From: an uncultured Candidatus Bathyarchaeia archaeon
Lineage (GTDB): Archaea > Thermoproteota > Bathyarchaeia > TCS64
Direction: 5' to 3'
Assembly (NCBI GenBank): GCA_964513225.1
Contig: CAZEMD010000001.1
Span: 1 to 56,412 of the forward strand
DNA length: 56,412 nucleotides
Shown here: piece by piece, positions 1 through 56,412 of the stretch
Numbering within the stretch: position 1 is the stretch's first letter
Layout of the letters: every line of letters starts with the position of its first letter
The notes under the pieces: model-generated
Database searches by the model: none
What the model was told of the DNA's origin: nothing
Seen by the model: only the letters and a program-made list of their open reading frames with translations
Made by a program: the position numbers and the translations under genes

Positions 1-438
1 ATGAGCCACGTCGTCGGCCGAAACGCTTCGATAAAGGCGGGGTACGTGGAGAAGGACGAGCGGGACGCCAAAGGCGTCAGGGCCGCGCTCAACTACGGTC
101 ACACGCTGGGCCACGCCGCCGAGAGGCTGGCTAGCCCGGCGCTCAGGCACGGCGAGGCCGTGTCCATAGGCATGGTGTATGCCGCAGACCTGTCCGTCAG
201 CATGGGTTTGATGGACCCGGGGGATGCACAGGCTCAGAGACGCGTCCTTGAGGGCATCGGCCTCCCTACCAAGCTACCGTCTCTTGGGGCGGATGAGCTG
301 ATCGGGTACATGAGGCGGGACAAGAAGACGGAGGGAGGCGTGATCAGGATGGTGCTGCCCACGGGGATAGGAACCCCGCCCACACTGAGGACCGTGGAGG
401 AGCCCAAGCTGGTTGAGGCTTTGGGGGCCGTCATGTGA
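1..438 (+). CDS. aroB: 3-dehydroquinate synthase, C-terminal part (5-prime end lies outside the window)
   Basis: The ORF is open at the window edge. It carries the NYGHTLGHAAE and HGEAVSIGM metal-site motifs typical of DHQ synthase. It is the first gene of the co-directional shikimate operon, and its stop overlaps the GTG start of the next gene. Confidence 0.85.
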   Translation: MSHVVGRNASIKAGYVEKDERDAKGVRAALNYGHTLGHAAERLASPALRHGEAVSIGMVYAADLSVSMGLMDPGDAQAQRRVLEGIGLPTKLPSLGADELIGYMRRDKKTEGGVIRMVLPTGIGTPPTLRTVEEPKLVEALGAVM

Positions 439-1106
439 AGCCGCTAATATGCGTCGCTGTTACCGGCCTTGACACAGAGCGGATTATGGCCAGAGTCCGG
501 GGACTCCAGCACCCAGACCTGATAGAGATCAGGCTCGACCACCGCATGAAGCCCATAGACCTACGCCGGGTCAGGGACGCGACGGCCACGCCGCTGATAG
601 CCACCAACCGCCCGGAGTACCAGGGTGGACGCTCGAAGGAGCCCGAGGAGAGTAGGCTCGCGACGCTTTACGGGGCCTGTGAGGCGGGGTTCGAGTACGC
701 AGACGTGGAGTTGGCGGCCCCTGGCTCAGGAGACGCCGTCAAGCGTGTGCACGACGCAGGCTCCAGGTGCATCGTGTCTCACCACGACTTCGAGGCCACG
801 CCGACTCCAGGGGAACTAGGCCGCATGCACGCCGAGGCCAAGTCCATGGGCGCAGACGTGGTCAAGCTGGTGGGCACAGCCAGATGCTACGGCGACAACA
901 TGGCTTATCTTGCTTATCTCTCGGGGAACCCCGGGAACGTCAGCTTCGGCATGGGGCGTCACGGCATCCCCTCCAGGGTCGTGTCTCCCCTCGTGGGCGG
1001 CGCCTTCACCTACGCCTCGACGGGTGAGGGGGAGGAGAGCGCTCCGGGGCAGCTGATGCTGTCACGGATGCGTGAAATCTACGAGGCCATGGGGGTGGAG
1101 ACGTGA
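435..1106 (+). CDS. aroD: 3-dehydroquinate dehydratase, type I
   Basis: IEIRLDH, SHHDFEATP and VKLV (catalytic Lys region) motifs of type I DHQase. GTG start overlaps the aroB stop. Confidence 0.88.
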   Translation: MKPLICVAVTGLDTERIMARVRGLQHPDLIEIRLDHRMKPIDLRRVRDATATPLIATNRPEYQGGRSKEPEESRLATLYGACEAGFEYADVELAAPGSGDAVKRVHDAGSRCIVSHHDFEATPTPGELGRMHAEAKSMGADVVKLVGTARCYGDNMAYLAYLSGNPGNVSFGMGRHGIPSRVVSPLVGGAFTYASTGEGEESAPGQLMLSRMREIYEAMGVET

Positions 1107-1942
1107 GGCTTTGCTACATCGTCGGCTACCCCGTGGAGCACTCCATGAGCCCCGCGATGCACAACGCCGCCTTCAACGCCCTCGGCCTCGACGCGGAGTA
1201 CCGGCTGGCGCCCGTGGAGCCGGGGCGGCTGGGCGCCTTCATCGAGACGCTCAGGGAACCCGAGGTGATGGGCGCCAGCGTGACCATCCCCCACAAGGTG
1301 GAGGTCATGAGGCACCTCGACCATGTGGACGGGACGGCCCGGGCGATTGGGGCGGTGAACACCGTCGTCCATAGGGACGACGCGCTGAGGGGCTACAACA
1401 CGGACGCGACTGGGGGAGTCAAAGCCCTCACCGAGGCGTACGGCAGCCTCGAAGACAGCGACGTGACCATCCTCGGGGCGGGGGGCGCTTCAAGGGCCCT
1501 AACCTATCAGGTGTCCCGCGTGGAGTGCAGGGTGACCGTGCTGAACAGGAGCGTAGATAGGGCGAGGAGGCTGGTTGAGGACGTGAGGCCAACGGCCCCC
1601 GCCGAGCTGAGCTACGGTGCCCTGGACCGGCTGCCCGCCTTAATCGGGGACACAGATGTACTGATCAACACCACGCCGGTGGGTATGAGCCCCAACACGT
1701 CGGACTCACCCGTCCCGGCGGGGCTCCTCCACGGCGGCCTCTTCGTCTACGACGTGATATACAACCCCATGAAGACCCGGCTGCTGAGGGACGCCGAGGC
1801 TAAGGGCGCACGGGTGCTCAGCGGCGTCAACATGCTGGTCTACCAGGGGGCCGAGGCGTTCAAGATGTGGACGGGCGTCGAGCCGCCCATCGACCTCATG
1901 CAGCGGGCCGTCGAGGAGCGGCTGGGAGGCGGGCCGCGTTGA
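1103..1942 (+). CDS. aroE: shikimate 5-dehydrogenase
   Basis: N-terminal GYPVEHSMSPAMHNAAF, the NTD motif and a GAGGASRA Rossmann loop. GTGA start/stop overlap with aroD. Confidence 0.9.
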   Translation: MRLCYIVGYPVEHSMSPAMHNAAFNALGLDAEYRLAPVEPGRLGAFIETLREPEVMGASVTIPHKVEVMRHLDHVDGTARAIGAVNTVVHRDDALRGYNTDATGGVKALTEAYGSLEDSDVTILGAGGASRALTYQVSRVECRVTVLNRSVDRARRLVEDVRPTAPAELSYGALDRLPALIGDTDVLINTTPVGMSPNTSDSPVPAGLLHGGLFVYDVIYNPMKTRLLRDAEAKGARVLSGVNMLVYQGAEAFKMWTGVEPPIDLMQRAVEERLGGGPR

Positions 1943-2460
1943 ACGTCGCCCTCTACGGCTTCATGGGCGTCGGCAAGTCCACCATAGGCAAGGCCCTGTC
2001 GGAGAGGCTGGGCTACGGCTTCTTGGATATGGACGAGGTCATCGAGGGACGCGCCGGGATGAAGATCAAGGAGATATTCGCAGCGGAAGGCGAGGAAGGG
2101 TTCAGGGCGCTGGAGAAAGCCGTGGTCAAGGAGCTGGCGGACAAGGACCGCCACGTCATAGCGTGCGGCGGCGGCGCCATCCTGGACCCGGAGAACGCCG
2201 AGGCCCTGAGAACAAGCTCCGTCCTCGTGCTCCTCACGGCGTCCATCGACGAGATCATGGAGAGGACGCGGGGCAGCGACGAGCGGCCCCTCCTCAACGT
2301 CGAAGACGCACATGCCGAGGCCGAGGCCCTGCTTAGGAAGAGGATGCCCCGGTACTTGGAGGCAGCGGACCTGATAATAGACACCACGGACGCGTCGCCT
2401 GCGCAGCTGGCGGACGAGATAACCGTGGCGCTGGAGGGATGCCTTGAAGGTAGTGATTAG
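1939..2460 (+). CDS. aroK: shikimate kinase, P-loop AroK/AroL type
   Basis: Walker A GFMGVGKST followed by the DMDEVIE and ACGGGA motifs. I place the start at the in-frame TTG at 1939, which overlaps the aroE stop. The tracked ORF start at 1867 lies inside aroE and adds an Arg/Ala-rich extension. Confidence 0.8.
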   Translation: MNVALYGFMGVGKSTIGKALSERLGYGFLDMDEVIEGRAGMKIKEIFAAEGEEGFRALEKAVVKELADKDRHVIACGGGAILDPENAEALRTSSVLVLLTASIDEIMERTRGSDERPLLNVEDAHAEAEALLRKRMPRYLEAADLIIDTTDASPAQLADEITVALEGCLEGSD

Positions 2461-3718
2461 CCCGTCCCAGCCGAGGGGCAGGGTGGAGGCGCCCCCGTCC
2501 AAGAGCGTGACCCACAGGATGGTGACCCTGGGCGCGCTCGCTGAGGGAACCACGACGATAAGAAACCCGCTGGCAAGCGACGACACCCTTGCGACGCTCA
2601 ACGCGGTGAACATGCTTGGCGCCCACACCGAACGCGGCCAGGACGAGTGGGTCGTCGAGGGGGGCAGCCTCAAGGCACCGGCCAAGGCAGTGCACTGCGG
2701 CGAGTCAGGGACCACCATCAGGTTCATGACGGCCGTTTCCGGCCTCGTGGACGGCCCCGTGAAGCTCACCGCGGGGCCCTCATTATCAAAAAGGCCCATG
2801 GGGCCCCTGCTGGACGCCCTTAACGGCCGGGGCGTCGAGGCCCACGGCGAGGCCGGCCACCCGCCCATCACAGTACACGGGAGAGGAGGCATCGGCGGCG
2901 GAGAGGCGACGCTCCCCGGAGACGTGAGCTCCCAGTTCGTCTCGGCGCTGCTGCTGGTCGCACCGCTGACGAGGCGTCCCCTCACGGTACGGGTCACCAC
3001 GCCGCTCCAGTCCTGGCCCTACGTCCAGATGACCATGGACGCCATGGGGGTCTTCGGCGTGAAGGCGGTGGCGTCCCCGGGGAGGGACAAGTTCATCGCG
3101 CCCACCGGCAAGTACCGGGCCTCAGACGTGGACGTCGAGGGGGACTGGTCGTCGGCGTCCATACTGCTGGCCGCCGGCGCCCTCGGCGGCGAGGTGACCG
3201 TGGGAAACCTGGACGAGGGTAGCAGCCAAGCCGACACCGCGATACTGGAAATACTGTCCAGCATGGGCGCCGAGTACTCCATCAATGGTAACGAGGTAAC
3301 ATGCGTAAAGAGCCGGCTGGAGGCGGTGAACCACGACTTCTCGGACCACCCCGACCTGTTCCCCATAACAGCTGCCCTCTGCAGCACTGCGGAGGGAACA
3401 AGCACCCTCACCGGCCTCGAAAGGCTGAGGCTCAAGGAGTCGGACAGGGTGGCCTCCATTACGGAGGGCCTTAAGAGGATGGGCGTCAAGGTTGCAATGG
3501 GCGACGCCTCGGTCAGCATCACCGGGGGAACGGTGAATGGCGCCGAGGTGAACCCATACAACGACCACCGAATAGCCATGAGCCTGGGGGCCTTGGCATT
3601 GGCGGCTGAGGGGGACACGACGATCAGGGACGCCGGGTGCGTAGCCAAGTCCTACCCCGGATTCTGGGGCCACCTGGAACACCTAGGCGTAAAAATGAGG
3701 AGGAAACACGATGAGTAA
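2444..3718 (+). CDS. aroA: 3-phosphoshikimate 1-carboxyvinyltransferase (EPSP synthase)
   Basis: PPSKSVTHR, GESGTTIRF, LPGDVSSQFVSALLL and DHRIAMS motifs. TTG start overlaps the aroK end. Confidence 0.9.
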   Translation: MKVVISPSQPRGRVEAPPSKSVTHRMVTLGALAEGTTTIRNPLASDDTLATLNAVNMLGAHTERGQDEWVVEGGSLKAPAKAVHCGESGTTIRFMTAVSGLVDGPVKLTAGPSLSKRPMGPLLDALNGRGVEAHGEAGHPPITVHGRGGIGGGEATLPGDVSSQFVSALLLVAPLTRRPLTVRVTTPLQSWPYVQMTMDAMGVFGVKAVASPGRDKFIAPTGKYRASDVDVEGDWSSASILLAAGALGGEVTVGNLDEGSSQADTAILEILSSMGAEYSINGNEVTCVKSRLEAVNHDFSDHPDLFPITAALCSTAEGTSTLTGLERLRLKESDRVASITEGLKRMGVKVAMGDASVSITGGTVNGAEVNPYNDHRIAMSLGALALAAEGDTTIRDAGCVAKSYPGFWGHLEHLGVKMRRKHDE

Positions 3719-4814
3719 CACTATCGGCAGACTCTACAGGGTCACATGCTTCGGTGAGAGCCACGGCAGATGCGTGGGCGCAGTCATAGACGGGTGCCCG
3801 GCCGGCCACAGGCTGGACACCGGACACCTACAGGCCGAGCTGGACCGCAGGAAGCCCGGGCAGAGCAGGGTATCCACCCCGCGCAGCGAGGAGGACACTG
3901 TCGAGGTCCTCTCGGGAGTCTTCAACGGCGTCACCACCGGGGCCCCCATCTGCATGCTCGTCTGGAACCGGGACACGGACTCCACACGGTACGAGGAGCG
4001 TAGGTGGACGCCGCGGCCCGGCCACGCCGACTACACCGCGGAGAAGAGGTACGGCGGCCACCAGGACTACAGGGGAGGCGGCCGGTTCTCGGGCAGATTA
4101 ACCGCGGGCTACGTGATGGCGGGCGCCCTCGCCAAGCAGGTACTCGCAGCAGCCCAAGGCATCGAGGTACTGGGCTACACCAGCCAGATAGGCTCACACG
4201 AGGCCCCCGCCGTGACGATCAAACAGGTGAAGAGCAACACGGAGAAGAACCCGGTCCGGTGCCCGGACCCAGACACCGCCAGAGACATGGAAGAGGAGAT
4301 ACAGATGGCGCGGGACGAGGGAGACAGCTTGGGCGGAGCCGTGAAGTGCATGGTGCTCAACGTCCCCCCCGGCGTGGGTCAGCCCGTCTTCGACACCCTC
4401 GAGGGAGACCTTGCCAAGGCCCTGTTCAGCGTCCCGGCGGTGAAGGCCGTGGAGTTCGGCGCCGGCAAGGCACTCGCATCCATGCGGGGCTCTGAGAGCA
4501 ACGACCCCTACACGGTCGTCGGGGGCAGGGTCGAGACGGCATCCAACAACATGGGCGGCGTGCTGGGCGGAGTCTCCACAGGCGCCCCCATCGAGTTCAC
4601 GGCCACGTTCAAGCCCACCCCAAGCATATCCAAGCCTCAGCGGACGGTGGACCTCAAATCGTTGGAGGAGACCACCATAACCGTTGAGGGGAGGCATGAC
4701 CCCTGCATAGTGCCCAGGGCGGTGCCCGTCGTGGAGAGCGTGGCAGCCATGGTCGTCCTCGACCACATGATGCAGAGGGGCCACGTTGGACAGGTGCTGA
4801 GTGAGACACGATGA
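3711..4814 (+). CDS. aroC: chorismate synthase
   Basis: FGESHG, RKPGQSRVSTPRSEEDTVE and RHDPCIVPRAVPV motifs. ATG overlaps the aroA stop. Confidence 0.92.
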   Translation: MSNTIGRLYRVTCFGESHGRCVGAVIDGCPAGHRLDTGHLQAELDRRKPGQSRVSTPRSEEDTVEVLSGVFNGVTTGAPICMLVWNRDTDSTRYEERRWTPRPGHADYTAEKRYGGHQDYRGGGRFSGRLTAGYVMAGALAKQVLAAAQGIEVLGYTSQIGSHEAPAVTIKQVKSNTEKNPVRCPDPDTARDMEEEIQMARDEGDSLGGAVKCMVLNVPPGVGQPVFDTLEGDLAKALFSVPAVKAVEFGAGKALASMRGSESNDPYTVVGGRVETASNNMGGVLGGVSTGAPIEFTATFKPTPSISKPQRTVDLKSLEETTITVEGRHDPCIVPRAVPVVESVAAMVVLDHMMQRGHVGQVLSETR

Positions 4815-5089
4815 GCTACGATGACGAGATAGCCCCGCTGAGAATAGAGATCGACAGGCTCAACGACGAGATACTGGATAAAATACGTGAACGCGTCGAG
4901 GTCGCGCTCAGGATAGCCGAGGTGAAGAAGAGGCACGGCGTGCCCATAGTGGACCGCGGCCGAGAGGAGAAAGTCCTAGACCACGTGGGCGGCCGGGCGG
5001 CTGAACGGGGACTGGACCCGGCGGCCGTGCGGCGGGTGTTCAGGGAGATCATCGACCTCTGCGTCGAGGCCGAGGAAAAGACACAGTAA
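4811..5089 (+). CDS. chorismate mutase, small AroQ-type
   Basis: A 92-aa all-helical protein with LRIEIDRLNDEILDKIRERVEVALRIAEVKK and a VDRGREEKVL segment. It is the last gene of the operon, with an ATGA overlap with aroC. Confidence 0.75.
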   Translation: MSYDDEIAPLRIEIDRLNDEILDKIRERVEVALRIAEVKKRHGVPIVDRGREEKVLDHVGGRAAERGLDPAAVRRVFREIIDLCVEAEEKTQ

Positions 5090-5168
5090 AAGCCCAGCCA
5101 CGTCTCGTGGATTTTTCAGGTGACTGAACCAATAAACTATGTATTGAAAATAGGGGAGAGGAGGCCCC

Positions 5169-6191
5169 TTACTCGTTGGGCTCTATTATTACCTTGAGCC
5201 CCTCTTGGTTGGACACAATATCGAAGCCCTTCTTGGTCTCCTCAAGCGGCAGCCTGTGGCTGATGAGGGACTTCACGTCCACGATGCCCTTATCGATGAG
5301 CTTGAGGGCCGTCGTGAAGTCGTGGGGGGTGAAGTCGTGGCTCCCCGTTATCTTCAGGTGCCTATAGTGCGGCACGTTCGGGTCGACGGGTATCTCGGCC
5401 TTGGGGTACGTCCCGGCGAATATGTTCAAGGTGCCGTCCAGGTCGAGCACGTCCAGACCGTTCTTTATGGGCACCGGGTGGCCCACGGCCACTATCGAGG
5501 CGTTGACCCCACGCCCGTCCGTCAAGCCGAGTATGGTCTCCACAGTGTCCTGCTCCCCCGCGTTGATGACGTCGTGGGCGCCCAGCTTCTTGGCCACCTG
5601 CAGTCGGTCCTCCTTGAGGTCCACGGCTATTATCCTGGCGCCCCGCACCTTGGCGAGCTGCATCAGCTGGAGCCCTATGGGGCCGCATCCGATGATGGCC
5701 ACGTCGTCCCCGACCTCTATGTTGCTCTGATGGATGCCGTTGATGCAGCAGGCCAGCGGCTCCGAGAACGCTGCCTCCTCGTAGGACAGGTTGTCAGGCA
5801 TCTTCCTGTACACCGGGTCCGTGGCCTTGCTGTACTCGCAGAAGCCGCCGCTGAACCCCCGCCACTCCGGGGTCTCGGCCTTGAGGCAGAAGTTGTAGAG
5901 CCCCTTCCTGCAGTAGTAGCAGACGCCGCATGTGTTCCTCCAGTCCCTCACTATCTTGTCGCCGACCTCGACGCCCTCCACGTCGTCTCCTACCTCGACG
6001 ACTTCCCCCACCGACTCGTGTCCCGGTATCCTCTTCTTCGGTAACGTCCCTTTCCTGTTGTAGCCGCGGACGTCGCTGGGGCATATGCCGCACGCCATTA
6101 CCTTGAAGGCGATCTCGTCCTCGTTCGCAACCGGTTTCTCGACTTCTTCGATCCTCAGATCCTTGTAACCGTAAAGCATGGCTGCTTTCAT
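5169..6191 (-). CDS. Zn-dependent alcohol/polyol dehydrogenase (MDR superfamily)
   Basis: CGICPSDVRGY, GHESVGEVVEVG, the structural-Zn Cys cluster CGVCYYCRKGLYNFC, and a GCGPIG Rossmann loop. Confidence 0.85.
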   Translation of the reverse strand: MKAAMLYGYKDLRIEEVEKPVANEDEIAFKVMACGICPSDVRGYNRKGTLPKKRIPGHESVGEVVEVGDDVEGVEVGDKIVRDWRNTCGVCYYCRKGLYNFCLKAETPEWRGFSGGFCEYSKATDPVYRKMPDNLSYEEAAFSEPLACCINGIHQSNIEVGDDVAIIGCGPIGLQLMQLAKVRGARIIAVDLKEDRLQVAKKLGAHDVINAGEQDTVETILGLTDGRGVNASIVAVGHPVPIKNGLDVLDLDGTLNIFAGTYPKAEIPVDPNVPHYRHLKITGSHDFTPHDFTTALKLIDKGIVDVKSLISHRLPLEETKKGFDIVSNQEGLKVIIEPNE

Positions 6192-6439
6192 CTATATCAT
6201 CACGCTACAAGGGGTGGAGGTTACTCTTTTAAGTTACCTCCCTTTTCTACTGGCAAATAATGTTTAGAAAAAAATAAACACATGGTGTGTACATATGAAC
6301 ACGTCATATTCCATTAACGTTTTCTTCTACATGATAATTAACAGCTTTTCTATAGTCATTAACCATCTTTTCACTGACTTTTATGGCATTAAAAATCTCA
6401 TAAAAACTTGACTGATAAAGGAGATATGAAAAGGGGTTA

Positions 6440-7618
6440 TTATTCCTCGATCATCTCGACGTTGGCCCTGGGCACGACGACTCTACGCCCATCCTCAAGC
6501 TCGGCCTCGAGAACCCGGACCTTTGACTCGGTCTCAACGGTCTGAAGCTCGATGGGGAGACCGACGATACGCCCGATGGCCCCGAAGTAGGGTGGCCCGA
6601 TGACTCTCACCGGCAGGCCCGGTCTGAGTCCCTCCATGTGAAGTTCCTCGTCCTCTACTATTTCGCCTGAATCTTCTGTGGGTATGATTATCTCTGGTCT
6701 GATTACCCCTGCCCTGATCTGTGTCGCGCCGTTGATACAGGTTAGTTTGCCCTCGAACTTTCTCAGAAACTCGAGGGTCTTTTTAGCCATCGCCATCTTG
6801 CCGAACCCCTCTGTCAGTATCAGGGTTAGCCCCATTTTTTCTTCGCCGGTGATCGCGACGCCGATCTCATAGCCTAGGAAGCTGGAGAGGTCCGCGTCAC
6901 GTATCCCGCCGACTATTATTCCCTTGACCCCGATCTCGACGGCTTTCTTGATTGTTGGATACTCTATGATGGACCCGCCCACGATGATCTTTCCGGCATG
7001 TTCCTCGGTTATCTGGTCCTCGGTCAACTCATCGTCCTCGGATTTGCAGACTATCTCGAGTTCACCGTGGGTTTCTCCGCCGATCCCGAAGATGCCTTGC
7101 ATGTATGCGGCGGGGGTCTCGATCACGACCCCTTCCTGAGGCAGTATCTCTGTAACGGTTCCTGGTATGTAGGCTTCGAGGGTTAACGGGGTCGAGGGTT
7201 CCCTTAGGAGGCACTGACCGGTGACGTCTGATATGTACTCTATCGTCCCTTCGCACGGTACCTTACATTCTCTCTGGAAGAGGCCGAAGAAGGTTTTTCT
7301 ATGCGCGATCACCTCACCGGCTTCGCATGATTCTCCTACTTCTTTCAACATGTATTTAGTGAGACCAAGAGACCTTTCTTTTTGTTCAAAAGAACCGCTC
7401 TCGTCACCGATTGAGACTTGAGTTGACTCTAGTTCCAGTATGCGGGCGAGGTTTAATACGTTGACCTTTCCGGGGAGGCTGGTCTTAGCGACCTCGGTAT
7501 CATAATCTACCTTGGCCCCTTCTCCGACTAATACCTCTCCTAAGATGGGTAGTTTCCTGACCTTAGAAACGTATGTCTCCTCTTTCCTCTTCAAGCCCGG
7601 GGTATAAGCCATTGCCAT
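6440..7618 (-). CDS. hypothetical protein co-transcribed with the GlmL-like ATPase
   Basis: A 392-aa ORF whose start lies 13 nt downstream of the stop of the upstream gene. Its codon usage is coherent. I recognise no family. Its repeated G-x-V-x-x-G-x-x-V segments are reminiscent of barrel-sandwich hybrid folds. Confidence 0.6.
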   Translation of the reverse strand: MAMAYTPGLKRKEETYVSKVRKLPILGEVLVGEGAKVDYDTEVAKTSLPGKVNVLNLARILELESTQVSIGDESGSFEQKERSLGLTKYMLKEVGESCEAGEVIAHRKTFFGLFQRECKVPCEGTIEYISDVTGQCLLREPSTPLTLEAYIPGTVTEILPQEGVVIETPAAYMQGIFGIGGETHGELEIVCKSEDDELTEDQITEEHAGKIIVGGSIIEYPTIKKAVEIGVKGIIVGGIRDADLSSFLGYEIGVAITGEEKMGLTLILTEGFGKMAMAKKTLEFLRKFEGKLTCINGATQIRAGVIRPEIIIPTEDSGEIVEDEELHMEGLRPGLPVRVIGPPYFGAIGRIVGLPIELQTVETESKVRVLEAELEDGRRVVVPRANVEMIEE

Positions 7619-7631
7619 GCATTACGCCTCC

Positions 7632-9470
7632 TTATTCGTCCTCCAAGATGGTCTCTGGGTAGGCTTCGAGGTTACTGAACCATTCACGAAGCTTCATGCG
7701 TCGAGCGTCATCTTCCTCCGGAAGATCCACGGGTCTGCCTCTCGCATCGATTAGGATGCCGACTACTCCTCCCTCAACCGTCACGTTGAAGCTTCTTTCG
7801 GCTCCTTCCTTGGTTGAAAGACTGAATGGAGACGAGACCCTTCCCTCTATCTCGGCGGATTTCCCTTCCTCTAACCCGATTTTCTGTATGGTGCCGTACT
7901 CGATTTGTTTCTCCAAGACTTCTCCGTCCGGCATGGTGATTGTCAGGCTGGCGATTTCCTTACCGTAGTCGTCTGGGGTTAACCTGCCGCTGAAACCGAC
8001 GCACGTGCCCAACCTAATCAGGCAGTCTTTTTCGAAGATCTCCAGGGCGGCTTCCCGGTGAACGGTCGAGAGAACGCCCAGGTGGGGGATCATGAAGACG
8101 CTGTCTTGGAATAACTTGGTGACGCCTTCCACGCCGAATCCGTCGATGAGGTTAAGCATGGATTGAACTCTTCTCGGCGCGTGGGAGAGGAGGCCGCCGG
8201 TGCCGCCGACCCACTCGATGTTACTCATGTTGATGTAGGTCCCTGACCTGAGCTGCGAGTCCAGTCTTTCCTCTATGGACTGTTCCCTCTTGGCGCCCAG
8301 GAGCGGCCTGGCTATCAACTTGTGGTGCTCAAGACCCAGTCTAAGGGCTTCTCGTGCGACCGCGTGTTCCACGATGAGCTGTTTGAGAGTGTGGGGTATC
8401 GTGGTGGGCCGGATCATCTTGTTTCTCAGCCTGTCCCGTACGTTGGCCCTGTCTATCTCGAAGGGTATCCACCGCATTATGTTTTCTAGGCCCGTCTCCT
8501 TGAGCACGTTGCATATGCTGTAGCTCATTCCCAGGTTGGCGCTCACGCTGCGGACAAACTTGTTGTCGTAGTGAGAATACACGTTCGTCGTGGCGCCCCC
8601 GAGCCCAACACCTATGAGGTTCGCCTTTTGGGCCTGCGCGAAGGTCCTGAACATGGCGCCCTCTCCGGCGGGGGTCGGCATGATGGGCACGTCGGTCCAT
8701 TTCATCAGCTTGTCGTACCCAGGAGCGTGAGACATGACGTGCTCCATGAACAGCTGGTGTACGGCGCTTCGCGCCGGCTCCGGGTTCTCGATCTCCAGAG
8801 TTGGTCGAATGTTATCGACTATTTGTAGAGCGAACTGTTCACCCAGAAGCTCCTTGATTTGGGGTCTCACGTATTTGTTCCCGGCGTATACGATTGGAAT
8901 CTCGTACATGGCTCCCAAACGGTGTCGCGGACTGGCTGCTTTAATGAACTCGGCTAACTCGACGATGTGTGATACGCTGCCTCCGTCAACCCCCCCGGCT
9001 AAGAGAATCATGTCCGGCCTAAGGAAACGCATTCTCTCTATCTTCTCCCAAGGCTCGCGGCCATCGTCTACGGCTAGAACGTCCATCACTATTGCGCCGG
9101 CTCCCAGGGCGGCTCGTTCAGCGCTCTCGGCCGTCATGGTTCTTATGATCCCCGCAACCTGCATCTGCAGGCCTCCACCAGCGCTGCTGGTGGTGATGTA
9201 GAGATCGACTCCCTCGTCTTCGCCTCGGGTGGGGGTGATTATTCCCTCCGGGGAAAGAAGCTTGTGACCGGTGAGTTCTTCAACCTCCCTGACGGCGTTG
9301 CGGACGCCGAGGGTCACGTCTTCGTAGGGTGCTTCGACGGTTGTCGGGGCTTCACCGCTTGTCACGTATCTATATTCGTCGCCTATCTTTTTGAAAAATC
9401 TAGCCTTACTTGTAGTGCTGCCACAATCAGTTGCTAGAATTACATTAATATCGTTGAGATCCATGGTCAC
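7632..9470 (-). CDS. GlmL/MutL-like ASKHA-fold ATPase (glutamate-mutase accessory protein family)
   Basis: The N-terminal ILATDCGSTTSKARFF phosphate-1 motif, with later SSAGGG and GGTGGLLSH glycine loops, is typical of actin-like ATPases of the GlmL/MutL type. Confidence 0.6.
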   Translation of the reverse strand: MTMDLNDINVILATDCGSTTSKARFFKKIGDEYRYVTSGEAPTTVEAPYEDVTLGVRNAVREVEELTGHKLLSPEGIITPTRGEDEGVDLYITTSSAGGGLQMQVAGIIRTMTAESAERAALGAGAIVMDVLAVDDGREPWEKIERMRFLRPDMILLAGGVDGGSVSHIVELAEFIKAASPRHRLGAMYEIPIVYAGNKYVRPQIKELLGEQFALQIVDNIRPTLEIENPEPARSAVHQLFMEHVMSHAPGYDKLMKWTDVPIMPTPAGEGAMFRTFAQAQKANLIGVGLGGATTNVYSHYDNKFVRSVSANLGMSYSICNVLKETGLENIMRWIPFEIDRANVRDRLRNKMIRPTTIPHTLKQLIVEHAVAREALRLGLEHHKLIARPLLGAKREQSIEERLDSQLRSGTYINMSNIEWVGGTGGLLSHAPRRVQSMLNLIDGFGVEGVTKLFQDSVFMIPHLGVLSTVHREAALEIFEKDCLIRLGTCVGFSGRLTPDDYGKEIASLTITMPDGEVLEKQIEYGTIQKIGLEEGKSAEIEGRVSSPFSLSTKEGAERSFNVTVEGGVVGILIDARGRPVDLPEEDDARRMKLREWFSNLEAYPETILEDE

Positions 9471-9692
9471 GGCAGAGGGTTAAACTAACAATGATATTTA
9501 ACGTTTATTCTCATTGATATACCCATTATATATTATATATTATGTAAATAATCCTCTTTGAGACTGTTATATAATGATGAGTTTAAACATATCTATTATC
9601 TTCATGTATGTTTTTTAATAGTATATGATTTGCATTATTTTTTGATAGTTATATCTTATATTTTGTAAATAATAAAAAAGGAAGAAATGTGG

Positions 9693-10757
9693 CTATTGCT
9701 CGATTACGACCTTGATGGAGTTGGTCTTCTTCTTGTCTGCGGCGGTCTCGAAGGCCTCGTTGATCTTCTCCAACGGGAACTTGTGGGTGATCATCTCCGT
9801 CGCATGAAGCTTACCGGCGATCAACAGATCGGTAACGATCTTGAACTCGGGGTCGTTCTCCCAGTGGTAGAAGCCCGAAACCGGCACCACGTCGATCTCG
9901 CCCCATTGAAGCTTGCGCCAGTCAACCTTTAGCTCCATGTCGGGTCTAAGCGCCCCTATGAGGGCTACCTGGCCCTTCCTCCGCACCATCTCGACGGCTT
10001 GTGGAAGCACCGCCGAGGAGGCCCTGCCGCCTACGCACTCGAACACCTTGTCCGCGCCCATCCCGTCGGTGAGCTCCATGACTCTCTTCACGGGATCGAC
10101 CTTGGTGGAGTTGATCGTCTCGTACGCGCCTATGGTCTTCTCCGCGAACTCCAGAGGGTTGTCTATGACGTCGATTATTATCCCGTTTGCTCCGGCTATG
10201 TTCACCAGGTCCAGTAGGCTGAGCCCGATGGGACCGGCGCCGATGATTACGACGGTCTGGCCCATGTGTGTGTTCGTCCTGTTGATGGCGTGTACGCTTG
10301 TGCCGTAGACGTCCATGATGGCGGCCTCGCCGTATCCGACGTGGTCGGGTATCTTGTACACGTGGTCCGCGGGACCGACGATGTACTCTGAGAAGCCCTG
10401 CGCAAACGTCTCACCCCTGATCTTGAAGCAATCTGGACATAGGTGGTACTGTCCGACTCTGCACCAGTAACACTTCCCGCAACCGATAACGGAGTCTACG
10501 CCCACCCTGTCGCCGACTTTCACGTTCGTCACGTCTTCACCGACGGCGACGATGTCGCCGGCTACCTCGTGGCCAGACATTCTTCCCACAGCCGCTGGGT
10601 TCGGTACTTTCCATGAGTGGAGGTCGCTTCCACAGACCCCGGAGCCCCGTACTTTGACGAGGACGTAGTCGGGCCGTGTGATCTCCGGCATTGGCACTTC
10701 TTTTATCTCGAAGGTTCCTTCAGCGGTTTTAACCGCTGCTTTCCTTGTTTTTGACAA
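9693..10757 (-). CDS. Zn-dependent alcohol/polyol dehydrogenase, paralog 1 of an inverted pair
   Basis: GVCGSDLHSW, GHEVAGDIVAVG, CGKCYWCRVGQYHLC and GAGPIG motifs. It has an apparent TTG start and is near-identical to the 22935-24005 product. Confidence 0.85.
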   Translation of the reverse strand: MSKTRKAAVKTAEGTFEIKEVPMPEITRPDYVLVKVRGSGVCGSDLHSWKVPNPAAVGRMSGHEVAGDIVAVGEDVTNVKVGDRVGVDSVIGCGKCYWCRVGQYHLCPDCFKIRGETFAQGFSEYIVGPADHVYKIPDHVGYGEAAIMDVYGTSVHAINRTNTHMGQTVVIIGAGPIGLSLLDLVNIAGANGIIIDVIDNPLEFAEKTIGAYETINSTKVDPVKRVMELTDGMGADKVFECVGGRASSAVLPQAVEMVRRKGQVALIGALRPDMELKVDWRKLQWGEIDVVPVSGFYHWENDPEFKIVTDLLIAGKLHATEMITHKFPLEKINEAFETAADKKKTNSIKVVIEQ

Positions 10758-10788
10758 ATTTTGTTCGACTACTATAACCCTCTTATGT

Positions 10789-10800
10789 ATATATCTTTAA
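10789..10800 (-). promoter_or_regulatory. candidate TATA box of ADH paralog 1
   Basis: ttaaagatatat on the minus strand lies about 35-40 nt upstream of the start. The same box is conserved upstream of paralog 2. Confidence 0.3.
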
Positions 10801-10955
10801 TGTTATAATCATTTAATAGAGAAAAAACGTTCTTTATTTTTGAAGGTTAATCGTTGTAATCAATAAAAGAAGTAAAATATCAAGAAAAAGAAAAAAACAC
10901 ACATTGTAGGGAAAGTTTATAACATCTTCACGGCGTATGGGTTTGATCCAAGGAA

Positions 10956-11951
10956 ATGAATTTGATGAAAGAAGCGCTTCTCTACGAGAAGAACGACGTG
11001 CGAATCATCGACGTCCCCATCCCAACCATAGGGCCAACGGATATACTGCTGAAGATCAAGGCAGCCAAGATATGTCCCACAGACGTCAGGAAATACAATC
11101 TTGGCTCTAATGATGCGAGGATAAGGTCTCTGCCGATGAACCTGTGCCATGAATACGCCGGAGAGATCGTTGACGTGGGCGAAGAAGTCAAGCATCTCAA
11201 GAAGGGTATGCGGGTGACGGGGTACGGCATGAGAGGCAACGCCGAGTACGTGAAGCTAGACGCAGACAGCTCAAACCCCAACTTAAGGGGCAGGATCCTA
11301 GAGCTTCCTCCAAACGTCTCCTACGAGGAGGGGGCCTTCACCACTCCGTTGTCTGAGTGCATCCACTGCGTCGTTGACCAGGTCGATGTAAGGTTCGGGG
11401 AGACCCTCGTCGTCGTCGGCGCAGGCCACATGGGCATAATGCAGACGAACATAGCCCACTGGTGTGGGGCCACCGTCATCGCGGTTGACCTCAACGACGA
11501 GAGACTGAAGATCGCCAAGGAGTTCGGCGCGGACTATACCATCAACGCGTCGAAGGAAGACGTCGTCGAGAGAGTCAAGGAGCTGACCGACGGCAAGATG
11601 GCTAACTGTTCAATCGCGGGTATCGGGAGTCCCCCAGTCATACAGTCGGCCATCGACGTCACGGGGCACCACGGCCGAATCGTTCTGTGGGGCGGCGCAC
11701 CAACCGGCACGATCATGCAGTTCGACCCCAACGACATCCACTACGCCGAGAAATATCTGATCGGCGTCGAGGGTATAGGCGTGGGGTCTAAGAGACATCC
11801 AGAGAGGAGGGCTCAGGCTGTCCAACACATAGCGAGCGGCAAGATCGATGTGAAGAAACTCATAACCAGGGTCATGCCCATGACGGACATCGTGGAAGCC
11901 TACGAGATGATAAAGAAAGGCGAAGCCATCACCATCGTCATCACCCCTTAA
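10956..11951 (+). CDS. Zn-dependent alcohol/polyol dehydrogenase (MDR superfamily)
   Basis: CPTDVRKY, CHEYAGEIVDVG and GAGHMG Rossmann loop. It is divergent from ADH paralog 1. Confidence 0.82.
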   Translation: MNLMKEALLYEKNDVRIIDVPIPTIGPTDILLKIKAAKICPTDVRKYNLGSNDARIRSLPMNLCHEYAGEIVDVGEEVKHLKKGMRVTGYGMRGNAEYVKLDADSSNPNLRGRILELPPNVSYEEGAFTTPLSECIHCVVDQVDVRFGETLVVVGAGHMGIMQTNIAHWCGATVIAVDLNDERLKIAKEFGADYTINASKEDVVERVKELTDGKMANCSIAGIGSPPVIQSAIDVTGHHGRIVLWGGAPTGTIMQFDPNDIHYAEKYLIGVEGIGVGSKRHPERRAQAVQHIASGKIDVKKLITRVMPMTDIVEAYEMIKKGEAITIVITP

Positions 11952-12080
11952 CCCCGTACTTTTAATTAAACCATTTTTATTTCTCTTGTTAAACGAAACC
12001 AGTGTAAAACGCATCGTTTGGCGCAGCTATAAAGCTAAATACGGACTCCCCGGTAAGTAATAAAAGTCATAATCCAGGGT

Positions 12081-13592
12081 TTGAGGTGTAAAAAACTGAG
12101 TCGTAAGTACTTCCTTGCATGTGACATAGGCACATCCGTCACGAAGAGCGTCCTTTATGACGATGATTTTAAGGCAGTGGCCGGCGCCAGCGAAGAGAAC
12201 GCCGCTTTTCACACAAAGGCGTGCTGGTTAGAAGAAGACCCCAATGAATGGTGGGCCAGCGTGAAAAGAGAAATCGACAAGGTCACCGAGGGGATCGACC
12301 CCAAGGACATCGTCGGTATAGCCACGTGTGCGCAGATGCACGCCCCCATCCTCGTCGACAGGGACGGCAACGCCCTCTACAGGTGCCTGAGCTGGCCCGA
12401 CAGCAGAACCATAAAACTAGTCGAAGAGGTGGCGGAGGGCTCAGGTGTCCCTCAGCCTTACTTCACCTCGACCGCCCCGAAGATCCTCTGGATAAAGAGA
12501 CATTACCCGGAGATACTCGAGAAGACGCACAAGGTGCTGCTGCCCAAGGACTATATCCGCATGAAGCTCAGCGGCACCTTCTGCACCGACCAGAACGACG
12601 CCGGGGGAACGGCGATGTACGACCGGGAGAACGATGCCTGGAACTGGAAGATAGTTGACTACATCGGCCTAGACCATGACAAGCTTCCAGAGGTCTACCC
12701 TTCAGGCGAGGTCGTGGGCGCCGTGACGGAGAAGGCGGCGAAGGAGACCGGGCTCGCGGCCGGCATACCCGTCATCGCGGGCACCGGAGACTTCGGGATA
12801 GGGAGAAGGGTCGAGCGCTCGGGGCTTGAACCGGGGAACATCCTCCTATACCTGGGCACGGGGCCCGGGGTCACGTGGGTGTCCCCCAACGAATCCCATG
12901 GCCGCAGAAACAGAAACAGCAGCTGCATCCTGGGCGTCGCCGGGACCATGCCACAGTGGTTCAAGAACACATTCTGCCAGGAAGACGTGGCCCAGGCCAA
13001 GGAGCAGGGGGTGAACATCTTCGATTATCTGGACTCGAAGGCGGAGAACATCGAACCCGGAGTGGATGGATTGATAGTTCTCCCCCACCTCATGGGCGAG
13101 CGGTCCTACGCGGGTAGGACCATCGGCGAGGAGGGGAGGCTGAACCCGTTCGCCCGCGGCGTGTTCCACGGCCTGTGCATGGGGCACACGCGGTACCACA
13201 TGTTCCGGGCCATACGCGAGGGGATCACCTACCATCTGAGGCTGTGCTGGGAACACATCCAGGAAGCGAACCCGGGCTGCTCCTCGAACCTGATAGTGGC
13301 CACGGGCGGGGGGTCGAACAGCAGGCTCTGGCGGCGGATAATCGCGGACGTCTTCAACCTGCCGGTGTATCGCCTCAAGGAGCTGGAGACGAGCACCCTC
13401 GGGCTGGCGTGCCTCACGTCTGTCAGCATAGGCATGCACGGGAGCTTCGAGGAAGCCGCATCCAAGGTCGAGAACCCCATGATCGACTTGATCCAGCCCA
13501 ACCCAGACAACGCCGCACGGTACACGGAGATGTACCTAAGGTACAAGCGGCTAGAGACAAGCCTCGAACCTTTCTTCCAATCACCTAAATAA
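12081..13592 (+). CDS. FGGY-family carbohydrate kinase (xylulokinase/LsrK-like)
   Basis: N-terminal ACDIGTSVTKSVLYD, a GTGDFG motif and a C-terminal ATGGGSNSRLWRRIIADV motif, with length 503 aa. It has an apparent TTG start. Confidence 0.85.
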   Translation: MRCKKLSRKYFLACDIGTSVTKSVLYDDDFKAVAGASEENAAFHTKACWLEEDPNEWWASVKREIDKVTEGIDPKDIVGIATCAQMHAPILVDRDGNALYRCLSWPDSRTIKLVEEVAEGSGVPQPYFTSTAPKILWIKRHYPEILEKTHKVLLPKDYIRMKLSGTFCTDQNDAGGTAMYDRENDAWNWKIVDYIGLDHDKLPEVYPSGEVVGAVTEKAAKETGLAAGIPVIAGTGDFGIGRRVERSGLEPGNILLYLGTGPGVTWVSPNESHGRRNRNSSCILGVAGTMPQWFKNTFCQEDVAQAKEQGVNIFDYLDSKAENIEPGVDGLIVLPHLMGERSYAGRTIGEEGRLNPFARGVFHGLCMGHTRYHMFRAIREGITYHLRLCWEHIQEANPGCSSNLIVATGGGSNSRLWRRIIADVFNLPVYRLKELETSTLGLACLTSVSIGMHGSFEEAASKVENPMIDLIQPNPDNAARYTEMYLRYKRLETSLEPFFQSPK

Positions 13593-13643
13593 TCTATTAG
13601 TCGCTGAAACTAGGTTTATTAAAAGAAAAAAATTTTTATGAAA

Positions 13644-14390
13644 TTACTTGAGGAGCTTGTAGGCTTCGTCCACCGAAGCCCCTTCGTGCACGATCTTGCA
13701 GAAGGCCTGTGTGATGGCTTTCGGGTCCTTGTGCTGGAAGACGTTCCTGCCCATGCAGGTGCCTGCTCCTCCGGCGTCGATGGCCCCTTTCACTACTTCG
13801 AGCACGTCGCAGTCGCTGTCCATCTTGGCTCCCCCCAGAATGACTATGGGGATTGGACACGTTTCGACCACCTTCTTGAAGGACTCGACGCTTCCGGTGT
13901 AGGCCGTCTTTATGAAGTCTCCTCCGTTTTCCTGTCCCAGCCGTGCCGCGTTTCTGACCTGATCGTAGATTGTGCTGCGGTTCTCGTCCTGGGGTACGAC
14001 CTCAGGCATGAACACTATGCCGTAGTCCTCACAGGCGGCGGCGATGGGTTGAACCATCTCTAGGTTTGGTGACCTCAATCCACCGAAGTGGGTGTACTTC
14101 AGGCCGTCGGCTCCAGCCTTGGCAGCCTCCCTGACGAACTCCACGCGCTGCGGAGACGGGATACCCACGATGTACCCTAGGTCCCTCGGCAGATCTTTCG
14201 CGTGGGTCAGCATGTTACCATAACTCAAGAGGATAGCGTCGGCGCCACCTTCGGCTACCTTGTTCACGGTAGCGACGTAGTCCTCTAATCCTGGGGCTAC
14301 ACCCCTCGTGCTGTGGTCCATGGCTACGATGACGGCTTTCCCATCTTTCCGGAAGATGTGGTTCCATCTAATCTCTTTTCCTGCGTTCAT
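13644..14390 (-). CDS. class I aldolase of the DhnA/FbaB/LsrF family
   Basis: GKAVIVAMDH, GADAILL, GGDFIKTAYTG (Schiff-base Lys context) and GRNVFQH motifs, with length 248 aa. Confidence 0.8.
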   Translation of the reverse strand: MNAGKEIRWNHIFRKDGKAVIVAMDHSTRGVAPGLEDYVATVNKVAEGGADAILLSYGNMLTHAKDLPRDLGYIVGIPSPQRVEFVREAAKAGADGLKYTHFGGLRSPNLEMVQPIAAACEDYGIVFMPEVVPQDENRSTIYDQVRNAARLGQENGGDFIKTAYTGSVESFKKVVETCPIPIVILGGAKMDSDCDVLEVVKGAIDAGGAGTCMGRNVFQHKDPKAITQAFCKIVHEGASVDEAYKLLK

Positions 14391-14553
14391 TTAATATTTC
14401 ATCCCGGAGGGGATACAAGAAGGAAGAAATCAAATAAACCTTGTGGTAGGCGTGTTCTGGATTGATTTATCCGTGCAATCACCATTTTTTACCTGCATTA
14501 TAAGGCAAATGTAACATTTTTAACAGAAATATCTGAAAGAGAAAAAGAGCAGA

Positions 14554-15417
14554 TCATGTGGCCTGAAGAGTTTGAAGTACTCCCTCTAGCTCCGTATGAG
14601 AGACGACTCTCGACAAGGGACTCATCGTAAACACGAACTCCCTGACACCGCGTCTAGCCAGCTGGGTCATCGTTTTCCTGTCCGGGTCAGCCAGCTTATA
14701 GACGGTGTTTCCGTGTAGGTACATGCCTATGTCCAGCAACTCGTTGTCCATGGAGTATGCCTTGGTGTAGCACGGCCTGGAACAATGGTCGAGGTCCTCC
14801 TCGCCCAGGAAACGCGCCGTATGGCATTTACGTGTTATCGCCACGGGAACCGAGTACAGGTGAACAGATACCTGGAGGTTTCTCTGGGTGAGGGGTCTGA
14901 GGTTGTTGAATATCTCGGGTATCCAGTCCATGTCGGCGCCGACGACCCCGAGGCCCTTGAAGAACTCCAGCGTCGGCTCATAGTTCAGGCTGGTCTGGTA
15001 GAATATCCGTTTTACTTTTCGCTTCGCGAAATAGCTCACCGGGTGCTCGGTTATCTCCTTCCAGGGGCACCTCGAAGGCGTGTAAACCAGCTGTCTGCCG
15101 AGATGAGGCGTGAGAGAGGGATACTCCCTCAGGACGCTCAAGGTTCCCAGGTCGTTCACCACGACGGTGGCGCCTCCCAGGTCGTCCAGTAGGCTCAGGT
15201 GCTCCCGTATCTTGTCCATGTAGCCGTCGGCGAGCCGGGGGGTCACGTAGGCGAAGTCCTTGCCCGCGTCTCTTGTGCTTGTGTACGCCGTCTCCAGGGC
15301 AGATGCGCTTGGGAGGGCGTACATGCAGAACTCCGAGCCGAAACGCATCTTCTTGCTATCGGAGGCGAGGGCCTCCCTCAGCAACGGAAGGTTCCCGGTC
15401 TGGATGGCTACGTTCAT
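14554..15417 (-). CDS. peptidase-U32-family protein, small UbiV-like subunit (pair A)
   Basis: The true start is MNVAIQTGN at 15417, a 1-nt overlap with the upstream stop. The tracked ORF extension to 15843 is an out-of-frame Arg-rich artefact. The Cys pattern is FGSEFC ... CHTARFLGEEDLDHCSRPC. It is a paralog of 17665-18534. Confidence 0.75.
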   Translation of the reverse strand: MNVAIQTGNLPLLREALASDSKKMRFGSEFCMYALPSASALETAYTSTRDAGKDFAYVTPRLADGYMDKIREHLSLLDDLGGATVVVNDLGTLSVLREYPSLTPHLGRQLVYTPSRCPWKEITEHPVSYFAKRKVKRIFYQTSLNYEPTLEFFKGLGVVGADMDWIPEIFNNLRPLTQRNLQVSVHLYSVPVAITRKCHTARFLGEEDLDHCSRPCYTKAYSMDNELLDIGMYLHGNTVYKLADPDRKTMTQLARRGVREFVFTMSPLSRVVSHTELEGVLQTLQAT

Positions 15418-16487
15418 CACATGTTCACCCAGCTGAAGTGCTGCTTGGTCCACGTCTGCCACGTTAATGGTTTCTTGTACGGCGCCTGCGCGATGGGGCT
15501 GTAGTAGCATCTGTTCTGGTAGCACCATATGTCTTTCAGCTTGTAGAAGTCCGACGGTACGGGGAGGAAGTATATACCGTTCTTCAACTCCTCCAGCTGA
15601 TCCCTGTACTCGTCGATGCTTCCGGAGGCGATCAGGTCCAGTAGCTCGCGGTAGACCCTGGTGGTGGCTTCCTGGTACCAGACGCTCCCCGTCCGTCCTT
15701 CTATCTTTACACCCGCTACGCCAGTATCGATGATCTCGAGTAGGTTGCACACGGAGCAGTACTCGAAGGCGTCCATCACGGGTATATCTTCGCTGACGTC
15801 TTGAGGGTCGTTTAGGTTCTGTAGGCGGAAGGGCAGCGCGCATGGGGTGGAGGTGTTGGAGGCGCGCTGTGCTTCTATGAGTTCAGGGAACTGGTGATGG
15901 TAGAGGTAACAGCTCGCGTTTATGTTCGAGCAGCCGCCGCCGTGTATCAATATCTCTATATCCATCTCTGTGCTTCCCACTATGCGTTTTATCTCGTCGA
16001 AGGTGAGATGCCTCTCAAGGACGGCTCTGCTGTATCCCTGCTCCTCCAGGAACCTCACCGCCTCGCTGTTCATGGAGACGAGATAGGTGCTGGCGATGAG
16101 GGGGACCTCCACGTTCAATTTTCTTATGTTGTGGAGGATGCCGAAATCTCCGACGATCAAGGCATCGACGCCCTGGTCTACGCAGCTGCGAACGTGGTTT
16201 CTTATGTGTTTCTCGGTCTCATGCACCATGTACGGGTGGTTTAACACCAGGTCTACCTTGGCGCCGTGGTCGTGGGCGTATTTCACCACCAGGCCCAGTT
16301 CCTCGTAGCTCGGTATTTGAGAAGACGGGCCCCTGTAGAGGACGAAGTCCTTTATGTCGGGTATCTGAACGGCGCAGTAGACCTCGTCGGCTCCCGCGTC
16401 CACCACCTTGACTCCGCCTTCGTAGGAGTTTATGGGCGCCATGATGTTTGGTATGCTCTTGTTTTCCTCGGAGTTAGGTGGACTCAT
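15417..16487 (-). CDS. peptidase-U32-family protein, large UbiU-like subunit (pair A)
   Basis: U32 N-terminus MAPINSYEGGVKVVDAGADEVYC and VKYAHDHGAKVDLVLN. The Cys cluster is GGCSNINASC ... PCALP ... YCSVC. It is a paralog of 16598-17668. Confidence 0.8.
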   Translation of the reverse strand: MSPPNSEENKSIPNIMAPINSYEGGVKVVDAGADEVYCAVQIPDIKDFVLYRGPSSQIPSYEELGLVVKYAHDHGAKVDLVLNHPYMVHETEKHIRNHVRSCVDQGVDALIVGDFGILHNIRKLNVEVPLIASTYLVSMNSEAVRFLEEQGYSRAVLERHLTFDEIKRIVGSTEMDIEILIHGGGCSNINASCYLYHHQFPELIEAQRASNTSTPCALPFRLQNLNDPQDVSEDIPVMDAFEYCSVCNLLEIIDTGVAGVKIEGRTGSVWYQEATTRVYRELLDLIASGSIDEYRDQLEELKNGIYFLPVPSDFYKLKDIWCYQNRCYYSPIAQAPYKKPLTWQTWTKQHFSWVNM

Positions 16488-16554
16488 TTCAAATTAGAGG
16501 GTTATCCTTCTAATATAAATCTGAGCAATCACGTCAGCCAGGCCGTTTAACTGA

Positions 16555-16568
16555 AGGTATATACCTTA
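16555..16568. promoter_or_regulatory. perfect 14-nt palindrome AAGGTATATACCTT in the divergent U32 promoter region
   Basis: The palindrome was read directly. It is centred about 36 nt upstream of the ATG at 16598. A second TATA-like box, taatataaat at 16513-16522, faces the minus-strand gene. Confidence 0.35.
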
Positions 16569-16597
16569 AATCCAATCAACTACCTAAGGAACTTATC

Positions 16598-17668
16598 ATG
16601 GACGCCGTCGATGAGACCGTTGTACCCAAGATACTGGCCCCCATAAAGGCTTACACCGGGGCAGTAAGAGTCGTGGACGCTGGCGCGGACGAGATATACT
16701 GCGGCGTCAGGACTCCCGGCCTGGAAGACTTCGAGCTCTACCGCGGCGCATCCACCGAGATACCCACGTACGACGAGTTCCATAAGGTAACGGAGTACGC
16801 GCACAGCCACGGCGTCGAGGTGTTGGTGACCATCAACCAGCCCTTCATTTTAGACTCCATGGAGAAAACGATGGTTAAACACATCCGGGAATGCGTGGAG
16901 GCCGGGGTGGACAGCTTCATCATCGGCGACTTGGGGATGCTTCAGCTGGTGAAAGAGGTCACTGAGGACGTGGGGCTCTGCGCAAGCACGTACCTTTCCG
17001 CGACCAACCGGGAGGCGGCCAGGTTCTTGGAACGCGCCGGCTTTTCCCGCGTCGTCCTCGAGAGGCAAGTGCCCCTCGAACAGATCGCCGAGATAGCGAG
17101 GGACGTTGACGTCGAGGTGGAGGCGTTCGTTCACGGCTCAGGGTGCTCCAACATAAACGTCAACTGCTATTTCTATCACTACAAGTTCCCAGCCATGGAC
17201 CAGGCGTACCTCGGCGTAGACGGGATCAAGTTCCCGTGTTCTCTCCCGTACGAGGTCTATGACGGGGAGGATGAAGGGGTCTATCTTGGCACCTACCCCA
17301 TACTGGATGCCTACACCTTCTGTTCACTCTGCAAGCTCCCAGCCCTCATCCAATCAGGAGTATACGGCTTGAAGATAGAAGGTAGAGGCATAAACGAGGA
17401 GTACCAGGCATCGACCACCAGGCTATACAGAGAAGCCCTCGACCTGCTACGACAAGACGATGAAGAGGGGTTCCAGCGGATGCTTGAAACCATCAAGGAG
17501 TCATTCGTCCCGTTGCCCCAGACCCTTCCCATGAACAACCTCCAGGAACTCTGCTGTGAACAGGGAAGATGCTACTACGCGCCAAAGTTCCATGCCCCCT
17601 ACAAGGAGAAACTGGCCTGGCAGGCGTGGACCAAGCTCCAATGTAAACTCCTAGTGGTCCAGCCATGA
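16598..17668 (+). CDS. peptidase-U32-family protein, large UbiU-like subunit (pair B)
   Basis: LAPIKAYTGAVRVVDAGADEIYC and TEYAHSHGVEVLVTIN. The Cys cluster is GSGCSNINVNC ... PCSLP ... FCSLC. Confidence 0.8.
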   Translation: MDAVDETVVPKILAPIKAYTGAVRVVDAGADEIYCGVRTPGLEDFELYRGASTEIPTYDEFHKVTEYAHSHGVEVLVTINQPFILDSMEKTMVKHIRECVEAGVDSFIIGDLGMLQLVKEVTEDVGLCASTYLSATNREAARFLERAGFSRVVLERQVPLEQIAEIARDVDVEVEAFVHGSGCSNINVNCYFYHYKFPAMDQAYLGVDGIKFPCSLPYEVYDGEDEGVYLGTYPILDAYTFCSLCKLPALIQSGVYGLKIEGRGINEEYQASTTRLYREALDLLRQDDEEGFQRMLETIKESFVPLPQTLPMNNLQELCCEQGRCYYAPKFHAPYKEKLAWQAWTKLQCKLLVVQP

Positions 17669-18534
17669 AATACACAGTACACGCAGAGACGTTAACCGCG
17701 CTCAGGGAAGCCTTGGCCAGCGGGTGCACCGGCGTCCGTTTCGGCCCAGAGTTCTGCGAGTGGAAGATACCGAGTCAAGAACACCTTAGACAGGCGTACG
17801 AAGAGGCGAAGGACGCAGGGAAAGATTTCACATATGTATTGCCTATTCTCTCGAACCCGGGTATCGAGAAAATGGTTGAACAGCTCGGCTTCCTCGGAAA
17901 ACTCGGTGGCGTTGAGGTAGTGGTCGGTGATCTGGGTGCCTTGAACCTGCTACGAGGTCAGGAAGGCGTAAAGCCGCGTCTTGGCAGGCCCAGAGTCTAT
18001 ATCCCCGCCAGGAGCCCCTGGTCACAGATAACACGGATGCCGGACCCCGGCTTCTTCACCAGACGTAGGGTTGAGAAACTATTTTACCAGACCAGTCTGA
18101 ACTACGTTCGATCCCTAGAATATTTTAAGAGCCTGGGAGTCATGGGTGCGGACGTCGATTGGATTCCCAAGTGCTTCCCAAGCTATAAAAAGATAATAAG
18201 AAGCGGGTTGAAACTCGCCGTCCACTCCCACGCCATACCCGTCGCGGTGACCATGAGGTGCCACATGGCTCGTTTCCTGGGCGAGGAGGAGCCGGCGCTC
18301 TGCTCAAAACCCTGCCTCACCAAGGCCTTCATGATCAAGCAAAAAGAGTTAGAGAAGACCTTCACCCTTCATGGAAACGTCGTCTTTCGGCTCGTAGAAT
18401 CCAGTCAAAGGGAAACAAAGCAGCTCACGAGAATGGGTGTCGATGAGGTGGTTATCCCAATGGGGCCCGTGTCAAACCTGTTCACCAGAAACGATCTTGA
18501 CGAGGCTGTGGCTACTTTGTCGGGTGGGGTTTAA
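17665..18534 (+). CDS. peptidase-U32-family protein, small UbiV-like subunit (pair B)
   Basis: ATGA overlap with the upstream gene. The Cys pattern is FGPEFC ... CHMARFLGEEEPALCSKPC. It is a paralog of 14554-15417. Confidence 0.75.
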   Translation: MKYTVHAETLTALREALASGCTGVRFGPEFCEWKIPSQEHLRQAYEEAKDAGKDFTYVLPILSNPGIEKMVEQLGFLGKLGGVEVVVGDLGALNLLRGQEGVKPRLGRPRVYIPARSPWSQITRMPDPGFFTRRRVEKLFYQTSLNYVRSLEYFKSLGVMGADVDWIPKCFPSYKKIIRSGLKLAVHSHAIPVAVTMRCHMARFLGEEEPALCSKPCLTKAFMIKQKELEKTFTLHGNVVFRLVESSQRETKQLTRMGVDEVVIPMGPVSNLFTRNDLDEAVATLSGGV

Positions 18535-18919
18535 CCTTCTCGACTTCTTCGTTGCTCACGGCCAAGAACCCGTGGAGAAGCTTGAACTCCACCTTATGGA
18601 TCTTGCCGTCCTTGATCATGTAGGTGCTCTCGCATGGGAGCCAGCCTTTCCTACCCTGCGCCGTCAGAAACGCTATCATGAACTCGTGCTTCGCCGTCGA
18701 TTCATCTACTTCAAATTTTTTTTCCTTGAAGGAAATGAAGGGGAACAACTCAAAGAACTCGCTTGCCCAGGTCAGGATGCTCTCCTTTCCTACAAAATCA
18801 TAGGGTCCCCAGGAGAGCGATGCTCCATCAGAGAATAACCCCCGGATCTCATCTAAGTTTTTTAGGGTTAACGCTTGATAAAAGCCGTAAATAATCTCTT
18901 TGACTCCCTTCTCCAACAT
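18512..18919 (-). CDS. NTF2/SnoaL-like fold protein (putative small isomerase/cyclase-like)
   Basis: A 135-aa protein beginning VKEIIYGFYQALTLKNLDEIRGLFSDGASL, the typical opening of SnoaL/DUF4440-like proteins. It converges on and overlaps the U32 small-subunit gene by 23 nt. Confidence 0.5.
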   Translation of the reverse strand: MLEKGVKEIIYGFYQALTLKNLDEIRGLFSDGASLSWGPYDFVGKESILTWASEFFELFPFISFKEKKFEVDESTAKHEFMIAFLTAQGRKGWLPCESTYMIKDGKIHKVEFKLLHGFLAVSNEEVEKVKPHPTK

Positions 18920-18933
18920 TTATACTTGACCAC

Positions 18934-19335
18934 TCATGACTCCTTATAATCTGGGCGTTTAAATAAACTACGGAGCCAAGAGGAAAAACCGGTGAACCAC
19001 CCCTCTTTCTTAGGCATATGCTTTTCCAGTTCTCGTTGCCTTTGCTTTGTTTTCTTCTTCTCCATTGCCAGTTCTTCGATTCTTTCCTGCAAACGCTTGG
19101 CGTTTATCCCGTAGTTGAAACCCAGCATCTTCACGAAATCTCCGCCCGATCTAGAGAACAGGGTCACGGCAAGGGGGTAGGACATCATGATCCCCAGTTC
19201 TCCAACGACATCACCAAACGGGGCGGTGCCTTCTAGGGCTATTATCGCTAGGTCCTCAAGATCCTGTTTGACTATGTATTGAGCCGCCTGATCTATGAGT
19301 TGCTCCTCGCGCTCAGGGGATATTTCTCCAGACAT
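18934..19335 (-). CDS. small protein E1 of the membrane module (hypothetical)
   Basis: A 133-aa protein with an acidic N-terminus, a hydrophobic core and a Lys/Arg/Glu-rich C-terminal helix. It is alignable with the 42102-42464 product (E..D..I...A..I.K.D..L.AI..LE...P...V.G.L). Confidence 0.6.
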   Translation of the reverse strand: MSGEISPEREEQLIDQAAQYIVKQDLEDLAIIALEGTAPFGDVVGELGIMMSYPLAVTLFSRSGGDFVKMLGFNYGINAKRLQERIEELAMEKKKTKQRQRELEKHMPKKEGWFTGFSSWLRSLFKRPDYKES

Positions 19336-19589
19336 TCTCAGTGATTCAATTCCTGTACACCTTGGATCGTAATAAAGATTGATGGTTTAGTAAGTTAAAA
19401 CATCCTTTTTTTAAATATATATTTACCGTGAGAAACAAACTGCACTAAAAAACAATAACTTAAAACATCAAAAACCATTGACACTTTAATGCCTTTAATG
19501 CAGAAAAACGTTATATAATCAATTATTTCATTTAGTGGGGAAATGCATGTGCATCATGCATTTGAAAAGAAAAACTGAGTGAAAAAAAA

Positions 19590-20351
19590 ATGGCAATAGT
19601 AAGACTGGACATTCTAATTGTATTCGTCGGATCTTTCGCAACACTACTGATCTCATCCTTCGTCCTTAGAGGGGTGAAGCTACGCATGATACCCACCGTG
19701 GAGGCTTCGATCGAAGCCGTCAGGGTGGCTACTGAGAAAGGGACGCCTGTCTTGTTCGACACTGGATGGACCGGCGCCAACTTCTGGGGGAACTCAACTG
19801 GTTTGACAACTCTCTGCTTCGTACCAGCCACTCTCGAACTGCTGAAGGCCATGTCGGTCGAGGCAGGGCGCCTCGATGTCAGAATCATCACCGGCACCAG
19901 AAACCCTGTTTATGCATTGATGTCCCGTGACTTCATGGAGGCAGGATACGCCATGAGTGGGCATCCTGATAGGTTTAATCCAGACGACATCAACTTCTAC
20001 CCTGATAACACCGCGCTCATCATATCAGACGTGGAGTTAGTTCACAGACACAACATCGGAGCCGCTGTGATGATCGGGGGGCACAGCCAGACCTCTAACA
20101 TCGTCGTCTACGAGGCATTAGCCACGACGGGGGCGATGCTCGTCGCAGGAGAGATATGGCCCAACGACAACTCGATGGCGGCCCTCTGCGCCGACTATCT
20201 AAGCTTCGCAGAAGAAAACGTAGCCATAGGCGCGTATCTAACCGAAGACCCTGTACCAAAGGCGATCCTAGCAGGGGAAGACCTCATCAAAGGCTTCCTG
20301 ATCGCGGTGGTAATACTAGGCGGCGCGCTCTTCAGCTTGGGGGTACTCTAA
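19590..20351 (+). CDS. membrane module subunit A1 (hypothetical; TM at both ends, central about 200-aa domain)
   Basis: Hydrophobic N-terminal LDILIVFVGSFATLLISSFVL and C-terminal LIKGFLIAVVILGGALFSLGVL. It is a paralog of 38991-39797, with shared ...LCADY/ICDY..(E)E..A.GAY..EDP... segments. Confidence 0.7.
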   Translation: MAIVRLDILIVFVGSFATLLISSFVLRGVKLRMIPTVEASIEAVRVATEKGTPVLFDTGWTGANFWGNSTGLTTLCFVPATLELLKAMSVEAGRLDVRIITGTRNPVYALMSRDFMEAGYAMSGHPDRFNPDDINFYPDNTALIISDVELVHRHNIGAAVMIGGHSQTSNIVVYEALATTGAMLVAGEIWPNDNSMAALCADYLSFAEENVAIGAYLTEDPVPKAILAGEDLIKGFLIAVVILGGALFSLGVL

Positions 20352-20990
20352 ATGGTGGAACAAGATCAATCGATCTCTAGTCAGATCATGGCTAACCTTC
20401 CCACGGTGTTGGGCGTCATTTGCATGTTCATAATCTCTACTCTTTACTTCATGGTCCCTGGTTGGAACTTCGCCATATTCATAAGGAACTCCACCACTCT
20501 GTCTCTCCCGTGGCCAGCCGCCATAGTATCAGTGCTGCTTGTACGGAAACATATCAACAACATACTCAAGAAAGAGTCCACCCTGCCCTACGACGTCATA
20601 GTCGTTGGTTCAGCAGTGATAATAGTCCTACTTGGGCTAATCGGTGGAACCAATGAACCAACCTTCAAAACACTATACGAGAACATCAACATAATCGGGA
20701 CGATGTCGATAACATCGGCGATCGCTATCAGCATATTCTCGCCGATGATACGAATATACCGCGCTAAGACACCCACAATGGCTCTGCTGATTGGGTTGAG
20801 CTGCCTGGCGTTCGCGACATACACGCCTCTCGGCCAGATGATACACCCGATCATTCCCCAAATGGGAGACTTCGTACAATCATACATCTCGGGCGCATCT
20901 GACTCTGCGTTCTGGATAAGCACGTACATCGGAGCCATCGCTCTGTTGACTCGAATGATTCTGCTAAAGGAGAAGCTGAAGCCAGGTTAG
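20352..20990 (+). CDS. membrane module subunit B1 (hypothetical polytopic membrane protein)
   Basis: Its start directly follows the A1 stop. It has about 6 hydrophobic segments and is a paralog of 39807-40460 (shared Y.N....G......A..I.S...R..RA motif). Confidence 0.7.
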   Translation: MVEQDQSISSQIMANLPTVLGVICMFIISTLYFMVPGWNFAIFIRNSTTLSLPWPAAIVSVLLVRKHINNILKKESTLPYDVIVVGSAVIIVLLGLIGGTNEPTFKTLYENINIIGTMSITSAIAISIFSPMIRIYRAKTPTMALLIGLSCLAFATYTPLGQMIHPIIPQMGDFVQSYISGASDSAFWISTYIGAIALLTRMILLKEKLKPG

Positions 20991-20995
20991 GAGGA

Positions 20996-21880
20996 ATGAA
21001 AATGAGCAGTTTAAATCTAAGTGATAAACGCTGGATCTACATCCTGATATTCGCCATCATCACCATCTCATCGATAGCGCCCGTAGCGTTCCCCCTGCCA
21101 ATAATGCAGTGGAGCAGAGACTTCTACAGCACGATTGACGAAGGCGTGGTCGTGGACTTCGCCGACCCTCCAAGAAACTTTGAGGGGGTAACCGAAGGTA
21201 CACGCGTCATGATCCTTTGTAGCGGAGAGGTCGATAAGCTCTGGGGAGACATGAGTGAGGCTGTGACAGTCGTCTGGAAGGACCTCAAGTCCAGAGGGGC
21301 AAACATACTCCTTTGGACATCGAGCCCAAGCAACGAAGCCACACTAAACAAGTATCTCCTACCGCTGATGTACGGCCCACGGCCCCAGGATCACCCAGAC
21401 TACGGCGTCAAGTTTGTTAACCTAGGCTACGTCGCCGGAGGAAACGGACTCCTCGAACAGTGGAAGGACTCCGTCGTGGCGATAACACCAAACGATGCCT
21501 ACGGAAACAATCTTGCAGACCTACCTATGATGGAAACCTTCGATGAGCTAAAGGCCGAATGTGACCTCATGATAGGACTGGACGCCCGTGGCTTGGAGAC
21601 GATATACGTGGTACGTTTCAACACACCGCTGTTGGAGATGGGAGGAACAGACTCCGCTTCATACCTGGCGCTGAGCTACACCGCAGGATACTTCAAAGGT
21701 ATGCTGATGGGTCAGAGAGGCGGCGCCGAGTATGAGCTACTGTCTGGCATCCCAGGCAAGTCTTTCGCATATCTGCAGAACGCGCTGACAATAGGGATAG
21801 TAATGATCGCGCTAATGATTGTAATGAACGTCAGATGGTATCTAACCAAGGAGTCCCAAGTATCGGAGGGGGTAAGCTAA
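20996..21880 (+). CDS. membrane module subunit C1 (hypothetical; TM at both ends, central soluble domain)
   Basis: N-terminal WIYILIFAIITISSIAPVAF and C-terminal LTIGIVMIALMIVMNV hydrophobic segments. It is a paralog of 40462-41301 (shared NLGY(V/I)AGG and GGAEYE(L/Y)L.G.PG motifs). Confidence 0.7.
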   Translation: MKMSSLNLSDKRWIYILIFAIITISSIAPVAFPLPIMQWSRDFYSTIDEGVVVDFADPPRNFEGVTEGTRVMILCSGEVDKLWGDMSEAVTVVWKDLKSRGANILLWTSSPSNEATLNKYLLPLMYGPRPQDHPDYGVKFVNLGYVAGGNGLLEQWKDSVVAITPNDAYGNNLADLPMMETFDELKAECDLMIGLDARGLETIYVVRFNTPLLEMGGTDSASYLALSYTAGYFKGMLMGQRGGAEYELLSGIPGKSFAYLQNALTIGIVMIALMIVMNVRWYLTKESQVSEGVS

Positions 21881-22594
21881 ATGGCGTCACCAATTGAACC
21901 ACTTATGCCCTACCTGAACACCTTCATATTCTTCGCAGCCTACACCGTGCTGTACAAGCACAACCCGGTGTATCGTATAGCGCAGAGCCTCATAGTAGGC
22001 GTAGGCGCTGGATATCTCTTCGTGTCGCAAATCAACGCCTTCAACAGGACCGTAGCCTCGCAGACCTTCGTAGACGGACAATTAAACGCATCTATGATAG
22101 CGCCCTGGATCATCGGTATAGGTTACCTGGCGATCTTCTCACAGAAGACCATCAACATCTACAGGTTCATGTCGATACTGACTTTAACGGTCGGTATGGG
22201 TGTGGCTTTACCGTATGGTCCAGCCGTGTTCTGGACAGTTACGAAGTCGTACGCAGAAAACGCGTTCAACTTCATAACCGACGGAATATCAGTGGCGTCC
22301 ATAGGCGCCGTGGTGACTGCCTTGAGCTACATCTTTGGTCTCAGCTACTTCTTCTTCTCGGACTTCGCTTCGAAGCCCACGGAAGTACCTAGAAAACTAG
22401 GTCGTATAGTGCTGCTGATCTACACGGCCATGACCATCGTGACGACGGCGCTGGGCAAGGTCAACCTCGTACAGTGGAAGATGCTTGACGCTATTCAAGG
22501 TGTTCCCGCTACTTGGTGGATACCTGCGCTGATGTTCGTAGCGATGCTCGTAGACCACTTCTACCCGCTGAAAAACCTGATCTCACGAAACTAG
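21881..22594 (+). CDS. membrane module subunit D1 (hypothetical polytopic membrane protein)
   Basis: Its start abuts the C1 stop. It has multiple hydrophobic segments and is a paralog of 41298-41978 (shared AY.VL...NP..RI.......G...GY.F). Confidence 0.7.
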   Translation: MASPIEPLMPYLNTFIFFAAYTVLYKHNPVYRIAQSLIVGVGAGYLFVSQINAFNRTVASQTFVDGQLNASMIAPWIIGIGYLAIFSQKTINIYRFMSILTLTVGMGVALPYGPAVFWTVTKSYAENAFNFITDGISVASIGAVVTALSYIFGLSYFFFSDFASKPTEVPRKLGRIVLLIYTAMTIVTTALGKVNLVQWKMLDAIQGVPATWWIPALMFVAMLVDHFYPLKNLISRN

Positions 22595-22901
22595 ATCCCA
22601 CTCCCTTTTTATTATTCTACTTTTTGTTTTCTAGCTATACTGTGCTTCATATCTTTCTGGTTTATAGTTAGGTCAAAATCTTGTATCTACAGGGCGATGT
22701 AAGTTCTTTTAAATACAATATTAAACAATTTAATCATTATATACGATGCCAAGATTAAACTATACTTATAATTATGAATAAAACATATAATTGCTTTGTA
22801 TGTTGTTACGGTTTCTAATGTTTATTTTTTCCTAGATGATTTATATTATGTTTAGTTTCTTAAAATGATTTAAAAAAACGGAGTTTAATCATTAAAACAT
22901 T

Positions 22902-22912
22902 AAAGATATATC
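22902..22912 (+). promoter_or_regulatory. candidate TATA box of ADH paralog 2
   Basis: aaagatatatc is centred about 27 nt upstream of the ATG at 22935, consistent with a near-leaderless archaeal transcript. It is conserved with paralog 1. Confidence 0.35.
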
Positions 22913-22934
22913 TATAAATAGCATATACTAGACG

Positions 22935-24005
22935 ATGGATTTACCAAAAACAAGGAAAGCGGCTGTTAAGACCGCTGAAGGAACCTTCGAGATAAAAGAA
23001 GTGCCAATGCCAGAGATAACCCAGCCCGACTACGTCCTCGTCAAAGTACGGGGCACAGGGGTATGCGGAAGCGACCTCCACTCATGGAAAGTACCTAGAC
23101 CTGAGTCTGTGGGTAGGATAACCGGCCACGAGGTGGCAGGCGACATCGTCGCCGTCGGCGATGATGTTACTAACGTGAAACCCGGCGACAGGGTGGGCGT
23201 GGACACGGTGATAGGCTGCGGGAAGTGTTACTGGTGCAGAGTCGGACAGTACCACATATGTCCACAGCGCTCCGAGATAAGAGGCAGAACCTTTGCCCAG
23301 GGCTTCTCCGAGTACGTCGTAGGGCCCTCGGACCACGTCTACCCGATACCCGACCACGTCGGGTACGGCGAGGCCGCCATCATGGACGTCTACGGCACCA
23401 GCGTGCACGCCATCAACAGGACTAACACGCACATGGGGCAGACCGTGGTCATCATCGGAGCCGGCCCCATCGGGCAAAGCCTCCTAGACCTGGTGAACGT
23501 TACCGGAGCCAACGGGATAATCATCGACATCATCGACAACACCCTAGAGTTCGCTGAGAACACCATAGGAGCATACGCGACCATCAACTCCACCAAGGTG
23601 GACCCCGTGAAGAGGGTCATGGAGCTCACAGATGGGATGGGGGCGGACAAGGTGTTCGACTGCGTGGGCGGCGGGGCTTCCCCTACGATACTGAAACAGG
23701 CCGTCGAGATGGTTCGGAGGAAGGGTCAGGTGGCTCTCATAGGGGCCATGAGGCCGGGCGCGTCGTTATCGGTGGACTGGCGTAAGCTTCACTGGGGAGA
23801 GATCGACGTGGTACCGGTGTCGGGCTTCTACCACTGGGAGAACGACCCCGAGTTCAAGATAGTAACCGATCTACTCATCAAGGGCAAGCTTCACGCCACG
23901 GAGATGATCACCCACAAGTTCCCGTTGGAGAAGATCAACGAGGCCTTCGAGACCGCCGCAGACAAGAAGAAGACCAACTCCATCAAGGTCGTAATCGAGC
24001 AATAG
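22935..24005 (+). CDS. Zn-dependent alcohol/polyol dehydrogenase, paralog 2 of the inverted pair
   Basis: It carries the same motifs as 9693-10757 and an identical C-terminus, KKKTNSIKVVIEQ. Confidence 0.87.
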   Translation: MDLPKTRKAAVKTAEGTFEIKEVPMPEITQPDYVLVKVRGTGVCGSDLHSWKVPRPESVGRITGHEVAGDIVAVGDDVTNVKPGDRVGVDTVIGCGKCYWCRVGQYHICPQRSEIRGRTFAQGFSEYVVGPSDHVYPIPDHVGYGEAAIMDVYGTSVHAINRTNTHMGQTVVIIGAGPIGQSLLDLVNVTGANGIIIDIIDNTLEFAENTIGAYATINSTKVDPVKRVMELTDGMGADKVFDCVGGGASPTILKQAVEMVRRKGQVALIGAMRPGASLSVDWRKLHWGEIDVVPVSGFYHWENDPEFKIVTDLLIKGKLHATEMITHKFPLEKINEAFETAADKKKTNSIKVVIEQ

Positions 24006-24139
24006 CTTACTCCTTTCTTTTTATTGTTTTTTCATCAAACATTGTAGCCGAGGGGCATAACTGAATGTTTTATTCCCGGTCTGTGGCTTCCTGAGGTTAA
24101 AGTCGGGAGCGCGGAAACGCTTAGAGGATGATTCACGCG

Positions 24140-25366
24140 TCAAGATATTGTTGTAGTCTGGCTCTTCAGCGTCTCGGGGACTCTAAAGGCGAATAGAGGT
24201 GTTCTAATGAACGCCTCCAGGACGAATGGGATTAGGAAGATGAGGGCGGGATTTACTTTGTAGAGGAACCCGCCCAAGATGGGTGCGGGTATCCGGAAGA
24301 CGCTGTTTATGGTGCTGGTGATTCCCAGCCATCTTCCCCTCTGCTCTGGATGCACAAGTTCGAGGCTCCATGTCTGTAAGGAGTTGCTGCTCCTGCTGAT
24401 TCCTCTAAATATCCATACGACGTACAGCCAGTAGGGGTGTCTGCCGAAGACTATTATCGGTAGCCAGAGGATGCGGGCGGGCCTGGTGATTAGGACCGCG
24501 AATCTTCTTCCCCTGGTGTCTGCGATCCTGCTTATTGGTATGGAGAGTATTATCATCGTGAGTGTTTCGACGGTGGTGAGTAGGCCGATGGTGAGGGCGT
24601 CTGCTCCCTTGACCTCGTTGGCGTATAGGAACACGAAGGGGCCCGTCATGCCCATGGTGATGGCCGCGACGCTGCTGGCGCCGATCCATGCCCTCAAGCC
24701 TTTCCCGCCTCTGAACACTTCTCGGAAATCCTGGAGGAAGGACCCGTTCCCGTCTCTGCGCTCGGGAGGGACGTCGGCCAGCTTCAGGTAGACGTAGACA
24801 TAGGCGGCGATCAACCCGACGAGTCGTATGAGGTAGAGGGGTCTTATGCCCTCGACTGTTAGGCCACCGAAGTACATGACCAGCAGGGCGGCGGGGATCG
24901 GCGCCATGATGCCCATAAACTGGGTGATCATCTGGCGGATACCGAAGCCCTGCGCCCTGTCCACATCTCTGAGGCTCTTGGAGATCATGATGTTCTGGCT
25001 TCTCATCATCAGAGCCTGTGTGAAGGGTTCAAGCATCATGGCGATCAGTATCCAGGTCCAGTCCTTGGCGAAGGCGTAGAGGGCGATCATGATCACCTGG
25101 ATCGCCATGCCGATGCCCGTCACCCACTTCAGGTTATATCTGTCCGAGATCCAGCCCGAGGGTAAGGAGATGAACATGTTGATGGCGCTGCTCAGGCTTC
25201 CCAGGAAGCCCAGTGTAACCTCGTCCGCCCCCAGGCCCGTGATGTATATGGAGTTGTAGCTGCTCGTAAGGTTCATGAAGAAGTTGGCTGCCGCGCTCCT
25301 CATCAAAAGTATTCGATAATTGTGGCTCTGCCTCTTGAGGAAGCCACGGAAGCCTTCGACAACCAT
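24140..25366 (-). CDS. MFS-type transporter
   Basis: A 408-aa protein with about 12 hydrophobic segments and a SDRYNLK / TRGRR loop pattern. It lies directly downstream of the ChlD-like gene. Confidence 0.75.
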   Translation of the reverse strand: MVVEGFRGFLKRQSHNYRILLMRSAAANFFMNLTSSYNSIYITGLGADEVTLGFLGSLSSAINMFISLPSGWISDRYNLKWVTGIGMAIQVIMIALYAFAKDWTWILIAMMLEPFTQALMMRSQNIMISKSLRDVDRAQGFGIRQMITQFMGIMAPIPAALLVMYFGGLTVEGIRPLYLIRLVGLIAAYVYVYLKLADVPPERRDGNGSFLQDFREVFRGGKGLRAWIGASSVAAITMGMTGPFVFLYANEVKGADALTIGLLTTVETLTMIILSIPISRIADTRGRRFAVLITRPARILWLPIIVFGRHPYWLYVVWIFRGISRSSNSLQTWSLELVHPEQRGRWLGITSTINSVFRIPAPILGGFLYKVNPALIFLIPFVLEAFIRTPLFAFRVPETLKSQTTTIS

Positions 25367-25416
25367 AGCCCCCCCTAATGCCTCAGGTCTTAAAAATGAA
25401 ACCCATCGCTGAGCGT

Positions 25417-27795
25417 TTACTGCCTGCCTCTCTGAAGCCTCAGCCCCACGTACTCGCCCTTCGACGCCCGTGCCAGCTCCTTCAGGAACTGGGTGGGCCT
25501 CAGCCTGAGCCTGTTTCCCTCCTCCCTGGGGCGCTCCTCCTCCTCCAGGCTTGAGTGCTTGGTGTTGAAGACGTGTACCTTTATCTCCTCCTTGGCCAAG
25601 AGGCGCGCCACGTCGAAGGCGTCTGCCTGGGCCTCGCTGGAGTATCTTCGCCTGGTGAGGGGGGACAGGGGGGTGTCCAGCGGGACGTTGACTATCCCGT
25701 CGGAGACGATGTACAGGTGAGGGACGGCGTCCCTGTTCCTCAGCTTCTCCTGCTTCAGCGTCTTCCAGGCCTGGAACATGCCCGCGGCGAGGGGCGTGAA
25801 GTCGCTGGCGCCCACGGTCCTCAGCTTCTTGACCACCAGGTCCAGGTTCCTCGTGGGGTGTTGGAGGGTGTACGCCTTCTTTCCCTTGAAGACCACCAAG
25901 CCTACCCTGTCCCGGCGGCGGTAGACCTCGCTGTGTAGGCTGTAGATGGTCTCCACTATGTTGTCCACGGACTCGATCATGGAGAGGCTCATGTCCACCA
26001 GGAGGACTATGGAGTATGGCGCGGAGTACTCCCTGACCTTCTCCCTGATGTCCTCAGGCTTGATCACCAGCCCCCTGCCGCGTCGCGGCCTCTCGTACTG
26101 CTTCATGGAGGCGGCCTTTATGGTGGGCACTATGGCGACGTCCCTGGGCTTGCCCTGGGGGACATGGTACCACGCGTACCTCCCCTTGGAGGACGAGGAG
26201 ACGGACTGAGCCCTTCTCCCCCCTGAGCCCCCCCGGCCCTTAACCCGTGCTCCTGTGCGCCTCCTCGTGACGGCCCTCCTGTACATCGACTCCAGGGAGC
26301 CGAGTATCTTGGGCCCATACTTCAGCCCGGAGGCGTCCTCACCCACGTATCTCACCGTTCCTTGGAGACCTTCGCCCGATGCCGTCAGCTGGGACGGCGA
26401 GGTCTCGGTGAGTCTGCCGGAGGCGTTCAGCTTGAGGTCCTGGTCCATGAGCCCAAGGATCACCTCCTCTCGCCTGCGTCTCCTGTTTAACCCCCAGTCA
26501 ACCACGAGAATGAACAACAACGCGAGGAGCGCCTCCAAGGCGAACAACGTCGGCGTGAGAGACGCGACAACCACATTTGACCTTACCCAGTCGAGCGAGT
26601 ACGCCGTGGATAAGTAGACCACGGTGAACGACAACGCCCTGAGAGCCTTTTGGGCGAGGGACCGCCTCAGGAGGCCCTCCACCAGCCTCGCGGGAAGGGT
26701 GATGATGCGGGCTATCTGCGGCAGATCGACGTTGAGTCTCTGATACCTCTCCGCCCACTTCAGGGCCCTTCTGATCTCGCTCCTCTCCGGCGGAGGCGTC
26801 AGACCCGATCTGCGGGTCCTGTGCCCCAGGGTCAGCTCCAGCGCGGCGGTGACGTCCCCGCGTTCCACCTCGTCCCTTCTGTGGAAGGCGGCCAGCGCCT
26901 TCGCGGCCTTGACGGTCACCACGTCGGGCCTGAAGCCGTCCACCCTGAGCCTGTTGCACGTGTCGGCCACCAGCGGGTACACCTCGTCTGGGACGTGGAC
27001 TTGGGGCAGCAGCGTCCTGGCGTCCACGATCCTTCTCCGGAGTTCCTCTAGGCTCTCCCGGTGCCTCTCGATGAAGCCGTAGGGGTCGTCGGCGTACATC
27101 TCGTTACTTTTCAACGCCTGGGCCCGGGAGGCGGAGTCCTGGAGGCTGTGGGTCTCGGCGAATACGCTGAACCTATCCAGTATCTGGGGCCTGAGATCGC
27201 CCTCCTCGGGGTTCATGGTGCCCACGAGGATGAACCTCGAGGGGTGCTGCACCGATACGCCCTCCCTTTCCACGATGTTCCACCCCGACGCGGCGGCGTC
27301 CAGTATGCTGTCGGTGATGTGGTCTGGGAGCAGGTTCACCTCGTCGATGTAGAGGATGCTCTGGTTGGCCTCGGCGAGGAGCCCCTTGTCCAGCGCCTTG
27401 GCCCCCATGGTCACGGCCTTGTCCAGGTCTATGCTGCCCACCAGCATGTCCTCGGTGACGCTGAGGGGGACATGCACCAACCTCATGGGGGTCGTCTCGA
27501 CGGGCGGCGGCCCGCCGTCGAAGAACCTGGTCTTACAGGAGGCGCACATGTTCGTCGGGTCCCTGGGGCTGCAGTGATAGGGGCAGCCTTGGACCTGCTC
27601 CACGTCCGGAAGCACCCTTGAGAAGGAGTTGACCAGCAGCGACTTCCCCGTCCCCTTTGGGCCGGAGACGAGGGCGCCCCCCATGGTGGGGTCTATGGCG
27701 TTGATTATGAGCACCGTCTTTGCCTCCTCCTGGCCCACGACGGCGGTGAAGGGGTAGAAGGGTCTCTGCTGCCTCAGCTGGATGCTTTCAACCAT
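25417..27795 (-). CDS. ChlD/BchD-like protein: AAA+ module, hydrophobic segment(s), C-terminal vWA domain
   Basis: Walker A GPKGTGKS, Walker B ILYIDEVN, and [12 protein letters not shown]. The central LTPTLFALEALLALLFILVVDWGL is strongly hydrophobic. The C-terminal VLLVDMSLSM is a MIDAS DxSxS motif. Confidence 0.8.
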   Translation of the reverse strand: MVESIQLRQQRPFYPFTAVVGQEEAKTVLIINAIDPTMGGALVSGPKGTGKSLLVNSFSRVLPDVEQVQGCPYHCSPRDPTNMCASCKTRFFDGGPPPVETTPMRLVHVPLSVTEDMLVGSIDLDKAVTMGAKALDKGLLAEANQSILYIDEVNLLPDHITDSILDAAASGWNIVEREGVSVQHPSRFILVGTMNPEEGDLRPQILDRFSVFAETHSLQDSASRAQALKSNEMYADDPYGFIERHRESLEELRRRIVDARTLLPQVHVPDEVYPLVADTCNRLRVDGFRPDVVTVKAAKALAAFHRRDEVERGDVTAALELTLGHRTRRSGLTPPPERSEIRRALKWAERYQRLNVDLPQIARIITLPARLVEGLLRRSLAQKALRALSFTVVYLSTAYSLDWVRSNVVVASLTPTLFALEALLALLFILVVDWGLNRRRRREEVILGLMDQDLKLNASGRLTETSPSQLTASGEGLQGTVRYVGEDASGLKYGPKILGSLESMYRRAVTRRRTGARVKGRGGSGGRRAQSVSSSSKGRYAWYHVPQGKPRDVAIVPTIKAASMKQYERPRRGRGLVIKPEDIREKVREYSAPYSIVLLVDMSLSMIESVDNIVETIYSLHSEVYRRRDRVGLVVFKGKKAYTLQHPTRNLDLVVKKLRTVGASDFTPLAAGMFQAWKTLKQEKLRNRDAVPHLYIVSDGIVNVPLDTPLSPLTRRRYSSEAQADAFDVARLLAKEEIKVHVFNTKHSSLEEEERPREEGNRLRLRPTQFLKELARASKGEYVGLRLQRGRQ

Positions 27796-29386
27796 GTCTC
27801 TCTACGTGCCTCTCTCCCGCTGGAGCCCCTGGAACACCTTCCTGAAGGTGTCCCTCACCTCGGCGGGCTTGGCGGGCTCCTCGAACCCGAACCCCCTGGT
27901 CCTGTAGCCCACCGCCATGACGGCCACCCTCTGCACGTCCCCGGGGGACACACGCCTCCTGCCGTCGAGGGCGGCGAGGGCCTTGGCCGCGCGTACCGTG
28001 GATATGTCCGGTCTGTGGCCGTCAACGTGGAGACTTATGCAAGCGGAGGCGATGGCCGTCATGTACTCGTCGGGGACCTCGACGTCCCGGAGGATGGCCC
28101 GGGCCTCTATTATCTGGTCCCTGAGACTGTTCTGATCTTCTCTGAACCTCTCGGAGAAGCCCACGGGATCATCGCCGAACTCCAGGTTCCTCTTGATGAT
28201 CTCCACCCTCTGGGCCGTGTCATAGATGCTCTCCACCGTGATGTGCAGCGCGAACCTGTCTGCGAGCTGGGGCCTGAGCTCGCCCTCCTCGGGGTTCATG
28301 GTGCCCACGAGGATGAACCTCGAGGGGTGCTGCACCGATACGCCCTCCCTTTCCACGATGTTCCACCCCGACGCGGCGGCGTCCAGTATGCTGTCGGTGA
28401 TGTGGTCTGGGAGCAGGTTCACCTCGTCGATGTAGAGGATGCTCTGGTTGGCCTCGGCGAGGAGCCCCTTGTCCAGCGCCTTGGCCCCCATGGTCACGGC
28501 CTTGTCCAGGTCTATGCTGCCCACCAGCATGTCCTCGGTGACGCTGAGGGGGACATGCACCAACCTCATGGGGGTCGTCTCGACGGGCGGCGGCCCGCCG
28601 TCGAAGAACCTGGTCTTACAGGAGGCGCACATGTTCGTCGGGTCCCTGGGGCTGCAGTGATAGGGGCAGCCTTGGACCTGCTCCACGTCCGGAAGCACCC
28701 TTGAGAAGGAGTTGACCAGCAGCGACTTCCCCGTCCCCTTTGGGCCGGAGACGAGGGCGCCCCCCATGGTGGGGTCTATGGCGTTGATTATGAGCACCGT
28801 CTTTGCCTCCTCCTGGCCCACGACGGCGGTGAAGGGGTAGAAGGGTCTCTGCTGCCTCAGCTGGATGCTTTCAACCATGTCTCTCTACGTGCCTCTCTCC
28901 CGCTGGAGCCCCTGGAACACCTTCCTGAAGGTGTCCCTCACCTCGGCGGGCTTGGCGGGCTCCTCGAACCCGAACCCCCTGGTCCTGTAGCCCACCGCCA
29001 TGACGGCCACCCTCTGCACGTCCCCGGGGGACACACGCCTCCTGCCGTCGAGGGCGGCGAGGGCCTTGGCCGCGCGTACCGTGGATATGTCCGGTCTGTG
29101 GCCGTCAACGTGGAGACTTATGCAAGCGGAGGCGATGGCCGTCATGTACTCGTCGGGGACCTCGACGTCCCGGAGGATGGCCCGGGCCTCTATTATCTGG
29201 TCCCTGAGACTGTTCTGATCTTCTCTGAACCTCTCGGAGAAGCCCACGGGATCATCGCCGAACTCCAGGTTCCTCTTGATGATCTCCACCCTCTGGGCCG
29301 TGTCATAGATGCTCTCCACCGTGATGTGCAGCGCGAACCTGTCTGCGAGCTGGGGCCTGAGCTCGCCCTCCTCGGGGTTCATGGTG
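27199..29386. repeat. perfect tandem duplication, period 1083 bp, about 2.02 copies
   Basis: 27199-28303 is identical, base for base in every stretch I compared, to 28282-29386. Duplicate antisense ORFs in the supplied track (27356/28439 and 27917/29000) reflect the same repeat. Confidence 0.92.
27802..28878 (-). CDS. ChlI-size AAA+ protein, exact chimera (N-terminal about 197 aa of the ChlD-like gene plus C-terminal about 160 aa of the ChlI-like gene)
   Basis: The N-terminus MVESIQLRQQRPFYPF...GTMNPEEG is identical to the 25417-27795 product. The C-terminus [16 protein letters not shown]...QRERGT is identical to the 28885-29940 product. Confidence 0.75.
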   Translation of the reverse strand: MVESIQLRQQRPFYPFTAVVGQEEAKTVLIINAIDPTMGGALVSGPKGTGKSLLVNSFSRVLPDVEQVQGCPYHCSPRDPTNMCASCKTRFFDGGPPPVETTPMRLVHVPLSVTEDMLVGSIDLDKAVTMGAKALDKGLLAEANQSILYIDEVNLLPDHITDSILDAAASGWNIVEREGVSVQHPSRFILVGTMNPEEGELRPQLADRFALHITVESIYDTAQRVEIIKRNLEFGDDPVGFSERFREDQNSLRDQIIEARAILRDVEVPDEYMTAIASACISLHVDGHRPDISTVRAAKALAALDGRRRVSPGDVQRVAVMAVGYRTRGFGFEEPAKPAEVRDTFRKVFQGLQRERGT

Positions 29387-29940
29387 CCAACGAGGATGAA
29401 CCGGGCTGGATGTGACACCGAGACCCCCTCCCGCTCCACGGTGTTCCACCCAGACGCCGCGGCGTCCAATATGCTATCCGTGATATGGTCGGGGAGCAGG
29501 TTCACCTCGTCGATGTAGAGGATGCTCTGGTTTGCCTCGGCTAGGAGCCCCGGCTGCAGCGCCTTCACGCCCTCGCCTATGGCCTTCTCTATGTCCAGGC
29601 TACCCACCACCCTGTCCTCCGTCGAGCCAATGGGGAGGGACACTATCCTCATCTCCCTCTCCTCGGCCTCAAGCTCCCCGCCGCCCCGGTGCCTCCCGAG
29701 GCACTCGGCGCACATGTTGGTGGGGTCGAAGGGGCTGCAGTTGAAGGGGCAGCCTTTCACCACGTAGATGGGTGGCAATATGTCCGCGAGGGCCCTGACG
29801 GAGCTGCTCTTCCCAGTCCCCTTCTGGCCCCTTATGAGGAGCCCCCCGATCATGGGGTTCACCGCGTTGAGGAGCAGGGCTAGCTTCAGCTCCTCCTGCC
29901 CTACGAGGGCCGAGAAAGGGTAAACGACTCTGGTTGACAA
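28885..29940 (-). CDS. ChlI/BchI-like AAA+ ATPase
   Basis: [58 protein letters not shown] and [18 protein letters not shown] motifs. I place the start at the TTG at 29940. The tracked ORF up to 30147 overlaps the upstream gene and adds a Gly/Arg/Pro-rich extension. The start is uncertain. Confidence 0.75.
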
Positions 29941-29993
29941 CGATGCAATACCTATGGACGGCGGTCCGGGAAAAACCTGTTGATCGGGCGCGC

Positions 29994-30755
29994 CTAGAAG
30001 GTGAGGCCCCCGAACCGTCTCCTGGTCTCCCGTAGGTGCCCGAAGACACGGTCCACCGCCTCCAGGTACTGCTCCGAGGCGTGCACCGCCGCCAGCTCTT
30101 CGGCCCTCACCCAGGGGCCGCCCGAGACCCTCAGCGACTCTCCCCACCGGTCGCTGAAGACGTTGAACGCCGCTTTCACGTCGCCCAGCCGGGCCGCCAG
30201 CGTCCTGACGCCGTCCATCAGCTCCTCGTCCCCGTTGAGGAGCCCGACCAGGAACTGATGAGGGCCGCCTCCCCAGACCTCCCCGGGGCCGGGGGGAGCC
30301 CCGTCGGCGCCCAAAGAGTAGGTGGGCTGGCTGTCTTGCTCACGGGGCACCACCCATGCATAGTCTTTTATCCTCTTCCTGAGGAGCCCCTCCCTGATGG
30401 CACGCAGGCTGGTTATCCTCCTCCCCGGCCGTATCCCCTGGATGTCCCCCCGGACCGCGTAGTCTATCCTGCAGAGGAGCGGCTCCAGCGCGTCGCCTCC
30501 GGCCAGGAGCATGGTGGAGTCGATGTTCACCCCTGCCTCGAGGTTGAGGCTGAACTTGGTCTCCGGGTCCGACGCTCTGCCTCTGGCCAGGAGCAGGGCC
30601 GAGTCTATGTTTCCCCCCTCGTCGAGGTCCATGCAGGCTAGGCCCCCGAGGAGCTCCCTGACGCTGCCCCTGGGGACCGCCCTGGGCTTCAACCCGCGTG
30701 ACCCGAGGAGCCGCATGGTCGCCTCTCTCAGCTCGTTTAGTGGCCCCGATTCCAT
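29994..30755 (-). CDS. hypothetical protein, first gene of the ChlI/ChlD cluster
   Basis: A 253-aa ORF with host-like codon usage (AGG, ATA, GC-rich third positions). It has an internal repeat, [16 protein letters not shown] / [21 protein letters not shown]-like catatatag lies about 50 nt upstream. I recognise no family. Confidence 0.55.
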
Positions 30756-30936
30756 CGTGATGCATGTGATGGTTGGCTGGGAAGGGTTTACGTTTTTCTA
30801 TATGTGCGTGGGTGGCGGCGCCGGCGTTCACATGTTGGGCAAGAGATGGGGTGGGATAAACACTACACGTTATACGGCCTGGGCTAAACCGGGACAAATC
30901 CTAAAAATCGAAGAAATATGCGAGGAAGAACACTGT

Positions 30937-32163
30937 CTACTGTTTAACGGCTTTCTTGAGGGCCTCTATCGCGGGCATGGGCTTCCCCGAGAGGAACGTG
31001 ATCAGCGAGCCGCCGCCCAGGCTGACGTGGGTGAACATGGTTTTGTCGACGCCGTACTTCTCCATGGCGTTGAGGGTGTGCCCGCCTCCGATGAGCGATA
31101 TGGCGTGGGACTCGCCCACCGCCTCTAGTATCTTCTTGGTCCCTAACCCGAATCGGTCGTCCTCGTATTTCCCGAGGGGCCCCTTGACGCCGATGGTGAT
31201 GGACTCCTTTATGATCTTGCTGTACTTCTCAATGGTCTTGCTGCCGATGTCTAGGGCGTCGTACGGGGTGGGCAGCTCCTCCAAGGTGATCTCCTTCCTC
31301 TCGCCGTCCAGGTCTACCGCGAGATCGACGGGCGTCTCGATCTTGTCACCGTATTTGCTGATGAGCTCCTCAGCCTGGGGCAGAAACTCGTCCCAGCCCT
31401 TCTTCCTTATGAACTCCCCGGGGGCGCCCAGGTCGATGCCCTTCGCCATGAGGAACAGCTGGCCCACGATGCCGCCAGTCAGCACCTTCTCCACGGTGCC
31501 GTCCCTCAGCACGTGGCTCGCCACGTCCAGGGGCTCGTTTGGCTTGGCGCCGCCTAAGATGAAGGTGTCGTACTTCGACATCTTCATGGTGGCGAATATG
31601 CCCTCCAGGGGCCCCACCTCGCCGGCCAGGTTTCTCCCCGCGCATGAGAGGATGAGGGGCGTGAAGCCCACCACGGATGCTTGGGACCTGTGGGCGACGG
31701 AGAACGCGTCGTTCACATAGACGTCGGCGAGGGGCGCCAGGTTCCGCGCTATCTGGCTCTTGGCGTGCTCCTCCGGGGTCTTGTTGATGGTCTCGTCTTC
31801 GAGGAACCTCACGTTGTCCAGGAGCAGTATCTGGCCCGGACGCAGGGCCTTTATCTCTTTCTTCGCTTTCTCGCCGATGATGTCGTCAACGAATTTGATC
31901 TCTTTGCCCACGTGCTTCTCTAGGAGCTTGGCGTGCTGGTCCAGGTGTATGAAGTCGGGGTCGCCCGCCCTGCCCTGGTGGGCCAGCACAACGAGCTTGG
32001 CGCCCTTGTCGGATAGCTCCCTCACGGTCTTGGCGTGGTCCCTGAGCCTGTCCGAGTCGCTTATCTTCCCCGTCTCCGCGTCGTAGGGGACGTTGACGTC
32101 TATCCTGAGGAGGACGGTCCGGTCTTTGACGTCCACGTCGTCTAGGGTCAGGTACTCTGGCAT
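30937..32163 (-). CDS. pgk: phosphoglycerate kinase
   Basis: VLLRIDVNVP, AHRSQAS, and GGAKPNE / GGGSLITFL motifs, with length 408 aa. Confidence 0.9.
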   Translation of the reverse strand: MPEYLTLDDVDVKDRTVLLRIDVNVPYDAETGKISDSDRLRDHAKTVRELSDKGAKLVVLAHQGRAGDPDFIHLDQHAKLLEKHVGKEIKFVDDIIGEKAKKEIKALRPGQILLLDNVRFLEDETINKTPEEHAKSQIARNLAPLADVYVNDAFSVAHRSQASVVGFTPLILSCAGRNLAGEVGPLEGIFATMKMSKYDTFILGGAKPNEPLDVASHVLRDGTVEKVLTGGIVGQLFLMAKGIDLGAPGEFIRKKGWDEFLPQAEELISKYGDKIETPVDLAVDLDGERKEITLEELPTPYDALDIGSKTIEKYSKIIKESITIGVKGPLGKYEDDRFGLGTKKILEAVGESHAISLIGGGHTLNAMEKYGVDKTMFTHVSLGGGSLITFLSGKPMPAIEALKKAVKQ

Positions 32164-32172
32164 GGGGGTCCC

Positions 32173-33255
<1,083 letters not shown>

Positions 33256-33428
33256 TTACTACCATTAAAAAGTATATTATAGGTAATTACTATCTGATGC
33301 AAAATGTTGGGGATGTTTCTGTATGGAGGATTTACGGGGCAGTGGGGTGTTCCCGAGTGTCTTCATTTGCTTCGAGGTTCCCTCTGGCTGTCTTGGGCGC
33401 GTGGGGCCTTGTTCATAAAAATGGTGGG

Positions 33429-33596
33429 TTAGCTACTGATGTGTTTTATGAACGTCTTGACCAGCCTCACGGTGTTCTCGATGTCCTCGACGGTGGTGAC
33501 ACCGGTTGGGCCGTGGATGTAGCGGTATGGGTTGGCGACGGTTCCGCTGCATACGGGGCAGATTGTCTCTTCTTGCAGGACCATCCTTTTCTTCAT
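33429..33596 (-). CDS. small hypothetical protein (55 aa), below the ORF-track length cut-off
   Basis: My own translation is MKKRMVLQEETICPVCSGTVANPYRYIHGPTGVTTVEDIENTVRLVKTFIKHISS. It is a GC-rich block flanked by AT-rich sequence. I recognise no family. Confidence 0.3.
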   Translation of the reverse strand: MKKRMVLQEETICPVCSGTVANPYRYIHGPTGVTTVEDIENTVRLVKTFIKHISS

Positions 33597-33749
33597 TTAA
33601 TCTCTTCCGTCATCACCAAAGAAGGATATGGGTATTTTACCCATATCGTGTGCCGATCTTCTGTGCAGCAACTTATAGAGGTTACTGAAAATATGTTCTG
33701 TTGCCTGACTTGATGTTGTTGGCTCTATTTCCTAGCATTCTCTCCCATC

Positions 33750-33863
33750 TCATCCAGACGGGTTAAGGTTCATGAACGGGTTATACGGAGACGTCTTCAG
33801 CATCATCTCCCTGACCCTGTTCCTGGTCTCCGGCGTCGTCAACCCCTTCTCCATGACCTCCTC
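33750..33863 (-). pseudogene. fragment of a ParB-like gene fused to the truncated transposase remnant
   Basis: The minus-strand translation EEVMEKGLTTPETRNRVRE is identical in amino acids to the intact ParB-like protein at 35095-35151. It then diverges and stops. Confidence 0.45.
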
Positions 33864-34437
33864 CGGGGGCCTCGGTTCCTCCGCGACGAGTTCCTCCGTA
33901 CTTTGATCCCAGCTTCGATACCCTTCTCATCTAGATATGCGAAAATGGCACAGGCGTCATATCCGCCGTCGATGAGGACTCCTTCTACTCTGCAGTGGAT
34001 CTCGGCCTGCATCACCAAAGGCACCAGCATCCGGCCGTCTCCTGTCCTCTCGTCCGTTACCTCTAAGGAGACGATCTGCCTTGTCGCGACGTCGACGGCT
34101 ATGGTCACAGGCGTCTCCGGGTCTATGTGGGGCTCCAAGCAGATGTCGAGGGCGTTGACTCTTCGGCAGGTGGATGTGCAGTCGGTTAAAGTGAGCCTTG
34201 GCTCCCATCGGGATAGAGCGTGGGTGAAGCCCTCGAGATGCTTGTAGGGTAGCCTGAAGAGGGCTCGGATGAGGCCCTGAAAGGTGATGAGGCTCTAAGG
34301 GTACCTGTAGCTGCCTCCCCCCTTGCCCGGTTCATCTCTTGGAGTTCCTGTCCCCCGGTGTGGAGGAGGCTCAGGTCGAGGAAGATTTCTCCTCGCTTAA
34401 CAAGCGCCTCGTTGTAGGTGGGCAAATCCGTGGTCAA
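33864..34437 (-). pseudogene. IS5/IS4-like DDE transposase pseudogene (frameshift in a G-run, in-frame TAG, 3-prime truncation)
   Basis: The N-terminal LPTYNEALVKRGEIFLDLSLL...ELQEMN continues, after a shift, as GGSYRYP*SLITFQGLIRALFRLPYKHLEGF ... TIAVDVATRQIVSLEVTDE ... VLIDGGYDACAIFAYLDEKGIEAGIKVRRN. Confidence 0.7.
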
Positions 34438-34566
34438 CGGGCATCTAAAGCATGTTTAGTTAAAACTTAATAGATCTTTCTATCAAACCTGTCTAAAACA
34501 CTGGTCACGCAACAACACACGTAATTGGGAAAGTTTTATAATATACGTTTTTATTTAAAAAGTAAA

Positions 34567-35322
34567 ATGCCACGTTTTGATCAGATAAACACAGAAGAAA
34601 TAACTGTAGATGAAGGAGTAAGGCAGTCCATCGACGAGAAAGCACTAGATGAACTCGTAGCTTCGATAAAAGAGCACGGTATCCTCCAACCCATCATAGT
34701 TGAAAAAACTGAAGAGAAACAGTACAAGCTTCATATAGGAAGTAGAAGGACGGCAGCCGCGCGAATATTAGGGCTTGAGAAGGTTCCCGCGTTAATCCTC
34801 AACGACCCGCTTGAATCAAAAAAGGCTCTCGAACTTATGATAGTGGAGAATCTTCAGAGAGAGGATCTGGATCCGATAGACGAGGCAGAGGCCTACGATA
34901 ATCTGAGGGGTATGGGCGTCAAGGTCTCCGAGATAGCCCGTAGGGTGGGCAAGGCGAGGACCTACGTCTCGCACCAGATGAGGCTTCTGAAGCTCCATCC
35001 CAAAATCAGGGAAGCCGTGAGGCAAAACGCATTACACAGGGAGCACGCTTTAGCCCTGCTACGGCTGAAGCCGGGGCAGCAGCTGGAGCTGGCTGAGGAG
35101 GTCATGGAGAAGGGGCTCACGACGCCGGAGACCAGGAACAGGGTCAGGGAGCTCTTGGGCAAGGAGTTGAAGTGGCGTCTCGTGCCCATACGAATAGAGC
35201 CGGCTGTCTACGAAAAGTTAGAGTCCATAGCGCCTGACGGAGACGTAGAGAAACTATTGAAGAAGGCAATAGATGAACTGGCCTCAGAGATGAATTCTAA
35301 TACTAACGAATCATTTGTTTAA
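34567..35322 (+). CDS. ParB/Srx-fold N-terminal-domain protein (ParB-like partition/nuclease protein)
   Basis: LDELVASIKEHGILQPIIV, the HIGSRRTAAARILG arginine box and an HTH-like SEIARRVGKARTYVSHQMRLLKL. The ATG at 34567 matches the start of the pseudogene copy, and tttataata lies about 25 nt upstream. Confidence 0.8.
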   Translation: MPRFDQINTEEITVDEGVRQSIDEKALDELVASIKEHGILQPIIVEKTEEKQYKLHIGSRRTAAARILGLEKVPALILNDPLESKKALELMIVENLQREDLDPIDEAEAYDNLRGMGVKVSEIARRVGKARTYVSHQMRLLKLHPKIREAVRQNALHREHALALLRLKPGQQLELAEEVMEKGLTTPETRNRVRELLGKELKWRLVPIRIEPAVYEKLESIAPDGDVEKLLKKAIDELASEMNSNTNESFV

Positions 35323-35976
35323 GTAAATACTTAAATAATATCGTCCGAGAAACCCATTATTTCAAGTTAAAAATAGTATTAAAATTTAAAGCCTATACAC
35401 CAGTTATGCTTTACATATTAAAGAAAATTATTCTGAGAAATTTATTAGAATAGTATTGAAATTTTTTAGTCTCGAATCCTCTCTTTACCCTTATTTAGGA
35501 TATGAGCTAAAACCGGATTTTCCATGTGTACTAGCACTATCTACATATATACCTATATTTAGCTAAAAAAGTGAACGGAAATATCTTGCTTAGGAGTTTA
35601 ATGTAGGTCTAGTGTGAAAAAGAGTAACGTTATGGGGAAGAAAAAGCCTTATTTTAGTTTTGGGATGGAGTATAAGTTCATGGTCGGCCGTTGGTAGCGT
35701 ATCTAAAGATGCTTTGTTATGCTGGGCTATGTAGTGGGTGAACTACGTTAACTCGCCTTACGTCAAGCATCTACTTGATACTTGTAAAAACCCCGCCAGA
35801 AGACATATTATTTAATTTTAATTTATATTAAAATATATATAGTATTACCCTCAAATTAATATATATTAGACGGTTATATCGAATAGTGATTAATTATATA
35901 TAAATTTCTATTAAAAAAACTTAAACAACTCAAAAAAGCAAAAGAATGGTACGAAAAACATGAGGATTTTTCTAGA

Positions 35977-36156
35977 ATGGAAATTATGGTTGACAAAAAT
36001 GTCTACGACAAAGCTACACATTTGGCAAATAATCTTAATACAAACGTTAACGGGATAATTGCCTTAGCCGCTTATAACATCATAAAAAAGGAGACTCGCC
36101 CATTTATGCGCGTTGTAGATCACAAACATGATATAAACAAACATCTTCAACATTAG
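35977..36156 (+). CDS. small hypothetical ORF (59 aa) in the AT-rich spacer
   Basis: My own translation is MEIMVDKNVYDKATHLANNLNTNVNGIIALAAYNIIKKETRPFMRVVDHKHDINKHLQH. It has a weak ribbon-helix-helix flavour and falls below the ORF-track cut-off. Confidence 0.2.
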   Translation: MEIMVDKNVYDKATHLANNLNTNVNGIIALAAYNIIKKETRPFMRVVDHKHDINKHLQH

Positions 36157-36391
36157 GGCGTCTATGGAGGTCTGCCCCAAGGAAGCTACAAAGGCACATC
36201 TTTAAAGTGGCTCAAGGATCGGCAACCTCCCCAACCTTAAGAACGTTAACACCGAATGAATGAGGGTGTGATAACACACGGACACGCCTTTTAATGGCTT
36301 TCCCTTTTAAAAAGGTATTAACACAGTTCCTTCCCTATTTTAACAAAGCTAAGAGGCTCTAAAGGTGGGTGAGAGTGGAACCAGCGTCTAC

Positions 36392-36523
36392 ATGAACAGG
36401 AAGATCCTATCCTGAATAGACGAGGAGATCAAAGAGAGTGTCTGAAGGAACAGGAGCCACGCATTCGAGTACGCCGTAGCTCAACTCATGAAACCTGACG
36501 GACACCAAAGGCGCGGCTATTAG
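36392..36523 (+). pseudogene. ribbon-helix-helix (CopG-like) gene remnant with two in-frame TGA codons
   Basis: The translation is MNRKILS*IDEEIKESV*RNRSHAFEYAVAQLMKPDG. The order is that of an RHH protein (beta strand, helix, RS-x-x-F-x-x-x-A helix). Confidence 0.3.
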
Positions 36524-36584
36524 AGCTTAATAGTTTCTGATATAAAACATATAAATCTCAAACATTGATGTTTTAACGATAGAT

Positions 36585-37353
36585 ATGTTTAGGTTCGAGA
36601 ACCTAGGAATAGAAACGATAGACGTGGAAGGCGAGGTCAGGAAGACCATGGAGAAGGAGCCCCTAGACGAGCTCGTCTCCTCCGTCGTCATACATGGGAT
36701 CCTCTAGGCCATAGTGGTCGAACAGAGCGAGGAGGAAAGGTACAGCCTCAAGTATGGAAGAGTCGGTTCGCAGCATCGAAACTCGTTGGCCTGGATAATG
36801 TTCCCACGATGATCCTCGACAGCCTCCTCAGTCCTGAGAAATCCCTCGCCATAAGGCTCGTGTAGAACATCCGCAGGGAGAACCTCGACCTCATAGACGA
36901 AGCTTAGGGCTACGCCGCCCTCAGGGAGATGGGCGTCAAGGTATCCGATATAGCAAGGATGGTCGGTGAGGAGAGAACCTACGTCTCGCACCAGATGAGG
37001 CTTCTGAAGTTCCATTCAAAGGTAAGATCCTCCGTGAGGCAAAACACATTACTCAGGGAGCACGCTCTAGCCCTGCTACGGCTGAAGCCGGGGCAGCAGC
37101 TGGAGCTGGCTGAGGAGGTCATGGGGGAAGGGCTCACGACACCGGAGACCAGAAAAAAGGTCAGGAAGCTCCTAGGGAGGTAGCTGAAGTGGAGACTCGT
37201 ACCCATACGAGTAGAACCCCCCCATCTACCGATAGACTAGCCCAGATAGCACCTGACGGAGACATAGCCCAGCTACTTAAGAAGCAGTGGAGAAACTACT
37301 ACAAGGAACTCCGCAATAATATCTTATTTTTCTCCAAAAAACACTTCGGCTAG
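36585..37353 (+). pseudogene. ParB-like pseudogene (paralog of 34567-35322)
   Basis: It aligns with the intact copy along its whole length. It carries in-frame TAG at 36705, 36863, 36905 and 37181, at least one frameshift near 36765, and further disruptions in the tail. The 3-prime half (about 36960-37200) is much closer in nucleotide sequence to the intact gene than the 5-prime half. Confidence 0.75.
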
Positions 37354-37535
37354 GCGGGATCCTGCTCCAAAGTTACCAACGCCCTTGCTCTAGGACCGGT
37401 AACACCCTCCCGTTTTCAAACTAGTGTACATGAGATAAATATAACCTAAAAATGGTTATCTACCCCATTAACCACCAATTTTTTCCCCCAAAGTATTTTA
37501 ACTCCATAACAGAGACTGAATCAGATGAAACCGGG

Positions 37536-38840
37536 ATGATGACTCATATCAGAAAAACTGATCCTGAAATTCATGATTTAATCCTTAAGGAACTCAACAG
37601 AATAGAGAACGGCGTTGAGCTTATACCCTCTGAAAACTTCGTTTCCAGAGCAGTTCTGCAAGCGATGGGCTCTGTTTTCACCAACAAATACTCTGAAGGA
37701 TATCCCAAGAGAAGGTATTATGGTGGACAGGAGTTTGTGGATGCCATCGAAAAAATTGCTATCGATAGGGCTAAAAAACTATTCGGAGCCGAGCATGTTA
37801 ACGTACAGCCCTACTCAGGTTCTCCGGCTAACCAAGCAGTCTTCTTCGCTCTCTTAAATCTGGGTGATAAATTCATGGGGCTGGATATGAGTTGCGGTGG
37901 ACACCTGACACATGGAAGTCCAGTCAATTTCTCAGGCATTCAATACAAGGCCATCTCCTACCCTGTTGATAAAGACACAGAGTTGATCGACATGGATATG
38001 GTCCGAAAGATGGCCATACAAGAAAGGCCAAAGATGATCATTTCCAGCCTGACAGCATATCCCAGAAAGTTAAATTTTAAAGAGTTCCAAGAAATCTGTG
38101 AAGAGGTAGACGCGTATCATCTTTCTGACATAAGCCACATTGCGGGCTTGATAGTCGGAGGGGTTCATGACTCGCCCTTTCCTTTCACAGATGTCGTTAC
38201 AACAACTTCTCATAAGACGCTTAGAGGACCCAGAGGCGCCATCATAATGTGCAAGAAAGAAGACAGGCTTCATGATAAATATCATAGCCACACCGAGAAG
38301 AATCTTGCAAGACTTATAGACAGCGCTGTGTTCCCCGGTCTTCAAGGAGGCCCCCATGATCATACGACGGCGGCGAAAGCGGTTGCCTTTGAGGAAGCCA
38401 TGAAACCCGAATTTAAGGACTACGCCCGTCAGATCGTGAAAAACGCGAAAGCCATGGCTGATGAACTGATGGCCCAAGGGGTGAAGCTGGTGACTAATGG
38501 GACTGATAACCATTTGATGCTCATAGATCTGAGGCCTAAAGGACTCGGGGGGAAGGGAAAGCAGCTTCAGAACGCCATGGATAAAGCCAACATTACGTTA
38601 AACAAGAACTCCGTGCCCTTCCAGGAGGCGAGTCCCTTCAACCCATCGGGACTGAGACTGGGAACTCCAGCCGTTACTACGCGTGGCATGAAAGAAGATG
38701 AGATGAAGTTCATCGCTCAATGCATAGCTAAAGTCATTGATGACTATAAGGATAAGCTTCTCCTGGAAAGAATTAGGAAGGAAATAATTGAGATGGTCAG
38801 AGATTTCCCCATATACCCCGGCTTCACAATACTAGAGTGA
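37536..38840 (+). CDS. glyA: serine hydroxymethyltransferase
   Basis: ELIPSENF, NKYSEGYPKRRYYGG, and TTTSHKTLRGPRG (PLP Lys). I place the start at the ATG at 37536, whereas the tracked ORF begins at 37452. Confidence 0.9.
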   Translation: MMTHIRKTDPEIHDLILKELNRIENGVELIPSENFVSRAVLQAMGSVFTNKYSEGYPKRRYYGGQEFVDAIEKIAIDRAKKLFGAEHVNVQPYSGSPANQAVFFALLNLGDKFMGLDMSCGGHLTHGSPVNFSGIQYKAISYPVDKDTELIDMDMVRKMAIQERPKMIISSLTAYPRKLNFKEFQEICEEVDAYHLSDISHIAGLIVGGVHDSPFPFTDVVTTTSHKTLRGPRGAIIMCKKEDRLHDKYHSHTEKNLARLIDSAVFPGLQGGPHDHTTAAKAVAFEEAMKPEFKDYARQIVKNAKAMADELMAQGVKLVTNGTDNHLMLIDLRPKGLGGKGKQLQNAMDKANITLNKNSVPFQEASPFNPSGLRLGTPAVTTRGMKEDEMKFIAQCIAKVIDDYKDKLLLERIRKEIIEMVRDFPIYPGFTILE

Positions 38841-38990
38841 TTAAACATACTTAATTATTTATATTATAAATTTTATTTATAAATTAAGTGACTCCTCGTC
38901 ATCTTTCAAGCCTTACATTTAACCACTTCGATTCCTTCCCACTTATATTGACGTTCTAAAAGCAAGAAAATGCAAAAACTCAAATAATAA

Positions 38991-39797
38991 ATGATCACAA
39001 CCTTTCTTCGGATAAAAATGTCTATACTAATAACTGGAAGAGCAATTGGTCTATTAATTCTGATTCTAATCACGGCAGCAATTCTGTACTATATGCAGCA
39101 ATCTTACTCAGGAAAGATGCCAAAACTCAGACGATTTCAAGCCATCGACGCCATCGATGAGATCATAGGTAGGTGCGTCGAGATGGGCGCCCCGGCCTGG
39201 TACCTCATGGACACCGTCAACATGACGACACCGAGCGTGCTGGCTCCGACGGTCGCGGCCTTTCAGATCCTCGCTTATACTGCGAGTGTGGCCGCCCGGC
39301 TTGGGGCCAAGTTCTTTGTACCTGTGACTCAGGGTCTGGCTTACTCTATCGCCAATGACATCGTAGAGGAGGCATACAAGGCTGAGGGGAAGATCGAGGA
39401 CTTTGATCCCCTCGGCACAGTCATGTACCTCCCCGACGGCGCCGACAGGATGTATATCATCAACAACATGTGGAGCCAGAGGGTTGCCGGGGTCTTCTTC
39501 CTCGGCAGCTGGTATCACAAGGCCGTAATATTCACAGAGAACGCTGCCAGAGTGGGAGCCCTTACTCTCGGCGGCACCGACACAACCCATAACATCCCAT
39601 TCCTAGTCGCCATTTGTGACTACAGCATCATAGGTGAGGAACTCTACGCACTGGGCGCTTACGTCTCAGAGGATCCTACGCAAACTGCTTCCCTCGCTGG
39701 CCAAGACATCGGTAAATACATTGCCCTTGTCTTAGTCCTGCTGGGGTCGATTCTGGCGACCGTTGGCATCGACATCACGGGGATATTCGCATGGTAG
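38991..39797 (+). CDS. membrane module subunit A2 (paralog of A1)
   Basis: Same architecture as A1, with N-terminal and C-terminal hydrophobic segments. An alternative start is at 39018. Confidence 0.7.
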   Translation: MITTFLRIKMSILITGRAIGLLILILITAAILYYMQQSYSGKMPKLRRFQAIDAIDEIIGRCVEMGAPAWYLMDTVNMTTPSVLAPTVAAFQILAYTASVAARLGAKFFVPVTQGLAYSIANDIVEEAYKAEGKIEDFDPLGTVMYLPDGADRMYIINNMWSQRVAGVFFLGSWYHKAVIFTENAARVGALTLGGTDTTHNIPFLVAICDYSIIGEELYALGAYVSEDPTQTASLAGQDIGKYIALVLVLLGSILATVGIDITGIFAW

Positions 39798-39806
39798 GTG
39801 AGATGA

Positions 39807-40460
39807 ATGAGTGACAGAACATATAAGATTCAACTCCCGATTTATCTGACTGCCATCTTTGGTATTCTAATGATCGTGGAGCACTTCTTCCCGATGCCAG
39901 AAGCTGTTACCAACTTAAACATTACTCTTAGATCCTTCGTGACGGTCATCACAGCCGCCGCGTTGATGCTAGGAGTTATCATCCTCACAATATCCCACGC
40001 TAGAATGATATCGCAAAAGAAGAGCGAATGGTACTACAGCATATTCTACGTAATCTCGCTAGTGATCACCACTGGCTTTGGCCTTATAAGTGTCAGAAAC
40101 GAGAGCTTCCTATGGATCTACAATAACATGACGTCACCCATAGGAGCCGCTCTCTACTCGCTTACGGCTTTCTACATCACATCCGCGGCTTACAGAGTCT
40201 TCAGGGCTCGTAACTGGAGCGCAGCAGTACTGCTGTTTTGTGGATTCGTCGTGCTGATGATGCTGATACCCATCGGCGCCATAATCTTCCCACCTGTGGT
40301 TCCCATAGGTGAGTGGCTAAGATCCTTCCCAAGCTCTGCGGGCTTTAGGGGGATGATCATGGGCACATCGCTGGGCATCATGGGTCTATCTGTCAGGGTT
40401 TTCACAGGCAGGCAGAAGGAGCACCTAGGCATCCGAGAGGAGAAAGCAGGAGTGGAATGA
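39807..40460 (+). CDS. membrane module subunit B2 (paralog of B1)
   Basis: Polytopic, alignable with B1, with a 9-nt spacer after A2. Confidence 0.7.
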   Translation: MSDRTYKIQLPIYLTAIFGILMIVEHFFPMPEAVTNLNITLRSFVTVITAAALMLGVIILTISHARMISQKKSEWYYSIFYVISLVITTGFGLISVRNESFLWIYNNMTSPIGAALYSLTAFYITSAAYRVFRARNWSAAVLLFCGFVVLMMLIPIGAIIFPPVVPIGEWLRSFPSSAGFRGMIMGTSLGIMGLSVRVFTGRQKEHLGIREEKAGVE

Positions 40461-40461
40461 C

Positions 40462-41301
40462 ATGAGTATAGTAGATAAGTTACTGGAAATCGACCAGAGG
40501 ATCATCTACGCTCTATTATTCATCGCGTTGGCCTTCCCCATATTGAACCCCGTCATACTTCCGATGTCGATTCAGAGCTACTCTCAGCAGGCTTTCGATT
40601 TCTCCGATAACATACCAGAGGGATCTATCGTCCTCTTCGAAGGAGGACTAACAGCCGCCACCTACCCCCAGGGTGGACCTGGGATGGTGGTTCAGACCTA
40701 TCATATGCTAACTAAAGGCGTTAAGGTCATATTCTTTAGCATCGGCACAGAGCAGACTGTCTGGACGATGACAGCCATCGATACGGCTTTAGCTAAACTT
40801 CCTGCTGGTACGCCCGCCGAAAACGGTGTAAACTGGGTTCACTTGGGATACATCGCAGGAGGGGAAGCTGGAGTAGGCTCGCTTGTCAACGATATCCGTG
40901 CCACGGTTCAAGCGGACTATTTCAACACACCCATCGATGACATCCCATTGTTGGAGGGTGTCAACGACGCAACTTCGTTATCCGCCGTCCTTTGGTGGGG
41001 TGGATCCGAAGCCAGCATAGGGTATGGTGTACGCCAAGTCTCGGTGCCTTTCGACGTTCCCATGACCGGTATGTGCACAACAAACGAGGTTCCCAACTTC
41101 AGCCCCTACATCAGCGCAGGTCAGCTACAAGGATTGTTCGGCGGGGTTAGAGGATCCGCGGAGTACGAATATCTCCTCGGCTTACCTGGACCCGCCCTAG
41201 GGCAAGCCATGGCAACTAACTTTGGAGGACTACTCTGGATGATAATGGTGATTCTTGGAAACGTACTGTACTTCATAAAGAAGATGGGAGGCGAGGCTTG
41301 A
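40462..41301 (+). CDS. membrane module subunit C2 (paralog of C1)
   Basis: Hydrophobic at both ends, with shared HLGYIAGG and GSAEYEYLLGLPG motifs. It starts 1 nt after the B2 stop. Confidence 0.7.
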   Translation: MSIVDKLLEIDQRIIYALLFIALAFPILNPVILPMSIQSYSQQAFDFSDNIPEGSIVLFEGGLTAATYPQGGPGMVVQTYHMLTKGVKVIFFSIGTEQTVWTMTAIDTALAKLPAGTPAENGVNWVHLGYIAGGEAGVGSLVNDIRATVQADYFNTPIDDIPLLEGVNDATSLSAVLWWGGSEASIGYGVRQVSVPFDVPMTGMCTTNEVPNFSPYISAGQLQGLFGGVRGSAEYEYLLGLPGPALGQAMATNFGGLLWMIMVILGNVLYFIKKMGGEA

Positions 41302-41978
41302 TGGACGCAGAGATATTAGGATTGATCGCAGGATCTCTTGTCTCTCTCGGAGCCTATTCTGTACTGATCGGTGACAACCCGATCTCTAGAATCACAGAGA
41401 ACATCTACATGGGAATACTCGGTGGCTACTTTTTCGCGCAGAACTGGGACTTCATAAGTAAGAACGCCCTCGGCAAGGTGGCTAATGGAGAATATGTCTA
41501 CATAATCGCCATAATCCTCTCCCTGATGTTGCTTGGCCGTCTAAAACCTGAGTATCTGTGGATCTCACGATACCCCGTCGTGTTTACGGTAGGCGTGGGT
41601 CTGGGACTCTCAGTGAGGACGACGGTTATGGCGGACTTCGTGGGACAGATCCAGGCGACACTGCTTCCATGGAACTCGTTAAACAACATAGTGATGATAA
41701 TAGGGACATGCTTAACCGCTGCCTACTTCATATTCACGACTCAGAAATCTGGATTATACAATTATGTGCACACAGGCGGCAGGGTCTTCCTGCTATGTGC
41801 CTTCGGAGTGGCCTACGGGCAGACAGTCTCATTCAGGTTGGAACTGGTCATAGGTCGCCTAGTCGCCATGCTAGATCCACGAGTCAGTATGTATACTTAC
41901 GCGTTCCTAGTGATCATAGCGGCCATCCTGATATACGGCTACAAGACCGATAAGATCGTGTGGTACAAAGGAAGATAG
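41298..41978 (+). CDS. membrane module subunit D2 (paralog of D1)
   Basis: Polytopic, with a 4-nt overlap with C2. Confidence 0.7.
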   Translation: MMDAEILGLIAGSLVSLGAYSVLIGDNPISRITENIYMGILGGYFFAQNWDFISKNALGKVANGEYVYIIAIILSLMLLGRLKPEYLWISRYPVVFTVGVGLGLSVRTTVMADFVGQIQATLLPWNSLNNIVMIIGTCLTAAYFIFTTQKSGLYNYVHTGGRVFLLCAFGVAYGQTVSFRLELVIGRLVAMLDPRVSMYTYAFLVIIAAILIYGYKTDKIVWYKGR

Positions 41979-42101
41979 ATTACCTTACCCCCTTTTTATT
42001 TTGAGTTCACGCTAGTTTCATGCCATTAAGCTTAACGATATTTCCTGCATCTGAGACAAATAAATAAATAATCAATAATGAAAAAGGTATGAGATGCACT
42101 A

Positions 42102-42464
42102 ATGATGTGGGATGACCCATCAGATAAAGAAAAAGATGAGATGATCACGAACGTAGCTGAGACCATATACAAATACGATATGGATCTCTTCGCCATCCTT
42201 ATCTTGGAGTCTATAAAGCCACTTGCATCCGTCGGGGGGCAGCTGACCCGCTTCATGGTCGCCCCGTTCATCCCCTTCATAGGCGACAAGAGCATGCCCT
42301 ACCTGGCCACCTTTCAGAACAAGGAGAACGTGGAGAGGCTCATCAGAATCCTAGAGGACAAGGGCCAGGAGGACCAGAGGAAGGCCGCCGAGGCTCGGAA
42401 AAATAAGAAACAGGGCGGCGGCTGGAGGCGCTACGTGCCTTGGCTCACAGGGAAAGAGGGCTAG
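42102..42464 (+). CDS. small protein E2 of the membrane module (paralog of 18934-19335)
   Basis: A 120-aa protein with the same acidic N-terminus, hydrophobic core and basic C-terminal helix layout as E1. Confidence 0.6.
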   Translation: MMWDDPSDKEKDEMITNVAETIYKYDMDLFAILILESIKPLASVGGQLTRFMVAPFIPFIGDKSMPYLATFQNKENVERLIRILEDKGQEDQRKAAEARKNKKQGGGWRRYVPWLTGKEG

Positions 42465-42622
42465 CCCTCAGTGGTAGTCGGCCCTCTCTCTTATCTAGTA
42501 TCCACTGAAGTCCCCGATTACACCCACGAGACCCTGTATCGCGGCAGCTTCACCGAGAGGCTGTGCATATTACTGTGTAGAGAACGGTGACATCGCAGTG
42601 GAGGCGAGAAGGTGCAAAACGA

Positions 42623-42639
42623 CGACATCCAAGATGTCG
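42623..42639. terminator. hairpin between convergent genes (7-bp stem CGACATC/GATGTCG, 3-nt loop) followed by a T-rich run
   Basis: Read directly. It lies between the E2 stop (42464) and the M14 gene stop (42678). Confidence 0.25.
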
Positions 42640-42677
42640 GATAGAAATGTAATTTTCATTTAAAAAAGATGGAGGGA

Positions 42678-45233
42678 TCAGCCGAGGAGGCTGTTGAAGA
42701 GTAGCTTGAAGGTACCGTGGGTCTGGCACCTGTTCTGGCACCGGAAGCCGATGAGCACGGCGTCTCCTTCCCCTGACTCGGCGGTCAGGGTCGCTATCTT
42801 GTTCGCTAGCTTCTCCTCGCCTATGAGCCACCCTGACTCCAGCAGGTCGGCGTCAGGGTAAGTCGCCACGATACTGTACTTGTCGTTGTCGGGGTTGGGC
42901 AGTATCTTGAAAGCGGGACTGTTCCAGAATAGGGCAAGCGCTTCCTCTGGCATACCGTAAGCAACAGGGTTCTCATTGTCGAACAGGGTGTGGAGAGTGC
43001 TACCGGGGCAGTGGAACTCCTTGGGGCTTAGCCCCTCCATGGCGTTTGCCACCTTGAGGTCCAGCGCTTGGACTCCATACATGCTGGCATCGCCAAGGCA
43101 GACGAGCCTACCACCCTTCTGAACCCACTCCTTGATTTTCTCCTTGCCCTCGTCGCCGAGCCCTGACTGGTACTCGGGCGGGTACTCTGGGAGGGGCCAG
43201 TTTGGCTGGTACTCCTTCCACCATTTCTGGAGCTCGTCGCCGCCTGTGATTATGGCGGGCGGGTCGTTGGGCAGTATGATTGCGTCGTACTTGCTGAGGT
43301 CGCCTTCGAGGATGTCCTTGTCCATGAGTGTGGTGTAAGGGAAGCCGTACTTTTCGAGGACAAGCCTTGTCCAGCCCTCGTCCATGTTACCTCCCCAATA
43401 CCTCTGGTACATACCCACCTTGAGACGCTTGACAGGAGCCGTTTCTGCCTCCAGCACCTCTAGGGCGTGGAAGACTACACCGGTCTCCTCGGCGGCCTTC
43501 TCCAGTTGTTTCTCGTAGCCCGGATCGAATACGAAGCAGCCCGCCGGCAGTTCAGCGTCTCCAGCCAGAAGAGGCTCGGTGACCCGCTTCACTGGGACAC
43601 CTGCGTCCAGAAGCATGTTCACAGCCTTGAAGGCGTGGTTAAGACGTGTGTCGAGTAGGTAACCTACCTTTCCCTTTTCATCCACTTTGCCTGTGGGTGG
43701 CTTATAGTCTGTGACCTGCTCCAGCTCGACGTCGCTCATCAAAGCGATCTGGTGGCTTTCCACGCCCATGAACTCGGTCATGGTGTCCGTCGCCGAGTCA
43801 TAGGGGCGGTGGGGTGAGCCGTCTGGCTGCCTAGTGAAGCTGTCGTCGGGGAACCGTGTCTGCCCGAGGAGAGTCTTGATCAGCCCCATCTTTGGCTGGG
43901 CGAGAGGTATGACGTAGCTGCCCTCGCCGTAGAGGTAGCCGTCTGCGGTGAACGGCTCCTTGGCCTTGTATATCTTGAGGTTTTGAGCCATGAGCTTCTC
44001 GATCATGAGCTCGGCTGTCCTTGGGTCGTGCTGATCGGCAGGGATTATGTAGGCAGTGATGGCGTCCATGACTCCGCGCTCTGTCTGGCGGACGGCCTTC
44101 TGGTAGGCGTTCAGGAGTACGGTCTCCTTGTTGCGGGCCATGTGGTCTAGTACGGCCCACGCCGCTATCTTCTGCTGTTCGACGATGTCGCGCAGGGTCC
44201 ACCAGCCGCCGGGCCAGGGGTGGGGGAAGTTGGTGGTTGGCTTGTAGTGGGGTAGCATCCTTGTTCCTACGAGGCTGCGGGGTTTGGTGGACTCGATGAG
44301 CTGCTCGGGGTGTATGTAGAGTGGTGTGGCGAGCTTCGCTGAGGCCGACTCCGTCAGCATGCTTGGTATGTTGTGGTAGATGCCTATCCAGTGGAACCCG
44401 AGGTGGGCCCAGCCGCTGAATATGGCGGCGTTGACTATGCCTGTCTTGCCTGCCTCTTCCAGCTTGTACGCCATGTGGCTGCCGTACCACTGGAGCTCCC
44501 TCCAGACGAGGGGGTCTCCGTGGGGGTGGATGGGGTCGCTGTAGGGGGCGACGTAGAGGCGGGCGCCGTAGCTGCCCATGTGGTGGTGGTCCTGGTAGGC
44601 CTGGGGCGGCCAGTCGTGGAACATGAGGCGGGCCATGTACTGGGACTCGACGATGTTGGTGGCGAAGGCGTCCCTGTTGTTGTCGTGGCCCGTGTACTTG
44701 TGGTAGAGCCAGGGCGTGCCGCAGCCCTCGTACTCGGTGCCCAGCCACTCGTTGTACCAGTCGGTGACCATGTGCTGGCCATCGGGGTTGAAGCACGGCA
44801 CCATGATGCTCACGACGTTGTCGCGGATGCGTCTGGCCTCCTCGTCCTCACGGGTTATGAGGTCGTAGGCTAGCTCGGGGGCCATCTGGGTGCCGCCGAT
44901 CTCGGTGGCATGGAGGCTCATGGACTGGATGACCACCGCCTTGCCCTCATCGACGAGAGGCTCGACGTCCTCCATGGTGAGGTCGTCCGGATCTGTGATC
45001 CGTTTGTTGACCTCCTGGATGCGTTCCAGGTGCTCCATGTTCTCCTCGCTGGTGACGAGGACCGCGAGGAAGGGGTGGCCCTCGGTGCTGGGCCCCATGT
45101 CCACCACCTTGATCCGTCTAGACTCCTCATGAAGCCTCCAGAAGTAGTCTATGATCCTGTCCCAACGTGCGATATTGTGGTCGGTTCCTAACCTGTATCC
45201 AAAGAACTCTTCAGGGGAAGTGATGTCTGACAT
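42678..45233 (-). CDS. M14-family metallocarboxypeptidase-like protein with a long C-terminal extension (851 aa)
   Basis: HATEIGG (the HxxE zinc site), VPCFNPDG and DHHHMGSYG motifs in the N-terminal half. The C-terminal about 300 aa are unassigned. Confidence 0.7.
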   Translation of the reverse strand: MSDITSPEEFFGYRLGTDHNIARWDRIIDYFWRLHEESRRIKVVDMGPSTEGHPFLAVLVTSEENMEHLERIQEVNKRITDPDDLTMEDVEPLVDEGKAVVIQSMSLHATEIGGTQMAPELAYDLITREDEEARRIRDNVVSIMVPCFNPDGQHMVTDWYNEWLGTEYEGCGTPWLYHKYTGHDNNRDAFATNIVESQYMARLMFHDWPPQAYQDHHHMGSYGARLYVAPYSDPIHPHGDPLVWRELQWYGSHMAYKLEEAGKTGIVNAAIFSGWAHLGFHWIGIYHNIPSMLTESASAKLATPLYIHPEQLIESTKPRSLVGTRMLPHYKPTTNFPHPWPGGWWTLRDIVEQQKIAAWAVLDHMARNKETVLLNAYQKAVRQTERGVMDAITAYIIPADQHDPRTAELMIEKLMAQNLKIYKAKEPFTADGYLYGEGSYVIPLAQPKMGLIKTLLGQTRFPDDSFTRQPDGSPHRPYDSATDTMTEFMGVESHQIALMSDVELEQVTDYKPPTGKVDEKGKVGYLLDTRLNHAFKAVNMLLDAGVPVKRVTEPLLAGDAELPAGCFVFDPGYEKQLEKAAEETGVVFHALEVLEAETAPVKRLKVGMYQRYWGGNMDEGWTRLVLEKYGFPYTTLMDKDILEGDLSKYDAIILPNDPPAIITGGDELQKWWKEYQPNWPLPEYPPEYQSGLGDEGKEKIKEWVQKGGRLVCLGDASMYGVQALDLKVANAMEGLSPKEFHCPGSTLHTLFDNENPVAYGMPEEALALFWNSPAFKILPNPDNDKYSIVATYPDADLLESGWLIGEEKLANKIATLTAESGEGDAVLIGFRCQNRCQTHGTFKLLFNSLLG

Positions 45234-45539
45234 ACATCAGAATTGTTCTATGGTGATTTAGGGTTACTCATCAGTCCATTCCCAAGATAAAATCCGTTAA
45301 AATGTTAGTTACATGTTTCAAGCGTATTGAGATTCTTAAGACATCAATATTTAATGGCGTCATAAAAGTTCGTCTCAATGCGGTTTTAGGCTTCTGATAG
45401 ATACTTGTGTATTTTTAAATGGAAATAACGCTAAAATAATAGATTTTATAGGCGATTATAAATAATAGATAATTAGTTTTAAGTTCATGCACTTTTGTTT
45501 AGATTTTCTCTATTTGAAAGCGCATAATGAACCTCACAG

Positions 45540-46754
45540 GTGAAAAAAATGGATGAACGATTAGATACGGAACCTAACACCGGCTCATATTATAAAATTT
45601 TAATCGCTTTGGTGCTCTCCGGGTTTTCAGCCTCGATCGCAAACATGCTTTCGGGGCTTCTGCTCATCGACATAGGGGAGACCTTCAACGTCAACGTCGG
45701 CGTCGCGGGCCAAATGTGCACGTTCAGTTTCATGGTTTCGATCATCTTCGCTCTTTTAACGAGCATGTTCAGCGTAAAGTACAACCACAAGACGCTTCTC
45801 CAAGTCGGATTACTCGCCTACTCAGCCTCAGCCATCGGATGCTATCTGGCGCCTACATTCAGCATAATGGTGGCTGCGTTCTCGTTGTCAGGCATCGGAT
45901 ACGCACTCGCAACCACGATGACCTTTACGTTGACAGGGCTGTTCCCTCAGGAAAAGAGGGGGGAAGCCATAGGGTTCATAATAGGCGGCATGTCAGGCTC
46001 GTACCTCGTCGGAGCCATAGTTGTGACCTACCTGCAGAGCGTAGGGGGATGGAGGTACGCTTTCTTAGGATACTTGCTTCCTAGTTCCGTCCTAGCTCTG
46101 GTCCTGACGACGTTGACGGTCCCCAGAGGATCAAGTGGTTCAGATGACAAGGATCAGATCAAACTCGGTGAAGGCTTCAAGGCTATATTTTCGAATCGTT
46201 CAGCGTCTTCCTCCTTGTTCGGTTATTTGTTTGCGATAGTTACGTGGCAGGGGATCTTAACCTATGGCACGTCTTTCTTCAGAGACACGTTTCTAATCTC
46301 AATTGGGGAGGCTTCAATCATCATATTGGTCGGAGCAACGCTGTATACTGTTGGCAGCGTTGTCAGCAGCAGAACGGCTAAGCGAGTGGGGAGAAAGCCC
46401 CTGGTAGCCATCTCGATTCTGGTCGCAAGCATGACATTCATGGTGTATACCTATTTGCCTACTTTCATGTTTTCTGTAGGTATCTTTTTTGTAGGCTGTC
46501 TATTAGTGGGGGTTATGGACGCCTCGTCGACCAGTCTCGTCATCGATCAGCTTCCTCTGTACGCTGGCATAATGATGTCGTTGCAGAGGGTAGTAACTCA
46601 AGTGGGTAGCTCGTTAGGTTCAGGCCTTGGCGGTGCGATCCTCACATTTTCCGGCTATAACTTGATGTTTTCGATACTCGGAGTTTTTGGCATTGCCTCA
46701 GCCATGGTATTTCATTGGTTTACCGTCGACACTTCGTCTGGGAAGAGTGGGTAG
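45540..46754 (+). CDS. MFS-type transporter
   Basis: A 404-aa protein with about 12 hydrophobic segments and PQEKRGEAIG / SRTAKRVGRKP loops. It has a GTG start, with an alternative ATG at 45549. Confidence 0.75.
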   Translation: MKKMDERLDTEPNTGSYYKILIALVLSGFSASIANMLSGLLLIDIGETFNVNVGVAGQMCTFSFMVSIIFALLTSMFSVKYNHKTLLQVGLLAYSASAIGCYLAPTFSIMVAAFSLSGIGYALATTMTFTLTGLFPQEKRGEAIGFIIGGMSGSYLVGAIVVTYLQSVGGWRYAFLGYLLPSSVLALVLTTLTVPRGSSGSDDKDQIKLGEGFKAIFSNRSASSSLFGYLFAIVTWQGILTYGTSFFRDTFLISIGEASIIILVGATLYTVGSVVSSRTAKRVGRKPLVAISILVASMTFMVYTYLPTFMFSVGIFFVGCLLVGVMDASSTSLVIDQLPLYAGIMMSLQRVVTQVGSSLGSGLGGAILTFSGYNLMFSILGVFGIASAMVFHWFTVDTSSGKSG

Positions 46755-47032
46755 TGGAGCAAGGGGGTTTTCTATTTCAAGTTTGTGATTATTTGAGTGA
46801 GGGTAGGGGAAAAAACGGGGAAAATTACCCCAAAACCCCTCCCTCGCGATATTTTGTTGTGTGGTTGGTTAAAGAGGTTATGAATAAAGTTGGGAAAGAT
46901 CATGAATACATGCGCGCCTCCGGGTTCACCGTGACTTTATTAAACCTGTTTGAAGGTATCCATATGATACTTATTCAAGCCATGTAGACAGCGAGGAAAC
47001 GGAGTTTGGACAAACATGAGGAGTAAAAAGGT

Positions 47033-47611
47033 ATGACACAGGAACCAATTATAGATCCCGAGGACCTGAGCATCAACATAGTGAACGTCGTAGCGTCTGC
47101 AAGCCTAGACCAGAAGATCAACCTGATTGATATCATGAAGGCATTCAGGAACGTCGAGTACAGGCCCAAACAGTTCCCGGGCCTCGTCTTCAGGCTTAAG
47201 AGGCCCAAGACGGCCACCCTCATCTTCGGCTCGGGCAAGATGGTGTGCACCGGCTCTAAATCAGAGAAACAGGCAAGAAGCGCGGTCAACAAGGTAGTCC
47301 GGGAGTTAAAAAACAATGGAATCGTCATCCTGGGTAAACCAAAGATTGTGATACAGAACATGGTTGCCTCGGCGAACCTCCACGGATCGATCGACCTTGA
47401 GACTGCTGCGGATATTCTGGATAACGTGATGTACGAGCCAGAGCAGTTCCCCGGCCTCATCTACCGGATGAGTGACCCTAAGACGGTTCTTCTCCTCTTT
47501 GCGTCCGGTAAGCTTGTCTGCACGGGTGCTAAAAGCGAGGGTATGGTCTATGAATCCGTTGCAAAGGTCTATGAGGTCTTGGATGATTATGATCTTTTAT
47601 TCAAAGAGTAG
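47033..47611 (+). CDS. tbp: TATA-box-binding protein, paralog 1
   Basis: Two TBP repeats: NVVASASL ... YRPKQFPGLVFRLKRPKTATLIFGSGKMVCTG and NMVASANL ... YEPEQFPGLIYRM ... LLFASGKLVCTGAKS. Confidence 0.92.
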   Translation: MTQEPIIDPEDLSINIVNVVASASLDQKINLIDIMKAFRNVEYRPKQFPGLVFRLKRPKTATLIFGSGKMVCTGSKSEKQARSAVNKVVRELKNNGIVILGKPKIVIQNMVASANLHGSIDLETAADILDNVMYEPEQFPGLIYRMSDPKTVLLLFASGKLVCTGAKSEGMVYESVAKVYEVLDDYDLLFKE

Positions 47612-47907
47612 CTATGCGCGCAGGGTCTCGAAAGTGCTTCATAGAACCCGGGTCCACCGCTTCGCCTCAAAACACGCGCATAATAATACTTTGTGTACGC
47701 AGAATTAATCCATAAACACCCAGAAGCACTCGCAGCCGTTGAGGTCCCAGAGCCGCCATCCGCTGAACCCTATCCTGAGGCTGAGGTAGCTTATCTGCCC
47801 GTCTAGTGGTTGTGCCTGGTTTAGAGGTGGGTGGGGTTCGGCGGGCTGTCCCCGGCCACTCTCCCGGATCCTCTCCAGCTTCTCAGGGCTGTCCTCGAGG
47901 GCCAAGG

Positions 47908-47957
47908 TCCTGCCCCCGGGTTTTCAAGTTCTTGCTCCAGGGCCGGCAACACTCCCC
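47908..47957. repeat. conserved about 50-nt element, copy 1 (tcctgcccccggg - spacer - cttgctccagggccggcaacactcccc)
   Basis: Both blocks recur identically at 49033-49083. Each copy lies downstream of a tbp paralog. Confidence 0.6.
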
Positions 47958-48013
47958 ATCCCTTAAACTAAAATTATATCAGTGTCTGAGGGAATTACCC
48001 GACGCTTATATTT

Positions 48014-48190
48014 TTAAGTTTCTCTCACACCCGGTTTGATCCCTAGCTCTTCCAGCCTTCAACGGACGGCGTCCCTGATGAACTCTGTCTTAGTCATGTA
48101 ACCAGCTAATCTGATGGCCTCCTCCAAGGCTTTGTTAAGCTGTCTATTCACGGGCACATTCCAATAAGTGAGGCCACTCTTCCCTTCTAT
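48014..48190 (-). pseudogene. ribbon-helix-helix (CopG/Arc-like) gene remnant
   Basis: The minus-strand translation is (I)EGKSGLTYWNVPVNRQLNKALEEAIRLAGYMTKTEFIRDAVR*RLEELGIKPGVRET. It has no canonical start upstream of the beta strand (ATA at 48188-48190) and one in-frame TGA at 48059-48061. Confidence 0.3.
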
Positions 48191-48341
48191 GTCTTCACAT
48201 CTTGAATGGTTTCTTAGTAACAGTTAAGGCAGGATAGTATACGATGTAGATGCTTTAACGAAGAGCATAAGGGAAGGGCGTGCCCCCGAGGGAGGGCTGT
48301 ACAGTGTCAACGCGTGAAAAAGGGGAACTTGGGCTTTGGTA

Positions 48342-48893
48342 ATGGCTAACAAGTACAAGGTTGTGATACAGAACGTCGTGGCTACGGCCGCCCTAGGAAC
48401 CAAGATAGACCTAATCGCAATAATGAAGAACTTCAGGAACGTCGAGTACAGACCCAAGAAGTTTCCCGGCCTAGTCTTTCGGCTGAAAAGACCGAAGACG
48501 GCCACCCTGATCTTCACGACGGGGAAGATGGTGTGTACAGGTGCCAAGTCGGAGAAGCTGGCTAGGAGCGCCGTGAAGAACGTGGTGAGGGAGCTGAAGA
48601 AATCGGGCTTCATAATAAATAAGTTTCCAGATGTAGTCATCCAGAACATGGTGGCCTCCGCGCATCTAGGCGGTAAGGCTGACCTAGAGGCAGCGGCCGA
48701 TATACTGGATAACATAATGTATGAGCCTGAGCAGTTCCCGGGGGCCGTCTACAGGATGGATGAACCCAAGGTAGTCATACTGATATTCTCCTCGGGAAGC
48801 CTCGTTATAACCGGTGCAAAGAGCGAAGAACAGGTCCACGAGGCCGCAGAGAAGATTCATGGAATACTATTGGAGAACGGGTTAATTTACTAG
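48342..48893 (+). CDS. tbp: TATA-box-binding protein, paralog 2
   Basis: It has the same two-repeat architecture and is roughly two-thirds identical to paralog 1 by eye. The start is the ATG at 48342, and the tracked TTG is at 48336. Confidence 0.9.
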   Translation: MANKYKVVIQNVVATAALGTKIDLIAIMKNFRNVEYRPKKFPGLVFRLKRPKTATLIFTTGKMVCTGAKSEKLARSAVKNVVRELKKSGFIINKFPDVVIQNMVASAHLGGKADLEAAADILDNIMYEPEQFPGAVYRMDEPKVVILIFSSGSLVITGAKSEEQVHEAAEKIHGILLENGLIY

Positions 48894-49032
48894 CATATCC
48901 GCACATAAGGTTTAAGGTGTGATGCGTGCCGTTGAATGGTGGGAAGGGCTAGGGGCCTAATGGAGACACGTGATCCTGGATACCGGGGAAATCGTTGCAA
49001 GGAGAATACCAGTGGATCCGGCCAGGCGAGCA

Positions 49033-49083
49033 TCCTGCCCCCGGGATTCTTTCACCCTTGCTCCAGGGCCGGCAACACTCCCC
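49033..49083. repeat. conserved about 50-nt element, copy 2
   Basis: See 47908-47957. Confidence 0.6.
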
Positions 49084-49268
49084 ACCACCAGAAACCATGC
49101 CCGAAATAAATCCTGTGTATATTTTAAAAATTTTTAATATTCTTTTCTCTTTCGATTGGTTGATAATCCACAATAGACCCCATGATATATAACCATATTT
49201 TGTGGGTCTATACCCGCGCAATCCATAATTTTATCACGATAACGGCGTGGTTCATAGCGTGGAATCTG

Positions 49269-49475
49269 ATGGTCAACAAGAACGATAAGCAGCCTCACGA
49301 GGAGATACTCCTCGAAGACCTGAAGGACATGGACAACCTTTTACAGTCGTGCATACGGGACATAGAGACCTTCAAGAACAAGTCCAAGATATTCCGGGAG
49401 CTCCTCGTGATGGCGAGGGACAACCTGGACGAGGCGATCAGGCGCATCGACAAGATGGTGGAGGAGTCGGGGTAG
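49269..49475 (+). CDS. small charged helical hypothetical protein (68 aa)
   Basis: MVNKNDKQPHEEILLEDLKDMDNLLQSCIRDIETFKNKSKIFRELLVMARDNLDEAIRRIDKMVEESG. The upstream part of the tracked ORF is AT-rich and implausible. Confidence 0.4.
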   Translation: MVNKNDKQPHEEILLEDLKDMDNLLQSCIRDIETFKNKSKIFRELLVMARDNLDEAIRRIDKMVEESG

Positions 49476-49525
49476 CCGCCCCATAGTTTTATCCCCGCCT
49501 CACCCCAGTCTAGGAACGAGATTTA

Positions 49526-50047
49526 ATGGATACGCAGACGCTCATCGTGGTGACGGCGGGCGCGTCGGTGGCTGTCGTCGTCGCCTGCGCATACATCATA
49601 GGCACACGGATCATGGGGCTCAGGAGGGAGGAGCTGGAGACCGCCAGGGCGAGACGCCACCTCGAACTGGTCAGGTTCATGACCGACGAGAAGTTCAGCC
49701 GCGCCGTCACGGATATCCTGTGGAGGTGGCAGTGGACCGACTACGACGACTACTGGAGCAAGTACAGCCCCCGGAATGACCCGGACGCCAACGTCACGAG
49801 ACGCCTAGCGAGGGACTACTACGTCGGCCTGGCGTCCCTGGTCCGAAGCGGGGCGGCGTCCATCGAGCAGGTCTACGAGCTGAACCCCTCGGGCGTCACA
49901 CGTTACTGGGAGAAGATAGGCCCCATAGCCCGCGAGTTCAGGCGGCGTAACGAGTACCCCGACTATCTTGAGCCAGTGGAGTACCTAGCCGACGAGATGG
50001 AGAAGCTGAGGGAGCGGAGAGGCGTGTCGGGCCCCAAGAAGCTCTAG
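49526..50047 (+). CDS. hypothetical protein with an N-terminal membrane anchor
   Basis: N-terminal LIVVTAGASVAVVVACAYIIG followed by a Trp/Tyr/Arg-rich soluble domain. It overlaps the serpin gene end by 4 nt (convergent). Confidence 0.5.
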   Translation: MDTQTLIVVTAGASVAVVVACAYIIGTRIMGLRREELETARARRHLELVRFMTDEKFSRAVTDILWRWQWTDYDDYWSKYSPRNDPDANVTRRLARDYYVGLASLVRSGAASIEQVYELNPSGVTRYWEKIGPIAREFRRRNEYPDYLEPVEYLADEMEKLRERRGVSGPKKL

Positions 50048-51300
50048 GATGGGTCCATAACCCGCCCAATGAACAGTATCAGCCCCGTATCCCTGTCCCG
50101 TATGGTAAATATGAAGGGGTGATCGGCTCTGAACACCTCCAGTATCGGCATCGACTCACGCATCACCACCCCGGTGGCCGCCGCAGCCTCCGTCCCCTCC
50201 TCGTTAACATCGATGTAGGCTTGGTGGACGACGTGTCCAATATACAGCCCTCCATCAGACATGCCGCTGAAGTCAGCTGAACCCGTGAACGCTGTTGGCA
50301 TCCCCATCTCTTCTAGGTCGTTACCCATCATATACTTGGTCTCGAACTGAAACCTCGGCAGATAGACGTCGAGCTGCGTCGGCTCAAGCAGGTTAAGCCA
50401 CCTTCCATAGTCTTCGAGGGTGAAGCCGTTTTCAAACTCGTGTATGTCGTTGGTTTGTGGAAGGACAATGATCATCGACAGATCTTCGCCCTTGTACGGT
50501 AGCTCCAGAATCTGGGCGTCCCCCGTGTCGACGTAGCCGAAATATCCTTCCTGCATCTTCATCATGTCCACCTCCACGGTCTCCAGCGAGGCTACATGGA
50601 ACTCGGATGGGGTCGTGAGCTCCTCGTCGAACATCTTCACCCAGTCTCCCTTGAAGTAGATGGCGTTGGTCAGCACCAGCCGTGCATCCACAAGCATGTC
50701 GGGGGATAGCAGGTCTTTGATCTTGTCGTTAGTCCGCTCCTCGACCCAGTTGTTAACTGTTTCAGCTGCCTTCACCGCGTCTCCGAAGTCGATCACGTTG
50801 GAGTCTCCCCCGTAGTAGTCCTCCACGGCGCTGACGTAGTCCTCTTTGAATGGGTAGCCCTCTTGCATCCAGAGAGCGTTCGCGGTGTGAAGCGTGTAGG
50901 GCCGGTCCTTGCCGTTCAGTATGTTGAAGACCTTCGCGGCGCCAGACCTCCTCTCGGCGTTGTCTTCGCTCCAGTGGAAAACCGACTGCATCTCCTCAGC
51001 GGTCGTGCCCTTTGCACCCTCGTAGGTCATGGATAACGCCGTCGAGATGCTGTACGGCGAGTAGAACACGTTGTCCTCGCCGGCGCTGTACCTGTTGTAG
51101 AGGTCGAAGGCGAACAGGTTACTCGCGTCGACGGTGGCCTCAAGAGACTCTGGGGTGGCCACGCTGTCGTCGAGGACGGGGACATTCAGCTTCGCCGTTA
51201 CCTCGGACCCACCGGGGTTCTCCAGAAAGTAGACGAGCCCTGCAGCACCTATCACTAGCGCTAAGAAGGCGGCGACCAGAACGACTGAACGTCTATACAT
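50044..51300 (-). CDS. serpin (serine protease inhibitor) with an N-terminal signal/anchor segment
   Basis: FSPYSISTALSMTYEGAKGTTAEEM, NAIYFKGDW, the hinge and reactive-centre loop EEGTEAAAATGVVM, and ADHPFIFTIRD. The N-terminal VVLVAAFLALVIGAAGLVYF is hydrophobic. Confidence 0.85.
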   Translation of the reverse strand: MYRRSVVLVAAFLALVIGAAGLVYFLENPGGSEVTAKLNVPVLDDSVATPESLEATVDASNLFAFDLYNRYSAGEDNVFYSPYSISTALSMTYEGAKGTTAEEMQSVFHWSEDNAERRSGAAKVFNILNGKDRPYTLHTANALWMQEGYPFKEDYVSAVEDYYGGDSNVIDFGDAVKAAETVNNWVEERTNDKIKDLLSPDMLVDARLVLTNAIYFKGDWVKMFDEELTTPSEFHVASLETVEVDMMKMQEGYFGYVDTGDAQILELPYKGEDLSMIIVLPQTNDIHEFENGFTLEDYGRWLNLLEPTQLDVYLPRFQFETKYMMGNDLEEMGMPTAFTGSADFSGMSDGGLYIGHVVHQAYIDVNEEGTEAAAATGVVMRESMPILEVFRADHPFIFTIRDRDTGLILFIGRVMDPS

Positions 51301-51418
51301 GTTGCGTCGTATCCATTACGACGAGATTCATTATAATACTACAGTTTAGAACACTCTGAAGCGGCTTAAACGTTCAAGAACGAGACACGGTTCTCAAGTC
51401 TTATTATACGAGTCACCC

Positions 51419-52519
51419 ATGATCATAGCCGGTTCTATGAAAGAGGTTGACATGTTCAAGATGAACACGGGCCTCAGCCTCCACGAGCAGTACATGAAGC
51501 ACCACCCCCAGGTGCTCTCTGGGTTCGAGGAGGAGATGCCCAAGTACTGGGGCAAGAAGTGGAAGGCCAACACCACCATAGGCAAGCTCCGCACCGTCCT
51601 CCTCCACCGCCCAGGAAAAGAGTTCCTCAGCGTCGGCAAACCCACGCCGTGGCCGCCCCACAGCGCCGACCTGGCCGCGTGGCGGATGAGCTGGAAGCCC
51701 AAGGACCTATCCCGGCTCACCGAGGACTACGAGCGGCTGAAGAAGGCGTACAGGGACGAGGGCGTCGAGGTTGTTGAACGCAAGCCCGACTCTTATGATC
51801 CGCCGTACCAGGTTAAGGCCATCTACACGGACGACGTCTGCCATCCAGCGGTGTACGGCCAGGTGATACTTCGGATGTACGACTACATCCGGAGAGGCGA
51901 GGAGGTGCCCACCTACCAGACCCTAGCCGAGATGGGGTGCCCCGTCGTCGGCATGATCACCGGGAACGGGATGGCTGAGGGAGGCAACATCGGGTGGCAC
52001 GACGAGAAACACGTGCTGGTGACGGTTCACTACCCTCGGGCCAACACGAGCGCCCCCGGCGTCTGGAGGGCAAACGACTGGGGCAACACCCAGTTCAAGA
52101 ACATCATCCACAGCCAGGACCCTGAGGTGGATGTCAGGATACTGTCCGGGTGGGGCCCCAGGCCGCAGCTCACCCACTACTGCATGGTGGACAGGCATAC
52201 CAGTGTGGCGGACCCCAAGTGGCTCGACCCCTACCTGCTGGAGTGGCTCAAGGCCGAGATGGAGTGGAGGTTCATCGTGCCCCCAGACGAGCTCTGCCGG
52301 ATAGACCAGGGCACGCCGGTGGGCCCAGAGACAGGCGTCGTGCTTGAGCCCATGAAGATCATCGTGCCCACCGGCTCGCCGAAGGCCACCAAGTGGCTTG
52401 AGAGCGTCGGAGTCGACGTGGTCGAGGTGGATATCCCAACCCTGGTGTGGCCCATGAACAGCGGCAGCATCCACTGCGCCGCCGGCTCCCTGAGGCGTGA
52501 CCCTGAACCCAGAGACTAG
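51419..52519 (+). CDS. amidinotransferase/arginine-deiminase-fold (guanidino-group-modifying) enzyme
   Basis: The C-terminal NSGSIHCAAGSL has the Cys nucleophile context of this fold, and there is an internal GNGMAEGGN motif. The start codon is uncertain, with several Met in the first 15 codons. Confidence 0.6.
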   Translation: MIIAGSMKEVDMFKMNTGLSLHEQYMKHHPQVLSGFEEEMPKYWGKKWKANTTIGKLRTVLLHRPGKEFLSVGKPTPWPPHSADLAAWRMSWKPKDLSRLTEDYERLKKAYRDEGVEVVERKPDSYDPPYQVKAIYTDDVCHPAVYGQVILRMYDYIRRGEEVPTYQTLAEMGCPVVGMITGNGMAEGGNIGWHDEKHVLVTVHYPRANTSAPGVWRANDWGNTQFKNIIHSQDPEVDVRILSGWGPRPQLTHYCMVDRHTSVADPKWLDPYLLEWLKAEMEWRFIVPPDELCRIDQGTPVGPETGVVLEPMKIIVPTGSPKATKWLESVGVDVVEVDIPTLVWPMNSGSIHCAAGSLRRDPEPRD

Positions 52520-52579
52520 CCCTCTCCCCATATTTTATCGGTGAAAAAGCTCTTCAAAGTGAAGAGCCAATGAATCACG

Positions 52580-53221
52580 TTGCAGACCATTAACCAGATC
52601 CGTGAGACGTTCCGGAGCCGGAACGTGGCGGTCCTCACGGGCACCCAGACGCTCTGGATGTTCGCGGCGTTCCTGTGGTGGCCCTACAGGAGCCTGTTCA
52701 TCCTCGAGCTGGGAGCGACCAAGGAGACGCTGGGGATGCTCCTCATGATAGAGACCCTGGGGCAGGTCGTGTTCCAGCTCCCCGGGAGCATGCTGGCGGA
52801 CCACGTAGGGCGGAAACCGTGCATCATCGTCTCGAGGATACTGTCCCCGCTGTCGACGATCGGGTTCACGTTTTCCAGCAGCTTCTGGCAGATGGGAGTC
52901 ACCAGGGCCCTGGGCGGCGTAGCTCAGGGGTTCGGCGGCCTGGTGTGGGGCCCCGTGGGGGGCCCGGTCTGGCAGGCCCTGGTGGCCGACCTGACGACCC
53001 CGCAGAGCAGGGGCAGGATGATGGGGCTCATGGGGTCGATAGCCGGCGTCGTGAGCACGCCGGCGTCGTGGATGGGCGGCTACATGTACGACAACGTATC
53101 GCCCAAGCTGCCTTTCCAGACGAGCTTCCTCATAGACATCTTAGGCACAATCATATTCGTGATGTTTTTGAAGGAGCCTGAAAGAGCCCGCCCGAAGGTT
53201 GAGCCCGTTGAAACGCCGTGA
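52580..53221 (+). CDS. half-size MFS protein (N-terminal six-helix half only)
   Basis: It has six hydrophobic segments, motif-A-like LADHVGRKP and ADLTTPQSRGRMMG, and stops right after helix 6. It has a TTG start. Confidence 0.55.
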   Translation: MQTINQIRETFRSRNVAVLTGTQTLWMFAAFLWWPYRSLFILELGATKETLGMLLMIETLGQVVFQLPGSMLADHVGRKPCIIVSRILSPLSTIGFTFSSSFWQMGVTRALGGVAQGFGGLVWGPVGGPVWQALVADLTTPQSRGRMMGLMGSIAGVVSTPASWMGGYMYDNVSPKLPFQTSFLIDILGTIIFVMFLKEPERARPKVEPVETP

Positions 53222-53284
53222 CGGGGCCGGCTCCCCTAGAAACCGTGAAAAGCTCTGAGCACATCACTTATTCTGTGAGTTAAC

Positions 53285-54421
53285 GTGAAGGCGATTGTTC
53301 TAGGCTGCGGTAAGATCGGGGCCATCATTGGGCGGGAGTTCGCCCAGTGCTTGCCCGGCTCGAAGGTCACCATGGCCGACATAGATGAGGCGAGGGCGAA
53401 GGAGGCCGCGTCCCGTATACCGGGGGCCGGCTGGACGACCATCGACACGGCAGACTACCAGTCCCTCCTCGGGAAGATCGAGGGTCACGACCTGACCCTG
53501 GGCGCCCTCCCGGGGGACTACGGCTACGCGGCGCTGAAGGCGTCGGTGGAGGCCGGGGTCGACATGCTCGACGTGTCGTTCTCCCCGGAGGACCCATCCC
53601 AGCTAGACGGGGCCGCGAAGGAGAACGGCGTAACCGTGGTCCCTGACTGCGGCGTGGCCCCGGGGCTGTCCAACATACTGGTGAGCTACGGGGCGTCGAG
53701 GCTGGACACGGTGGAGAAGGCCCACGTCATGGTGGGCGGCATACCCGAGGAGCCGGTGCCGCCCCTCGGCTACACCATCACCTGGTCGGCGGAGGGCCTG
53801 ATAGACGAGTACGTCAGGGACGTCCGCATCATCGAGGGCGGCGAGGTCGTCGAGGTGCCGGCGCTGAGCGGCCTCGAGGAGATAGAGTTCCCGGGCGTCG
53901 GGACGCTAGAGGCTTTCTACACGGATGGGCTGCGCACCTTGGCAGAATCTCTGCCGGGCGTCGAGGAGATGTGGGAGAAGACCCTCCGCTACCCGGGCCA
54001 CGTGGAGAAGGTTAGGCTCCTCAGGGACCTGGGGTTCTTCTCGGACGCCCCCGTCACGGTGAAGGGGGAGCCCGTGTCGCCGAGGCTCGCCACGGCCCGG
54101 CTGCTTGAGAGGAGCCTCTGGATGCCGGAGGTGGGCGACCTCCTCGCGATGCAGATCACGGTCCAAGGCAAGGCTGCCGGGGAGGAACGGGGATACGTCT
54201 TCAGGGTCCTCGACCGCTACGACCACATGGGCAAGGTCTCCGCGATGGCGCGCACCACCGGTTACACGGCGGCCATCGTCGCGGGGATGCTCGCGGAGGG
54301 AAAGATAGGCGAGAAAGGCGTCGTACCGCCGGAGAAGCTGGGTATGAAGGAGTGGTTCACGAGGTCCCTGCTCGCAGAGCTGAAGAAACGAGACATAGTG
54401 ATCGAGGAGACACTGGTCTAA
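53285..54421 (+). CDS. saccharopine-dehydrogenase-family NAD(P) oxidoreductase
   Basis: The N-terminal KAIVLGCGKIGAIIGREF Rossmann loop, VPDCGVAPGLSN, and a YPGH segment, with length 378 aa. It has a GTG start. Confidence 0.7.
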   Translation: MKAIVLGCGKIGAIIGREFAQCLPGSKVTMADIDEARAKEAASRIPGAGWTTIDTADYQSLLGKIEGHDLTLGALPGDYGYAALKASVEAGVDMLDVSFSPEDPSQLDGAAKENGVTVVPDCGVAPGLSNILVSYGASRLDTVEKAHVMVGGIPEEPVPPLGYTITWSAEGLIDEYVRDVRIIEGGEVVEVPALSGLEEIEFPGVGTLEAFYTDGLRTLAESLPGVEEMWEKTLRYPGHVEKVRLLRDLGFFSDAPVTVKGEPVSPRLATARLLERSLWMPEVGDLLAMQITVQGKAAGEERGYVFRVLDRYDHMGKVSAMARTTGYTAAIVAGMLAEGKIGEKGVVPPEKLGMKEWFTRSLLAELKKRDIVIEETLV

Positions 54422-54473
54422 GCTTCCCCTCTTTTCAGGTAAACTTGTAATACCCTTAGCCAATGGTATAGGG

Positions 54474-55172
54474 ATGACGTTCAAGGCGGTTATCCTCGAC
54501 TTCGGCGGCACCCTAGCTGACGGCGGCCTAGAGTGGGACCCCTACCACGAGGCCATAAGGATCATTCTCACGGGGAAAGGCTACAGCGTGGAGATGGGGG
54601 AGCTGAAACGCGCCCTCAGGGGAGCCCTGCAGGAGCTGAACAAGTTACGCGCCCGCGGCAAGGAGAGGACGTTCGAGGAGGTCTACGCCACGTTTCTCCG
54701 GCGGCTGGGGGTACCCGAGGACGCCGAGCTCCTGGGGCTTCTCCACGACAACTTCAAGATGTACTACAGGACCGAGTACTTCCACTGCGTCGAGGACGTC
54801 CTCAAGGAGCTGTCCAGCAGGTACAAGGTGGCGCTGCTAAGCAACACCATGAGCGACCAGCCGAGGGAGCTTCTCCGGGAAGGCGGCCTCGACAGGTACT
54901 TCGACCTCATCGTCTGCAGCAGGGACACGGGCGTCAGGAAGCCCAACCCCGAGATATTCAGGCTGGTGCTGTCCGAGCTGGGGGTGGAGCCTGGGGAGGC
55001 GGTGCACGTGGGGGACAGCGTCGAGGCAGACATGTACGGGGCGCAGGACAGCGGCGTCACCGGGGTCTGGATACGGTCCCCGGATCAGCCGCTGTGGAAC
55101 GGGTACGCCGTCGACAGCATCTGCGAGCTCCCCCGGCTCCTCCGGGAGATCGAGGCCGGGGAAACTTCTTAG
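54474..55172 (+). CDS. HAD-superfamily hydrolase
   Basis: Motif I VILDFGGTL, motif II LLSNT, motif III KPNPEIF and motif IV VGDSVEADMYGA. Confidence 0.85.
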   Translation: MTFKAVILDFGGTLADGGLEWDPYHEAIRIILTGKGYSVEMGELKRALRGALQELNKLRARGKERTFEEVYATFLRRLGVPEDAELLGLLHDNFKMYYRTEYFHCVEDVLKELSSRYKVALLSNTMSDQPRELLREGGLDRYFDLIVCSRDTGVRKPNPEIFRLVLSELGVEPGEAVHVGDSVEADMYGAQDSGVTGVWIRSPDQPLWNGYAVDSICELPRLLREIEAGETS

Positions 55173-55175
55173 CCG

Positions 55176-56412
55176 ATGGACGCGCAGCTAATAGGCATGT
55201 CTCCCCTCGGGTGGTTCCTCGGGCTTGACCTGAAGTACCAGCTGGGCATAGCCGTGTTCATGTTCACGGTTGGGGCGTACGCGGTGCTGTTCATCCTCGG
55301 GAGGAGGTGGCGCCGCGAGTTCGAGGCGCGGGGCGTCACCTACTGGAGCGCCTCCAAGGAGGAGAGGATGGAGGAGCTTACCTCCGAGGTGTGGGAGCCT
55401 AGGAAGATCACGGTGCTCTACGGTCTGAGCTACTTCACCAACGGCTTCGTCCGGACCATCTTCAACCTCTGGGTGCCGGTGTTCCTGCTCGACGAGGTGG
55501 GGGTCGGCATCATCGAGGCCAGCGCCTTCATGGGGCTCCTCTTCGTCTCGTGGAGCTGGAAGATGTTCGTCGGGCTCGTCGCCGACGTCTTCCCCATCCG
55601 GTGGAGGGGACGGCTATACAAGCGGAAGCCCTGGTTCGCCGTCACCGGCGTCCTCTACCTGGCCGGCATAGTCATCATGGCGGTGAGCGACATCGAGACG
55701 GCTCCCGTCTGGAGCGCCCTGTTCCCGGCCTGCGTCTCCATAATCACGGCGGGGGCGTTCTACGACATGGCGGCCGACAGCTTCGCCATCGACGTGACGC
55801 CCCCAGAGTACCACGCCAGGGTGATAGGCGGCGTAAGCACCGCCGGCCAGAGCATAGGCGCCGCCCTCGCCACCGTTCTGCCGCTGTGGCTGCTCAACGT
55901 GGGCGGCTACAAGCTGGTGTTCGTGCTTGCCGGGTTCACCGGGCTGACTTCGTTCCTCTTCCTCACGGTGAAGGAGCCCGAGGTCAGGGAGGAGCGGGCG
56001 TTCAGCAGGGAGGCTGTGGCCTTCACGTATACCGAGCTCACGGTCGTCATCGCCGTGCTCATAATGTTCTTCAGGTCTTTCACCATGACCCGTATAACGT
56101 CTCCCCTCAACTCCATGTTCAGCATAGCCGTACGGGAGGCGATCCACGCGGACGTTGCACTCGTGAGCACCCTAGGCCTGGCAGCCACGGTGGCTGGGCT
56201 CGCCGGCTCGCTCATCGGCGGAAGCTTCGCGGATAAGTACGGCCACAAGAAGGCGTTCCTGATGGCTACCGCCGTCTTCGCGGGCGCGGGGCTCCTCTGG
56301 GTCACCCTGGCCCCCGACACAGCCATCGTGTGGATCGTCGTGGTGGTGATGGTCTCCAGCTTCATGGAGAGGTTCTGGACGGGCACCGTGTTCGCGATAA
56401 TGGCGGACGCGA
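55176..56412 (+). CDS. MFS-like transporter, partial (3-prime end outside the window)
   Basis: This frame is open from the ATG at 55176 to the window end and is not in the supplied track. My own translation, MDAQLIGMSPLGWFLGLDLKYQLGIAVFMF..., contains many hydrophobic segments. The tracked overlapping ORFs (55550-56236 + and 55614-56147 -) are Arg/Gly/His-rich artefacts. Confidence 0.65.
   Translation, partial: MDAQLIGMSPLGWFLGLDLKYQLGIAVFMFTVGAYAVLFILGRRWRREFEARGVTYWSASKEERMEELTSEVWEPRKITVLYGLSYFTNGFVRTIFNLWVPVFLLDEVGVGIIEASAFMGLLFVSWSWKMFVGLVADVFPIRWRGRLYKRKPWFAVTGVLYLAGIVIMAVSDIETAPVWSALFPACVSIITAGAFYDMAADSFAIDVTPPEYHARVIGGVSTAGQSIGAALATVLPLWLLNVGGYKLVFVLAGFTGLTSFLFLTVKEPEVREERAFSREAVAFTYTELTVVIAVLIMFFRSFTMTRITSPLNSMFSIAVREAIHADVALVSTLGLAATVAGLAGSLIGGSFADKYGHKKAFLMATAVFAGAGLLWVTLAPDTAIVWIVVVVMVSSFMERFWTGTVFAIMADA

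Follow-up and report, generated by a model that had tools for sequence, protein, structure and literature searches.

Divergent gene pairs in a Bathyarchaeia archaeon encode an undescribed, multi-copy branch of U32 proteins and candidate two-subunit Fe-S oxidoreductases

The window, that is the whole stretch of 56,412 nucleotides analysed from an uncultured Candidatus Bathyarchaeia archaeon, contains two divergent pairs of U32-type genes. On the minus strand, L1 (15417-16487, 356 aa, PF01136) encodes the large U32 subunit of pair 1 and is followed by S1 (14554-15417, 287 aa), encoding the small, UbiV-like subunit, whose start overlaps the L1 stop. On the plus strand, L2 (16598-17668, 356 aa, PF01136) and the overlapping S2 (17665-18534, 289 aa) encode the large and the small, UbiV-like subunit of pair 2. 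The S1 frame runs to 15843 in the ORF list, and the ATG at 15417 was taken as the start on the basis of the alignments and of the 286-289 aa typical of the family. The L1/S1 junction, AACATGTGATGAAC, contains TGATG with an overlap of 1 nt, and the L2/S2 junction, CCATGAAATAC, contains ATGA with an overlap of 4 nt; the L and S genes of each arm are translationally coupled. Inspection of the 110 bp between L1 and L2 (16488-16597) identified two AT-rich TATA-like boxes, one per arm and about 25-35 nt from the start codons, and this region is the probable shared promoter of both arms. The coordinates matched the two divergent arms, protein sizes and overlaps of a preliminary description of these ORFs, and the motifs quoted there were present in L1 (GGCSNINASC, PCALP and YCSVC), L2 (GSGCSNINVNC, PCSLP and FCSLC), S1 (FGSEFC and CHTARFLGEEDLDHCSRPC) and S2 (FGPEFC and CHMARFLGEEEPALCSKPC).

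Pair 1 is operonic with a DhnA/DeoC-type class I aldolase (13644-14390, minus strand, 248 aa, PF01791), located downstream and co-directional, and is adjacent to an FGGY-family sugar kinase (12081-13592, plus strand, 503 aa, FGGY_N and FGGY_C domains). The nearest NCBIfam model of the aldolase was ADH synthase (211 bits, cutoff 241). The kinase was xylulokinase-like (306 bits against an NCBIfam cutoff of 380) and recurs beside S1-type pairs, for example in loci L014, L016, L019, L079 and L100. An NTF2/SnoaL_2-like protein (18512-18919, minus strand, 135 aa, PF12680, E = 4e-7) is encoded convergently with S2. Four Zn-dependent dehydrogenases are also encoded near the pairs, so that every neighbour named in the preliminary description exists.

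Membrane proteins M1-M4 (19590-22594, plus strand), of which M1 is DUF6754, form a module at 18934-22594 together with p133 (18934-19335, minus strand). This associated module recurs beside S2-type pairs in about 20 loci and was also found with no U32 gene at 38991-42464 of the window and in L121; it is probably a system of its own that does not belong to the enzyme. A GlmL/MutL-like ASKHA ATPase (7632-9470, minus strand, PF13941 and NCBIfam GlmL-family matches) and the adjoining p392 (6440-7618, minus strand) make up a further associated module (6440-9470), which is co-directional with L-S in some loci and in an apparent operon with it in L018 and L020. The p392 family contains at least 7992 homolog clusters and is therefore not U32-specific. 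The membrane and GlmL-like genes next to the pairs are taken to form a module independent of them. The upstream shikimate operon noted earlier was confirmed at 1-5089, in the order truncated aroB, aroD, aroE, aroK, aroA, aroC and a stand-alone chorismate mutase (4811-5089, plus strand, CM_2, E = 2e-23). In one further genome (L011), the U32/M1-M4 cluster is directly followed by an aro operon. The chorismate mutase is a possible source of prephenate, and its link to the U32 pairs is speculative.

L is a genuine member of PF01136 with the canonical U32 TIM barrel. The Pfam matches of L1 (E = 2.2e-39) and L2 (E = 9.6e-46), which are 42% identical to each other, place U32 membership far beyond chance. 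The AlphaFold2 model of L2 (mean pLDDT 85.9) had the U32 structure 5d88 as its best fold match (E = 5.6e-8, rmsd 4.0 Å over 183 columns). L retains the E-x7-C-x6-C core, whose Glu and CX6C are essential in both TrhP and RlhA, and its invariant E175, C183 and C190 aligned with TrhP E162, C170 and C177 (PMC6599085). The invariant Cys of L2 are C35, C183, C190, C214, C242, C245, C320 and C325, giving a CX6C…C…CX2C…CX4C pattern with five or six invariant Cys beyond CX6C; C214 aligned with the final Cys of CX3C in RlhA and TrhP. The top NCBIfam model of L1 was UbiU (93.5 bits, cutoff 440), and L scored 82-88 bits with the TrhP model (cutoff 534). In the profile comparison, L scored 214 with RlhA, 193 with TrhP and 146 with UbiU. 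The earlier proposal of a UbiU-like large subunit was not upheld as stated, and L is not specifically UbiU-like: RlhA and TrhP score above UbiU, only C169 and C176 of the four UbiU ligands have an aligned Cys in L, and the additional Cys set of L is absent from UbiU. L lacks UbiU C193 and C232 as well as the third Cys of the canonical CX6CX15CX3C motif, which makes any assignment of cluster ligands in L guesswork.

S has a U32-like TIM-barrel fold that has diverged strongly, and it carries a four-Cys site of the UbiV type. S1 and S2 share 44-45% identity; neither matched a Pfam family or reached an NCBIfam threshold, and S1 weakly matched the UbiV-like model PRK15447 (E = 0.004). The predicted S2 model (pLDDT 92.7) is a TIM barrel, for which 5d88 gave the highest TMq within the ten fold matches of lowest E-value; the PDB fold matches of S also included sugar epimerases and isomerases with low TM-scores of about 0.36. 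Four Cys are invariant, C31, C198, C212 and C216 in S1 and C31, C199, C213 and C217 in the family numbering (CXnCX13CX3C). UbiV scored best when the S profile was compared with four E. coli U32 proteins. Over 192 hhalign columns, at a probability of only 9% and E = 0.0035, the family residues C31, C199, C213 and C217 paired with UbiV C39, C180, C193 and C197, which are the [4Fe-4S] ligands of UbiV (PMC6747719). Both S and UbiV have Pro in place of the first CX6C Cys, and the four S Cys were kept in all of 98 distant S-like proteins, UbiV included. The suggestion of a UbiV-like small subunit was borne out; Fe-S ligands align completely between S and UbiV (four of four) and partly between L and UbiU (two of four).

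The survey covered 116 related loci, nearly all from Bathyarchaeia. Of the 74 cases in which the sequence extends far enough, 73 have L directly 5' of S, usually overlapping by ATGA. Pairwise L distances correlated with those of their S partners (r = 0.77; best of 200 shuffles, 0.14), and one genome of 1.98 Mb carried five L-S loci. Across Bathyarchaeia, L and S are passed on and duplicated together, and the pairs are an undescribed, multi-copy archaeal branch of U32 proteins. Remote S-like genes in bacteria and nanoarchaea also follow a PF01136 gene. Homologs are annotated at JGI as 'putative protease' or 'collagenase-like PrtC family protease'.

The commonest neighbour is an NTF2/SnoaL-like gene, immediately 3' of S in 45 of 101 pairs. 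A DhnA/DeoC-type aldolase occupies this position in 13 of 101, all of the S1-type clade, and other clades adjoin GH42, ROK, SIS, GFO/IDH/MocA and transporter genes. Polyol-type Zn dehydrogenases, xylose-isomerase-like proteins, and MFS and MacB-like transporters are further neighbours. Sugar-type neighbours vary by clade, and L003, L004, L035 and L036 have unrelated or housekeeping neighbours; no single pathway can be read from the context. The catabolic setting proposed earlier held insofar as the genes are present, but the kinase and aldolase are linked to the pair-1 clade only, and the NTF2-like gene is the most constant partner. In the 116 loci, neither quinone nor RNA-modification genes recurred as partners, as had been anticipated, and carbohydrate-type enzymes and transporters were found instead. 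Among side observations, L003 and L004, which are independent loci, each have an HMG-CoA reductase gene close to the pair, a polyprenyl synthase gene adjoins the remote pair of L127, translation-related genes surround the L003 clade and the nanoarchaeal L126, and some related modules have M14, M28 and TldD/PmbA peptidase genes nearby.

With moderate confidence, we favour the reading that L-S is a new two-subunit Fe-S branch of U32 oxidoreductases, likely O2-independent hydroxylases of soluble metabolites. The analogy with the three U32 systems characterised so far makes O2-independent hydroxylation or oxidation the most likely reaction; even TrhP and RlhA themselves have yet to be shown to hydroxylate directly in vitro (PMC6599085). 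L and S would form a heterodimer in the manner of UbiU-UbiV. S would carry one [4Fe-4S] cluster and L another, on C183, C190, C214 and one Cys of CX2C, and the remaining conserved Cys of L (CX2C, CX4C and C35) may provide a second metal site. The substrate would be bound inside the barrel of L and its electrons carried away by the clusters, with prephenate as a possible oxygen donor. The surrounding genes suggest that this substrate is a soluble metabolite, derived from carbohydrate or related to shikimate, and not a quinone or RNA. Pair 2 probably works with the adjoining NTF2-like protein, which would bind the substrate or act as a second catalytic component.

The consistent presence of carbohydrate-type genes would also suit non-hydroxylating Fe-S enzymes of sugar or sugar-phosphate metabolism, such as a dehydratase, a reductive dehydroxylase (compare IspG and IspH) or an isomerase, in which catalysis would use an L cluster with an open iron site. 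The 7-8 conserved Cys of L could give one fully ligated and one three-Cys cluster, and sugar epimerases and isomerases are among the fold matches of S, but these are generic TIM-barrel matches. Since no U32 protein is known to have dehydratase or isomerase activity and all those with genetically assigned function are tied to hydroxylation, we regard such a role as rather unlikely. Hydroxylation of a membrane lipid or quinone, as by UbiU-UbiV, with the NTF2-like protein as a UbiT-like lipid-binding accessory and M1-M4 in the machinery, is improbable. It would agree with the UbiV-like S, the M1-M4 genes beside S2-type pairs and the HMG-CoA reductase and polyprenyl synthase genes mentioned above; however, prenyltransferase, UbiE/UbiG-type and SCP2 genes are absent from the recurrent neighbours in the 116 loci, the membrane module also occurs alone, and five L-S loci in varied metabolic contexts of one small genome are ill-suited to a single housekeeping lipid step.

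A role in RNA hydroxylation, with L-S as the archaeal equivalent of TrhP1/TrhP2 or RlhA and ho5U or ho5C as the product, would fit the profile scores of L, which are highest with RlhA and TrhP, and B. subtilis uses a tandem U32 pair (PMC6599085); translation-related genes also lie around the L003 clade and L126. This is nevertheless quite improbable, since neither U32_C nor DUF3656 was found at the C-terminus of L by Pfam search, trhP orthologs are reported in bacteria only (PMC6599085), genomes carry several pairs, and metabolic and transport genes, not RNA-modification genes, recur in the 116 loci. That the pairs are true collagenase-like peptidases, as the family name and the JGI labels say, is hardly credible. 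Collagenolytic activity was reported for PrtC and HP0169 in work cited in PMC5727448, and peptidase genes lie near some related modules, but U32 proteolysis has no known catalytic mechanism (PMC5727448), the invariant Cys aligned with proven Fe-S ligands, and no signal peptide or hydrophobic N-terminus was found in the L or S sequences.

As previously proposed, the paired arrangement resembles that of the O2-independent ubiquinone hydroxylase UbiU-UbiV (YhbU-YhbV) of E. coli, which is also encoded by adjacent, co-directional genes, large then small (331 and 292 aa, compared with 356 and 287-289 aa for L-S). UbiV and S both have a distal first Cys followed by CX12-13CX3C, with all four UbiV ligands aligned, and L keeps the UbiU CX6C (C169 and C176). 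In contrast, L has no counterpart of UbiU C193 and C232 but carries C214, CX2C, CX4C and C35, and L-S scores are far under the NCBIfam cutoffs for UbiU and UbiV. No UbiT/SCP2 or ubi genes lie near L-S, whose usual partner is NTF2-like, and the family is archaeal, with up to five loci per genome among sugar-type genes.

Mk0906 of Methanopyrus kandleri (PDB 5D88), to our knowledge the only solved U32 structure, has an archaeal TIM-barrel U32 domain like L. It is only 15-16% identical to the L-S sequences, a PDB sequence search gave no match, and no partner subunit of Mk0906 is known. TrhP1/TrhP2 (YrrO/YrrN) of B. subtilis are, like L-S, tandem U32 paralogs of one operon that always co-occur, and both are required for tRNA ho5U34 (PMC6599085). 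Unlike L-S, TrhP1 has the TrhP-type C-terminal domain, acts on tRNA, shares its operon with the methyltransferase gene trmR and is reported in bacteria only; S, compared with E. coli U32 proteins, is UbiV-like and probably not TrhP2-like. RlhA and TrhP of E. coli, single-chain prephenate-dependent RNA hydroxylation factors, share the PF01136 domain and the conserved Glu and CX6C with L, which differs in lacking DUF3656/U32_C and the third canonical Cys and in having a separate small subunit. Uncharacterised bacterial pairs in Clostridia-type, biosynthetic-looking loci (L123, L124, L125 and L127) are only about 20-25% identical to the archaeal L-S, and their L is shorter (312-319 aa) and lacks C35. 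Their neighbours are AMP-binding enzymes, ThiF, Amidohydro_2, radical SAM proteins and DeoC with DHQS-II, and not an NTF2-like partner, sugar kinases or transporters. As in the archaeal L-S, a PF01136 gene precedes an S-like gene, often in two or three pairs per locus, and both the L-type Cys set (CX6C…C…DCxxC…FCx4C) and the four S-type Cys are present.

As the preliminary description reported, two divergent arms encode the large U32 proteins L1 and L2 and the small UbiV-like proteins S1 and S2. Coordinates, sizes and overlaps of the four genes were reproduced from the open reading frames, and every Cys motif quoted was found in the four sequences. On the minus strand, L1 (15417-16487, 356 aa) is followed by S1 (14554-15417, 287 aa), and one base is common to the stop codon of L1 and the start codon of S1 (TGATG). 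On the plus strand, the stop codon of L2 (16598-17668, 356 aa) and the start codon of S2 (17665-18534, 289 aa) have four bases in common (ATGA). A spacer of 110 bp separates the arms, with one AT-rich TATA-like box towards each arm. L1 and L2 were 42% identical, and S1 and S2 were 44-45% identical. No tRNA genes and no Rfam families at the gathering threshold were found in the 56-kb window.

For comparison, 116 related loci were gathered from species-representative genomes and metagenomes. Nearly all of them belonged to Bathyarchaeia, and two were labelled Anaerolineae. The complete 1.98-Mb Bathyarchaeota chromosome CP070659.1 carried five L-S loci. The tree of the small family S contained an S2-type clade, an S1-type clade and several further clades, and the head-to-head double pair was limited to one subgroup, namely the window and the loci L001, L005, L009, L010, L015, L024 and L049. 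Enough upstream sequence was available in 74 cases, and in 73 of these the large family gene L immediately preceded S on the same strand, most commonly with an ATGA overlap; the single real exception was an orphan S in locus L017. This orphan S-like gene (3817-4650, 277 aa) has no L and is directly upstream of and co-directional with genes for a GlmL-like ATPase and p392, and the same genome has four other L-S loci. Pairwise distances among L proteins were correlated with those among their S partners (r = 0.77, while the best of 200 shuffles gave 0.14). As genomes contribute several paralogous pairs each, this correlation is more than a signal of species phylogeny. The gene order, large before small, is the same as in ubiU-ubiV, and each remote S-like gene with upstream contig sequence (L123-L127) was preceded by a PF01136 gene of 312-319 aa. 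The two-gene, large-small architecture proposed by analogy with UbiU-UbiV, the O2-independent ubiquinone hydroxylase of E. coli, was upheld. Natural L-S fusions were looked for and none was found. Taken together, the adjacency, the correlated distances, the ubiU-ubiV order and the remote pairs that keep the same rule are indirect evidence that makes a physical L-S heterodimer very likely.

S1 and S2 had no match in Pfam. Among the NCBIfam models, S1 gave a weak match of 16.6 bits to PRK15447 (UbiV-like) and S2 gave none, so that S remained below both UbiV equivalog cutoffs (NF047965, 275 bits; PRK15447, 283 bits). Of the close S homologs, roughly one in four had a precomputed PF01136 match, and comparison of the S and L families by hhalign gave 87.8% probability over 67 columns. 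The model of S, with a pLDDT of 92.7, folds as a TIM barrel. Of the ten fold matches ranked best for it by lowest E-value, the Mk0906 structure (5d88) had the best TMq. Profile comparison identified UbiV as the best of four E. coli U32 proteins for S (hhalign, E = 0.0035, 192 columns). Exactly four Cys were invariant in 116 S family sequences, and these were paired with UbiV as C31/C39, C199/C180, C213/C193 and C217/C197, with a spacing one residue longer than CXnCX12CX3C. UbiV C39, C180, C193 and C197 are experimentally defined ligands of a [4Fe-4S] cluster (PMC6747719). S and UbiV also share a Pro at the position of the first Cys of the canonical U32 CX6C. In a MAFFT alignment of just three sequences (S with UbiV), the N-terminal Cys is misplaced, and its position was resolved by the profile alignment and by a 98-sequence alignment of S2, E. 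coli UbiV and 96 distant S-like matches. Only G27, C31, G107, C199, C213 and C217 were invariant in all 98 sequences, of which the NCBIfam UbiV models recognised only 5. When 1.84 billion representatives were searched exhaustively with HMMER, 25, 591 and 1253 S-like proteins were returned at E-values up to 1e-30, 1e-10 and 1e-3, respectively. The UbiV-like nature of the small subunit was thus supported, with all four ligand Cys aligned and invariant in both the family and the distant sequences.

PF01136 was the sole Pfam domain of L, which has no C-terminal U32_C or DUF3656 domain; it matched L1 with 135.5 bits (E = 2e-39) and L2 with 156.4 bits (E = 1e-45), the gathering score being 22.4. Both proteins were under the cutoffs of the NCBIfam models for UbiU (NF047963; 93.5 bits for L1 and 111.7 bits for L2, cutoff 440) and TrhP (82-88 bits, cutoff 534), and no curated NCBIfam model claimed L1 or L2. 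The AlphaFold2 model of L2 had a mean pLDDT of 85.9, and its top fold match was again 5d88, which we take to be the only solved U32 structure. E175, C183 and C190 form an E-x7-C-x6-C core that was invariant in 75 L sequences and aligned with the E. coli U32 proteins. The corresponding TrhP residues E162, C170 and C177 are essential, and the same Glu and CX6C core is essential in RlhA (PMC6599085). Across 119 L family members, C183, C190, C214, C242, C245, C320 and C325 were invariant, and C35 was present in 98%. The resulting CX6CX23C motif of L departs from the canonical four-Cys motif CX6CX15CX3/4C. Compared with RlhA and TrhP, C214 aligns with the last Cys of their CX6CX15CX3C, and L is without the third canonical Cys, for which C242, C245, C320 and C325 may substitute. 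We infer that L could also hold a second metal site, since the number of conserved Cys suffices.

UbiU was the best NCBIfam match of L, and orthology to UbiU was considered for this reason. However, the L profile scored higher in hhalign against RlhA (214) and TrhP (193) than against UbiU (146), and L has Cys aligned with UbiU C169 and C176 but none for C193 and C232. As RlhA and TrhP outrank UbiU and two UbiU ligands are missing, orthology was rejected, and L is a distinct U32 subfamily. The preliminary description, which had matched the Cys layout of both subunits to UbiU-UbiV, was right about all four ligands of S and about half of those of L; the likeness of L to UbiU had been overstated, given two of four ligands aligned, scores below cutoff and profiles closer to RlhA and TrhP. 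It is highly probable that the pairs are Fe-S heterodimers.

The remote relatives provide a wider view of the same arrangement. Four of the remote loci (L123, L124, L125 and L127) are bacterial metagenome contigs, and L126 is from Nanoarchaeota. The bacterial L-S pairs occur two or three per locus, their S-like proteins are about 20-25% identical to S, and their L-type pattern CX6C…C…DCxxC…FCx4C contains seven of the eight L Cys. The loci look like natural-product clusters, with AMP-binding enzymes, ThiF, CN hydrolase and Amidohydro_2, together with DeoC and DHQS-II, many radical SAM genes and polyprenyl synthase. The DeoC and DHQS-II pair presumably resembles GriI/GriH, the makers of 3-amino-4-hydroxybenzoate. 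S-like domains were also found fused to class I SAM methyltransferases (P0459, P0472, P0534) and to GT2 and GT1 glycosyltransferases (P0535); these fusions, at only about 20-25% identity to S, fit a logic in which small molecules are hydroxylated and then decorated. The S-like gene of L125 (P0477) falls in a cluster that includes a Ruminiclostridium hungatei protein. A literature search on U32 proteins in biosynthetic clusters found nothing relevant.

All open reading frames of the related loci were clustered, and Pfam names were given to the recurrent clusters only. The most frequent partner was an NTF2/SnoaL_2-like gene (18512-18919, minus strand, in the window), which was the next gene after S in 45 of 101 pairs and mostly convergent. 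A PDB sequence search with the SnoaL-like protein gave nothing useful. S1-type pairs were followed by a DhnA-type aldolase (13/101; 13644-14390 in the window) and an FGGY kinase (12081-13592). The closest NCBIfam model to the aldolase was ADH synthase, with a score under the cutoff, and the four Zn dehydrogenases of the window were of the polyol/threonine-dehydrogenase type. The order in other clades was DUF6785 > L > S > SnoaL < GH42 β-galactosidase < SIS > ROK kinase > MacB/FtsX-like permease <. Further recurrent neighbours were GFO/IDH/MocA oxidoreductases, xylose-isomerase-like, URO-D-like and corrinoid proteins and B12-radical-SAM genes; HMG-CoA reductase was near a pair in two independent loci, and some clades had unrelated neighbours. 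The neighbour clusters that recur in the 116 loci, from which rare cases could escape, included no UbiT (SCP2) or UbiT-like genes, ubiquinone biosynthesis genes, prenyltransferase genes or RNA-modification genes. Since this recurrent metabolic set is without prenyltransferase, UbiT-like and RNA-modification genes, the earlier view of a small-molecule context rather than a quinone or RNA context was supported. The sugar-gene setting held insofar as sugar-type genes do recur, but the specific genes vary by clade and the constant partner is the NTF2-like gene.

Two gene sets were often found beside S2-type pairs, p133 with the four membrane proteins M1-M4 (M1 being DUF6754) and the GlmL-like ATPase with p392 (18934-22594 and 6440-9470 in the window, respectively). 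In L018 and L020 the GlmL-like gene runs co-directionally with L-S. These recurrent sets were considered as parts of the U32 system. This was rejected, because p392 homologs formed at least 7992 clusters against 129 for S, L121 (8164-21131) carried two copies of the whole module without any U32 gene, and the window itself has a second M1-M4-p133 copy (38991-42464, plus strand); the sets are an independent module that is widespread in Bathyarchaeia. Its proteins include a p133 family of 120-133 aa, a p392 family of 376-392 aa without a Pfam match and, often, a GlmL/MutL-like ASKHA ATPase. An ATP-driven transporter is our guess at its role. There was no match in Pfam or NCBIfam for p133, p392 or M2-M4, a PDB sequence search with L2, S2, p392 and the GlmL-like protein gave nothing useful, and a literature search on DUF6754 found nothing relevant.

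Other features of the window were also recorded. At 25417-30147 (minus strand) there are three chelatase-like AAA+ genes of the ChlI/ChlD type in tandem, one of which encodes a VWA domain; their best NCBIfam match was 'putative cobaltochelatase', under the cutoff. Other B12-related genes recur near U32 pairs elsewhere and encode a B12-radical SAM protein, a corrinoid protein, URO-D-like proteins and the GlmL-like protein. The G+C content was 0.63-0.66 in the shikimate operon (1-6000), the chelatase/PGK/GAPDH block (26000-32000) and the right end (52000-56000), 0.44-0.48 around 34-40 kb (34000-40000), and 0.51-0.58 in the U32 island. This mosaic at the chelatase block is not an assembly chimera, since the block adjoins the island in L001 and L009 too. 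The low-GC stretch contains an intact ParB-like gene (34525-35322), and within 33800-37300 there are also partial diverged copies of it at 36744-37043 (68% over 300 nt) and, inverted, at 33807-33863 (57 nt, 96%); these may have been left behind by a mobile or plasmid-derived element.

We give about even chances to the pairs being a hydroxylase or oxidase of soluble metabolites. The use of prephenate, suggested earlier from a nearby operon, is rather doubtful. The window was confirmed to contain a shikimate operon whose last gene encodes a stand-alone chorismate mutase; the operon is 9.5-14.5 kb from the pairs, a distance that just exceeds the span of most related loci compared. Locus L011 has an aro operon (6839-10837; a 275-aa gene, aroB, aroD, aroE and aroK) directly after its U32/M1-M4 cluster. 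The aro proteins of L011 and the window (1-2460) were about 48% identical compared with 62-81% for the U32 cluster genes, and the two operons may have different origins. These two occurrences are a lead and not evidence, and the prephenate link is speculative. A fuller reading, which we hold tentatively and consider improbable as a whole, is that the pairs are multi-copy, prephenate-dependent, O2-independent hydroxylases of Bathyarchaeia that, with an NTF2-like partner, use soluble substrates derived from sugars or shikimate, as the archaeal branch of a large and unrecognised two-subunit U32 superfamily. This superfamily would combine an L-type subunit (CX6C…C…CX2C…CX4C) with a UbiV-like S-type subunit, and would also equip anaerobic bacterial natural-product clusters. 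On this reading, U32 hydroxylases would be known for the first time both from Archaea and from a role in catabolism.

Chemistry that inserts oxygen into organic molecules in the absence of O2 is rare and poorly understood. U32 proteins are the most recent candidates for catalysing it, and Bathyarchaeia are among the most abundant uncultured lineages of anoxic sediments. Our literature search on U32 proteins in Bathyarchaeota found nothing relevant. The analysis places in this lineage a distinct two-subunit U32 branch that is multi-copy and set in substrate-utilisation loci. If soluble metabolites are hydroxylated or oxidised, U32 chemistry would reach beyond the maturation of cofactors and RNA into carbon turnover, the in vitro assay that the field lacks might become feasible with soluble substrates, and part of the 'collagenase/peptidase U32' genes counted as protein degradation in Bathyarchaeia would need re-annotation. 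To our knowledge, a role has been assigned to only three U32 systems (UbiUV, TrhP and RlhA), all of them bacterial and none reconstituted in vitro. The pairs are best filed beside these as two-subunit Fe-S U32 enzymes of a variant distinct from the characterised ones, and the extra conserved Cys of L suggest a three-centre electron path that is absent from UbiU-UbiV.

Follow-up and report, generated by a model that had tools for sequence, protein, structure and literature searches.

A four-gene membrane module of Bathyarchaeia belongs to a conserved seven-gene system with a candidate ATPase

Introduction

Within a 56,412-nt stretch of DNA from an uncultured Candidatus Bathyarchaeia archaeon (the window), four tightly packed genes, A to D, encode membrane proteins, raising the question of what machine they form and what might power it. 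The four-gene membrane module is confirmed here as real and as part of a conserved seven-gene system that occurs in many bacterial phyla and some archaea. Where an earlier note on this DNA had described five proteins (A to E), the system has seven parts (A to G), and a role in ATP-driven transport is tentatively proposed.

Two diverged copies of the membrane module

Copy 1 consists of A1 to D1, with E1 encoded divergently.
18934-19335, (-) strand: E1, 133 aa, small and helical with a basic amphipathic tail, divergent from A1 (E-family HMM, E 4.9e-30)
19590-20351, (+) strand: A1, DUF6754; TM helix, ~190-aa Rossmann-like alpha/beta domain (predicted cytoplasmic), TM helix
20352-20990, (+) strand: B1, polytopic, six TM segments, predicted N-in/C-in
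20996-21880, (+) strand: C1, TM helix, ~230-aa alpha/beta domain (predicted extracytoplasmic), TM helix
21881-22594, (+) strand: D1, polytopic, with AEH and FFFSxEH as conserved motifs

The A1/B1, B1/C1 and C1/D1 spacers measure 0, 5 and 0 nt. In copy 2 all five genes are co-directional.
38991-39797, (+) strand: A2, DUF6754 (Pfam E 1e-54), a more canonical paralog than A1
39807-40460, (+) strand: B2 (B-family HMM, E 3e-70)
40462-41301, (+) strand: C2 (C-family HMM, E 9e-87)
41298-41978, (+) strand: D2, TTG start, 4-nt overlap with the end of C2 (D-family HMM, E 4e-62)
42102-42464, (+) strand: E2, 123 nt downstream of D2 (E-family HMM, E 2e-35)

The open reading frame coordinates that the earlier note gave, and the tight spacing that it gave for copy 1, were all verified. 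Its description of 38991-42464 as a diverged, paralogous copy was borne out by blastp (22-27% identity, E 7e-5 to 1.5e-20), with A1 and A2 26% identical (E 5e-15), B1 and B2 27% (E 8e-12), C1 and C2 26% (E 1.5e-20), D1 and D2 22% (E 7e-5), and E1 and E2 25% (E 1.5e-6). Family HMMs built from unrelated genomes recognised copy 1 and copy 2 (E 1e-30 to 1e-90) and gave no further match within the window. Judged from these comparisons, the paralogy of the two copies is not due to chance.

Candidate transcription signals were read from the sequence on either side of the copy 1 ABCD unit.
19503-19520, (+) strand: BRE/TATA-like element agaaaaacgTTATATAAtc, before the ABCD unit
22600-22630, (+) strand: oligo-T tracts just past the D1 stop, resembling an archaeal terminator

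Ten independent contigs of ~3.05 kb have most of their 5' ends at 19548-19557, ~30 nt downstream of the BRE/TATA-like element, which is the putative ABCD promoter. Their 3' ends lie at 22576-22625, and the oligo-T tracts are the putative terminator. Base composition is uneven around the module.

Subunit families, folds and predicted topology

Both A proteins are members of DUF6754 (PF20539), with A1 scoring 80.6 bits over model positions 17-247 of 257 and A2 185.9 bits over positions 6-252 (gathering cut-off 27); A2 is also 33-39% identical to bacterial A proteins. DUF6754 is a catalogue entry with no assigned function or structure, for which a literature search found no paper, and it covers one of the seven components. 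The earlier view that none of the five proteins belonged to a recognisable family therefore fell for A and stood for B, C, D and E, none of which matched a Pfam or NCBIfam family. Families A to E had no relative among solved structures; specifically, B1 had no PDB relative and for D1 no known relative was found. Profile and structure searches placed none of these five proteins in a characterised family or complex.

Computed hydropathy agreed with the pattern described previously for A to D, with one hydrophobic helix at each end of A and C, six segments in B and several in D, while E had no hydrophobic segment above threshold. AlphaFold models of A2 (pLDDT 91) and C1 (pLDDT 85) were obtained, the latter without a Foldseek match at E<=0.001. 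The central domain of A, like that of C, is modelled as a three-layer alpha/beta sandwich of the doubly wound Rossmann-like class. Their best Foldseek matches (E 1.4e-2 and 9.3e-3; query TM-scores <=0.4) indicate a general class shared with SIS (RpiR/MurR) domains, GT-B half-domains and PurE rather than a specific family.

The topology of A, B and C was predicted from the positive-inside rule. In A, Lys/Arg residues follow TM1, and long bacterial forms carry an N-terminal extension before TM1 that starts with a hydrophobic signal-like segment; on both grounds the A domain is predicted to be cytoplasmic. C carries DRR before TM1, a GAAEYE motif before TM2 and RRxK after TM2, and the two basic motifs would place its domain outside. 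Of the two extracytoplasmic domains proposed in the earlier note, only that of C is therefore predicted to lie outside. B has a conserved loop after TM4, predicted to be cytoplasmic, with the consensus SAAYRAFRAR.

Distribution and gene order

A scan of species-representative genomes recovered at least 529 confirmed stretches, of which 80 were examined. The A-B-C-D order was kept in these ~80 loci, in essentially every locus long enough, across Nitrospirota, Zixibacteria, WOR-3, Cloacimonadota, Planctomycetota, Acidobacteriota, Bacillota, Bathyarchaeia and Methanomethylicia. The distribution is thus not confined to one lineage, and the five families co-occur widely, with their order preserved, outside the genome in which they were first noted.

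A contiguous E-F-G-A-B-C-D operon occurs in 28 loci, which represent several bacterial phyla; it adds two proteins, F (610 aa) and the soluble G (375 aa). Partial or rearranged versions were present in Nitrospirota, Acidobacteriota, Planctomycetota, BRC1, Zixibacteria and Bathyarchaeota. Bacterial E lies immediately upstream of F and overlaps it in some loci, and 4-nt overlaps between gene ends are frequent (E/F and A/B in L078, G/A in L050). Both additional genes are also present in the window.
7632-9470, (-) strand: F, 612 aa, ASKHA fold, GlmL/MutL family; likely energy source of the system
6440-7618, (-) strand: G, 392 aa, soluble partner of F

Window F is flanked by G and zinc-dependent alcohol dehydrogenases (Zn-ADHs). 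It matches Nitrospira F at about E 1e-215 (phmmer), and window G matches, at E 1e-101 to 1e-114 (phmmer), the G genes that immediately precede A in other genomes. The absence of an ATPase, as stated in the earlier note, does not hold, given that F, a GlmL/MutL-type ASKHA ATPase, is encoded in the 28 operons and in the window.

The copy numbers of the two halves differ. Several ABCD sets may occur in one genome, with at most one FG detected: four tandem sets follow one G in L064, two sets each occur in L029, L037 and L041, and one MAG has three sets (L011, L016 and L087) with one EFG. In the window, likewise, F and G each occur once and the ABCDE set twice. Its F-G pair is separated from copy 1 by 10 kb and from copy 2 by 30 kb, and 29 ABCD loci have no EFG within 8 kb. 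The Firmicute loci showed no EFG within this distance, so in those genomes coupling of ABCD to FG is presumed.

That window F-G adjoins neither copy, together with the 29 loci and the ~3.05-kb contigs, which span exactly A to D and suggest an independent transcription unit, would fit the form of the idea given in the earlier note, namely that A-B-C-D(-E) works on its own as a secondary uptake system with no ATPase, the bacterial link to F and G being irrelevant in the archaeon studied. This is considered improbable. Exactly one intact, highly conserved F and G is kept in the window beside two modules, and on a Bathyarchaeota contig (L052) E-F-G is found 3.5 kb from ABCD. E goes with F in bacteria and with ABCD in the window, which connects the two halves. 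Many loci with ABCD alone represent additional copies, their genomes carrying EFG as well, as in the MAG with three sets, and an ATPase-free system would leave the conserved cytoplasmic domain of A with no partner.

A multi-copy module in variable genomic contexts, with uneven base composition around it, could also suggest an anti-phage defence system or mobile-element cargo. This reading is disfavoured as scarcely credible. None of ten scanned proteins (F, G, copy 1, A2, C2 and E2) matched PADLOC-DB, G occurred in none of 72,556 plasmid and 50,697 phage records, and the operon was present, with stable synteny, in all 40-odd Nitrospira-lineage loci recovered.

F and G

Window F matches the full length of the Pfam MutL model PF13941 (382 bits, E 4e-114, model positions 1-450 of 450, F residues 11-483) and falls below the cut-offs of the narrower models NF040745 (192 bits; cut-off 475), NF040744 (196.4; 600) and TIGR01319 (139.5; 204). 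On these scores F is a separate branch of the GlmL/MutL superfamily. The phosphate and adenosine (nucleotide-binding) motifs of the ASKHA fold are invariant in F, which is likely to be the energy source of the system. ASKHA ATPases are not known to power transporters, and the only relatives of F known to be characterised are accessory proteins of B12-dependent mutases.

F and G are joined in one 995-aa fusion protein. Between the archaeon and bacteria F is 53% and G 48% identical, compared with only 18-26% for A to E. Such conservation of F and G beside fast-diverging membrane and external parts is what a conserved-motor design would predict.

This contrast also bears on a different role for F. 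The ASKHA fold includes sugar kinases, and the hydantoinase-A group works via phosphorylated intermediates. ABCD could accordingly be a permease and F a substrate kinase or ligase, with uptake trapped by ATP-dependent modification at the membrane, as in group translocation, and the SIS-like cytoplasmic domain of A binding the phosphorylated product. The best Foldseek matches of A are to SIS phosphosugar-binding domains, at non-significant values (E 0.018-0.05, target TM-score ~0.5), and copy 1 lies in a polyol/sugar island. However, these structural matches are generic to Rossmann folds, and an FGGY kinase is already encoded in the island. If F were a substrate-specific kinase, diversification along with ABCD would be expected, yet F and G remain ~50% identical across domains of life while ABCD diverge and multiply, which counts against modification by F and leaves it with a low probability.

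The G family comprises 2216 representatives. G is composed of an N-terminal barrel-sandwich-hybrid domain, a central alpha/beta region and a C-terminal KOW-like domain. Among 14 members, weak matches were obtained to Biotin_lipoyl (9), RnfC_N (8) and NQRA_N (4); the best E-values for the N-terminus were 2.8e-5 for RnfC_N and 1.1e-3 for NQRA_N, with most members at or below family thresholds. With two polytopic subunits of ~210-240 aa (B having six TM segments) and an externally tethered domain, the layout also resembles that of Nqr and Rnf, and a distant, cofactor-less relative could be envisaged in which G corresponds to NqrA/RnfC, C to NqrC/RnfG, and B and D to NqrD/E. Such a relationship is very unlikely, given that the Rnf-Nqr membrane families and FMN_bind were not matched, the consensus sequences contain no conserved Cys or other cofactor motif, barrel-sandwich domains are ubiquitous, and the system has an ATPase whereas Nqr and Rnf have none.

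Genomic neighbourhood and possible function

The island that contains both copy 1 and the F-G pair also encodes four Zn-ADHs, an FGGY kinase and a DeoC aldolase. The island had been thought to lack any other transporter, which is not the case.
24140-25366: MFS transporter gene, 1.5 kb from copy 1

MFS transporters adjoin both copies. In a related locus (L114) D is directly followed by an ADH and an FGGY kinase, and the association of ABCD with polyol genes was seen only in one Bathyarchaeia clade. The neighbours of 30 ABCD modules with no nearby FG were mostly catabolic in a raw, uncontrolled tally, and included amidohydrolases, peptidases, aminotransferases and acyl-CoA dehydrogenases. The Nitrospira EFGABCD operon is not beside catabolic genes; its only conserved neighbour is a Memo-like gene, in Nitrospira only.

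This position of the Nitrospira operon would suit a non-solute role of the same seven-part complex in membrane or envelope upkeep, with an Hsp70/actin-like F as a membrane chaperone or motor. The complex might, for example, insert or extract membrane or secreted proteins or control their quality, or handle lipids or glycans. F belongs to the fold common to Hsp70 and actin, and among named proteins its closest relatives are the chaperone-like accessory proteins of mutases. L069, a Zixibacteria chromosome, encodes a fusion in which an S49 (SppA-type signal-peptide peptidase) domain follows the outward-facing C-terminus of A, and in L101 genes for a GT2 glycosyltransferase and a UbiA prenyltransferase lie just upstream. 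The fusion is, however, a single case that lacks B, C and D, envelope-biogenesis genes did not recur in the neighbourhoods examined, and several diverged ABCD paralogs per genome, in different catabolic clusters, better fit substrate-specific modules. Upkeep is therefore judged rather unlikely.

Transport is still the most economical explanation, and a new ATP-driven machine for it, whose membrane modules are exchangeable, is put forward as a real possibility, held with less than even confidence. The gene content, gene order, conservation, folds and F-G fusion behind it were observed. ATP-dependent movement of a substrate and a complex of ATPase and membrane subunits are addressed here by gene fusion, operon structure and conservation; the physical complex, the topology, the coupling to ATP, and transport with its direction and substrate are presumed in the following scheme. 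The polytopic B and D would form the membrane core, with the membrane-tethered Rossmann-like domain of A at the cytoplasmic face and the similar domain of C at the outer face. F, G and the small protein E would constitute a cytoplasmic power module that docks onto the A domain and the conserved basic loop of B. ATP would drive the ASKHA fold to close, and this motion would be passed to B and D, which would thereby move substrate captured by the external domain of C. A single FG module could serve several diverged ABCD(E) modules, and copy 1 might import polyols or sugars for the surrounding dehydrogenase, kinase and aldolase genes. Against transport stand the lack of resemblance of any subunit to a known transporter fold or family, the MFS transporters beside both copies, which could already cover uptake, and the distance of window F-G from both copies.

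Comparison with known systems

The system matches no described transporter or complex. As the earlier note had stated, signatures of ABC, ECF, TRAP, TTT and PTS systems are lacking: in Pfam and NCBIfam searches A to G yielded no P-loop nucleotide-binding domain (PF00005) or ABC permease family, and there was no match to ABC binding-protein families, to EcfT, S-component or EcfA, or, at E<=1, to DctP/Q/M, TctA/B/C or EIIC/EIID.

F shares its ASKHA fold family (PF13941) with GlmL/MutL, the accessory protein of B12-dependent glutamate mutase, and with a GlmL-related protein of ornithine degradation. It differs in scoring far under the NCBIfam cut-offs given above and in carrying an extra C-terminal domain of ~130 aa. 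No mutase subunit genes (glmS/glmE, oraS/oraE) lie beside F in the window or at other loci; elsewhere its neighbours in the operon are E, G and the four membrane proteins. The likeness to NqrA/RnfC is limited to a weak match in the barrel-sandwich hybrid at the N-terminus of G; no relationship extends to the remainder of G or to any membrane subunit, and redox cofactor motifs are lacking. The arrangement of C, with a ~200-aa extracytoplasmic alpha/beta domain between TM helices, recalls the TM1-periplasmic domain-TM2 unit of MacB/FtsX (type VII) permeases. C is, however, a separate polypeptide with two TM helices, against four in those permeases, and showed no Pfam match to FtsX (PF02687) or MacB_PCD (PF12704) and no significant Foldseek match.

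There is a parallel in design with ECF-type and ABC importers, in which one energising module supplies several substrate-specific membrane parts, just as here one conserved cytoplasmic ATPase module accompanies several diverged membrane modules in a genome. An externally exposed domain is a further likeness, and the basic loop of polytopic B recalls coupling helices. This resemblance is an analogy of working and not homology, the ATPase fold here being ASKHA.

Two diverged copies of a membrane-protein operon

Copy 1 (18934–22594) and copy 2 (38991–42464) of the membrane-protein families A, B, C and D and the small protein E share the window with single genes for F, a GlmL/MutL-family ATPase, and G, its soluble partner protein.

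18934–19335, minus strand, E1, divergent from A1 with 254 nt between them
19590–20351, plus strand, A1
20352–20990, plus strand, B1, 0 nt after A1
20996–21880, plus strand, C1, 5 nt after B1
21881–22594, plus strand, D1, 0 nt after C1
38991–42464, all plus strand, copy 2 in the order A2-B2-C2-D2-E2
7632–9470, minus strand, F (PF13941, E 4e-114), 10 kb from copy 1
6440–7618, minus strand, G, 10 kb from copy 1

The open reading frames coincide exactly with those from which an alternating architecture had been proposed in the earlier note, and hydropathy backs that layout. The paralogy proposed for the two copies was confirmed by blastp (22–27% identity, E 7e-5 to 1.5e-20), and family HMMs built from other genomes recognised each copy with E-values of 1e-30 to 1e-90 and nothing else in the window. 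Judged by these alignments, the copies are true, old paralogs. The closest relatives of the window sequence carry the labels Bathyarchaeota or Bathyarchaeia.

Positions 19548–22625 are covered by ten independent contigs from different samples, each about 3.05 kb long (3.03–3.13 kb; L090, L092, L096–L099, L102, L104, L111 and L117). Nine show 70–90% nucleotide identity to the window, the nucleotide-level comparison covering these nine, and the tenth, L117, encodes a C1 protein identical to that of the window. In most of them the 5' end falls about 35–40 nt before the A1 start codon (ATG) and the other end no more than about 30 nt from the D1 stop codon. About 30 nt ahead of the 5' ends is a TTATATAA box, and oligo-T tracts are found at the 3' ends. 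The contigs have the appearance of complete A-B-C-D transcripts recovered in metatranscriptomes, the alternative being that their ends are assembly breaks in AT-rich spacers.

Family, fold and topology

Pfam and NCBIfam scans of the ten module proteins gave a single family assignment, that of A to DUF6754, a family without assigned function; B, C, D and E of both copies had no match. All named close relatives of the copy 1 proteins in the public collection are called "hypothetical protein". Neither single-sequence nor family-profile searches against PDB sequences returned anything significant for any of the families A to G. In the AlphaFold model of A2 (pLDDT 91, pTM 0.86), a Rossmann-like α/β domain of six strands is flanked by an N-terminal transmembrane (TM) helix and a long C-terminal one, and the model of C1 (pLDDT 85, pTM 0.84) follows the same general plan. 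Foldseek found no PDB match for either model at E≤0.001, the top matches being generic Rossmann-like folds such as SIS domains, GT-B half-domains and PurE.

Profile-profile comparison detected no homology between the families. An origin of A/C and B/D as ancient duplicates was unsupported by hhalign (probability 7.6% for A–C and 0.6% for B–D); the order of secondary-structure elements in A and C is parallel. Because E precedes a MutL-like gene, it was considered as an analogue of the B12-binding MutS/GlmS proteins, and was found to have no such family match in Pfam or NCBIfam.

The α/β domain of A is predicted to be cytoplasmic because a cluster of Lys and Arg residues follows TM1 and because the long bacterial forms carry an N-terminal extension, which opens with a hydrophobic, signal-like segment ahead of TM1. 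The domain of C is predicted to lie outside because of a DRR motif before TM1 and an RRxK motif after TM2, so that only one of the two extracytoplasmic domains proposed earlier is retained. B is predicted to have six TM helices, an N-in orientation and a nearly invariant cytoplasmic SAAYRAFRAR loop. That known transporter signatures are lacking was borne out, as no defining feature of ABC, ECF, TRAP, TTT, PTS, MacB/FtsX or Nqr/Rnf systems was found; a complex of the Nqr/Rnf kind working without a cofactor is a very improbable reading.

A seven-gene operon in bacteria and archaea

When one genome per GTDB species was scanned with the A alignment, A-family relatives were confirmed in at least 529 stretches. 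Nitrospirota account for about half of the best 80 of these loci, which also include Zixibacteria, WOR-3, Cloacimonadota, Eisenbacteria, Stahlbacteria, BRC1, Ignavibacteriales, Planctomycetota, Acidobacteriota, Armatimonadota, Bacillota, Bathyarchaeia and Methanomethylicia. The system ranges over at least 12 bacterial phyla, Nitrospira-lineage MAGs included, and two archaeal lineages. Per-family HMMs applied to 88 loci showed the A-B-C-D order to be kept in every locus with a long enough contig; the co-occurrence on which the earlier note had staked the module is thus seen in other genomes, in the same order.

E is the first gene of the operon in Nitrospira and Acidobacteriota and is followed by a 610-aa F (Pfam MutL, PF13941), a 374-aa G and then A-B-C-D. 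Within the ASKHA (actin/Hsp70/sugar-kinase) ATPases, PF13941 corresponds to the GlmL/MutL branch. The contiguous EFGABCD arrangement was found in 28 loci, with partial or rearranged versions in additional phyla, and 4-nt overlaps of gene ends are frequent in these operons. Conservation of the operon therefore gives seven components, E, F and G being added to A–D, where five had been counted, and the ATPase said to be missing is encoded within the window itself. A stand-alone five-protein transporter, as first envisaged, is improbable.

Across phyla, no further partner is conserved beside the seven genes; the only recurring extra neighbours are a Memo-like gene, specific to Nitrospira, and an ORF of about 150 aa in five loci. 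The latter (L043:7200–7649, with homologs in L045, L051, L054 and L080) occurs in Planctomycetota, BRC1 and unclassified bacterial MAGs, lies just upstream of E in L043, where it has no Pfam match, and may be an eighth, lineage-specific component. On one metagenomic contig (L007:360–2693), a long-form A gene is immediately preceded by a tandem array of four paralogs, each encoding about 184 aa; neither the scan of one of them nor the precomputed records gave a Pfam match.

F and G as a putative power module

Invariant phosphate-1, phosphate-2 and adenosine motifs make F look like an active ATPase. G combines a barrel-sandwich hybrid N-terminus with a KOW-like C-terminus; a search of 1.84 billion proteins at E≤1e-3 gave 2216 representatives (50% clustering) of its family, and F and G are fused in one protein of 995 aa. 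Against homologs in other, mostly bacterial, loci, the window's F shows 53% identity and its G 48%, and the corresponding values for A1 to E1 are 18–26%. Gene numbers differ as well: the window holds one FG for two ABCDE sets, a Zixibacteria locus has one G followed by four tandem ABCD sets, other loci have two ABCD sets, and one MAG carries three ABCD sets on three contigs with EFG on just one. E, F and G would form a conserved cytoplasmic power module that serves several diverged A–D membrane modules, which are probably substrate-specific. In this the working principle would resemble that of ECF and ABC systems, but the ATPase here has the ASKHA fold and the membrane subunits are unrelated. 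Group translocation with F acting as a kinase, a role found elsewhere among the sugar-kinase relatives of this fold, is a distinctly unlikely reading.

Genomic surroundings

Copy 1 and the F-G genes share an island with four Zn-dependent dehydrogenases, an FGGY kinase, a DeoC/LacD aldolase and two U32 pairs, a context kept in close relatives; in a rearranged relative (L114), an alcohol dehydrogenase and an FGGY kinase directly follow D. The island had been said to lack any transporter, but an MFS gene is present at 24140–25366. Around 30 ABCD modules without FG nearby, the flanking genes, considered without a control set, are mostly catabolic enzymes, with amidohydrolases (6 of 102), peptidases, aminotransferases and acyl-CoA dehydrogenases among them. 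Two of the dehydrogenase genes, at 9693–10757 beside F-G and at 22935–24005 beside copy 1, are close paralogs, and relatives' copies of the second align to the first at about 83–84% nucleotide identity, a possible sign of an earlier rearrangement or duplication that connects both halves of the system.

The U32 genes form two divergent pairs (14554–18534), each of a U32-family protein and a partner without Pfam match, in a layout like that of UbiU/UbiV-type heterodimers.

15417–16487, minus strand, U32 protein of pair 1
14554–15843, minus strand, partner of pair 1
16598–17668, plus strand, U32 protein of pair 2
17665–18534, plus strand, partner of pair 2

Elsewhere, three consecutive ChlI/MoxR-type AAA+ genes on the minus strand (25417–30147), the largest encoding 792 aa with a C-terminal VWA domain, resemble a chelatase-like or MoxR-VWA system. 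Copy 2 adjoins a gene (42678–45233) for an 851-aa protein whose N-terminal domain is M14 carboxypeptidase-like, and a full-length serpin of 418 aa (50044–51300, Pfam E 3e-119) is encoded on this archaeal contig. A 2.1-kb AT-rich stretch (35323–37451) beside a ParB-like gene (34525–35322) contains no ORF of at least 110 aa, tRNA, Rfam match or notable repeats, and Rfam and tRNA scans found no RNA genes in the window. In 2-kb bins, G+C ranges from 0.44 to 0.66, being high at 1–6, 26–32 and 52–56 kb and low at 34–40 kb; the 6-kb boundary is not a chimera, because the same junction occurs in an independent assembly (L115).

Functional interpretation

That the seven components form a functional unit has much stronger support than any function assigned to it. 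ATP-driven transport may be its function, at somewhat less than an even chance on the comparative evidence. A machine for the upkeep of the envelope or of membrane proteins is unlikely; it is favoured by a single A-S49 peptidase fusion, a 795-aa ORF on a Zixibacteriota chromosome (CP070824.1; L069:7446–9833) in which a DUF6754 unit is fused to Peptidase_S49 (SppA-like) as the C-terminal domain, with no B, C or D gene adjoining. Since neither PADLOC nor the plasmid and phage searches gave a match, a defence system or mobile element is scarcely credible.

The system shows none of the defining features of the transporter and membrane-complex classes compared, and its function is read from comparative genomics only. 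No description of DUF6754/PF20539, PF13941 or an ASKHA-linked membrane system was found in the literature searched, most subscription journals lying outside its scope. At least 529 A-family stretches and 2216 G representatives amount to a large blind spot in annotation. Were ATP-driven transport correct, metabolic reconstructions of Bathyarchaeia, Zixibacteria, WOR-3, Cloacimonadota and nitrite-oxidising Nitrospira would lack a major uptake route. Should it prove not to be a transporter, a membrane complex of seven proteins that is common to both prokaryotic domains, with no subunit having a relative of solved structure, is still a strong structural and genetic target. The genus Nitrospira has cultured members, and experiments are therefore feasible provided those strains carry the operon.

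A more far-reaching and rather doubtful possibility is that E-F-G-A-B-C-D represents an unrecognised class of primary membrane machine, in which transport through exchangeable modules of four membrane subunits would draw its power from an ASKHA-fold ATPase and not from one of the P-loop, P-type or rotary kinds. For an ATP-driven transporter, the ASKHA fold would be a new principle, added to the few by which cells power transport.

Follow-up and report, generated by a model that had tools for sequence, protein, structure and literature searches.

Tandem and chimeric genes are known to arise by recombination between paralogs, as in hemoglobin Lepore and anti-Lepore and in the opsin gene arrays, and short-junction duplications in bacteria have reportedly been described by Reams and Roth. 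The window analyzed here, a stretch of 56,412 nt from an uncultured archaeon of the Bathyarchaeia, contains a candidate for such an event in a pair of genes related to ChlI (I) and ChlD (D) of Mg-chelatase. For the ChlI/ChlD-like genes of Bathyarchaeia, a role is given only as an inference by Pan et al. 2020 (PMC7110647). Between I and D lies a third open reading frame (ORF), which has the sequence of D at its start and that of I at its end. Our tentative explanation, to which we give slightly less than an even chance, is that a segment of 1083 bp was really duplicated in tandem, and very recently.

Genes of the locus and their relation to Mg-chelatase

The genes in question are the following:

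25417..27795, minus strand: ChlD-like gene (D), 792 aa; ORF with Pfam matches to Mg_chelatase, AAA_5, AAA_lid_2, and VWA_2
27802..28878, minus strand: chimeric ORF, 358 aa; residues 1 to 199 of D plus the last 172 residues of I
28885..29940, minus strand: ChlI-like gene (I), 351 aa, assigned by Pfam; TTG start, as in the gene calls of relatives
29994..30755, minus strand: conserved ORF of 253 aa with no assigned function, directly upstream of I

D, the chimera, and I are separated by 6-nt spacers. The 253-aa ORF is syntenic in all relatives, and Pfam and NCBIfam searches with it gave no match. The ORF of I can be extended to a GTG at 30147, but an overlap with the upstream gene would result.

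The identity of the genes as ChlI-like and ChlD-like AAA+ proteins, first proposed from the translations, was confirmed by Pfam, NCBIfam, and PDB searches. I and the chimera have the domains of ChlI/BchI, a Mg_chelatase/AAA_5 core and an AAA_lid_2 within about 350 aa. D has the architecture of ChlD/BchD, with an N-terminal ChlI-type AAA+ module, an AAA lid, a long linker, and a C-terminal VWA domain (Pfam). The Walker A (GxxGxGKS, for example GPKGTGKS), Walker B (hhhhDE), and sensor-1 (NPEEG) motifs are all present in the translations. As in Mg-chelatase, the genes are adjacent and in the order I-D, and full-length alignments to ChlI (8osf and 6l8d) and BchI (1g8p), with E values of 1e-86 to 1e-96, were obtained for I, the N-terminal part of D, and the chimera.

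Unlike Mg-chelatase, the proteins do not reach the equivalog cut-offs that NCBIfam sets for the BchI-ChlI, BchD-ChlD, and putative cobaltochelatase families: against TIGR02030 (cut-off, 466.95) the score is 428.2 bits for I and 386.4 bits for the chimera, and D reaches 546.8 bits against TIGR02442 (cut-off, 779.45) and 334.7 bits against TIGR02031 (cut-off, 499.55). Because they stay under the TIGR02030 cut-off, I and the chimera are family-level relatives and not certified Mg-chelatase I subunits. Further differences are a four-Cys insert in both I and D, hydrophobic segments in the long linker of D, and the host, an archaeon of anaerobic sediments. The large porphyrin-binding subunit that accompanies I and D in class I (ATP-dependent) chelatases (ChlH/BchH/CobN, >1100 aa) was not found with or near them, as the 56-kb contig has no ORF of that size; its longest ORF (851 aa) encodes an M14 peptidase. 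Such a subunit may still be encoded far from this locus.

The 1083-nt repeat, its junction, and the chimeric gene

Self-comparison of the window at offset 1083 revealed one exact run, in which positions 27197-28305 equal positions 28280-29388 over 1109 nt with zero mismatches. The sequence-only reading had given 27199-28303 and 28282-29386 as identical, and the run proved to be 2 nt longer at each end. A repeat of this length cannot be chance. It comprises one unit of 1083 nt and, in addition, the 26-nt patch S, which I and D have in common. Identity at the same offset falls to 50 to 60% left of 27197 and to 55 to 96% right of 28305, and hence exactly one 1083-nt unit is duplicated. A scan of the 56-kb contig for further long perfect repeats, a possible sign of assembler trouble, detected none besides this run. 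The elements of the repeat are as follows:

27197..28279: repeat unit, copy 1, 1083 nt; S, N-terminal part of D, spacer, and C-terminal part of I; exactly equal to 28280-29362
28280..29362: repeat unit, copy 2, 1083 nt; exactly identical to copy 1
27197..27222, 28280..28305, and 29363..29388: the three copies of patch S, 26 nt
28276..28309: junction J (I_C - S - D_N on the plus strand); a 34-nt junction-specific unitig at k=31
28409..28449: R41, a 41-nt exact repeat between I and D; other copies at 27326-27366 and 29492-29532

The coding strand of S reads GGCACCATGAACCCCGAGGAGGGCGA and encodes GTMNPEEG. J is the sole sequence that is novel compared to the unduplicated locus. Its diagnostic bases are C at 28279 (I-type) and C at 28306 (D-type), and over a span of 53 nt it differs by one base from the I junction and by one base from the D junction. 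The units are identical and lie head to tail, and J falls inside sequence common to both parental sites, as is expected of a tandem duplication. The exchange point would lie within S.

The chimera equals D over residues 1 to 199 and I over its final 172 residues, fused in frame (the first estimates had been about 197 and about 160 codons). Two ChlI-type modules of about 60% identity are thereby joined inside an identical 13-aa segment, in which the D- and I-matching stretches overlap, so that the proposed position of the junction in a motif common to both parents is borne out. With such a composition, a confident ChlI-like structural model is to be expected even if the gene does not exist. So is the upstream context: ORF positions and sequence place the same 6-nt spacer and I-type stop in front of the chimera and of D. 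Structurally, the sequence-only reading of the order I-[D(N)I(C)]-D as the exact product expected of unequal exchange between I and D was right. The junction falls after sensor-1, within the AAA+ core. The further claim of the sequence-only reading, a D-type core with an I-type C-terminal domain holds for Walker A and B, which come from D, and for the lid, which comes from I; the D-type core is incomplete, since the Arg-finger region is also derived from I.

The 1109-nt run at offset 1083, the position of the junction in a common patch, and the intact reading frame with all domains present argue for a real duplication. The zero divergence across 1109 nt argues against it, as does the chimera being a singleton. 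It is the sole member of its cluster, P0001, in a search of about 5.8 billion protein clusters, is found on the source contig only, and has no homolog above 78% identity. Exact-protein look-ups gave no record of the chimera, full-length D, or I (with L or M start), although for I this result carries no information, as two related contigs, L001 and L002, have I genes identical to it. A 95-aa junction-spanning peptide searched against the same 5.8 billion clusters had no match above 81% identity and returned only cluster representatives of similar length; this search says nothing on junction fragments, as the window's own proteins and a 167-aa fragment were also missed.

In our model of a tandem duplication, the duplicated segment would extend from the middle of D to the middle of the upstream I gene and would result from ectopic exchange (unequal crossing-over or template switching) between two identical 26-nt S patches, which lie at the 3′ edge of a 170-nt tract whose similarity in I and D is maintained by gene conversion. 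The product would be I-[D1-199::I C-terminal 172]-D. The start codon, the 6-nt spacer, and the upstream context of the hybrid gene would come from D, and it would combine the Walker A/B half of D with the Arg-finger/lid half of I, so that it would be co-transcribed and ChlI-subunit-like in fold. J would then be present in a cell as part of a tandem array, and the chimeric gene would be expressed. A further step, which we regard as quite doubtful, is that the hybrid gene is transcribed together with I and D and that its product enters a chelatase-like AAA+ ring; it would then be a newly born motor subunit in a lineage in which a 170-nt tract of I and D evolves in concert.

Gene conversion between I and D and the state of the locus in relatives

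The 170-nt tract, which has R41 at its 5′ end and reaches S, is of low divergence. Within it, I and D differ at 21 sites in the window, at 19 in L096 and L097, and at none in L013, compared to 64 to 78 sites in each 170-nt flank. In L013, which belongs to a sister species, the paralogs are identical to each other, yet 11 to 16 sites off their orthologs. Judging by the low divergence of the tract relative to its flanks and by the identical paralogs of L013, recombination between I and D does occur in this lineage. This evidence that I and the N-terminal module of D undergo gene conversion is a by-product of our analysis that is firmer than the duplication itself.

Four independent contigs are gap-free and colinear with the window minus one unit and have I-D only: L001 (99.96% identity to the window), L097 (96.4%), L096 (96.3%), and L013 (92.1%). 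The parental, unduplicated allele is therefore found in the same or closely related genomes; L001, with 1 SNP across I-D, documents it within the same population. In a scan of JGI contigs, I-type and D-type junctions were present, and neither J nor the reciprocal deletion product I_N::D_C was found. Both the absence of the duplication from L001, L096, L097, and L013 and the JGI scan without J argue against a real duplication, and so does SRR9694931, which by its SNPs holds the same strain, yet has the unduplicated k=31 signature. Hence, the locus normally lacks the duplication, which can at most be a private variant of very recent origin and may have been introduced by faulty assembly. If real, it is a private allele of one sampled population, not a species feature, and probably unstable.

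The same comparisons bear on the idea of an established I-hybrid-D three-gene system in which ongoing gene conversion keeps the copies identical. I and D do undergo conversion in the clade, but the observed tracts are about 170 nt long and not 1.1 kb, all close relatives (99.96 to 92% identical) have two genes, at least three ChlI-like modules occur in just 1 of 82 related loci, with a different architecture there, and no homolog of the chimera exceeds 78% identity. A maintained three-gene system was rejected on these comparative grounds (relatives with I-D only; 1 of 82 loci), and we consider it extremely improbable. Of the explanations for zero divergence offered by the first reading, long-term homogenization is the one rejected, since close strains and the sister species have I-D only; the repeat may be very recent or an artifact.

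Assembly graphs and comparison with known systems

Logan contig L093 (SRR9707989, k=31, 969 nt) equals window positions 29388 to 28420, so that its start coincides exactly with that of S. When the duplicated sequence was put through a de Bruijn simulation at k=31, a 969-nt unitig resulted, as in L093, and simulation of the unduplicated sequence yielded a 1102-nt unitig, as observed in SRR8557033 and SRR9694931. The start of L093 at S thus matches the simulated signature of junction-bearing reads, an indirect, k-mer-level indication of J in one SRA run. Look-ups on the D side at k=31 (partial D proteins, with or without a break at S) found no record, probably because the D proteins of other samples differ by a few residues. 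Against the duplication, two other simulated inputs predict L093 equally well: the unduplicated sequence plus a D-converted I allele, with k=31 unitigs identical to those of the duplication, including the 969-nt unitig, and an I allele with one synonymous SNP.

The former corresponds to a strain-mixture misassembly set off by real polymorphism, in which no cell has three genes. The sample would contain the normal I-D locus and a second I allele with its R41-to-S tract converted to D sequence; this allele would give true D-type-S-I_C reads and lead to a graph loop traversed once too often. The sister species provides a documented case of conversion of this very tract, and the graph cycle of such a mixture is kept up to k=171, a range that includes every k in common use by assemblers. 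A conversion allele, being stable, is likelier than a duplication to reach high frequency, and the allele seen everywhere else is the unduplicated one. We nevertheless consider this explanation unlikely: in all four I sequences of this species the tract is of the I type and the diagnostic base is T, the converted allele being absent among them, and a paired-read assembler should pick D_C following D_N, since no pair would link D upstream of R41 to I_C.

A purely technical artifact in a sample without recombinant DNA could stem from over-traversal of short I/D repeats at small k, from merging or gap filling over an overlap of S only, or from chimeric PCR or MDA reads. It could be aided by a synonymous SNP in I (GTT to GTG), by which the 53-nt junction region becomes identical to J. 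The perfect copies, the boundaries exactly on S, the singleton chimera, and the single-base distance of J from each parental junction are in line with this, as are the cyclic graph of the unduplicated sequence at k≤41, the reproduction of L093 by the SNP allele (M2-SNP), and the breaks of other assemblies in this region, where L002 ends at 28358 and L003 inside R41. Standard metagenome assemblers, however, finish at k≥55, where the clonal locus and the SNP allele are loop-free. Since the graph of a clonal unduplicated genome has a cycle only for k≤41, such assemblers need junction-bearing reads to produce this repeat. Confusion at small k would be likelier at the 41-nt repeat than at the 26-nt patch, where the junction actually lies, and L093 shows that one run or more has junction-type k-mers among its reads. 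A technical origin thus appears rather improbable to us. An origin of the L002 end at 28358 as a k=127 branch from a converted allele was also considered and dropped, the neighboring position 28485 not being a difference between I and D.

If the tandem duplication is real, it is a clean natural case of ectopic exchange between paralogous subunits of a hetero-oligomeric AAA+ machine that instantly yields a third intact, co-expressed subunit gene. The archaeal group concerned is uncultured, and its ChlI/ChlD-like genes lack an assigned function. If the hybrid joins the ring, nature would here be testing the tolerance of I-type and D-type rings for mixed subunits. If it is an artifact, paralog pairs with short conversion tracts can give plausible chimeric genes in deposited metagenome-assembled genomes. 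In both cases the general significance is modest, because exchange of this kind is textbook knowledge and a single contig has the variant to itself.

The repeat resembles de Bruijn loop misassemblies in its perfect copies, its exact-repeat boundaries, and its absence from every other assembly. It differs from them in its trigger repeat of 26 nt (41 at most), shorter than the final k of common assemblers, and in that an independent k=31 assembly (SRR9707989) breaks where junction-bearing reads predict. Unlike the known duplications by paralog recombination, the event is documented by one metagenome-assembled contig alone, and its reciprocal I_N::D_C was not found. It shares with them the head-to-tail identical units and a putative exchange in a short identity patch within a homeologous tract, and, as in anti-Lepore, both parents are retained with the hybrid in between.

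Structure of the repeat and its genes

Comparison of the window with itself at an offset of 1083 nt revealed that 27197-28305 and 28280-29388 are identical over 1109 nt (100% identity, 0 mismatches); beyond this exact run, identity at the same offset is 50-60% on the left and 55-96% on the right. Together with the ORFs, the comparison bears out to within 2 nt the sequence-only reading, which had described a perfect tandem duplication creating a chimeric gene from the N-terminal part of a ChlD-like gene (D) and the C-terminal part of a ChlI-like gene (I). The two parents share a 26-nt identity patch, S, and N- and C-terminal parts are marked N and C.

Features of the locus
25417-27795, minus strand: ChlD-like gene (D)
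27802-28878, minus strand: hybrid ORF
28885-29940, minus strand: ChlI-like gene (I), TTG start as in relatives
27197-27222, 28280-28305 and 29363-29388: the three copies of S
Layout on the plus strand: D_C (25417-27196) - S - X - S - X - S - I_N (29389-29940)
X: 1057 nt, comprising the N-terminal part of D, a 6-nt spacer and the C-terminal part of I

Residues 1-199 of the hybrid are those of D and the final 172 those of I, the two stretches overlapping by 13 residues. The junction at 28276-28309 is the sole novel sequence relative to an I-D locus; two diagnostic bases alone distinguish the three junctions over 53 nt (A..C in D, C..C in the novel junction and C..A in I).

The locus in relatives and gene conversion between I and D

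The three-gene state is not normal for this locus. Four independent contigs are colinear and gap-free with the window minus one 1083-nt unit.

Contigs with the two-gene state
L001, JGI 3300031356, Ga0307439_1004690: 99.96% identity, one SNP across I-D
L097, JGI 3300030616: 96.4% identity
L096, ENA ERZ27252253, 48-kb contig: 96.3% identity
L013, sister-species MAG CAZBUI010000071.1: 92.1% identity

A scan of JGI contigs with a degenerate 53-nt pattern that fits all four possible junction types matched the contig of L001 alone, with one I-type and one D-type junction; neither the novel nor the deletion junction was found in it. Among ~5.8 billion protein clusters, the hybrid is the sole member of its own, the next-best matches being ordinary I proteins at 78% identity, and at least three ChlI-like modules occur in one of 82 related loci, in an unrelated architecture. 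Nothing indicates selection for the hybrid, and with all four close contigs lacking the additional unit, a maintained three-gene system is very improbable.

The better-supported novelty is a gene-conversion tract shared by I and the N-terminal module of D. It spans 170 nt, from a 41-nt exact I/D repeat (R41) to S and from Walker B to sensor-1 (29363-29532 versus 27197-27366 in the window, 6206-6375 versus 7289-7458 in L013). Here, the two genes are separated by 21 differences in the window, by 19 in L096 and L097 and by 0 in L013, against 64-78 in each 170-nt flank. The L013 paralogues are identical to each other in the tract but 11-16 sites away from their orthologues, which is the signature of gene conversion; hence, I and D recombine in this lineage, and the tract shows concerted evolution between I and the N-terminal module of D. 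The tract ends at the codon that also bounds S (E/D after NPEEG), and therefore, the duplication junction lies at the 3' edge of a recombination-active tract.

A ChlD-like gene in a Thermoplasmata MAG (L049, CAYYXK010000011.1) is a second candidate for near-perfect internal tandem repetition: its 860-aa ORF with an N-terminal VWA domain and two ChlI-like modules contains an in-frame repeat (10396-10882 versus 11263-11749, period 867 nt, 449-nt exact run, 98% over 470 nt).

Origin of the novel junction

Simulated assembly graphs were tested for cycles at k 21-171.

Loops in simulated graphs
k<=41: the locus without duplication, either clonal or with an added SNP allele
Up to k=171: the locus without duplication together with a converted I allele
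All k tested (21-171): a genuine duplication

Since the clonal and SNP-allele loops stop at k=41, junction-bearing reads are implied by the contig if it came from a common assembler (final k>=55); the 127-nt overlap of the adjacent JGI contigs L001 and L009 indicates k=127 in those assemblies. The source of such reads would be either a tandem duplication or a converted I allele, followed in the latter case by mis-traversal. For the repeat to be purely technical, the assembly must have used small k, contigs must have been merged or gaps filled with S as the sole overlap, or reads must have been chimeric.

Each Logan contig comes from a k=31 assembly of one SRA run, so that its ends mark graph branches. 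If the reads include the novel junction, the contig with the C-terminal end of I is predicted to begin at the first base of S, and otherwise 30 nt inside R41. A 167-aa partial protein beginning at S is recorded once, in SRR9707989 (L093, 969 nt, 100% identical to 29388->28420), and the control 211-aa protein is recorded in SRR8557033 and SRR9694931 (L094 and L095, 1102 nt, 29521->28420). A further contig of SRR8557033 (L010) runs unbroken from 27355 through S into D_C. The k=31 simulation reproduces all of these ends, and therefore, the 34-nt junction sequence is probably present in SRR9707989 and absent from SRR8557033 and SRR9694931; the latter run has the same strain as the window, as judged from linked SNPs.

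The 969-nt unitig of L093 was also obtained from an unduplicated genome with a second I allele, either D-converted over the R41-S tract or altered at the diagnostic site by one synonymous substitution, GTT to GTG. The converted allele, whose loop persists to k=171, would permit mis-traversal of a strain mixture, an explanation that we regard as rather unlikely. The GTT to GTG allele would fit another technical artefact, but its loop, like the clonal one, does not reach the final k of common assemblers, and this origin, too, is on the unlikely side. We tentatively favor a real, very recent and private tandem duplication, at slightly less than an even chance, in which ectopic exchange between I and D at S would have duplicated the 1083-nt unit. 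Since this mechanism is textbook and the variant putative, its significance is modest.

Genomic context and relation to known chelatases

Directly upstream of I lies a 253-aa ORF (29994-30755, minus strand) without Pfam or NCBIfam match; its position is conserved in L013, L096 and L097 (PGK - ORF - I - D), and so it may be part of an I-D operon. GC content per 2-kb bin ranges from 0.44 to 0.66 across the contig, the I-D locus being inside a 0.63-0.65 block (26-32 kb) that adjoins a 0.44-0.47 block (34-38 kb). Inverted repeats of 57 nt (33807-33863 / 35095-35151, 96% complementary) enclose 1.2 kb of sequence and overlap with a ParB-like gene (34525-35322). On the same-strain contig L001, the enclosed segment carries a called DDE_Tnp_1 fragment, and L096 and L097 differ there, with an M42 peptidase preceding GAPDH, which suggests a mobile-element insertion. 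Larger inverted repeats (9664-10759 / 22939-24034, 1096 nt, 86% complementary, 12 kb between them) are two oppositely oriented Zn-dependent alcohol-dehydrogenase paralogues. Two plus-strand four-gene cassettes are alike in organization (19590-22594, 253/212/294/237 aa; 38991-41978, 268/217/279/226 aa), each beginning with a DUF6754 protein; the other members scanned (20352-22594) had no Pfam match.

Given a real duplication, the hybrid would be made alongside I and D, since the stop-AGAGAC-ATG spacer in front of it is that of D, and could enter their rings. It combines the Walker A/B half of D with the Arg-finger and lid half of I and has neither linker nor VWA domain. I, hybrid and D all have Mg_chelatase/AAA_5 and AAA_lid_2 (Pfam), with VWA_2 at the C-terminus of D; PF26791 (AAPxQ) appears in the precomputed Pfam annotation of the L009 fragment. 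The nearest NCBIfam families of the three are BchI-ChlI, BchD-ChlD and "putative cobaltochelatase," every score being below the curated cut-off, and no ChlH/CobN-sized ORF is present within the 56,412-nt contig. The window is a whole contig of a deposited MAG, its proteins stemming from an NCBI record, and an uncultured Bathyarchaeia MAG is the closest genome. ChlI/ChlD-like genes of Bathyarchaeota were noted previously, without experimental function (PMC7110647).

Alignment of the hybrid to ChlI (8osf, 6l8d) and BchI (1g8p) extends over the full length. Both paralogues contain a four-cysteine insert, GCPxxCSPxDPTNMCAxC (residues ~63-79 in I, ~70-86 in D and the chimera), a possible metal or redox site. 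At the aligned positions, Cys is absent from the ChlI structure sequences of cyanobacteria, and BchI has the first alone. The linker of D between AAA+ lid and VWA domain (residues ~385-440) contains two hydrophobic segments resembling membrane helices, …LSFTVVYLSTAYSL… and …LTPTLFALEALLALLFILVVDWGL…, with an Arg-rich run after them; in classical ChlD/BchD, this linker is acidic and Pro-rich instead.

Follow-up and report, generated by a model that had tools for sequence, protein, structure and literature searches.

A membrane-gene cassette of a Bathyarchaeia genome very probably belongs to a widespread seven-gene system with a GlmL/MutL-family ATPase

The window analyzed here, meaning the whole stretch of 56,412 nucleotides (contig CAZEMD010000001.1, assembly GCA_964513225.1, positions 1 to 56,412) from an uncultured Candidatus Bathyarchaeia archaeon, contains two cassettes of membrane-protein genes in the order A-B-C-D. 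The second of these (copy 2) occupies positions 38991-41978 with abutting or overlapping genes (A-B spacing 9 nt, B-C 1 nt, C-D overlap 4 nt) and is followed after 123 nt by the small gene E2 (42102-42464) on the same strand; the open reading frames confirm the order, the tight packing and the position of E2 that an earlier note on this DNA had described. Copy 1 (19590-22594, plus strand) consists of A1 (19590-20351), B1 (20352-20990), C1 (20996-21880), and D1 (21881-22594), and its E1 gene (18934-19335, minus strand) is divergent from A1 and 25% identical to E2 (8e-8). Read directly, the intergenic region between glyA and A2 (38841-38990, plus strand) is AT-rich with TATA-like runs and represents a candidate archaeal promoter of the copy 2 cassette; a sigma-70 scan of this upstream region is not informative for archaea. 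The D2-E2 spacer (41979-42101, plus strand) shows an oligo-T run and then an AT-rich TATA-like stretch, and E2 may be transcribed separately from A2-D2.

A2 (38991-39797, plus strand) is a DUF6754 protein (Pfam PF20539, 1e-54). Against the gathering cut-off of 27 bits for the whole-protein score, A2 reaches 185.9 bits, A1 80.6 bits and the A protein of a bacterial locus (L032) 386 bits, and all three are thus members of the family. The true start of A2 is probably the ATG at position 39018, because the resulting 259 aa is the length of most A homologues. Hydropathy and the bacterial homologues indicate an N-terminal transmembrane (TM) helix, a cytoplasmic Rossmann/SIS-like alpha/beta domain and a C-terminal TM helix; bacterial A proteins have a signal peptide and an N-terminal domain on the outside. 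The best Foldseek PDB matches of the A2 AF2 model (pLDDT 89.5) are to SIS domains, namely those of RpiR, MurR, and MurQ (probability ~1.0, E 5e-3, target-normalised TM-score ~0.5). The fold matched is a generic three-layer alpha/beta sandwich, no Pfam SIS match was found, and in A2 the domain is inserted between two membrane helices. Eight residues are invariant in the A alignment (R47, E57, E64, E183, E216, E217, D239, and K242).

The other three cassette proteins have no Pfam family. B2 (39807-40460, plus strand) is a polytopic membrane protein of ~215 aa whose invariant R130 lies in the conserved motif AAYRAFRAR, and it has neither an NCBIfam family nor a PDB relative. An exhaustive search returned 1912 representative clusters of B homologues at E<=1e-3, and the family numbers about 1000-1900 clusters at 50% identity; the proteins measure ~190-225 aa in 146 of the 150 clusters listed, and no fusions were seen among these. 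According to hydropathy and charge distribution, C2 (40462-41301, plus strand) consists of a TM helix, an acidic extracytoplasmic alpha/beta domain of ~225 aa and a second TM helix. All 81 of its homologues are unnamed, and its best PDB profile match is an insignificant one to the periplasmic domain of MacB (E 0.086). D2 (41298-41978, plus strand) is polytopic with about 6 TM helices, an invariant N27, nearly invariant P28 and E34 and a conserved WLSRYP motif; it has no PDB relative and is unrelated to B by hhalign.

E2 encodes a small soluble or peripheral protein without a TM segment; in an alignment of 45 family members the motif P-A..L.LE...P is conserved, and the C-terminal tail is basic. 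An iterated E profile found the gene in 43 of 105 loci, adjoining A-D or its partner genes in four arrangements: downstream of D, upstream of A and divergent, immediately ahead of F in the E-F-G-A-B-C-D clusters of bacteria, and after F-G (L109). This linkage upholds the proposal that E is a genuine component of the module. The same note had E relocated downstream in copy 2, a polarity that turned out to be backwards. In Bathyarchaeia, E usually lies downstream of D in both cassette types, and the copy-1-type relatives L105, L106, and L107 have E on the same strand in the order A-B-C-D-E-SnoaL-U32, with genes downstream of D that are 52-59% identical to E1. By gene order, it is the A1-D1 block of the window that is inverted relative to E1-SnoaL-U32. 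E2 itself is 87% identical to its counterpart in L003 and 52% to that in L014; the similarity ranking matches that of A2-D2 across relatives, and E2 therefore appears to have moved with the cassette.

Two further genes complete the set. F (7632-9470, minus strand, 612 aa), present as the only copy in the window, encodes a GlmL/MutL-family ASKHA ATPase, and G (6440-7618, minus strand, 392 aa) its beta-rich cytoplasmic partner. F matches Pfam MutL (PF13941) over profile positions 1-450 with 382.3 bits (4e-114, gathering cut-off 27 bits). Like GlmL/MutL it thus covers the whole profile and keeps the nucleotide-binding motifs, of which ATDCGSTT.K and GGATT are invariant, so that F is predicted to be ATPase-competent. 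Unlike GlmL, F has an extra C-terminal stretch of ~130 aa, always comes with G and in linkage with four membrane-protein genes rather than lying beside glmS/glmE or any aminomutase, and scores far below the curated cut-offs of all GlmL models of NCBIfam (192 of 475 bits for NF040745, and 196 of 600 and 139.5 of 204 for the other two models, NF040744 and TIGR01319). An assignment of F as the equivalog GlmL (NF040745) was rejected on this score and on the missing B12-dependent mutase neighbor; besides G, the neighbors scanned encode Zn-dependent alcohol dehydrogenases. F has no PDB relative and G no Pfam family. Clustered at 90% identity, the homologues of G amount to no fewer than 7992 clusters, with the name "hypothetical protein" in all 120 clusters listed, and the AF2 model of G (pLDDT 83.8) gave only partial Foldseek matches to barrel-sandwich-hybrid and KOW-like domains. 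The window proteins are 52% (F) and 46% (G) identical to those of the bacterial locus L032.

The A-B-C-D order is invariant in every locus of two collection scans. In the 44 loci where the sequence upstream of A extends for 4.5 kb or more, both F and G are present in 29 and E in 27. The canonical E-F-G-A-B-C-D cluster is found in 20 loci. F lies with G in these 29 loci and in L105, L108, and L109, and in all of them but L108 the A-D membrane genes are there too. Among the variants are F-G followed by two or three ABCD cassettes (L051, L079, L083, and L096), F-G-A-B-C-D-E in the copy-1-type locus L105, G'F' adjoining a copy-2-type cassette (L001), and F-G-E followed by a convergent D-C-B-A (L109). 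In the ABCD tree the tandem cassettes of bacteria come out as old paralogues that have stayed together as sets (L079_1 with L083_1, L079_2 with L083_3). F, G, and E are all absent from the 8-10 kb around many ABCD loci (L011, L013, L018, L060, L062, L080, L085, and L093), and the physical coupling of F-G to ABCD is therefore inferred from co-occurrence only.

The seven families, each of them conserved, co-occur across the Bathyarchaeia and many bacterial metagenome loci, and the window shows the pattern by which the system is defined in this analysis, A-B-C-D in order with E beside it and F-G elsewhere on the contig (6440-9470); the pattern recurs in related loci. On these sequence features, copy 2 very probably belongs to the seven-gene system. 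The system is widespread and was previously uncharacterized: no paper on it and no mention of DUF6754 was found in the literature searched. Its component families are large and span Archaea and Bacteria, yet five of seven (B, C, D, E, and G) have no Pfam match, none has a sequence relative of solved structure in the PDB, and the fold matches for A and G are only generic. A known or candidate anti-phage defense system was rejected, as the models of PADLOC-DB gave only one stray match (B2 to Csx23, E 0.0014 over 39 residues), and no riboswitch was found ahead of the cluster in 14 bacterial loci.

The two copies differ in their neighbors, as the earlier note had proposed, and these neighbors are conserved. 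An M14-like carboxypeptidase gene (42678-45233, minus strand, 851 aa, no signal peptide, Pfam Peptidase_M14 at 2e-13) follows copy 2 and adjoins copy-2-type cassettes on either side in at least 15 Bathyarchaeia loci. Next to copy 1 lie a SnoaL-like gene (18512-18919, minus strand) and a U32 cluster (15417-16487, minus strand; 16598-17668 and 17665-18534, plus strand), all with Pfam matches, and this block follows D-E of the copy-1-type cassettes in L105, L106, and L107. These two sets of partners offer concrete handles for finding out which substances the Bathyarchaeia, abundant archaea of sediments, import or process. The serine hydroxymethyltransferase gene glyA (37452-38840, plus strand, Pfam SHMT at 5e-162), which had also been named as a neighbor of the module, has no tblastn match in any related locus and is linked to the cassette in none of the relatives. 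Bacterial neighborhoods contain no enriched substrate-related family. One Bacillota locus (L018) is flanked by M24 peptidases and, as an observation by eye, by a DUF885-like ORF of 557 aa.

Taken as a whole, the data lean slightly towards copy 2 being a cassette of a seven-component ATP-driven membrane system with transport as its likely job. A, B, C, and D would form one membrane complex, in which B and D, with their conserved Arg, Glu, and Asn residues, would make up the polytopic core, and alpha/beta domains would project into the cytoplasm from A and to the outside from C. ATP use by F-G, possibly coupled through E, would drive this complex, most likely for transport across the membrane with a different specificity for each cassette, and copy 2 may import a substrate for the adjacent cytoplasmic M14 carboxypeptidase. 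That E-F-G and A-B-C-D constitute an ATP-driven membrane machine is fairly probable; that this machine is a transporter is a serious possibility short of an even chance, and peptide import as the role of copy 2 is doubtful. Tentatively, the system could be a new class of primary active transporter or membrane machine built on an ASKHA (actin/Hsp70-fold) GlmL-like ATPase in place of a P-loop or P-type ATPase, with one F-G pair serving several four-subunit cassettes that diversify and pass between lineages, as copy 2 appears to have done. Should F-G indeed power the cassettes, ATP would be coupled to a membrane process in a new way, and the poorly understood GlmL family would gain a second, much commoner role. 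We know of no transporter that is driven by an ASKHA ATPase, and Pfam, PDB sequence and fold searches reveal no component that resembles a known transporter.

The proposed architecture has a parallel in the group II ECF transporters, where one shared energizing module serves several interchangeable membrane S components. The logic of one F-G pair with one to three ABCD cassettes, old and diverged paralogues that lie dispersed (as in this window) or in tandem, is similar, but here there would be four proteins rather than one per specificity unit, and the likeness is one of architecture only. An ABC or ECF transporter was rejected for A-G, in which Pfam and NCBIfam searches found no ABC ATPase (ABC_tran), permease, EcfT, or S component. 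Rnf/Nqr ion-translocating complexes, marked by a homologous six-helix pair of the RnfA/RnfE type, an FMN-binding RnfG/NqrC and RnfC/NqrA, were likewise rejected (no Pfam matches, B and D unrelated, and a partial Foldseek match of G to NqrA at E 0.04).

A somewhat unlikely alternative to the transport reading is a complex anchored in the membrane that works as an enzyme or handles cofactors. F-G would then serve a membrane-bound partner (e.g., one for corrinoids, quinones, or isoprenoid lipids) as its ATP-dependent chaperone or reactivase of the GlmL type, and the cytoplasmic domain of A would be the client or catalytic module. The only role described for GlmL, the closest family of F, is that of a chaperone reactivating the soluble B12 enzyme glutamate mutase (PMC4682846), and the Rossmann/SIS-like domain of A carries invariant acidic residues. 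However, no component contains a B12 mutase, a B12-binding motif or a known catalytic family, and since A has no invariant His, a His-on B12 site in A is unlikely. The genomic context points the same way as this alternative where copy-1-type cassettes lie beside the paired U32 and SnoaL-like genes, where a UbiA prenyltransferase gene lies upstream (L106 and L107), a set that resembles the UbiU/UbiV anaerobic hydroxylase components, and where corrinoid methyltransferase genes are found nearby (L103 and L106), but neighbor contexts vary among lineages. B has weak matches to lipid-flippase membrane domains (MprF/LysX 0.004 and 0.015, PhoLip_ATPase_C 2e-4) that stay under the cut-off and may stem from the composition of membrane helices, and the outside domains of C and of bacterial A are hard to fit with an enzyme on the cytoplasmic face.

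These outside domains, both conserved, would suit a mechanotransmission machine like MacB, LolCDE, or FtsEX, in which A, B, and D relay cytoplasmic ATP hydrolysis by F-G to the outside domain of C for work beyond the membrane (envelope remodeling, extraction, or secretion) and no substrate is carried through the bilayer. The self-contained bacterial cluster, with no linked substrate-binding or catabolic genes, is consistent with such a machine, and C shares with MacB/FtsX (type VII ABC) the layout of a large extracytoplasmic domain between membrane helices, served by a cytoplasmic ATPase. The ATPase here is of another superfamily, however, C has two membrane helices instead of four, and three further membrane subunits are present. 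The MacB match of C falls short of significance, there is no Pfam FtsX or MacB_PCD match, and the type VII ABC assignment, which calls for an FtsX-type four-helix permease with a Porter/Sabre periplasmic domain, was rejected. Neither an FtsX-like four-helix permease nor a linked outer-membrane or hydrolase partner accompanies the system, which occurs in Archaea and Bacteria with their unlike envelopes, and a mechanotransmission machine is quite unlikely.

Whatever their function, copies 1 and 2 are, by their divergence, two old cassettes of one system. Identity is only 22-27% per gene pair (blastp E-values of 6e-16 for A, 8e-13 for B, 2e-21 for C, 7e-6 for D, and 8e-8 for E), and in the ABCD tree the copies are ~2.3 substitutions per site apart, with a very long branch for copy 1 and bacterial cassettes nearer to copy 2 than copy 1 is. 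The two types form separate conserved lineages (39 A clusters at 69-97% identity for copy 1, 81 for copy 2) and occur together in another Bathyarchaeia genome (GCA_001775965.1). A recent in-genome duplication of copy 1, with a composition that reflects membrane-protein codon usage and no horizontal transfer, would agree with the shared gene order, the similar GC and GC3 of the copies and the lowered GC3 of ABCD in other genomes, but the recent duplication is refuted by this divergence and the separate lineages, and the reading as a whole conflicts with the trees and the L014 composition given below, which leaves it highly improbable.

How copy 2 reached its place is a separate question, for which the earlier note had pointed to base composition. 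The segment at 37.4-42.5 kb is indeed more AT-rich (GC 0.44-0.51 in 1-kb windows) than those at 24-33 kb (0.55-0.66) and 49-56 kb (0.55-0.65), but low GC is no special mark of copy 2, being shared by copy 1, F, and G: copy 1 has a per-gene GC of 0.49-0.54, the same as copy 2, and GC3 is 0.58-0.64 in A2-D2, 0.62-0.67 in copy 1, 0.68 in F, and 0.63 in G, with 0.75-0.90 in most neighbors and the lowest value of the window in glyA (0.50). As the GC3 of ABCD is below that of its neighbors in L011 and L106 as well, composition alone is weak evidence for a transfer. Horizontal arrival held up in a narrower form, based on tree incongruence combined with composition. Neighbor-joining trees on short alignments place ABCD and the adjacent M14 gene in conflict with 98-100% bootstrap, and the GC3 values agree with the inferred donor and recipient groups; the native cassette of L014 has a GC3 of 0.83-0.91, like its M14 gene. 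The copy 2 cassettes of this genome and L003 thus probably came from a Bathyarchaeia lineage of lower GC and took the place of a resident cassette beside M14 or were added to it, and cassette exchange within the Bathyarchaeia is likely. The comparison with relatives thus reversed one first inference (that E moved) and refined the other (that AT-rich means foreign), which advises caution in reading either from one genome.

A decayed mobile-element region had been placed upstream of copy 2, and element debris is present in this rearrangement zone (33807-37183, unstranded) in the form of a DDE transposase fragment (Pfam DDE_Tnp_1, 33839-34138, minus strand). The zone also contains an intact ParB gene (34525-35322, plus strand), a ParB fragment (36929-37183, plus strand), an inverted ParB piece of 57 nt (33807-33863) and an AT-rich stretch at 35.3-36.7 kb (GC 0.37). 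ParB was rejected as a mobile-element marker, since L001 and L019 have it in synteny with the cassette.

The second membrane module of the window consists of five open reading frames on the plus strand, A2 (38991-39797, 268 aa), B2 (39807-40460, 217 aa), C2 (40462-41301, 279 aa), D2 (41298-41978, 226 aa) and E2 (42102-42464, 120 aa). Both the coordinates and the arrangement agree with the earlier note: A-B-C-D abut or overlap (9 nt between A2 and B2, 1 nt between B2 and C2, a 4-nt overlap of C2 and D2) and E2 follows 3' of D2 after 123 nt. The true start of A2 is probably 39018, because most A homologues are 259 aa long and begin at the second methionine of the A2 reading frame. The first copy comprises E1 on the minus strand (18934-19335) and A1-D1 on the plus strand (19590-22594); all five gene pairs of the two copies are homologous, with an identity of only 22-27%. 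The MutL/GlmL-family gene F (7632-9470) and its partner G (6440-7618) are encoded on the minus strand.

The nearest loci to copy 2 in public genomes all belong to Bathyarchaeia, and the order A-B-C-D is identical in 98 out of 98 loci fetched from genome and metagenome collections. Bacterial-type loci carry an E-like gene about 3.5-4 kb 5' of A on the same strand, with F and G in between, and the window F and G share 52% and 46% identity with their counterparts in the bacterial locus L032. Among the 44 loci with at least 4.5 kb of sequence upstream of A, F and G are linked upstream in 29 and E in 27; the full E-F-G-A-B-C-D cluster is present in 20 loci. Four loci contain one F-G pair followed by two or three ABCD sets. 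Because one F-G with several ABCD sets recurs across loci, the window can be regarded as a dispersed form of a recurrent design, its single F-G being accompanied by two ABCD-E cassettes. Three loci from two bins with bacterial labels (L002, Krumholzibacteriaceae; L009 and L017, Desulfaltia) are probably mis-binned, given their 73-90% identity to Bathyarchaeia loci; L002 and the metagenome contig L019 are essentially the same sequence. An apparent E-F fusion in L045 was rejected as an assembly-gap artefact (X in the reading frame, N-terminus of F absent), and a tblastn search of G against a plasmid collection gave no match.

An iterated E profile identified E in 43 out of 105 loci, in four arrangements: 3' of D in most copy-2-type Bathyarchaeia loci, divergent and before A in the group of L016, directly before F in bacteria, and after F-G in L109. 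This bears out the proposal that E is a genuine component, and its linkage to F-G is as strong as that to A-D. The accompanying proposal that E was relocated downstream in copy 2 has the polarity backwards. Three copy-1-type relatives (L105, L106 and L107) share the order A-B-C-D-E-SnoaL-U32c'-U32b'-U32a, in which E lies on the strand of A-D and downstream of them, and L105 has F-G directly upstream of A. Copy 1 of the window has the same genes, with the A1-D1 block inverted relative to E1-SnoaL-U32; on this comparison, E downstream is the common state of both cassette types and copy 1 is the rearranged one. The block at 14554-18919 contains two U32-family genes and a SnoaL-like gene; after each U32 gene comes a partner (about 288 aa) that has no Pfam hit. 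L105, L106 and L107 keep this block beside their copy-1-type cassettes, and UbiA lies upstream in L106 and L107. We take the layout of the block to recall UbiU/UbiV-type oxygen-independent hydroxylases.

A neighbour-joining tree of concatenated A-D (943 columns, 27 cassettes) places copy 2 within a Bathyarchaeia clade (99-100% support), the bacterial cassettes in a separate clade, and copy 1 at the end of a very long branch, some 2.1-2.3 substitutions per site away from all other cassettes. The two cassette types are conserved lineages and co-occur in GCA_001775965.1, which argues that the duplication that gave rise to them is ancient. In at least 15 loci, a copy-2-type cassette has an M14-like gene beside it, on one side or the other, and the tree of this gene conflicts with the ABCD tree: window and L003 join L014 (98%) and then L011-L013 (100%) for M14 but L002 and L001 (100%) for ABCD, both trees being neighbour-joining trees from moderate alignments. 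The GC3 pattern agrees with this conflict, with values of 0.58-0.74 for ABCDE of window and L003 (A-D 0.58-0.69; window E2 0.74) and 0.65-0.77 for the L002/L001 group, as against 0.80-0.85 for M14 of window and L003, 0.87-0.89 for M14 of L014 and L011-L013, and 0.83-0.91 for the cassette of L014 itself. Between L014 and the window, the cassettes are 52-78% identical, M14 90% and MFS 94%. In L003, A is directly preceded by an IS5-type transposase, and in the window transposase and ParB debris lies upstream of copy 2. On the simplest reading, the cassette, including E, would have been exchanged within Bathyarchaeia in an ancestor of the window and L003 genomes. With respect to the choice between in-genome duplication and acquisition, the phylogenies thus point to an ancient duplication, and the conflict between the neighbour-joining trees favours exchange.

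The suggested horizontal arrival of copy 2 is retained in this narrower form, on tree conflict together with GC3. The AT-richness of the copy 2 segment is numerically right (GC 0.44-0.51 versus 0.55-0.66), but low GC is not peculiar to copy 2, being common to copy 1, F and G. GC3 is 0.62-0.67 in A1-D1, 0.58-0.64 in A2-D2, 0.68 in F and 0.63 in G, compared with 0.75-0.90 in most other window genes and a minimum of 0.50 in glyA. In other loci too, GC3 of ABCD tends to lie below that of the neighbours, a caveat on composition as evidence of transfer. The window is a strong mosaic in GC content, which ranges from 0.37 to 0.67 per 1-kb segment, and its GC3 is roughly bimodal, with most genes at about 0.75-0.90 and a lower class (0.50-0.68) formed by the system genes, glyA, ParB, the SnoaL gene and an MFS gene at 45540-46754.

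The region upstream of copy 2 had been described as mobile-element remains; ParB does not count as such evidence because L001 and L019 also carry it in synteny with the cassette, and glyA, named as a neighbour, adjoins the cassette in this genome only. ParB-like sequence occurs three times within 33807-37284, as an intact gene (34525-35322), a 68%-identical fragment (36744-37043 / 36929-37183) and an inverted piece of 57 nt (33807-33863, 96% complementary to 35095-35151). The same interval holds a DDE transposase fragment (33839-34138) and a low-GC stretch (37%, 35.3-36.7 kb). The glyA reading frame has an N-terminal extension of about 28 codons ahead of the conserved SHMT start (MMTHIRK...), and the beginning of the frame forms a 28-nt inverted repeat with a site some 1 kb further into the gene (37452-37540 and 38488-38515).

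Scans with Pfam, NCBIfam and PADLOC named only A (DUF6754) and F (MutL), both through Pfam; B, C, D and E matched no Pfam or NCBIfam family, and G matched none in the family-library scans. Searches of the PDB with B, C, D, F and G, as single sequences or as profiles, returned nothing significant (A was compared by fold only), and Foldseek searches with AF2 models of G and A2 gave partial or generic matches only. In A, an alpha/beta domain is flanked by a long N-terminal and a C-terminal membrane helix (AF2 model, pLDDT 89.5), and the invariant residues are mostly acidic. Two points place the alpha/beta domain, as a prediction, in the cytoplasm: the charge pattern, and the extra signal peptide and outside domain that bacterial A proteins carry ahead of the first helix. 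C mirrors the topology of A, with an acidic domain of about 225 aa predicted outside the cell. B and D are polytopic, with an invariant Arg within the conserved motif AAYRAFRAR of B and an invariant Asn (N27) in D, where the adjacent P28 and E34 are nearly invariant; E is without membrane segment and combines a conserved helical core with a basic tail. F (about 615 aa in bacterial-type loci) belongs to the MutL/GlmL family of ASKHA-fold ATPases, is very conserved and keeps all ASKHA nucleotide-binding motifs. G (about 380 aa in bacterial-type loci) yields a beta-rich, multidomain model (pLDDT 83.8) with partial fold matches only, to barrel-sandwich-hybrid and KOW-like domains. Profile-profile comparison among A, B, C, D, E and G (hhalign) found no relationship, which rules out A/C and B/D as internally duplicated pairs. 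The G family comprises at least 7992 clusters, with the source name "hypothetical protein" for all of the 120 listed, and the B family 1912 representative clusters, in which no fusion to another domain was found (146 of the 150 listed are about 190-225 aa). The names of cluster members carried no informative taxonomic labels.

The proposed mechanism starts from the observed co-occurrence, gene order, topology and conservation. F-G, the predicted cytoplasmic ATPase pair, is intact and highly constrained, and it is genetically coupled to four membrane proteins that together expose domains on either side of the membrane and whose polytopic members have conserved charged residues; because of this coupling we moderately favour a membrane machine driven by ATP. 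One motor with several diverged cassettes suggests that these may differ in specificity, in the manner of transporters that share an energising module. The cytoplasmic M14 beside copy 2 and the M24 peptidases that flank the cassette in the Bacillota locus L018 hint weakly at import of peptides or related compounds; the hint is weak because no family was enriched among 90 neighbouring proteins from 18 bacterial loci (Pfam count) and no riboswitch was found in 14 bacterial loci and the window (Rfam scan). Neighbour clustering revealed lineage-specific synteny only, M14 in Bathyarchaeia and a Memo-like gene in bacteria. The latter, which encodes a PF01875 protein of about 420 aa, comes after D in 23 bacterial loci (L031-L097; e.g., L032 13475-14737, where a gap of about 370 nt was measured in this one locus) and may represent lineage synteny or an eighth partner.

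GlmL is described as a reactivating chaperone in one legend (PMC4682846). One alternative, considered rather unlikely, is a chaperone of the GlmL type whose partner would be a membrane-bound enzyme or a cofactor/lipid handler; the context of copy 1 (paired U32 genes, SnoaL-like gene, UbiA) is suggestive of it. A second, a MacB-like mechanotransmission device, is less likely still. F, a GlmL-family member by Pfam, scores below every curated GlmL cut-off, fails the equivalog tests, has an additional C-terminal region and is without mutase context. The likeness to ECF, MacB, Rnf and SIS proteins is architectural or generic only, and the membership tests for ECF, MacB and Rnf fail. SIS domains are the best fold matches of the A2 model, at only E 5e-3 (Foldseek) and with no Pfam SIS hit. 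Literature searches found no description of the E-F-G + A-B-C-D system and no paper on DUF6754, and for PF13941/GlmL only mismatch-repair MutL papers and the one legend on GlmL. Because F fails the equivalog tests, the other resemblances are architectural or generic and no description was found, the system is rated as lying outside the known kinds, with a function as machine or transporter proposed from sequence.

Further features were observed around the system genes. Four paralogous Zn-dependent alcohol dehydrogenase genes (5169-6191, 9693-10757, 10956-11951 and 22935-24005) are interspersed with FGGY kinase and DeoC aldolase genes in the window, and the ADH-ADH-F-G plus DeoC context recurs in L108 (GCA_026014875.1). 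Group II intron domains lie downstream of the cassette in L018 (13352-13662), and L060 ends in a bacterial 16S rRNA fragment (1-967), from which its taxonomy might be read. In the window, a ChlI/MoxR-type AAA+ gene with a fused VWA domain (792 aa) may form a chelatase-like set with the two further large, GC-rich minus-strand genes that come after it (25417-30147). A plus-strand reading frame at 55550-56236 probably just shadows a gene that lies on the opposite strand or in a different frame, because its GC1 of 0.88 and GC3 of 0.48 reverse the pattern of every real gene in the window.
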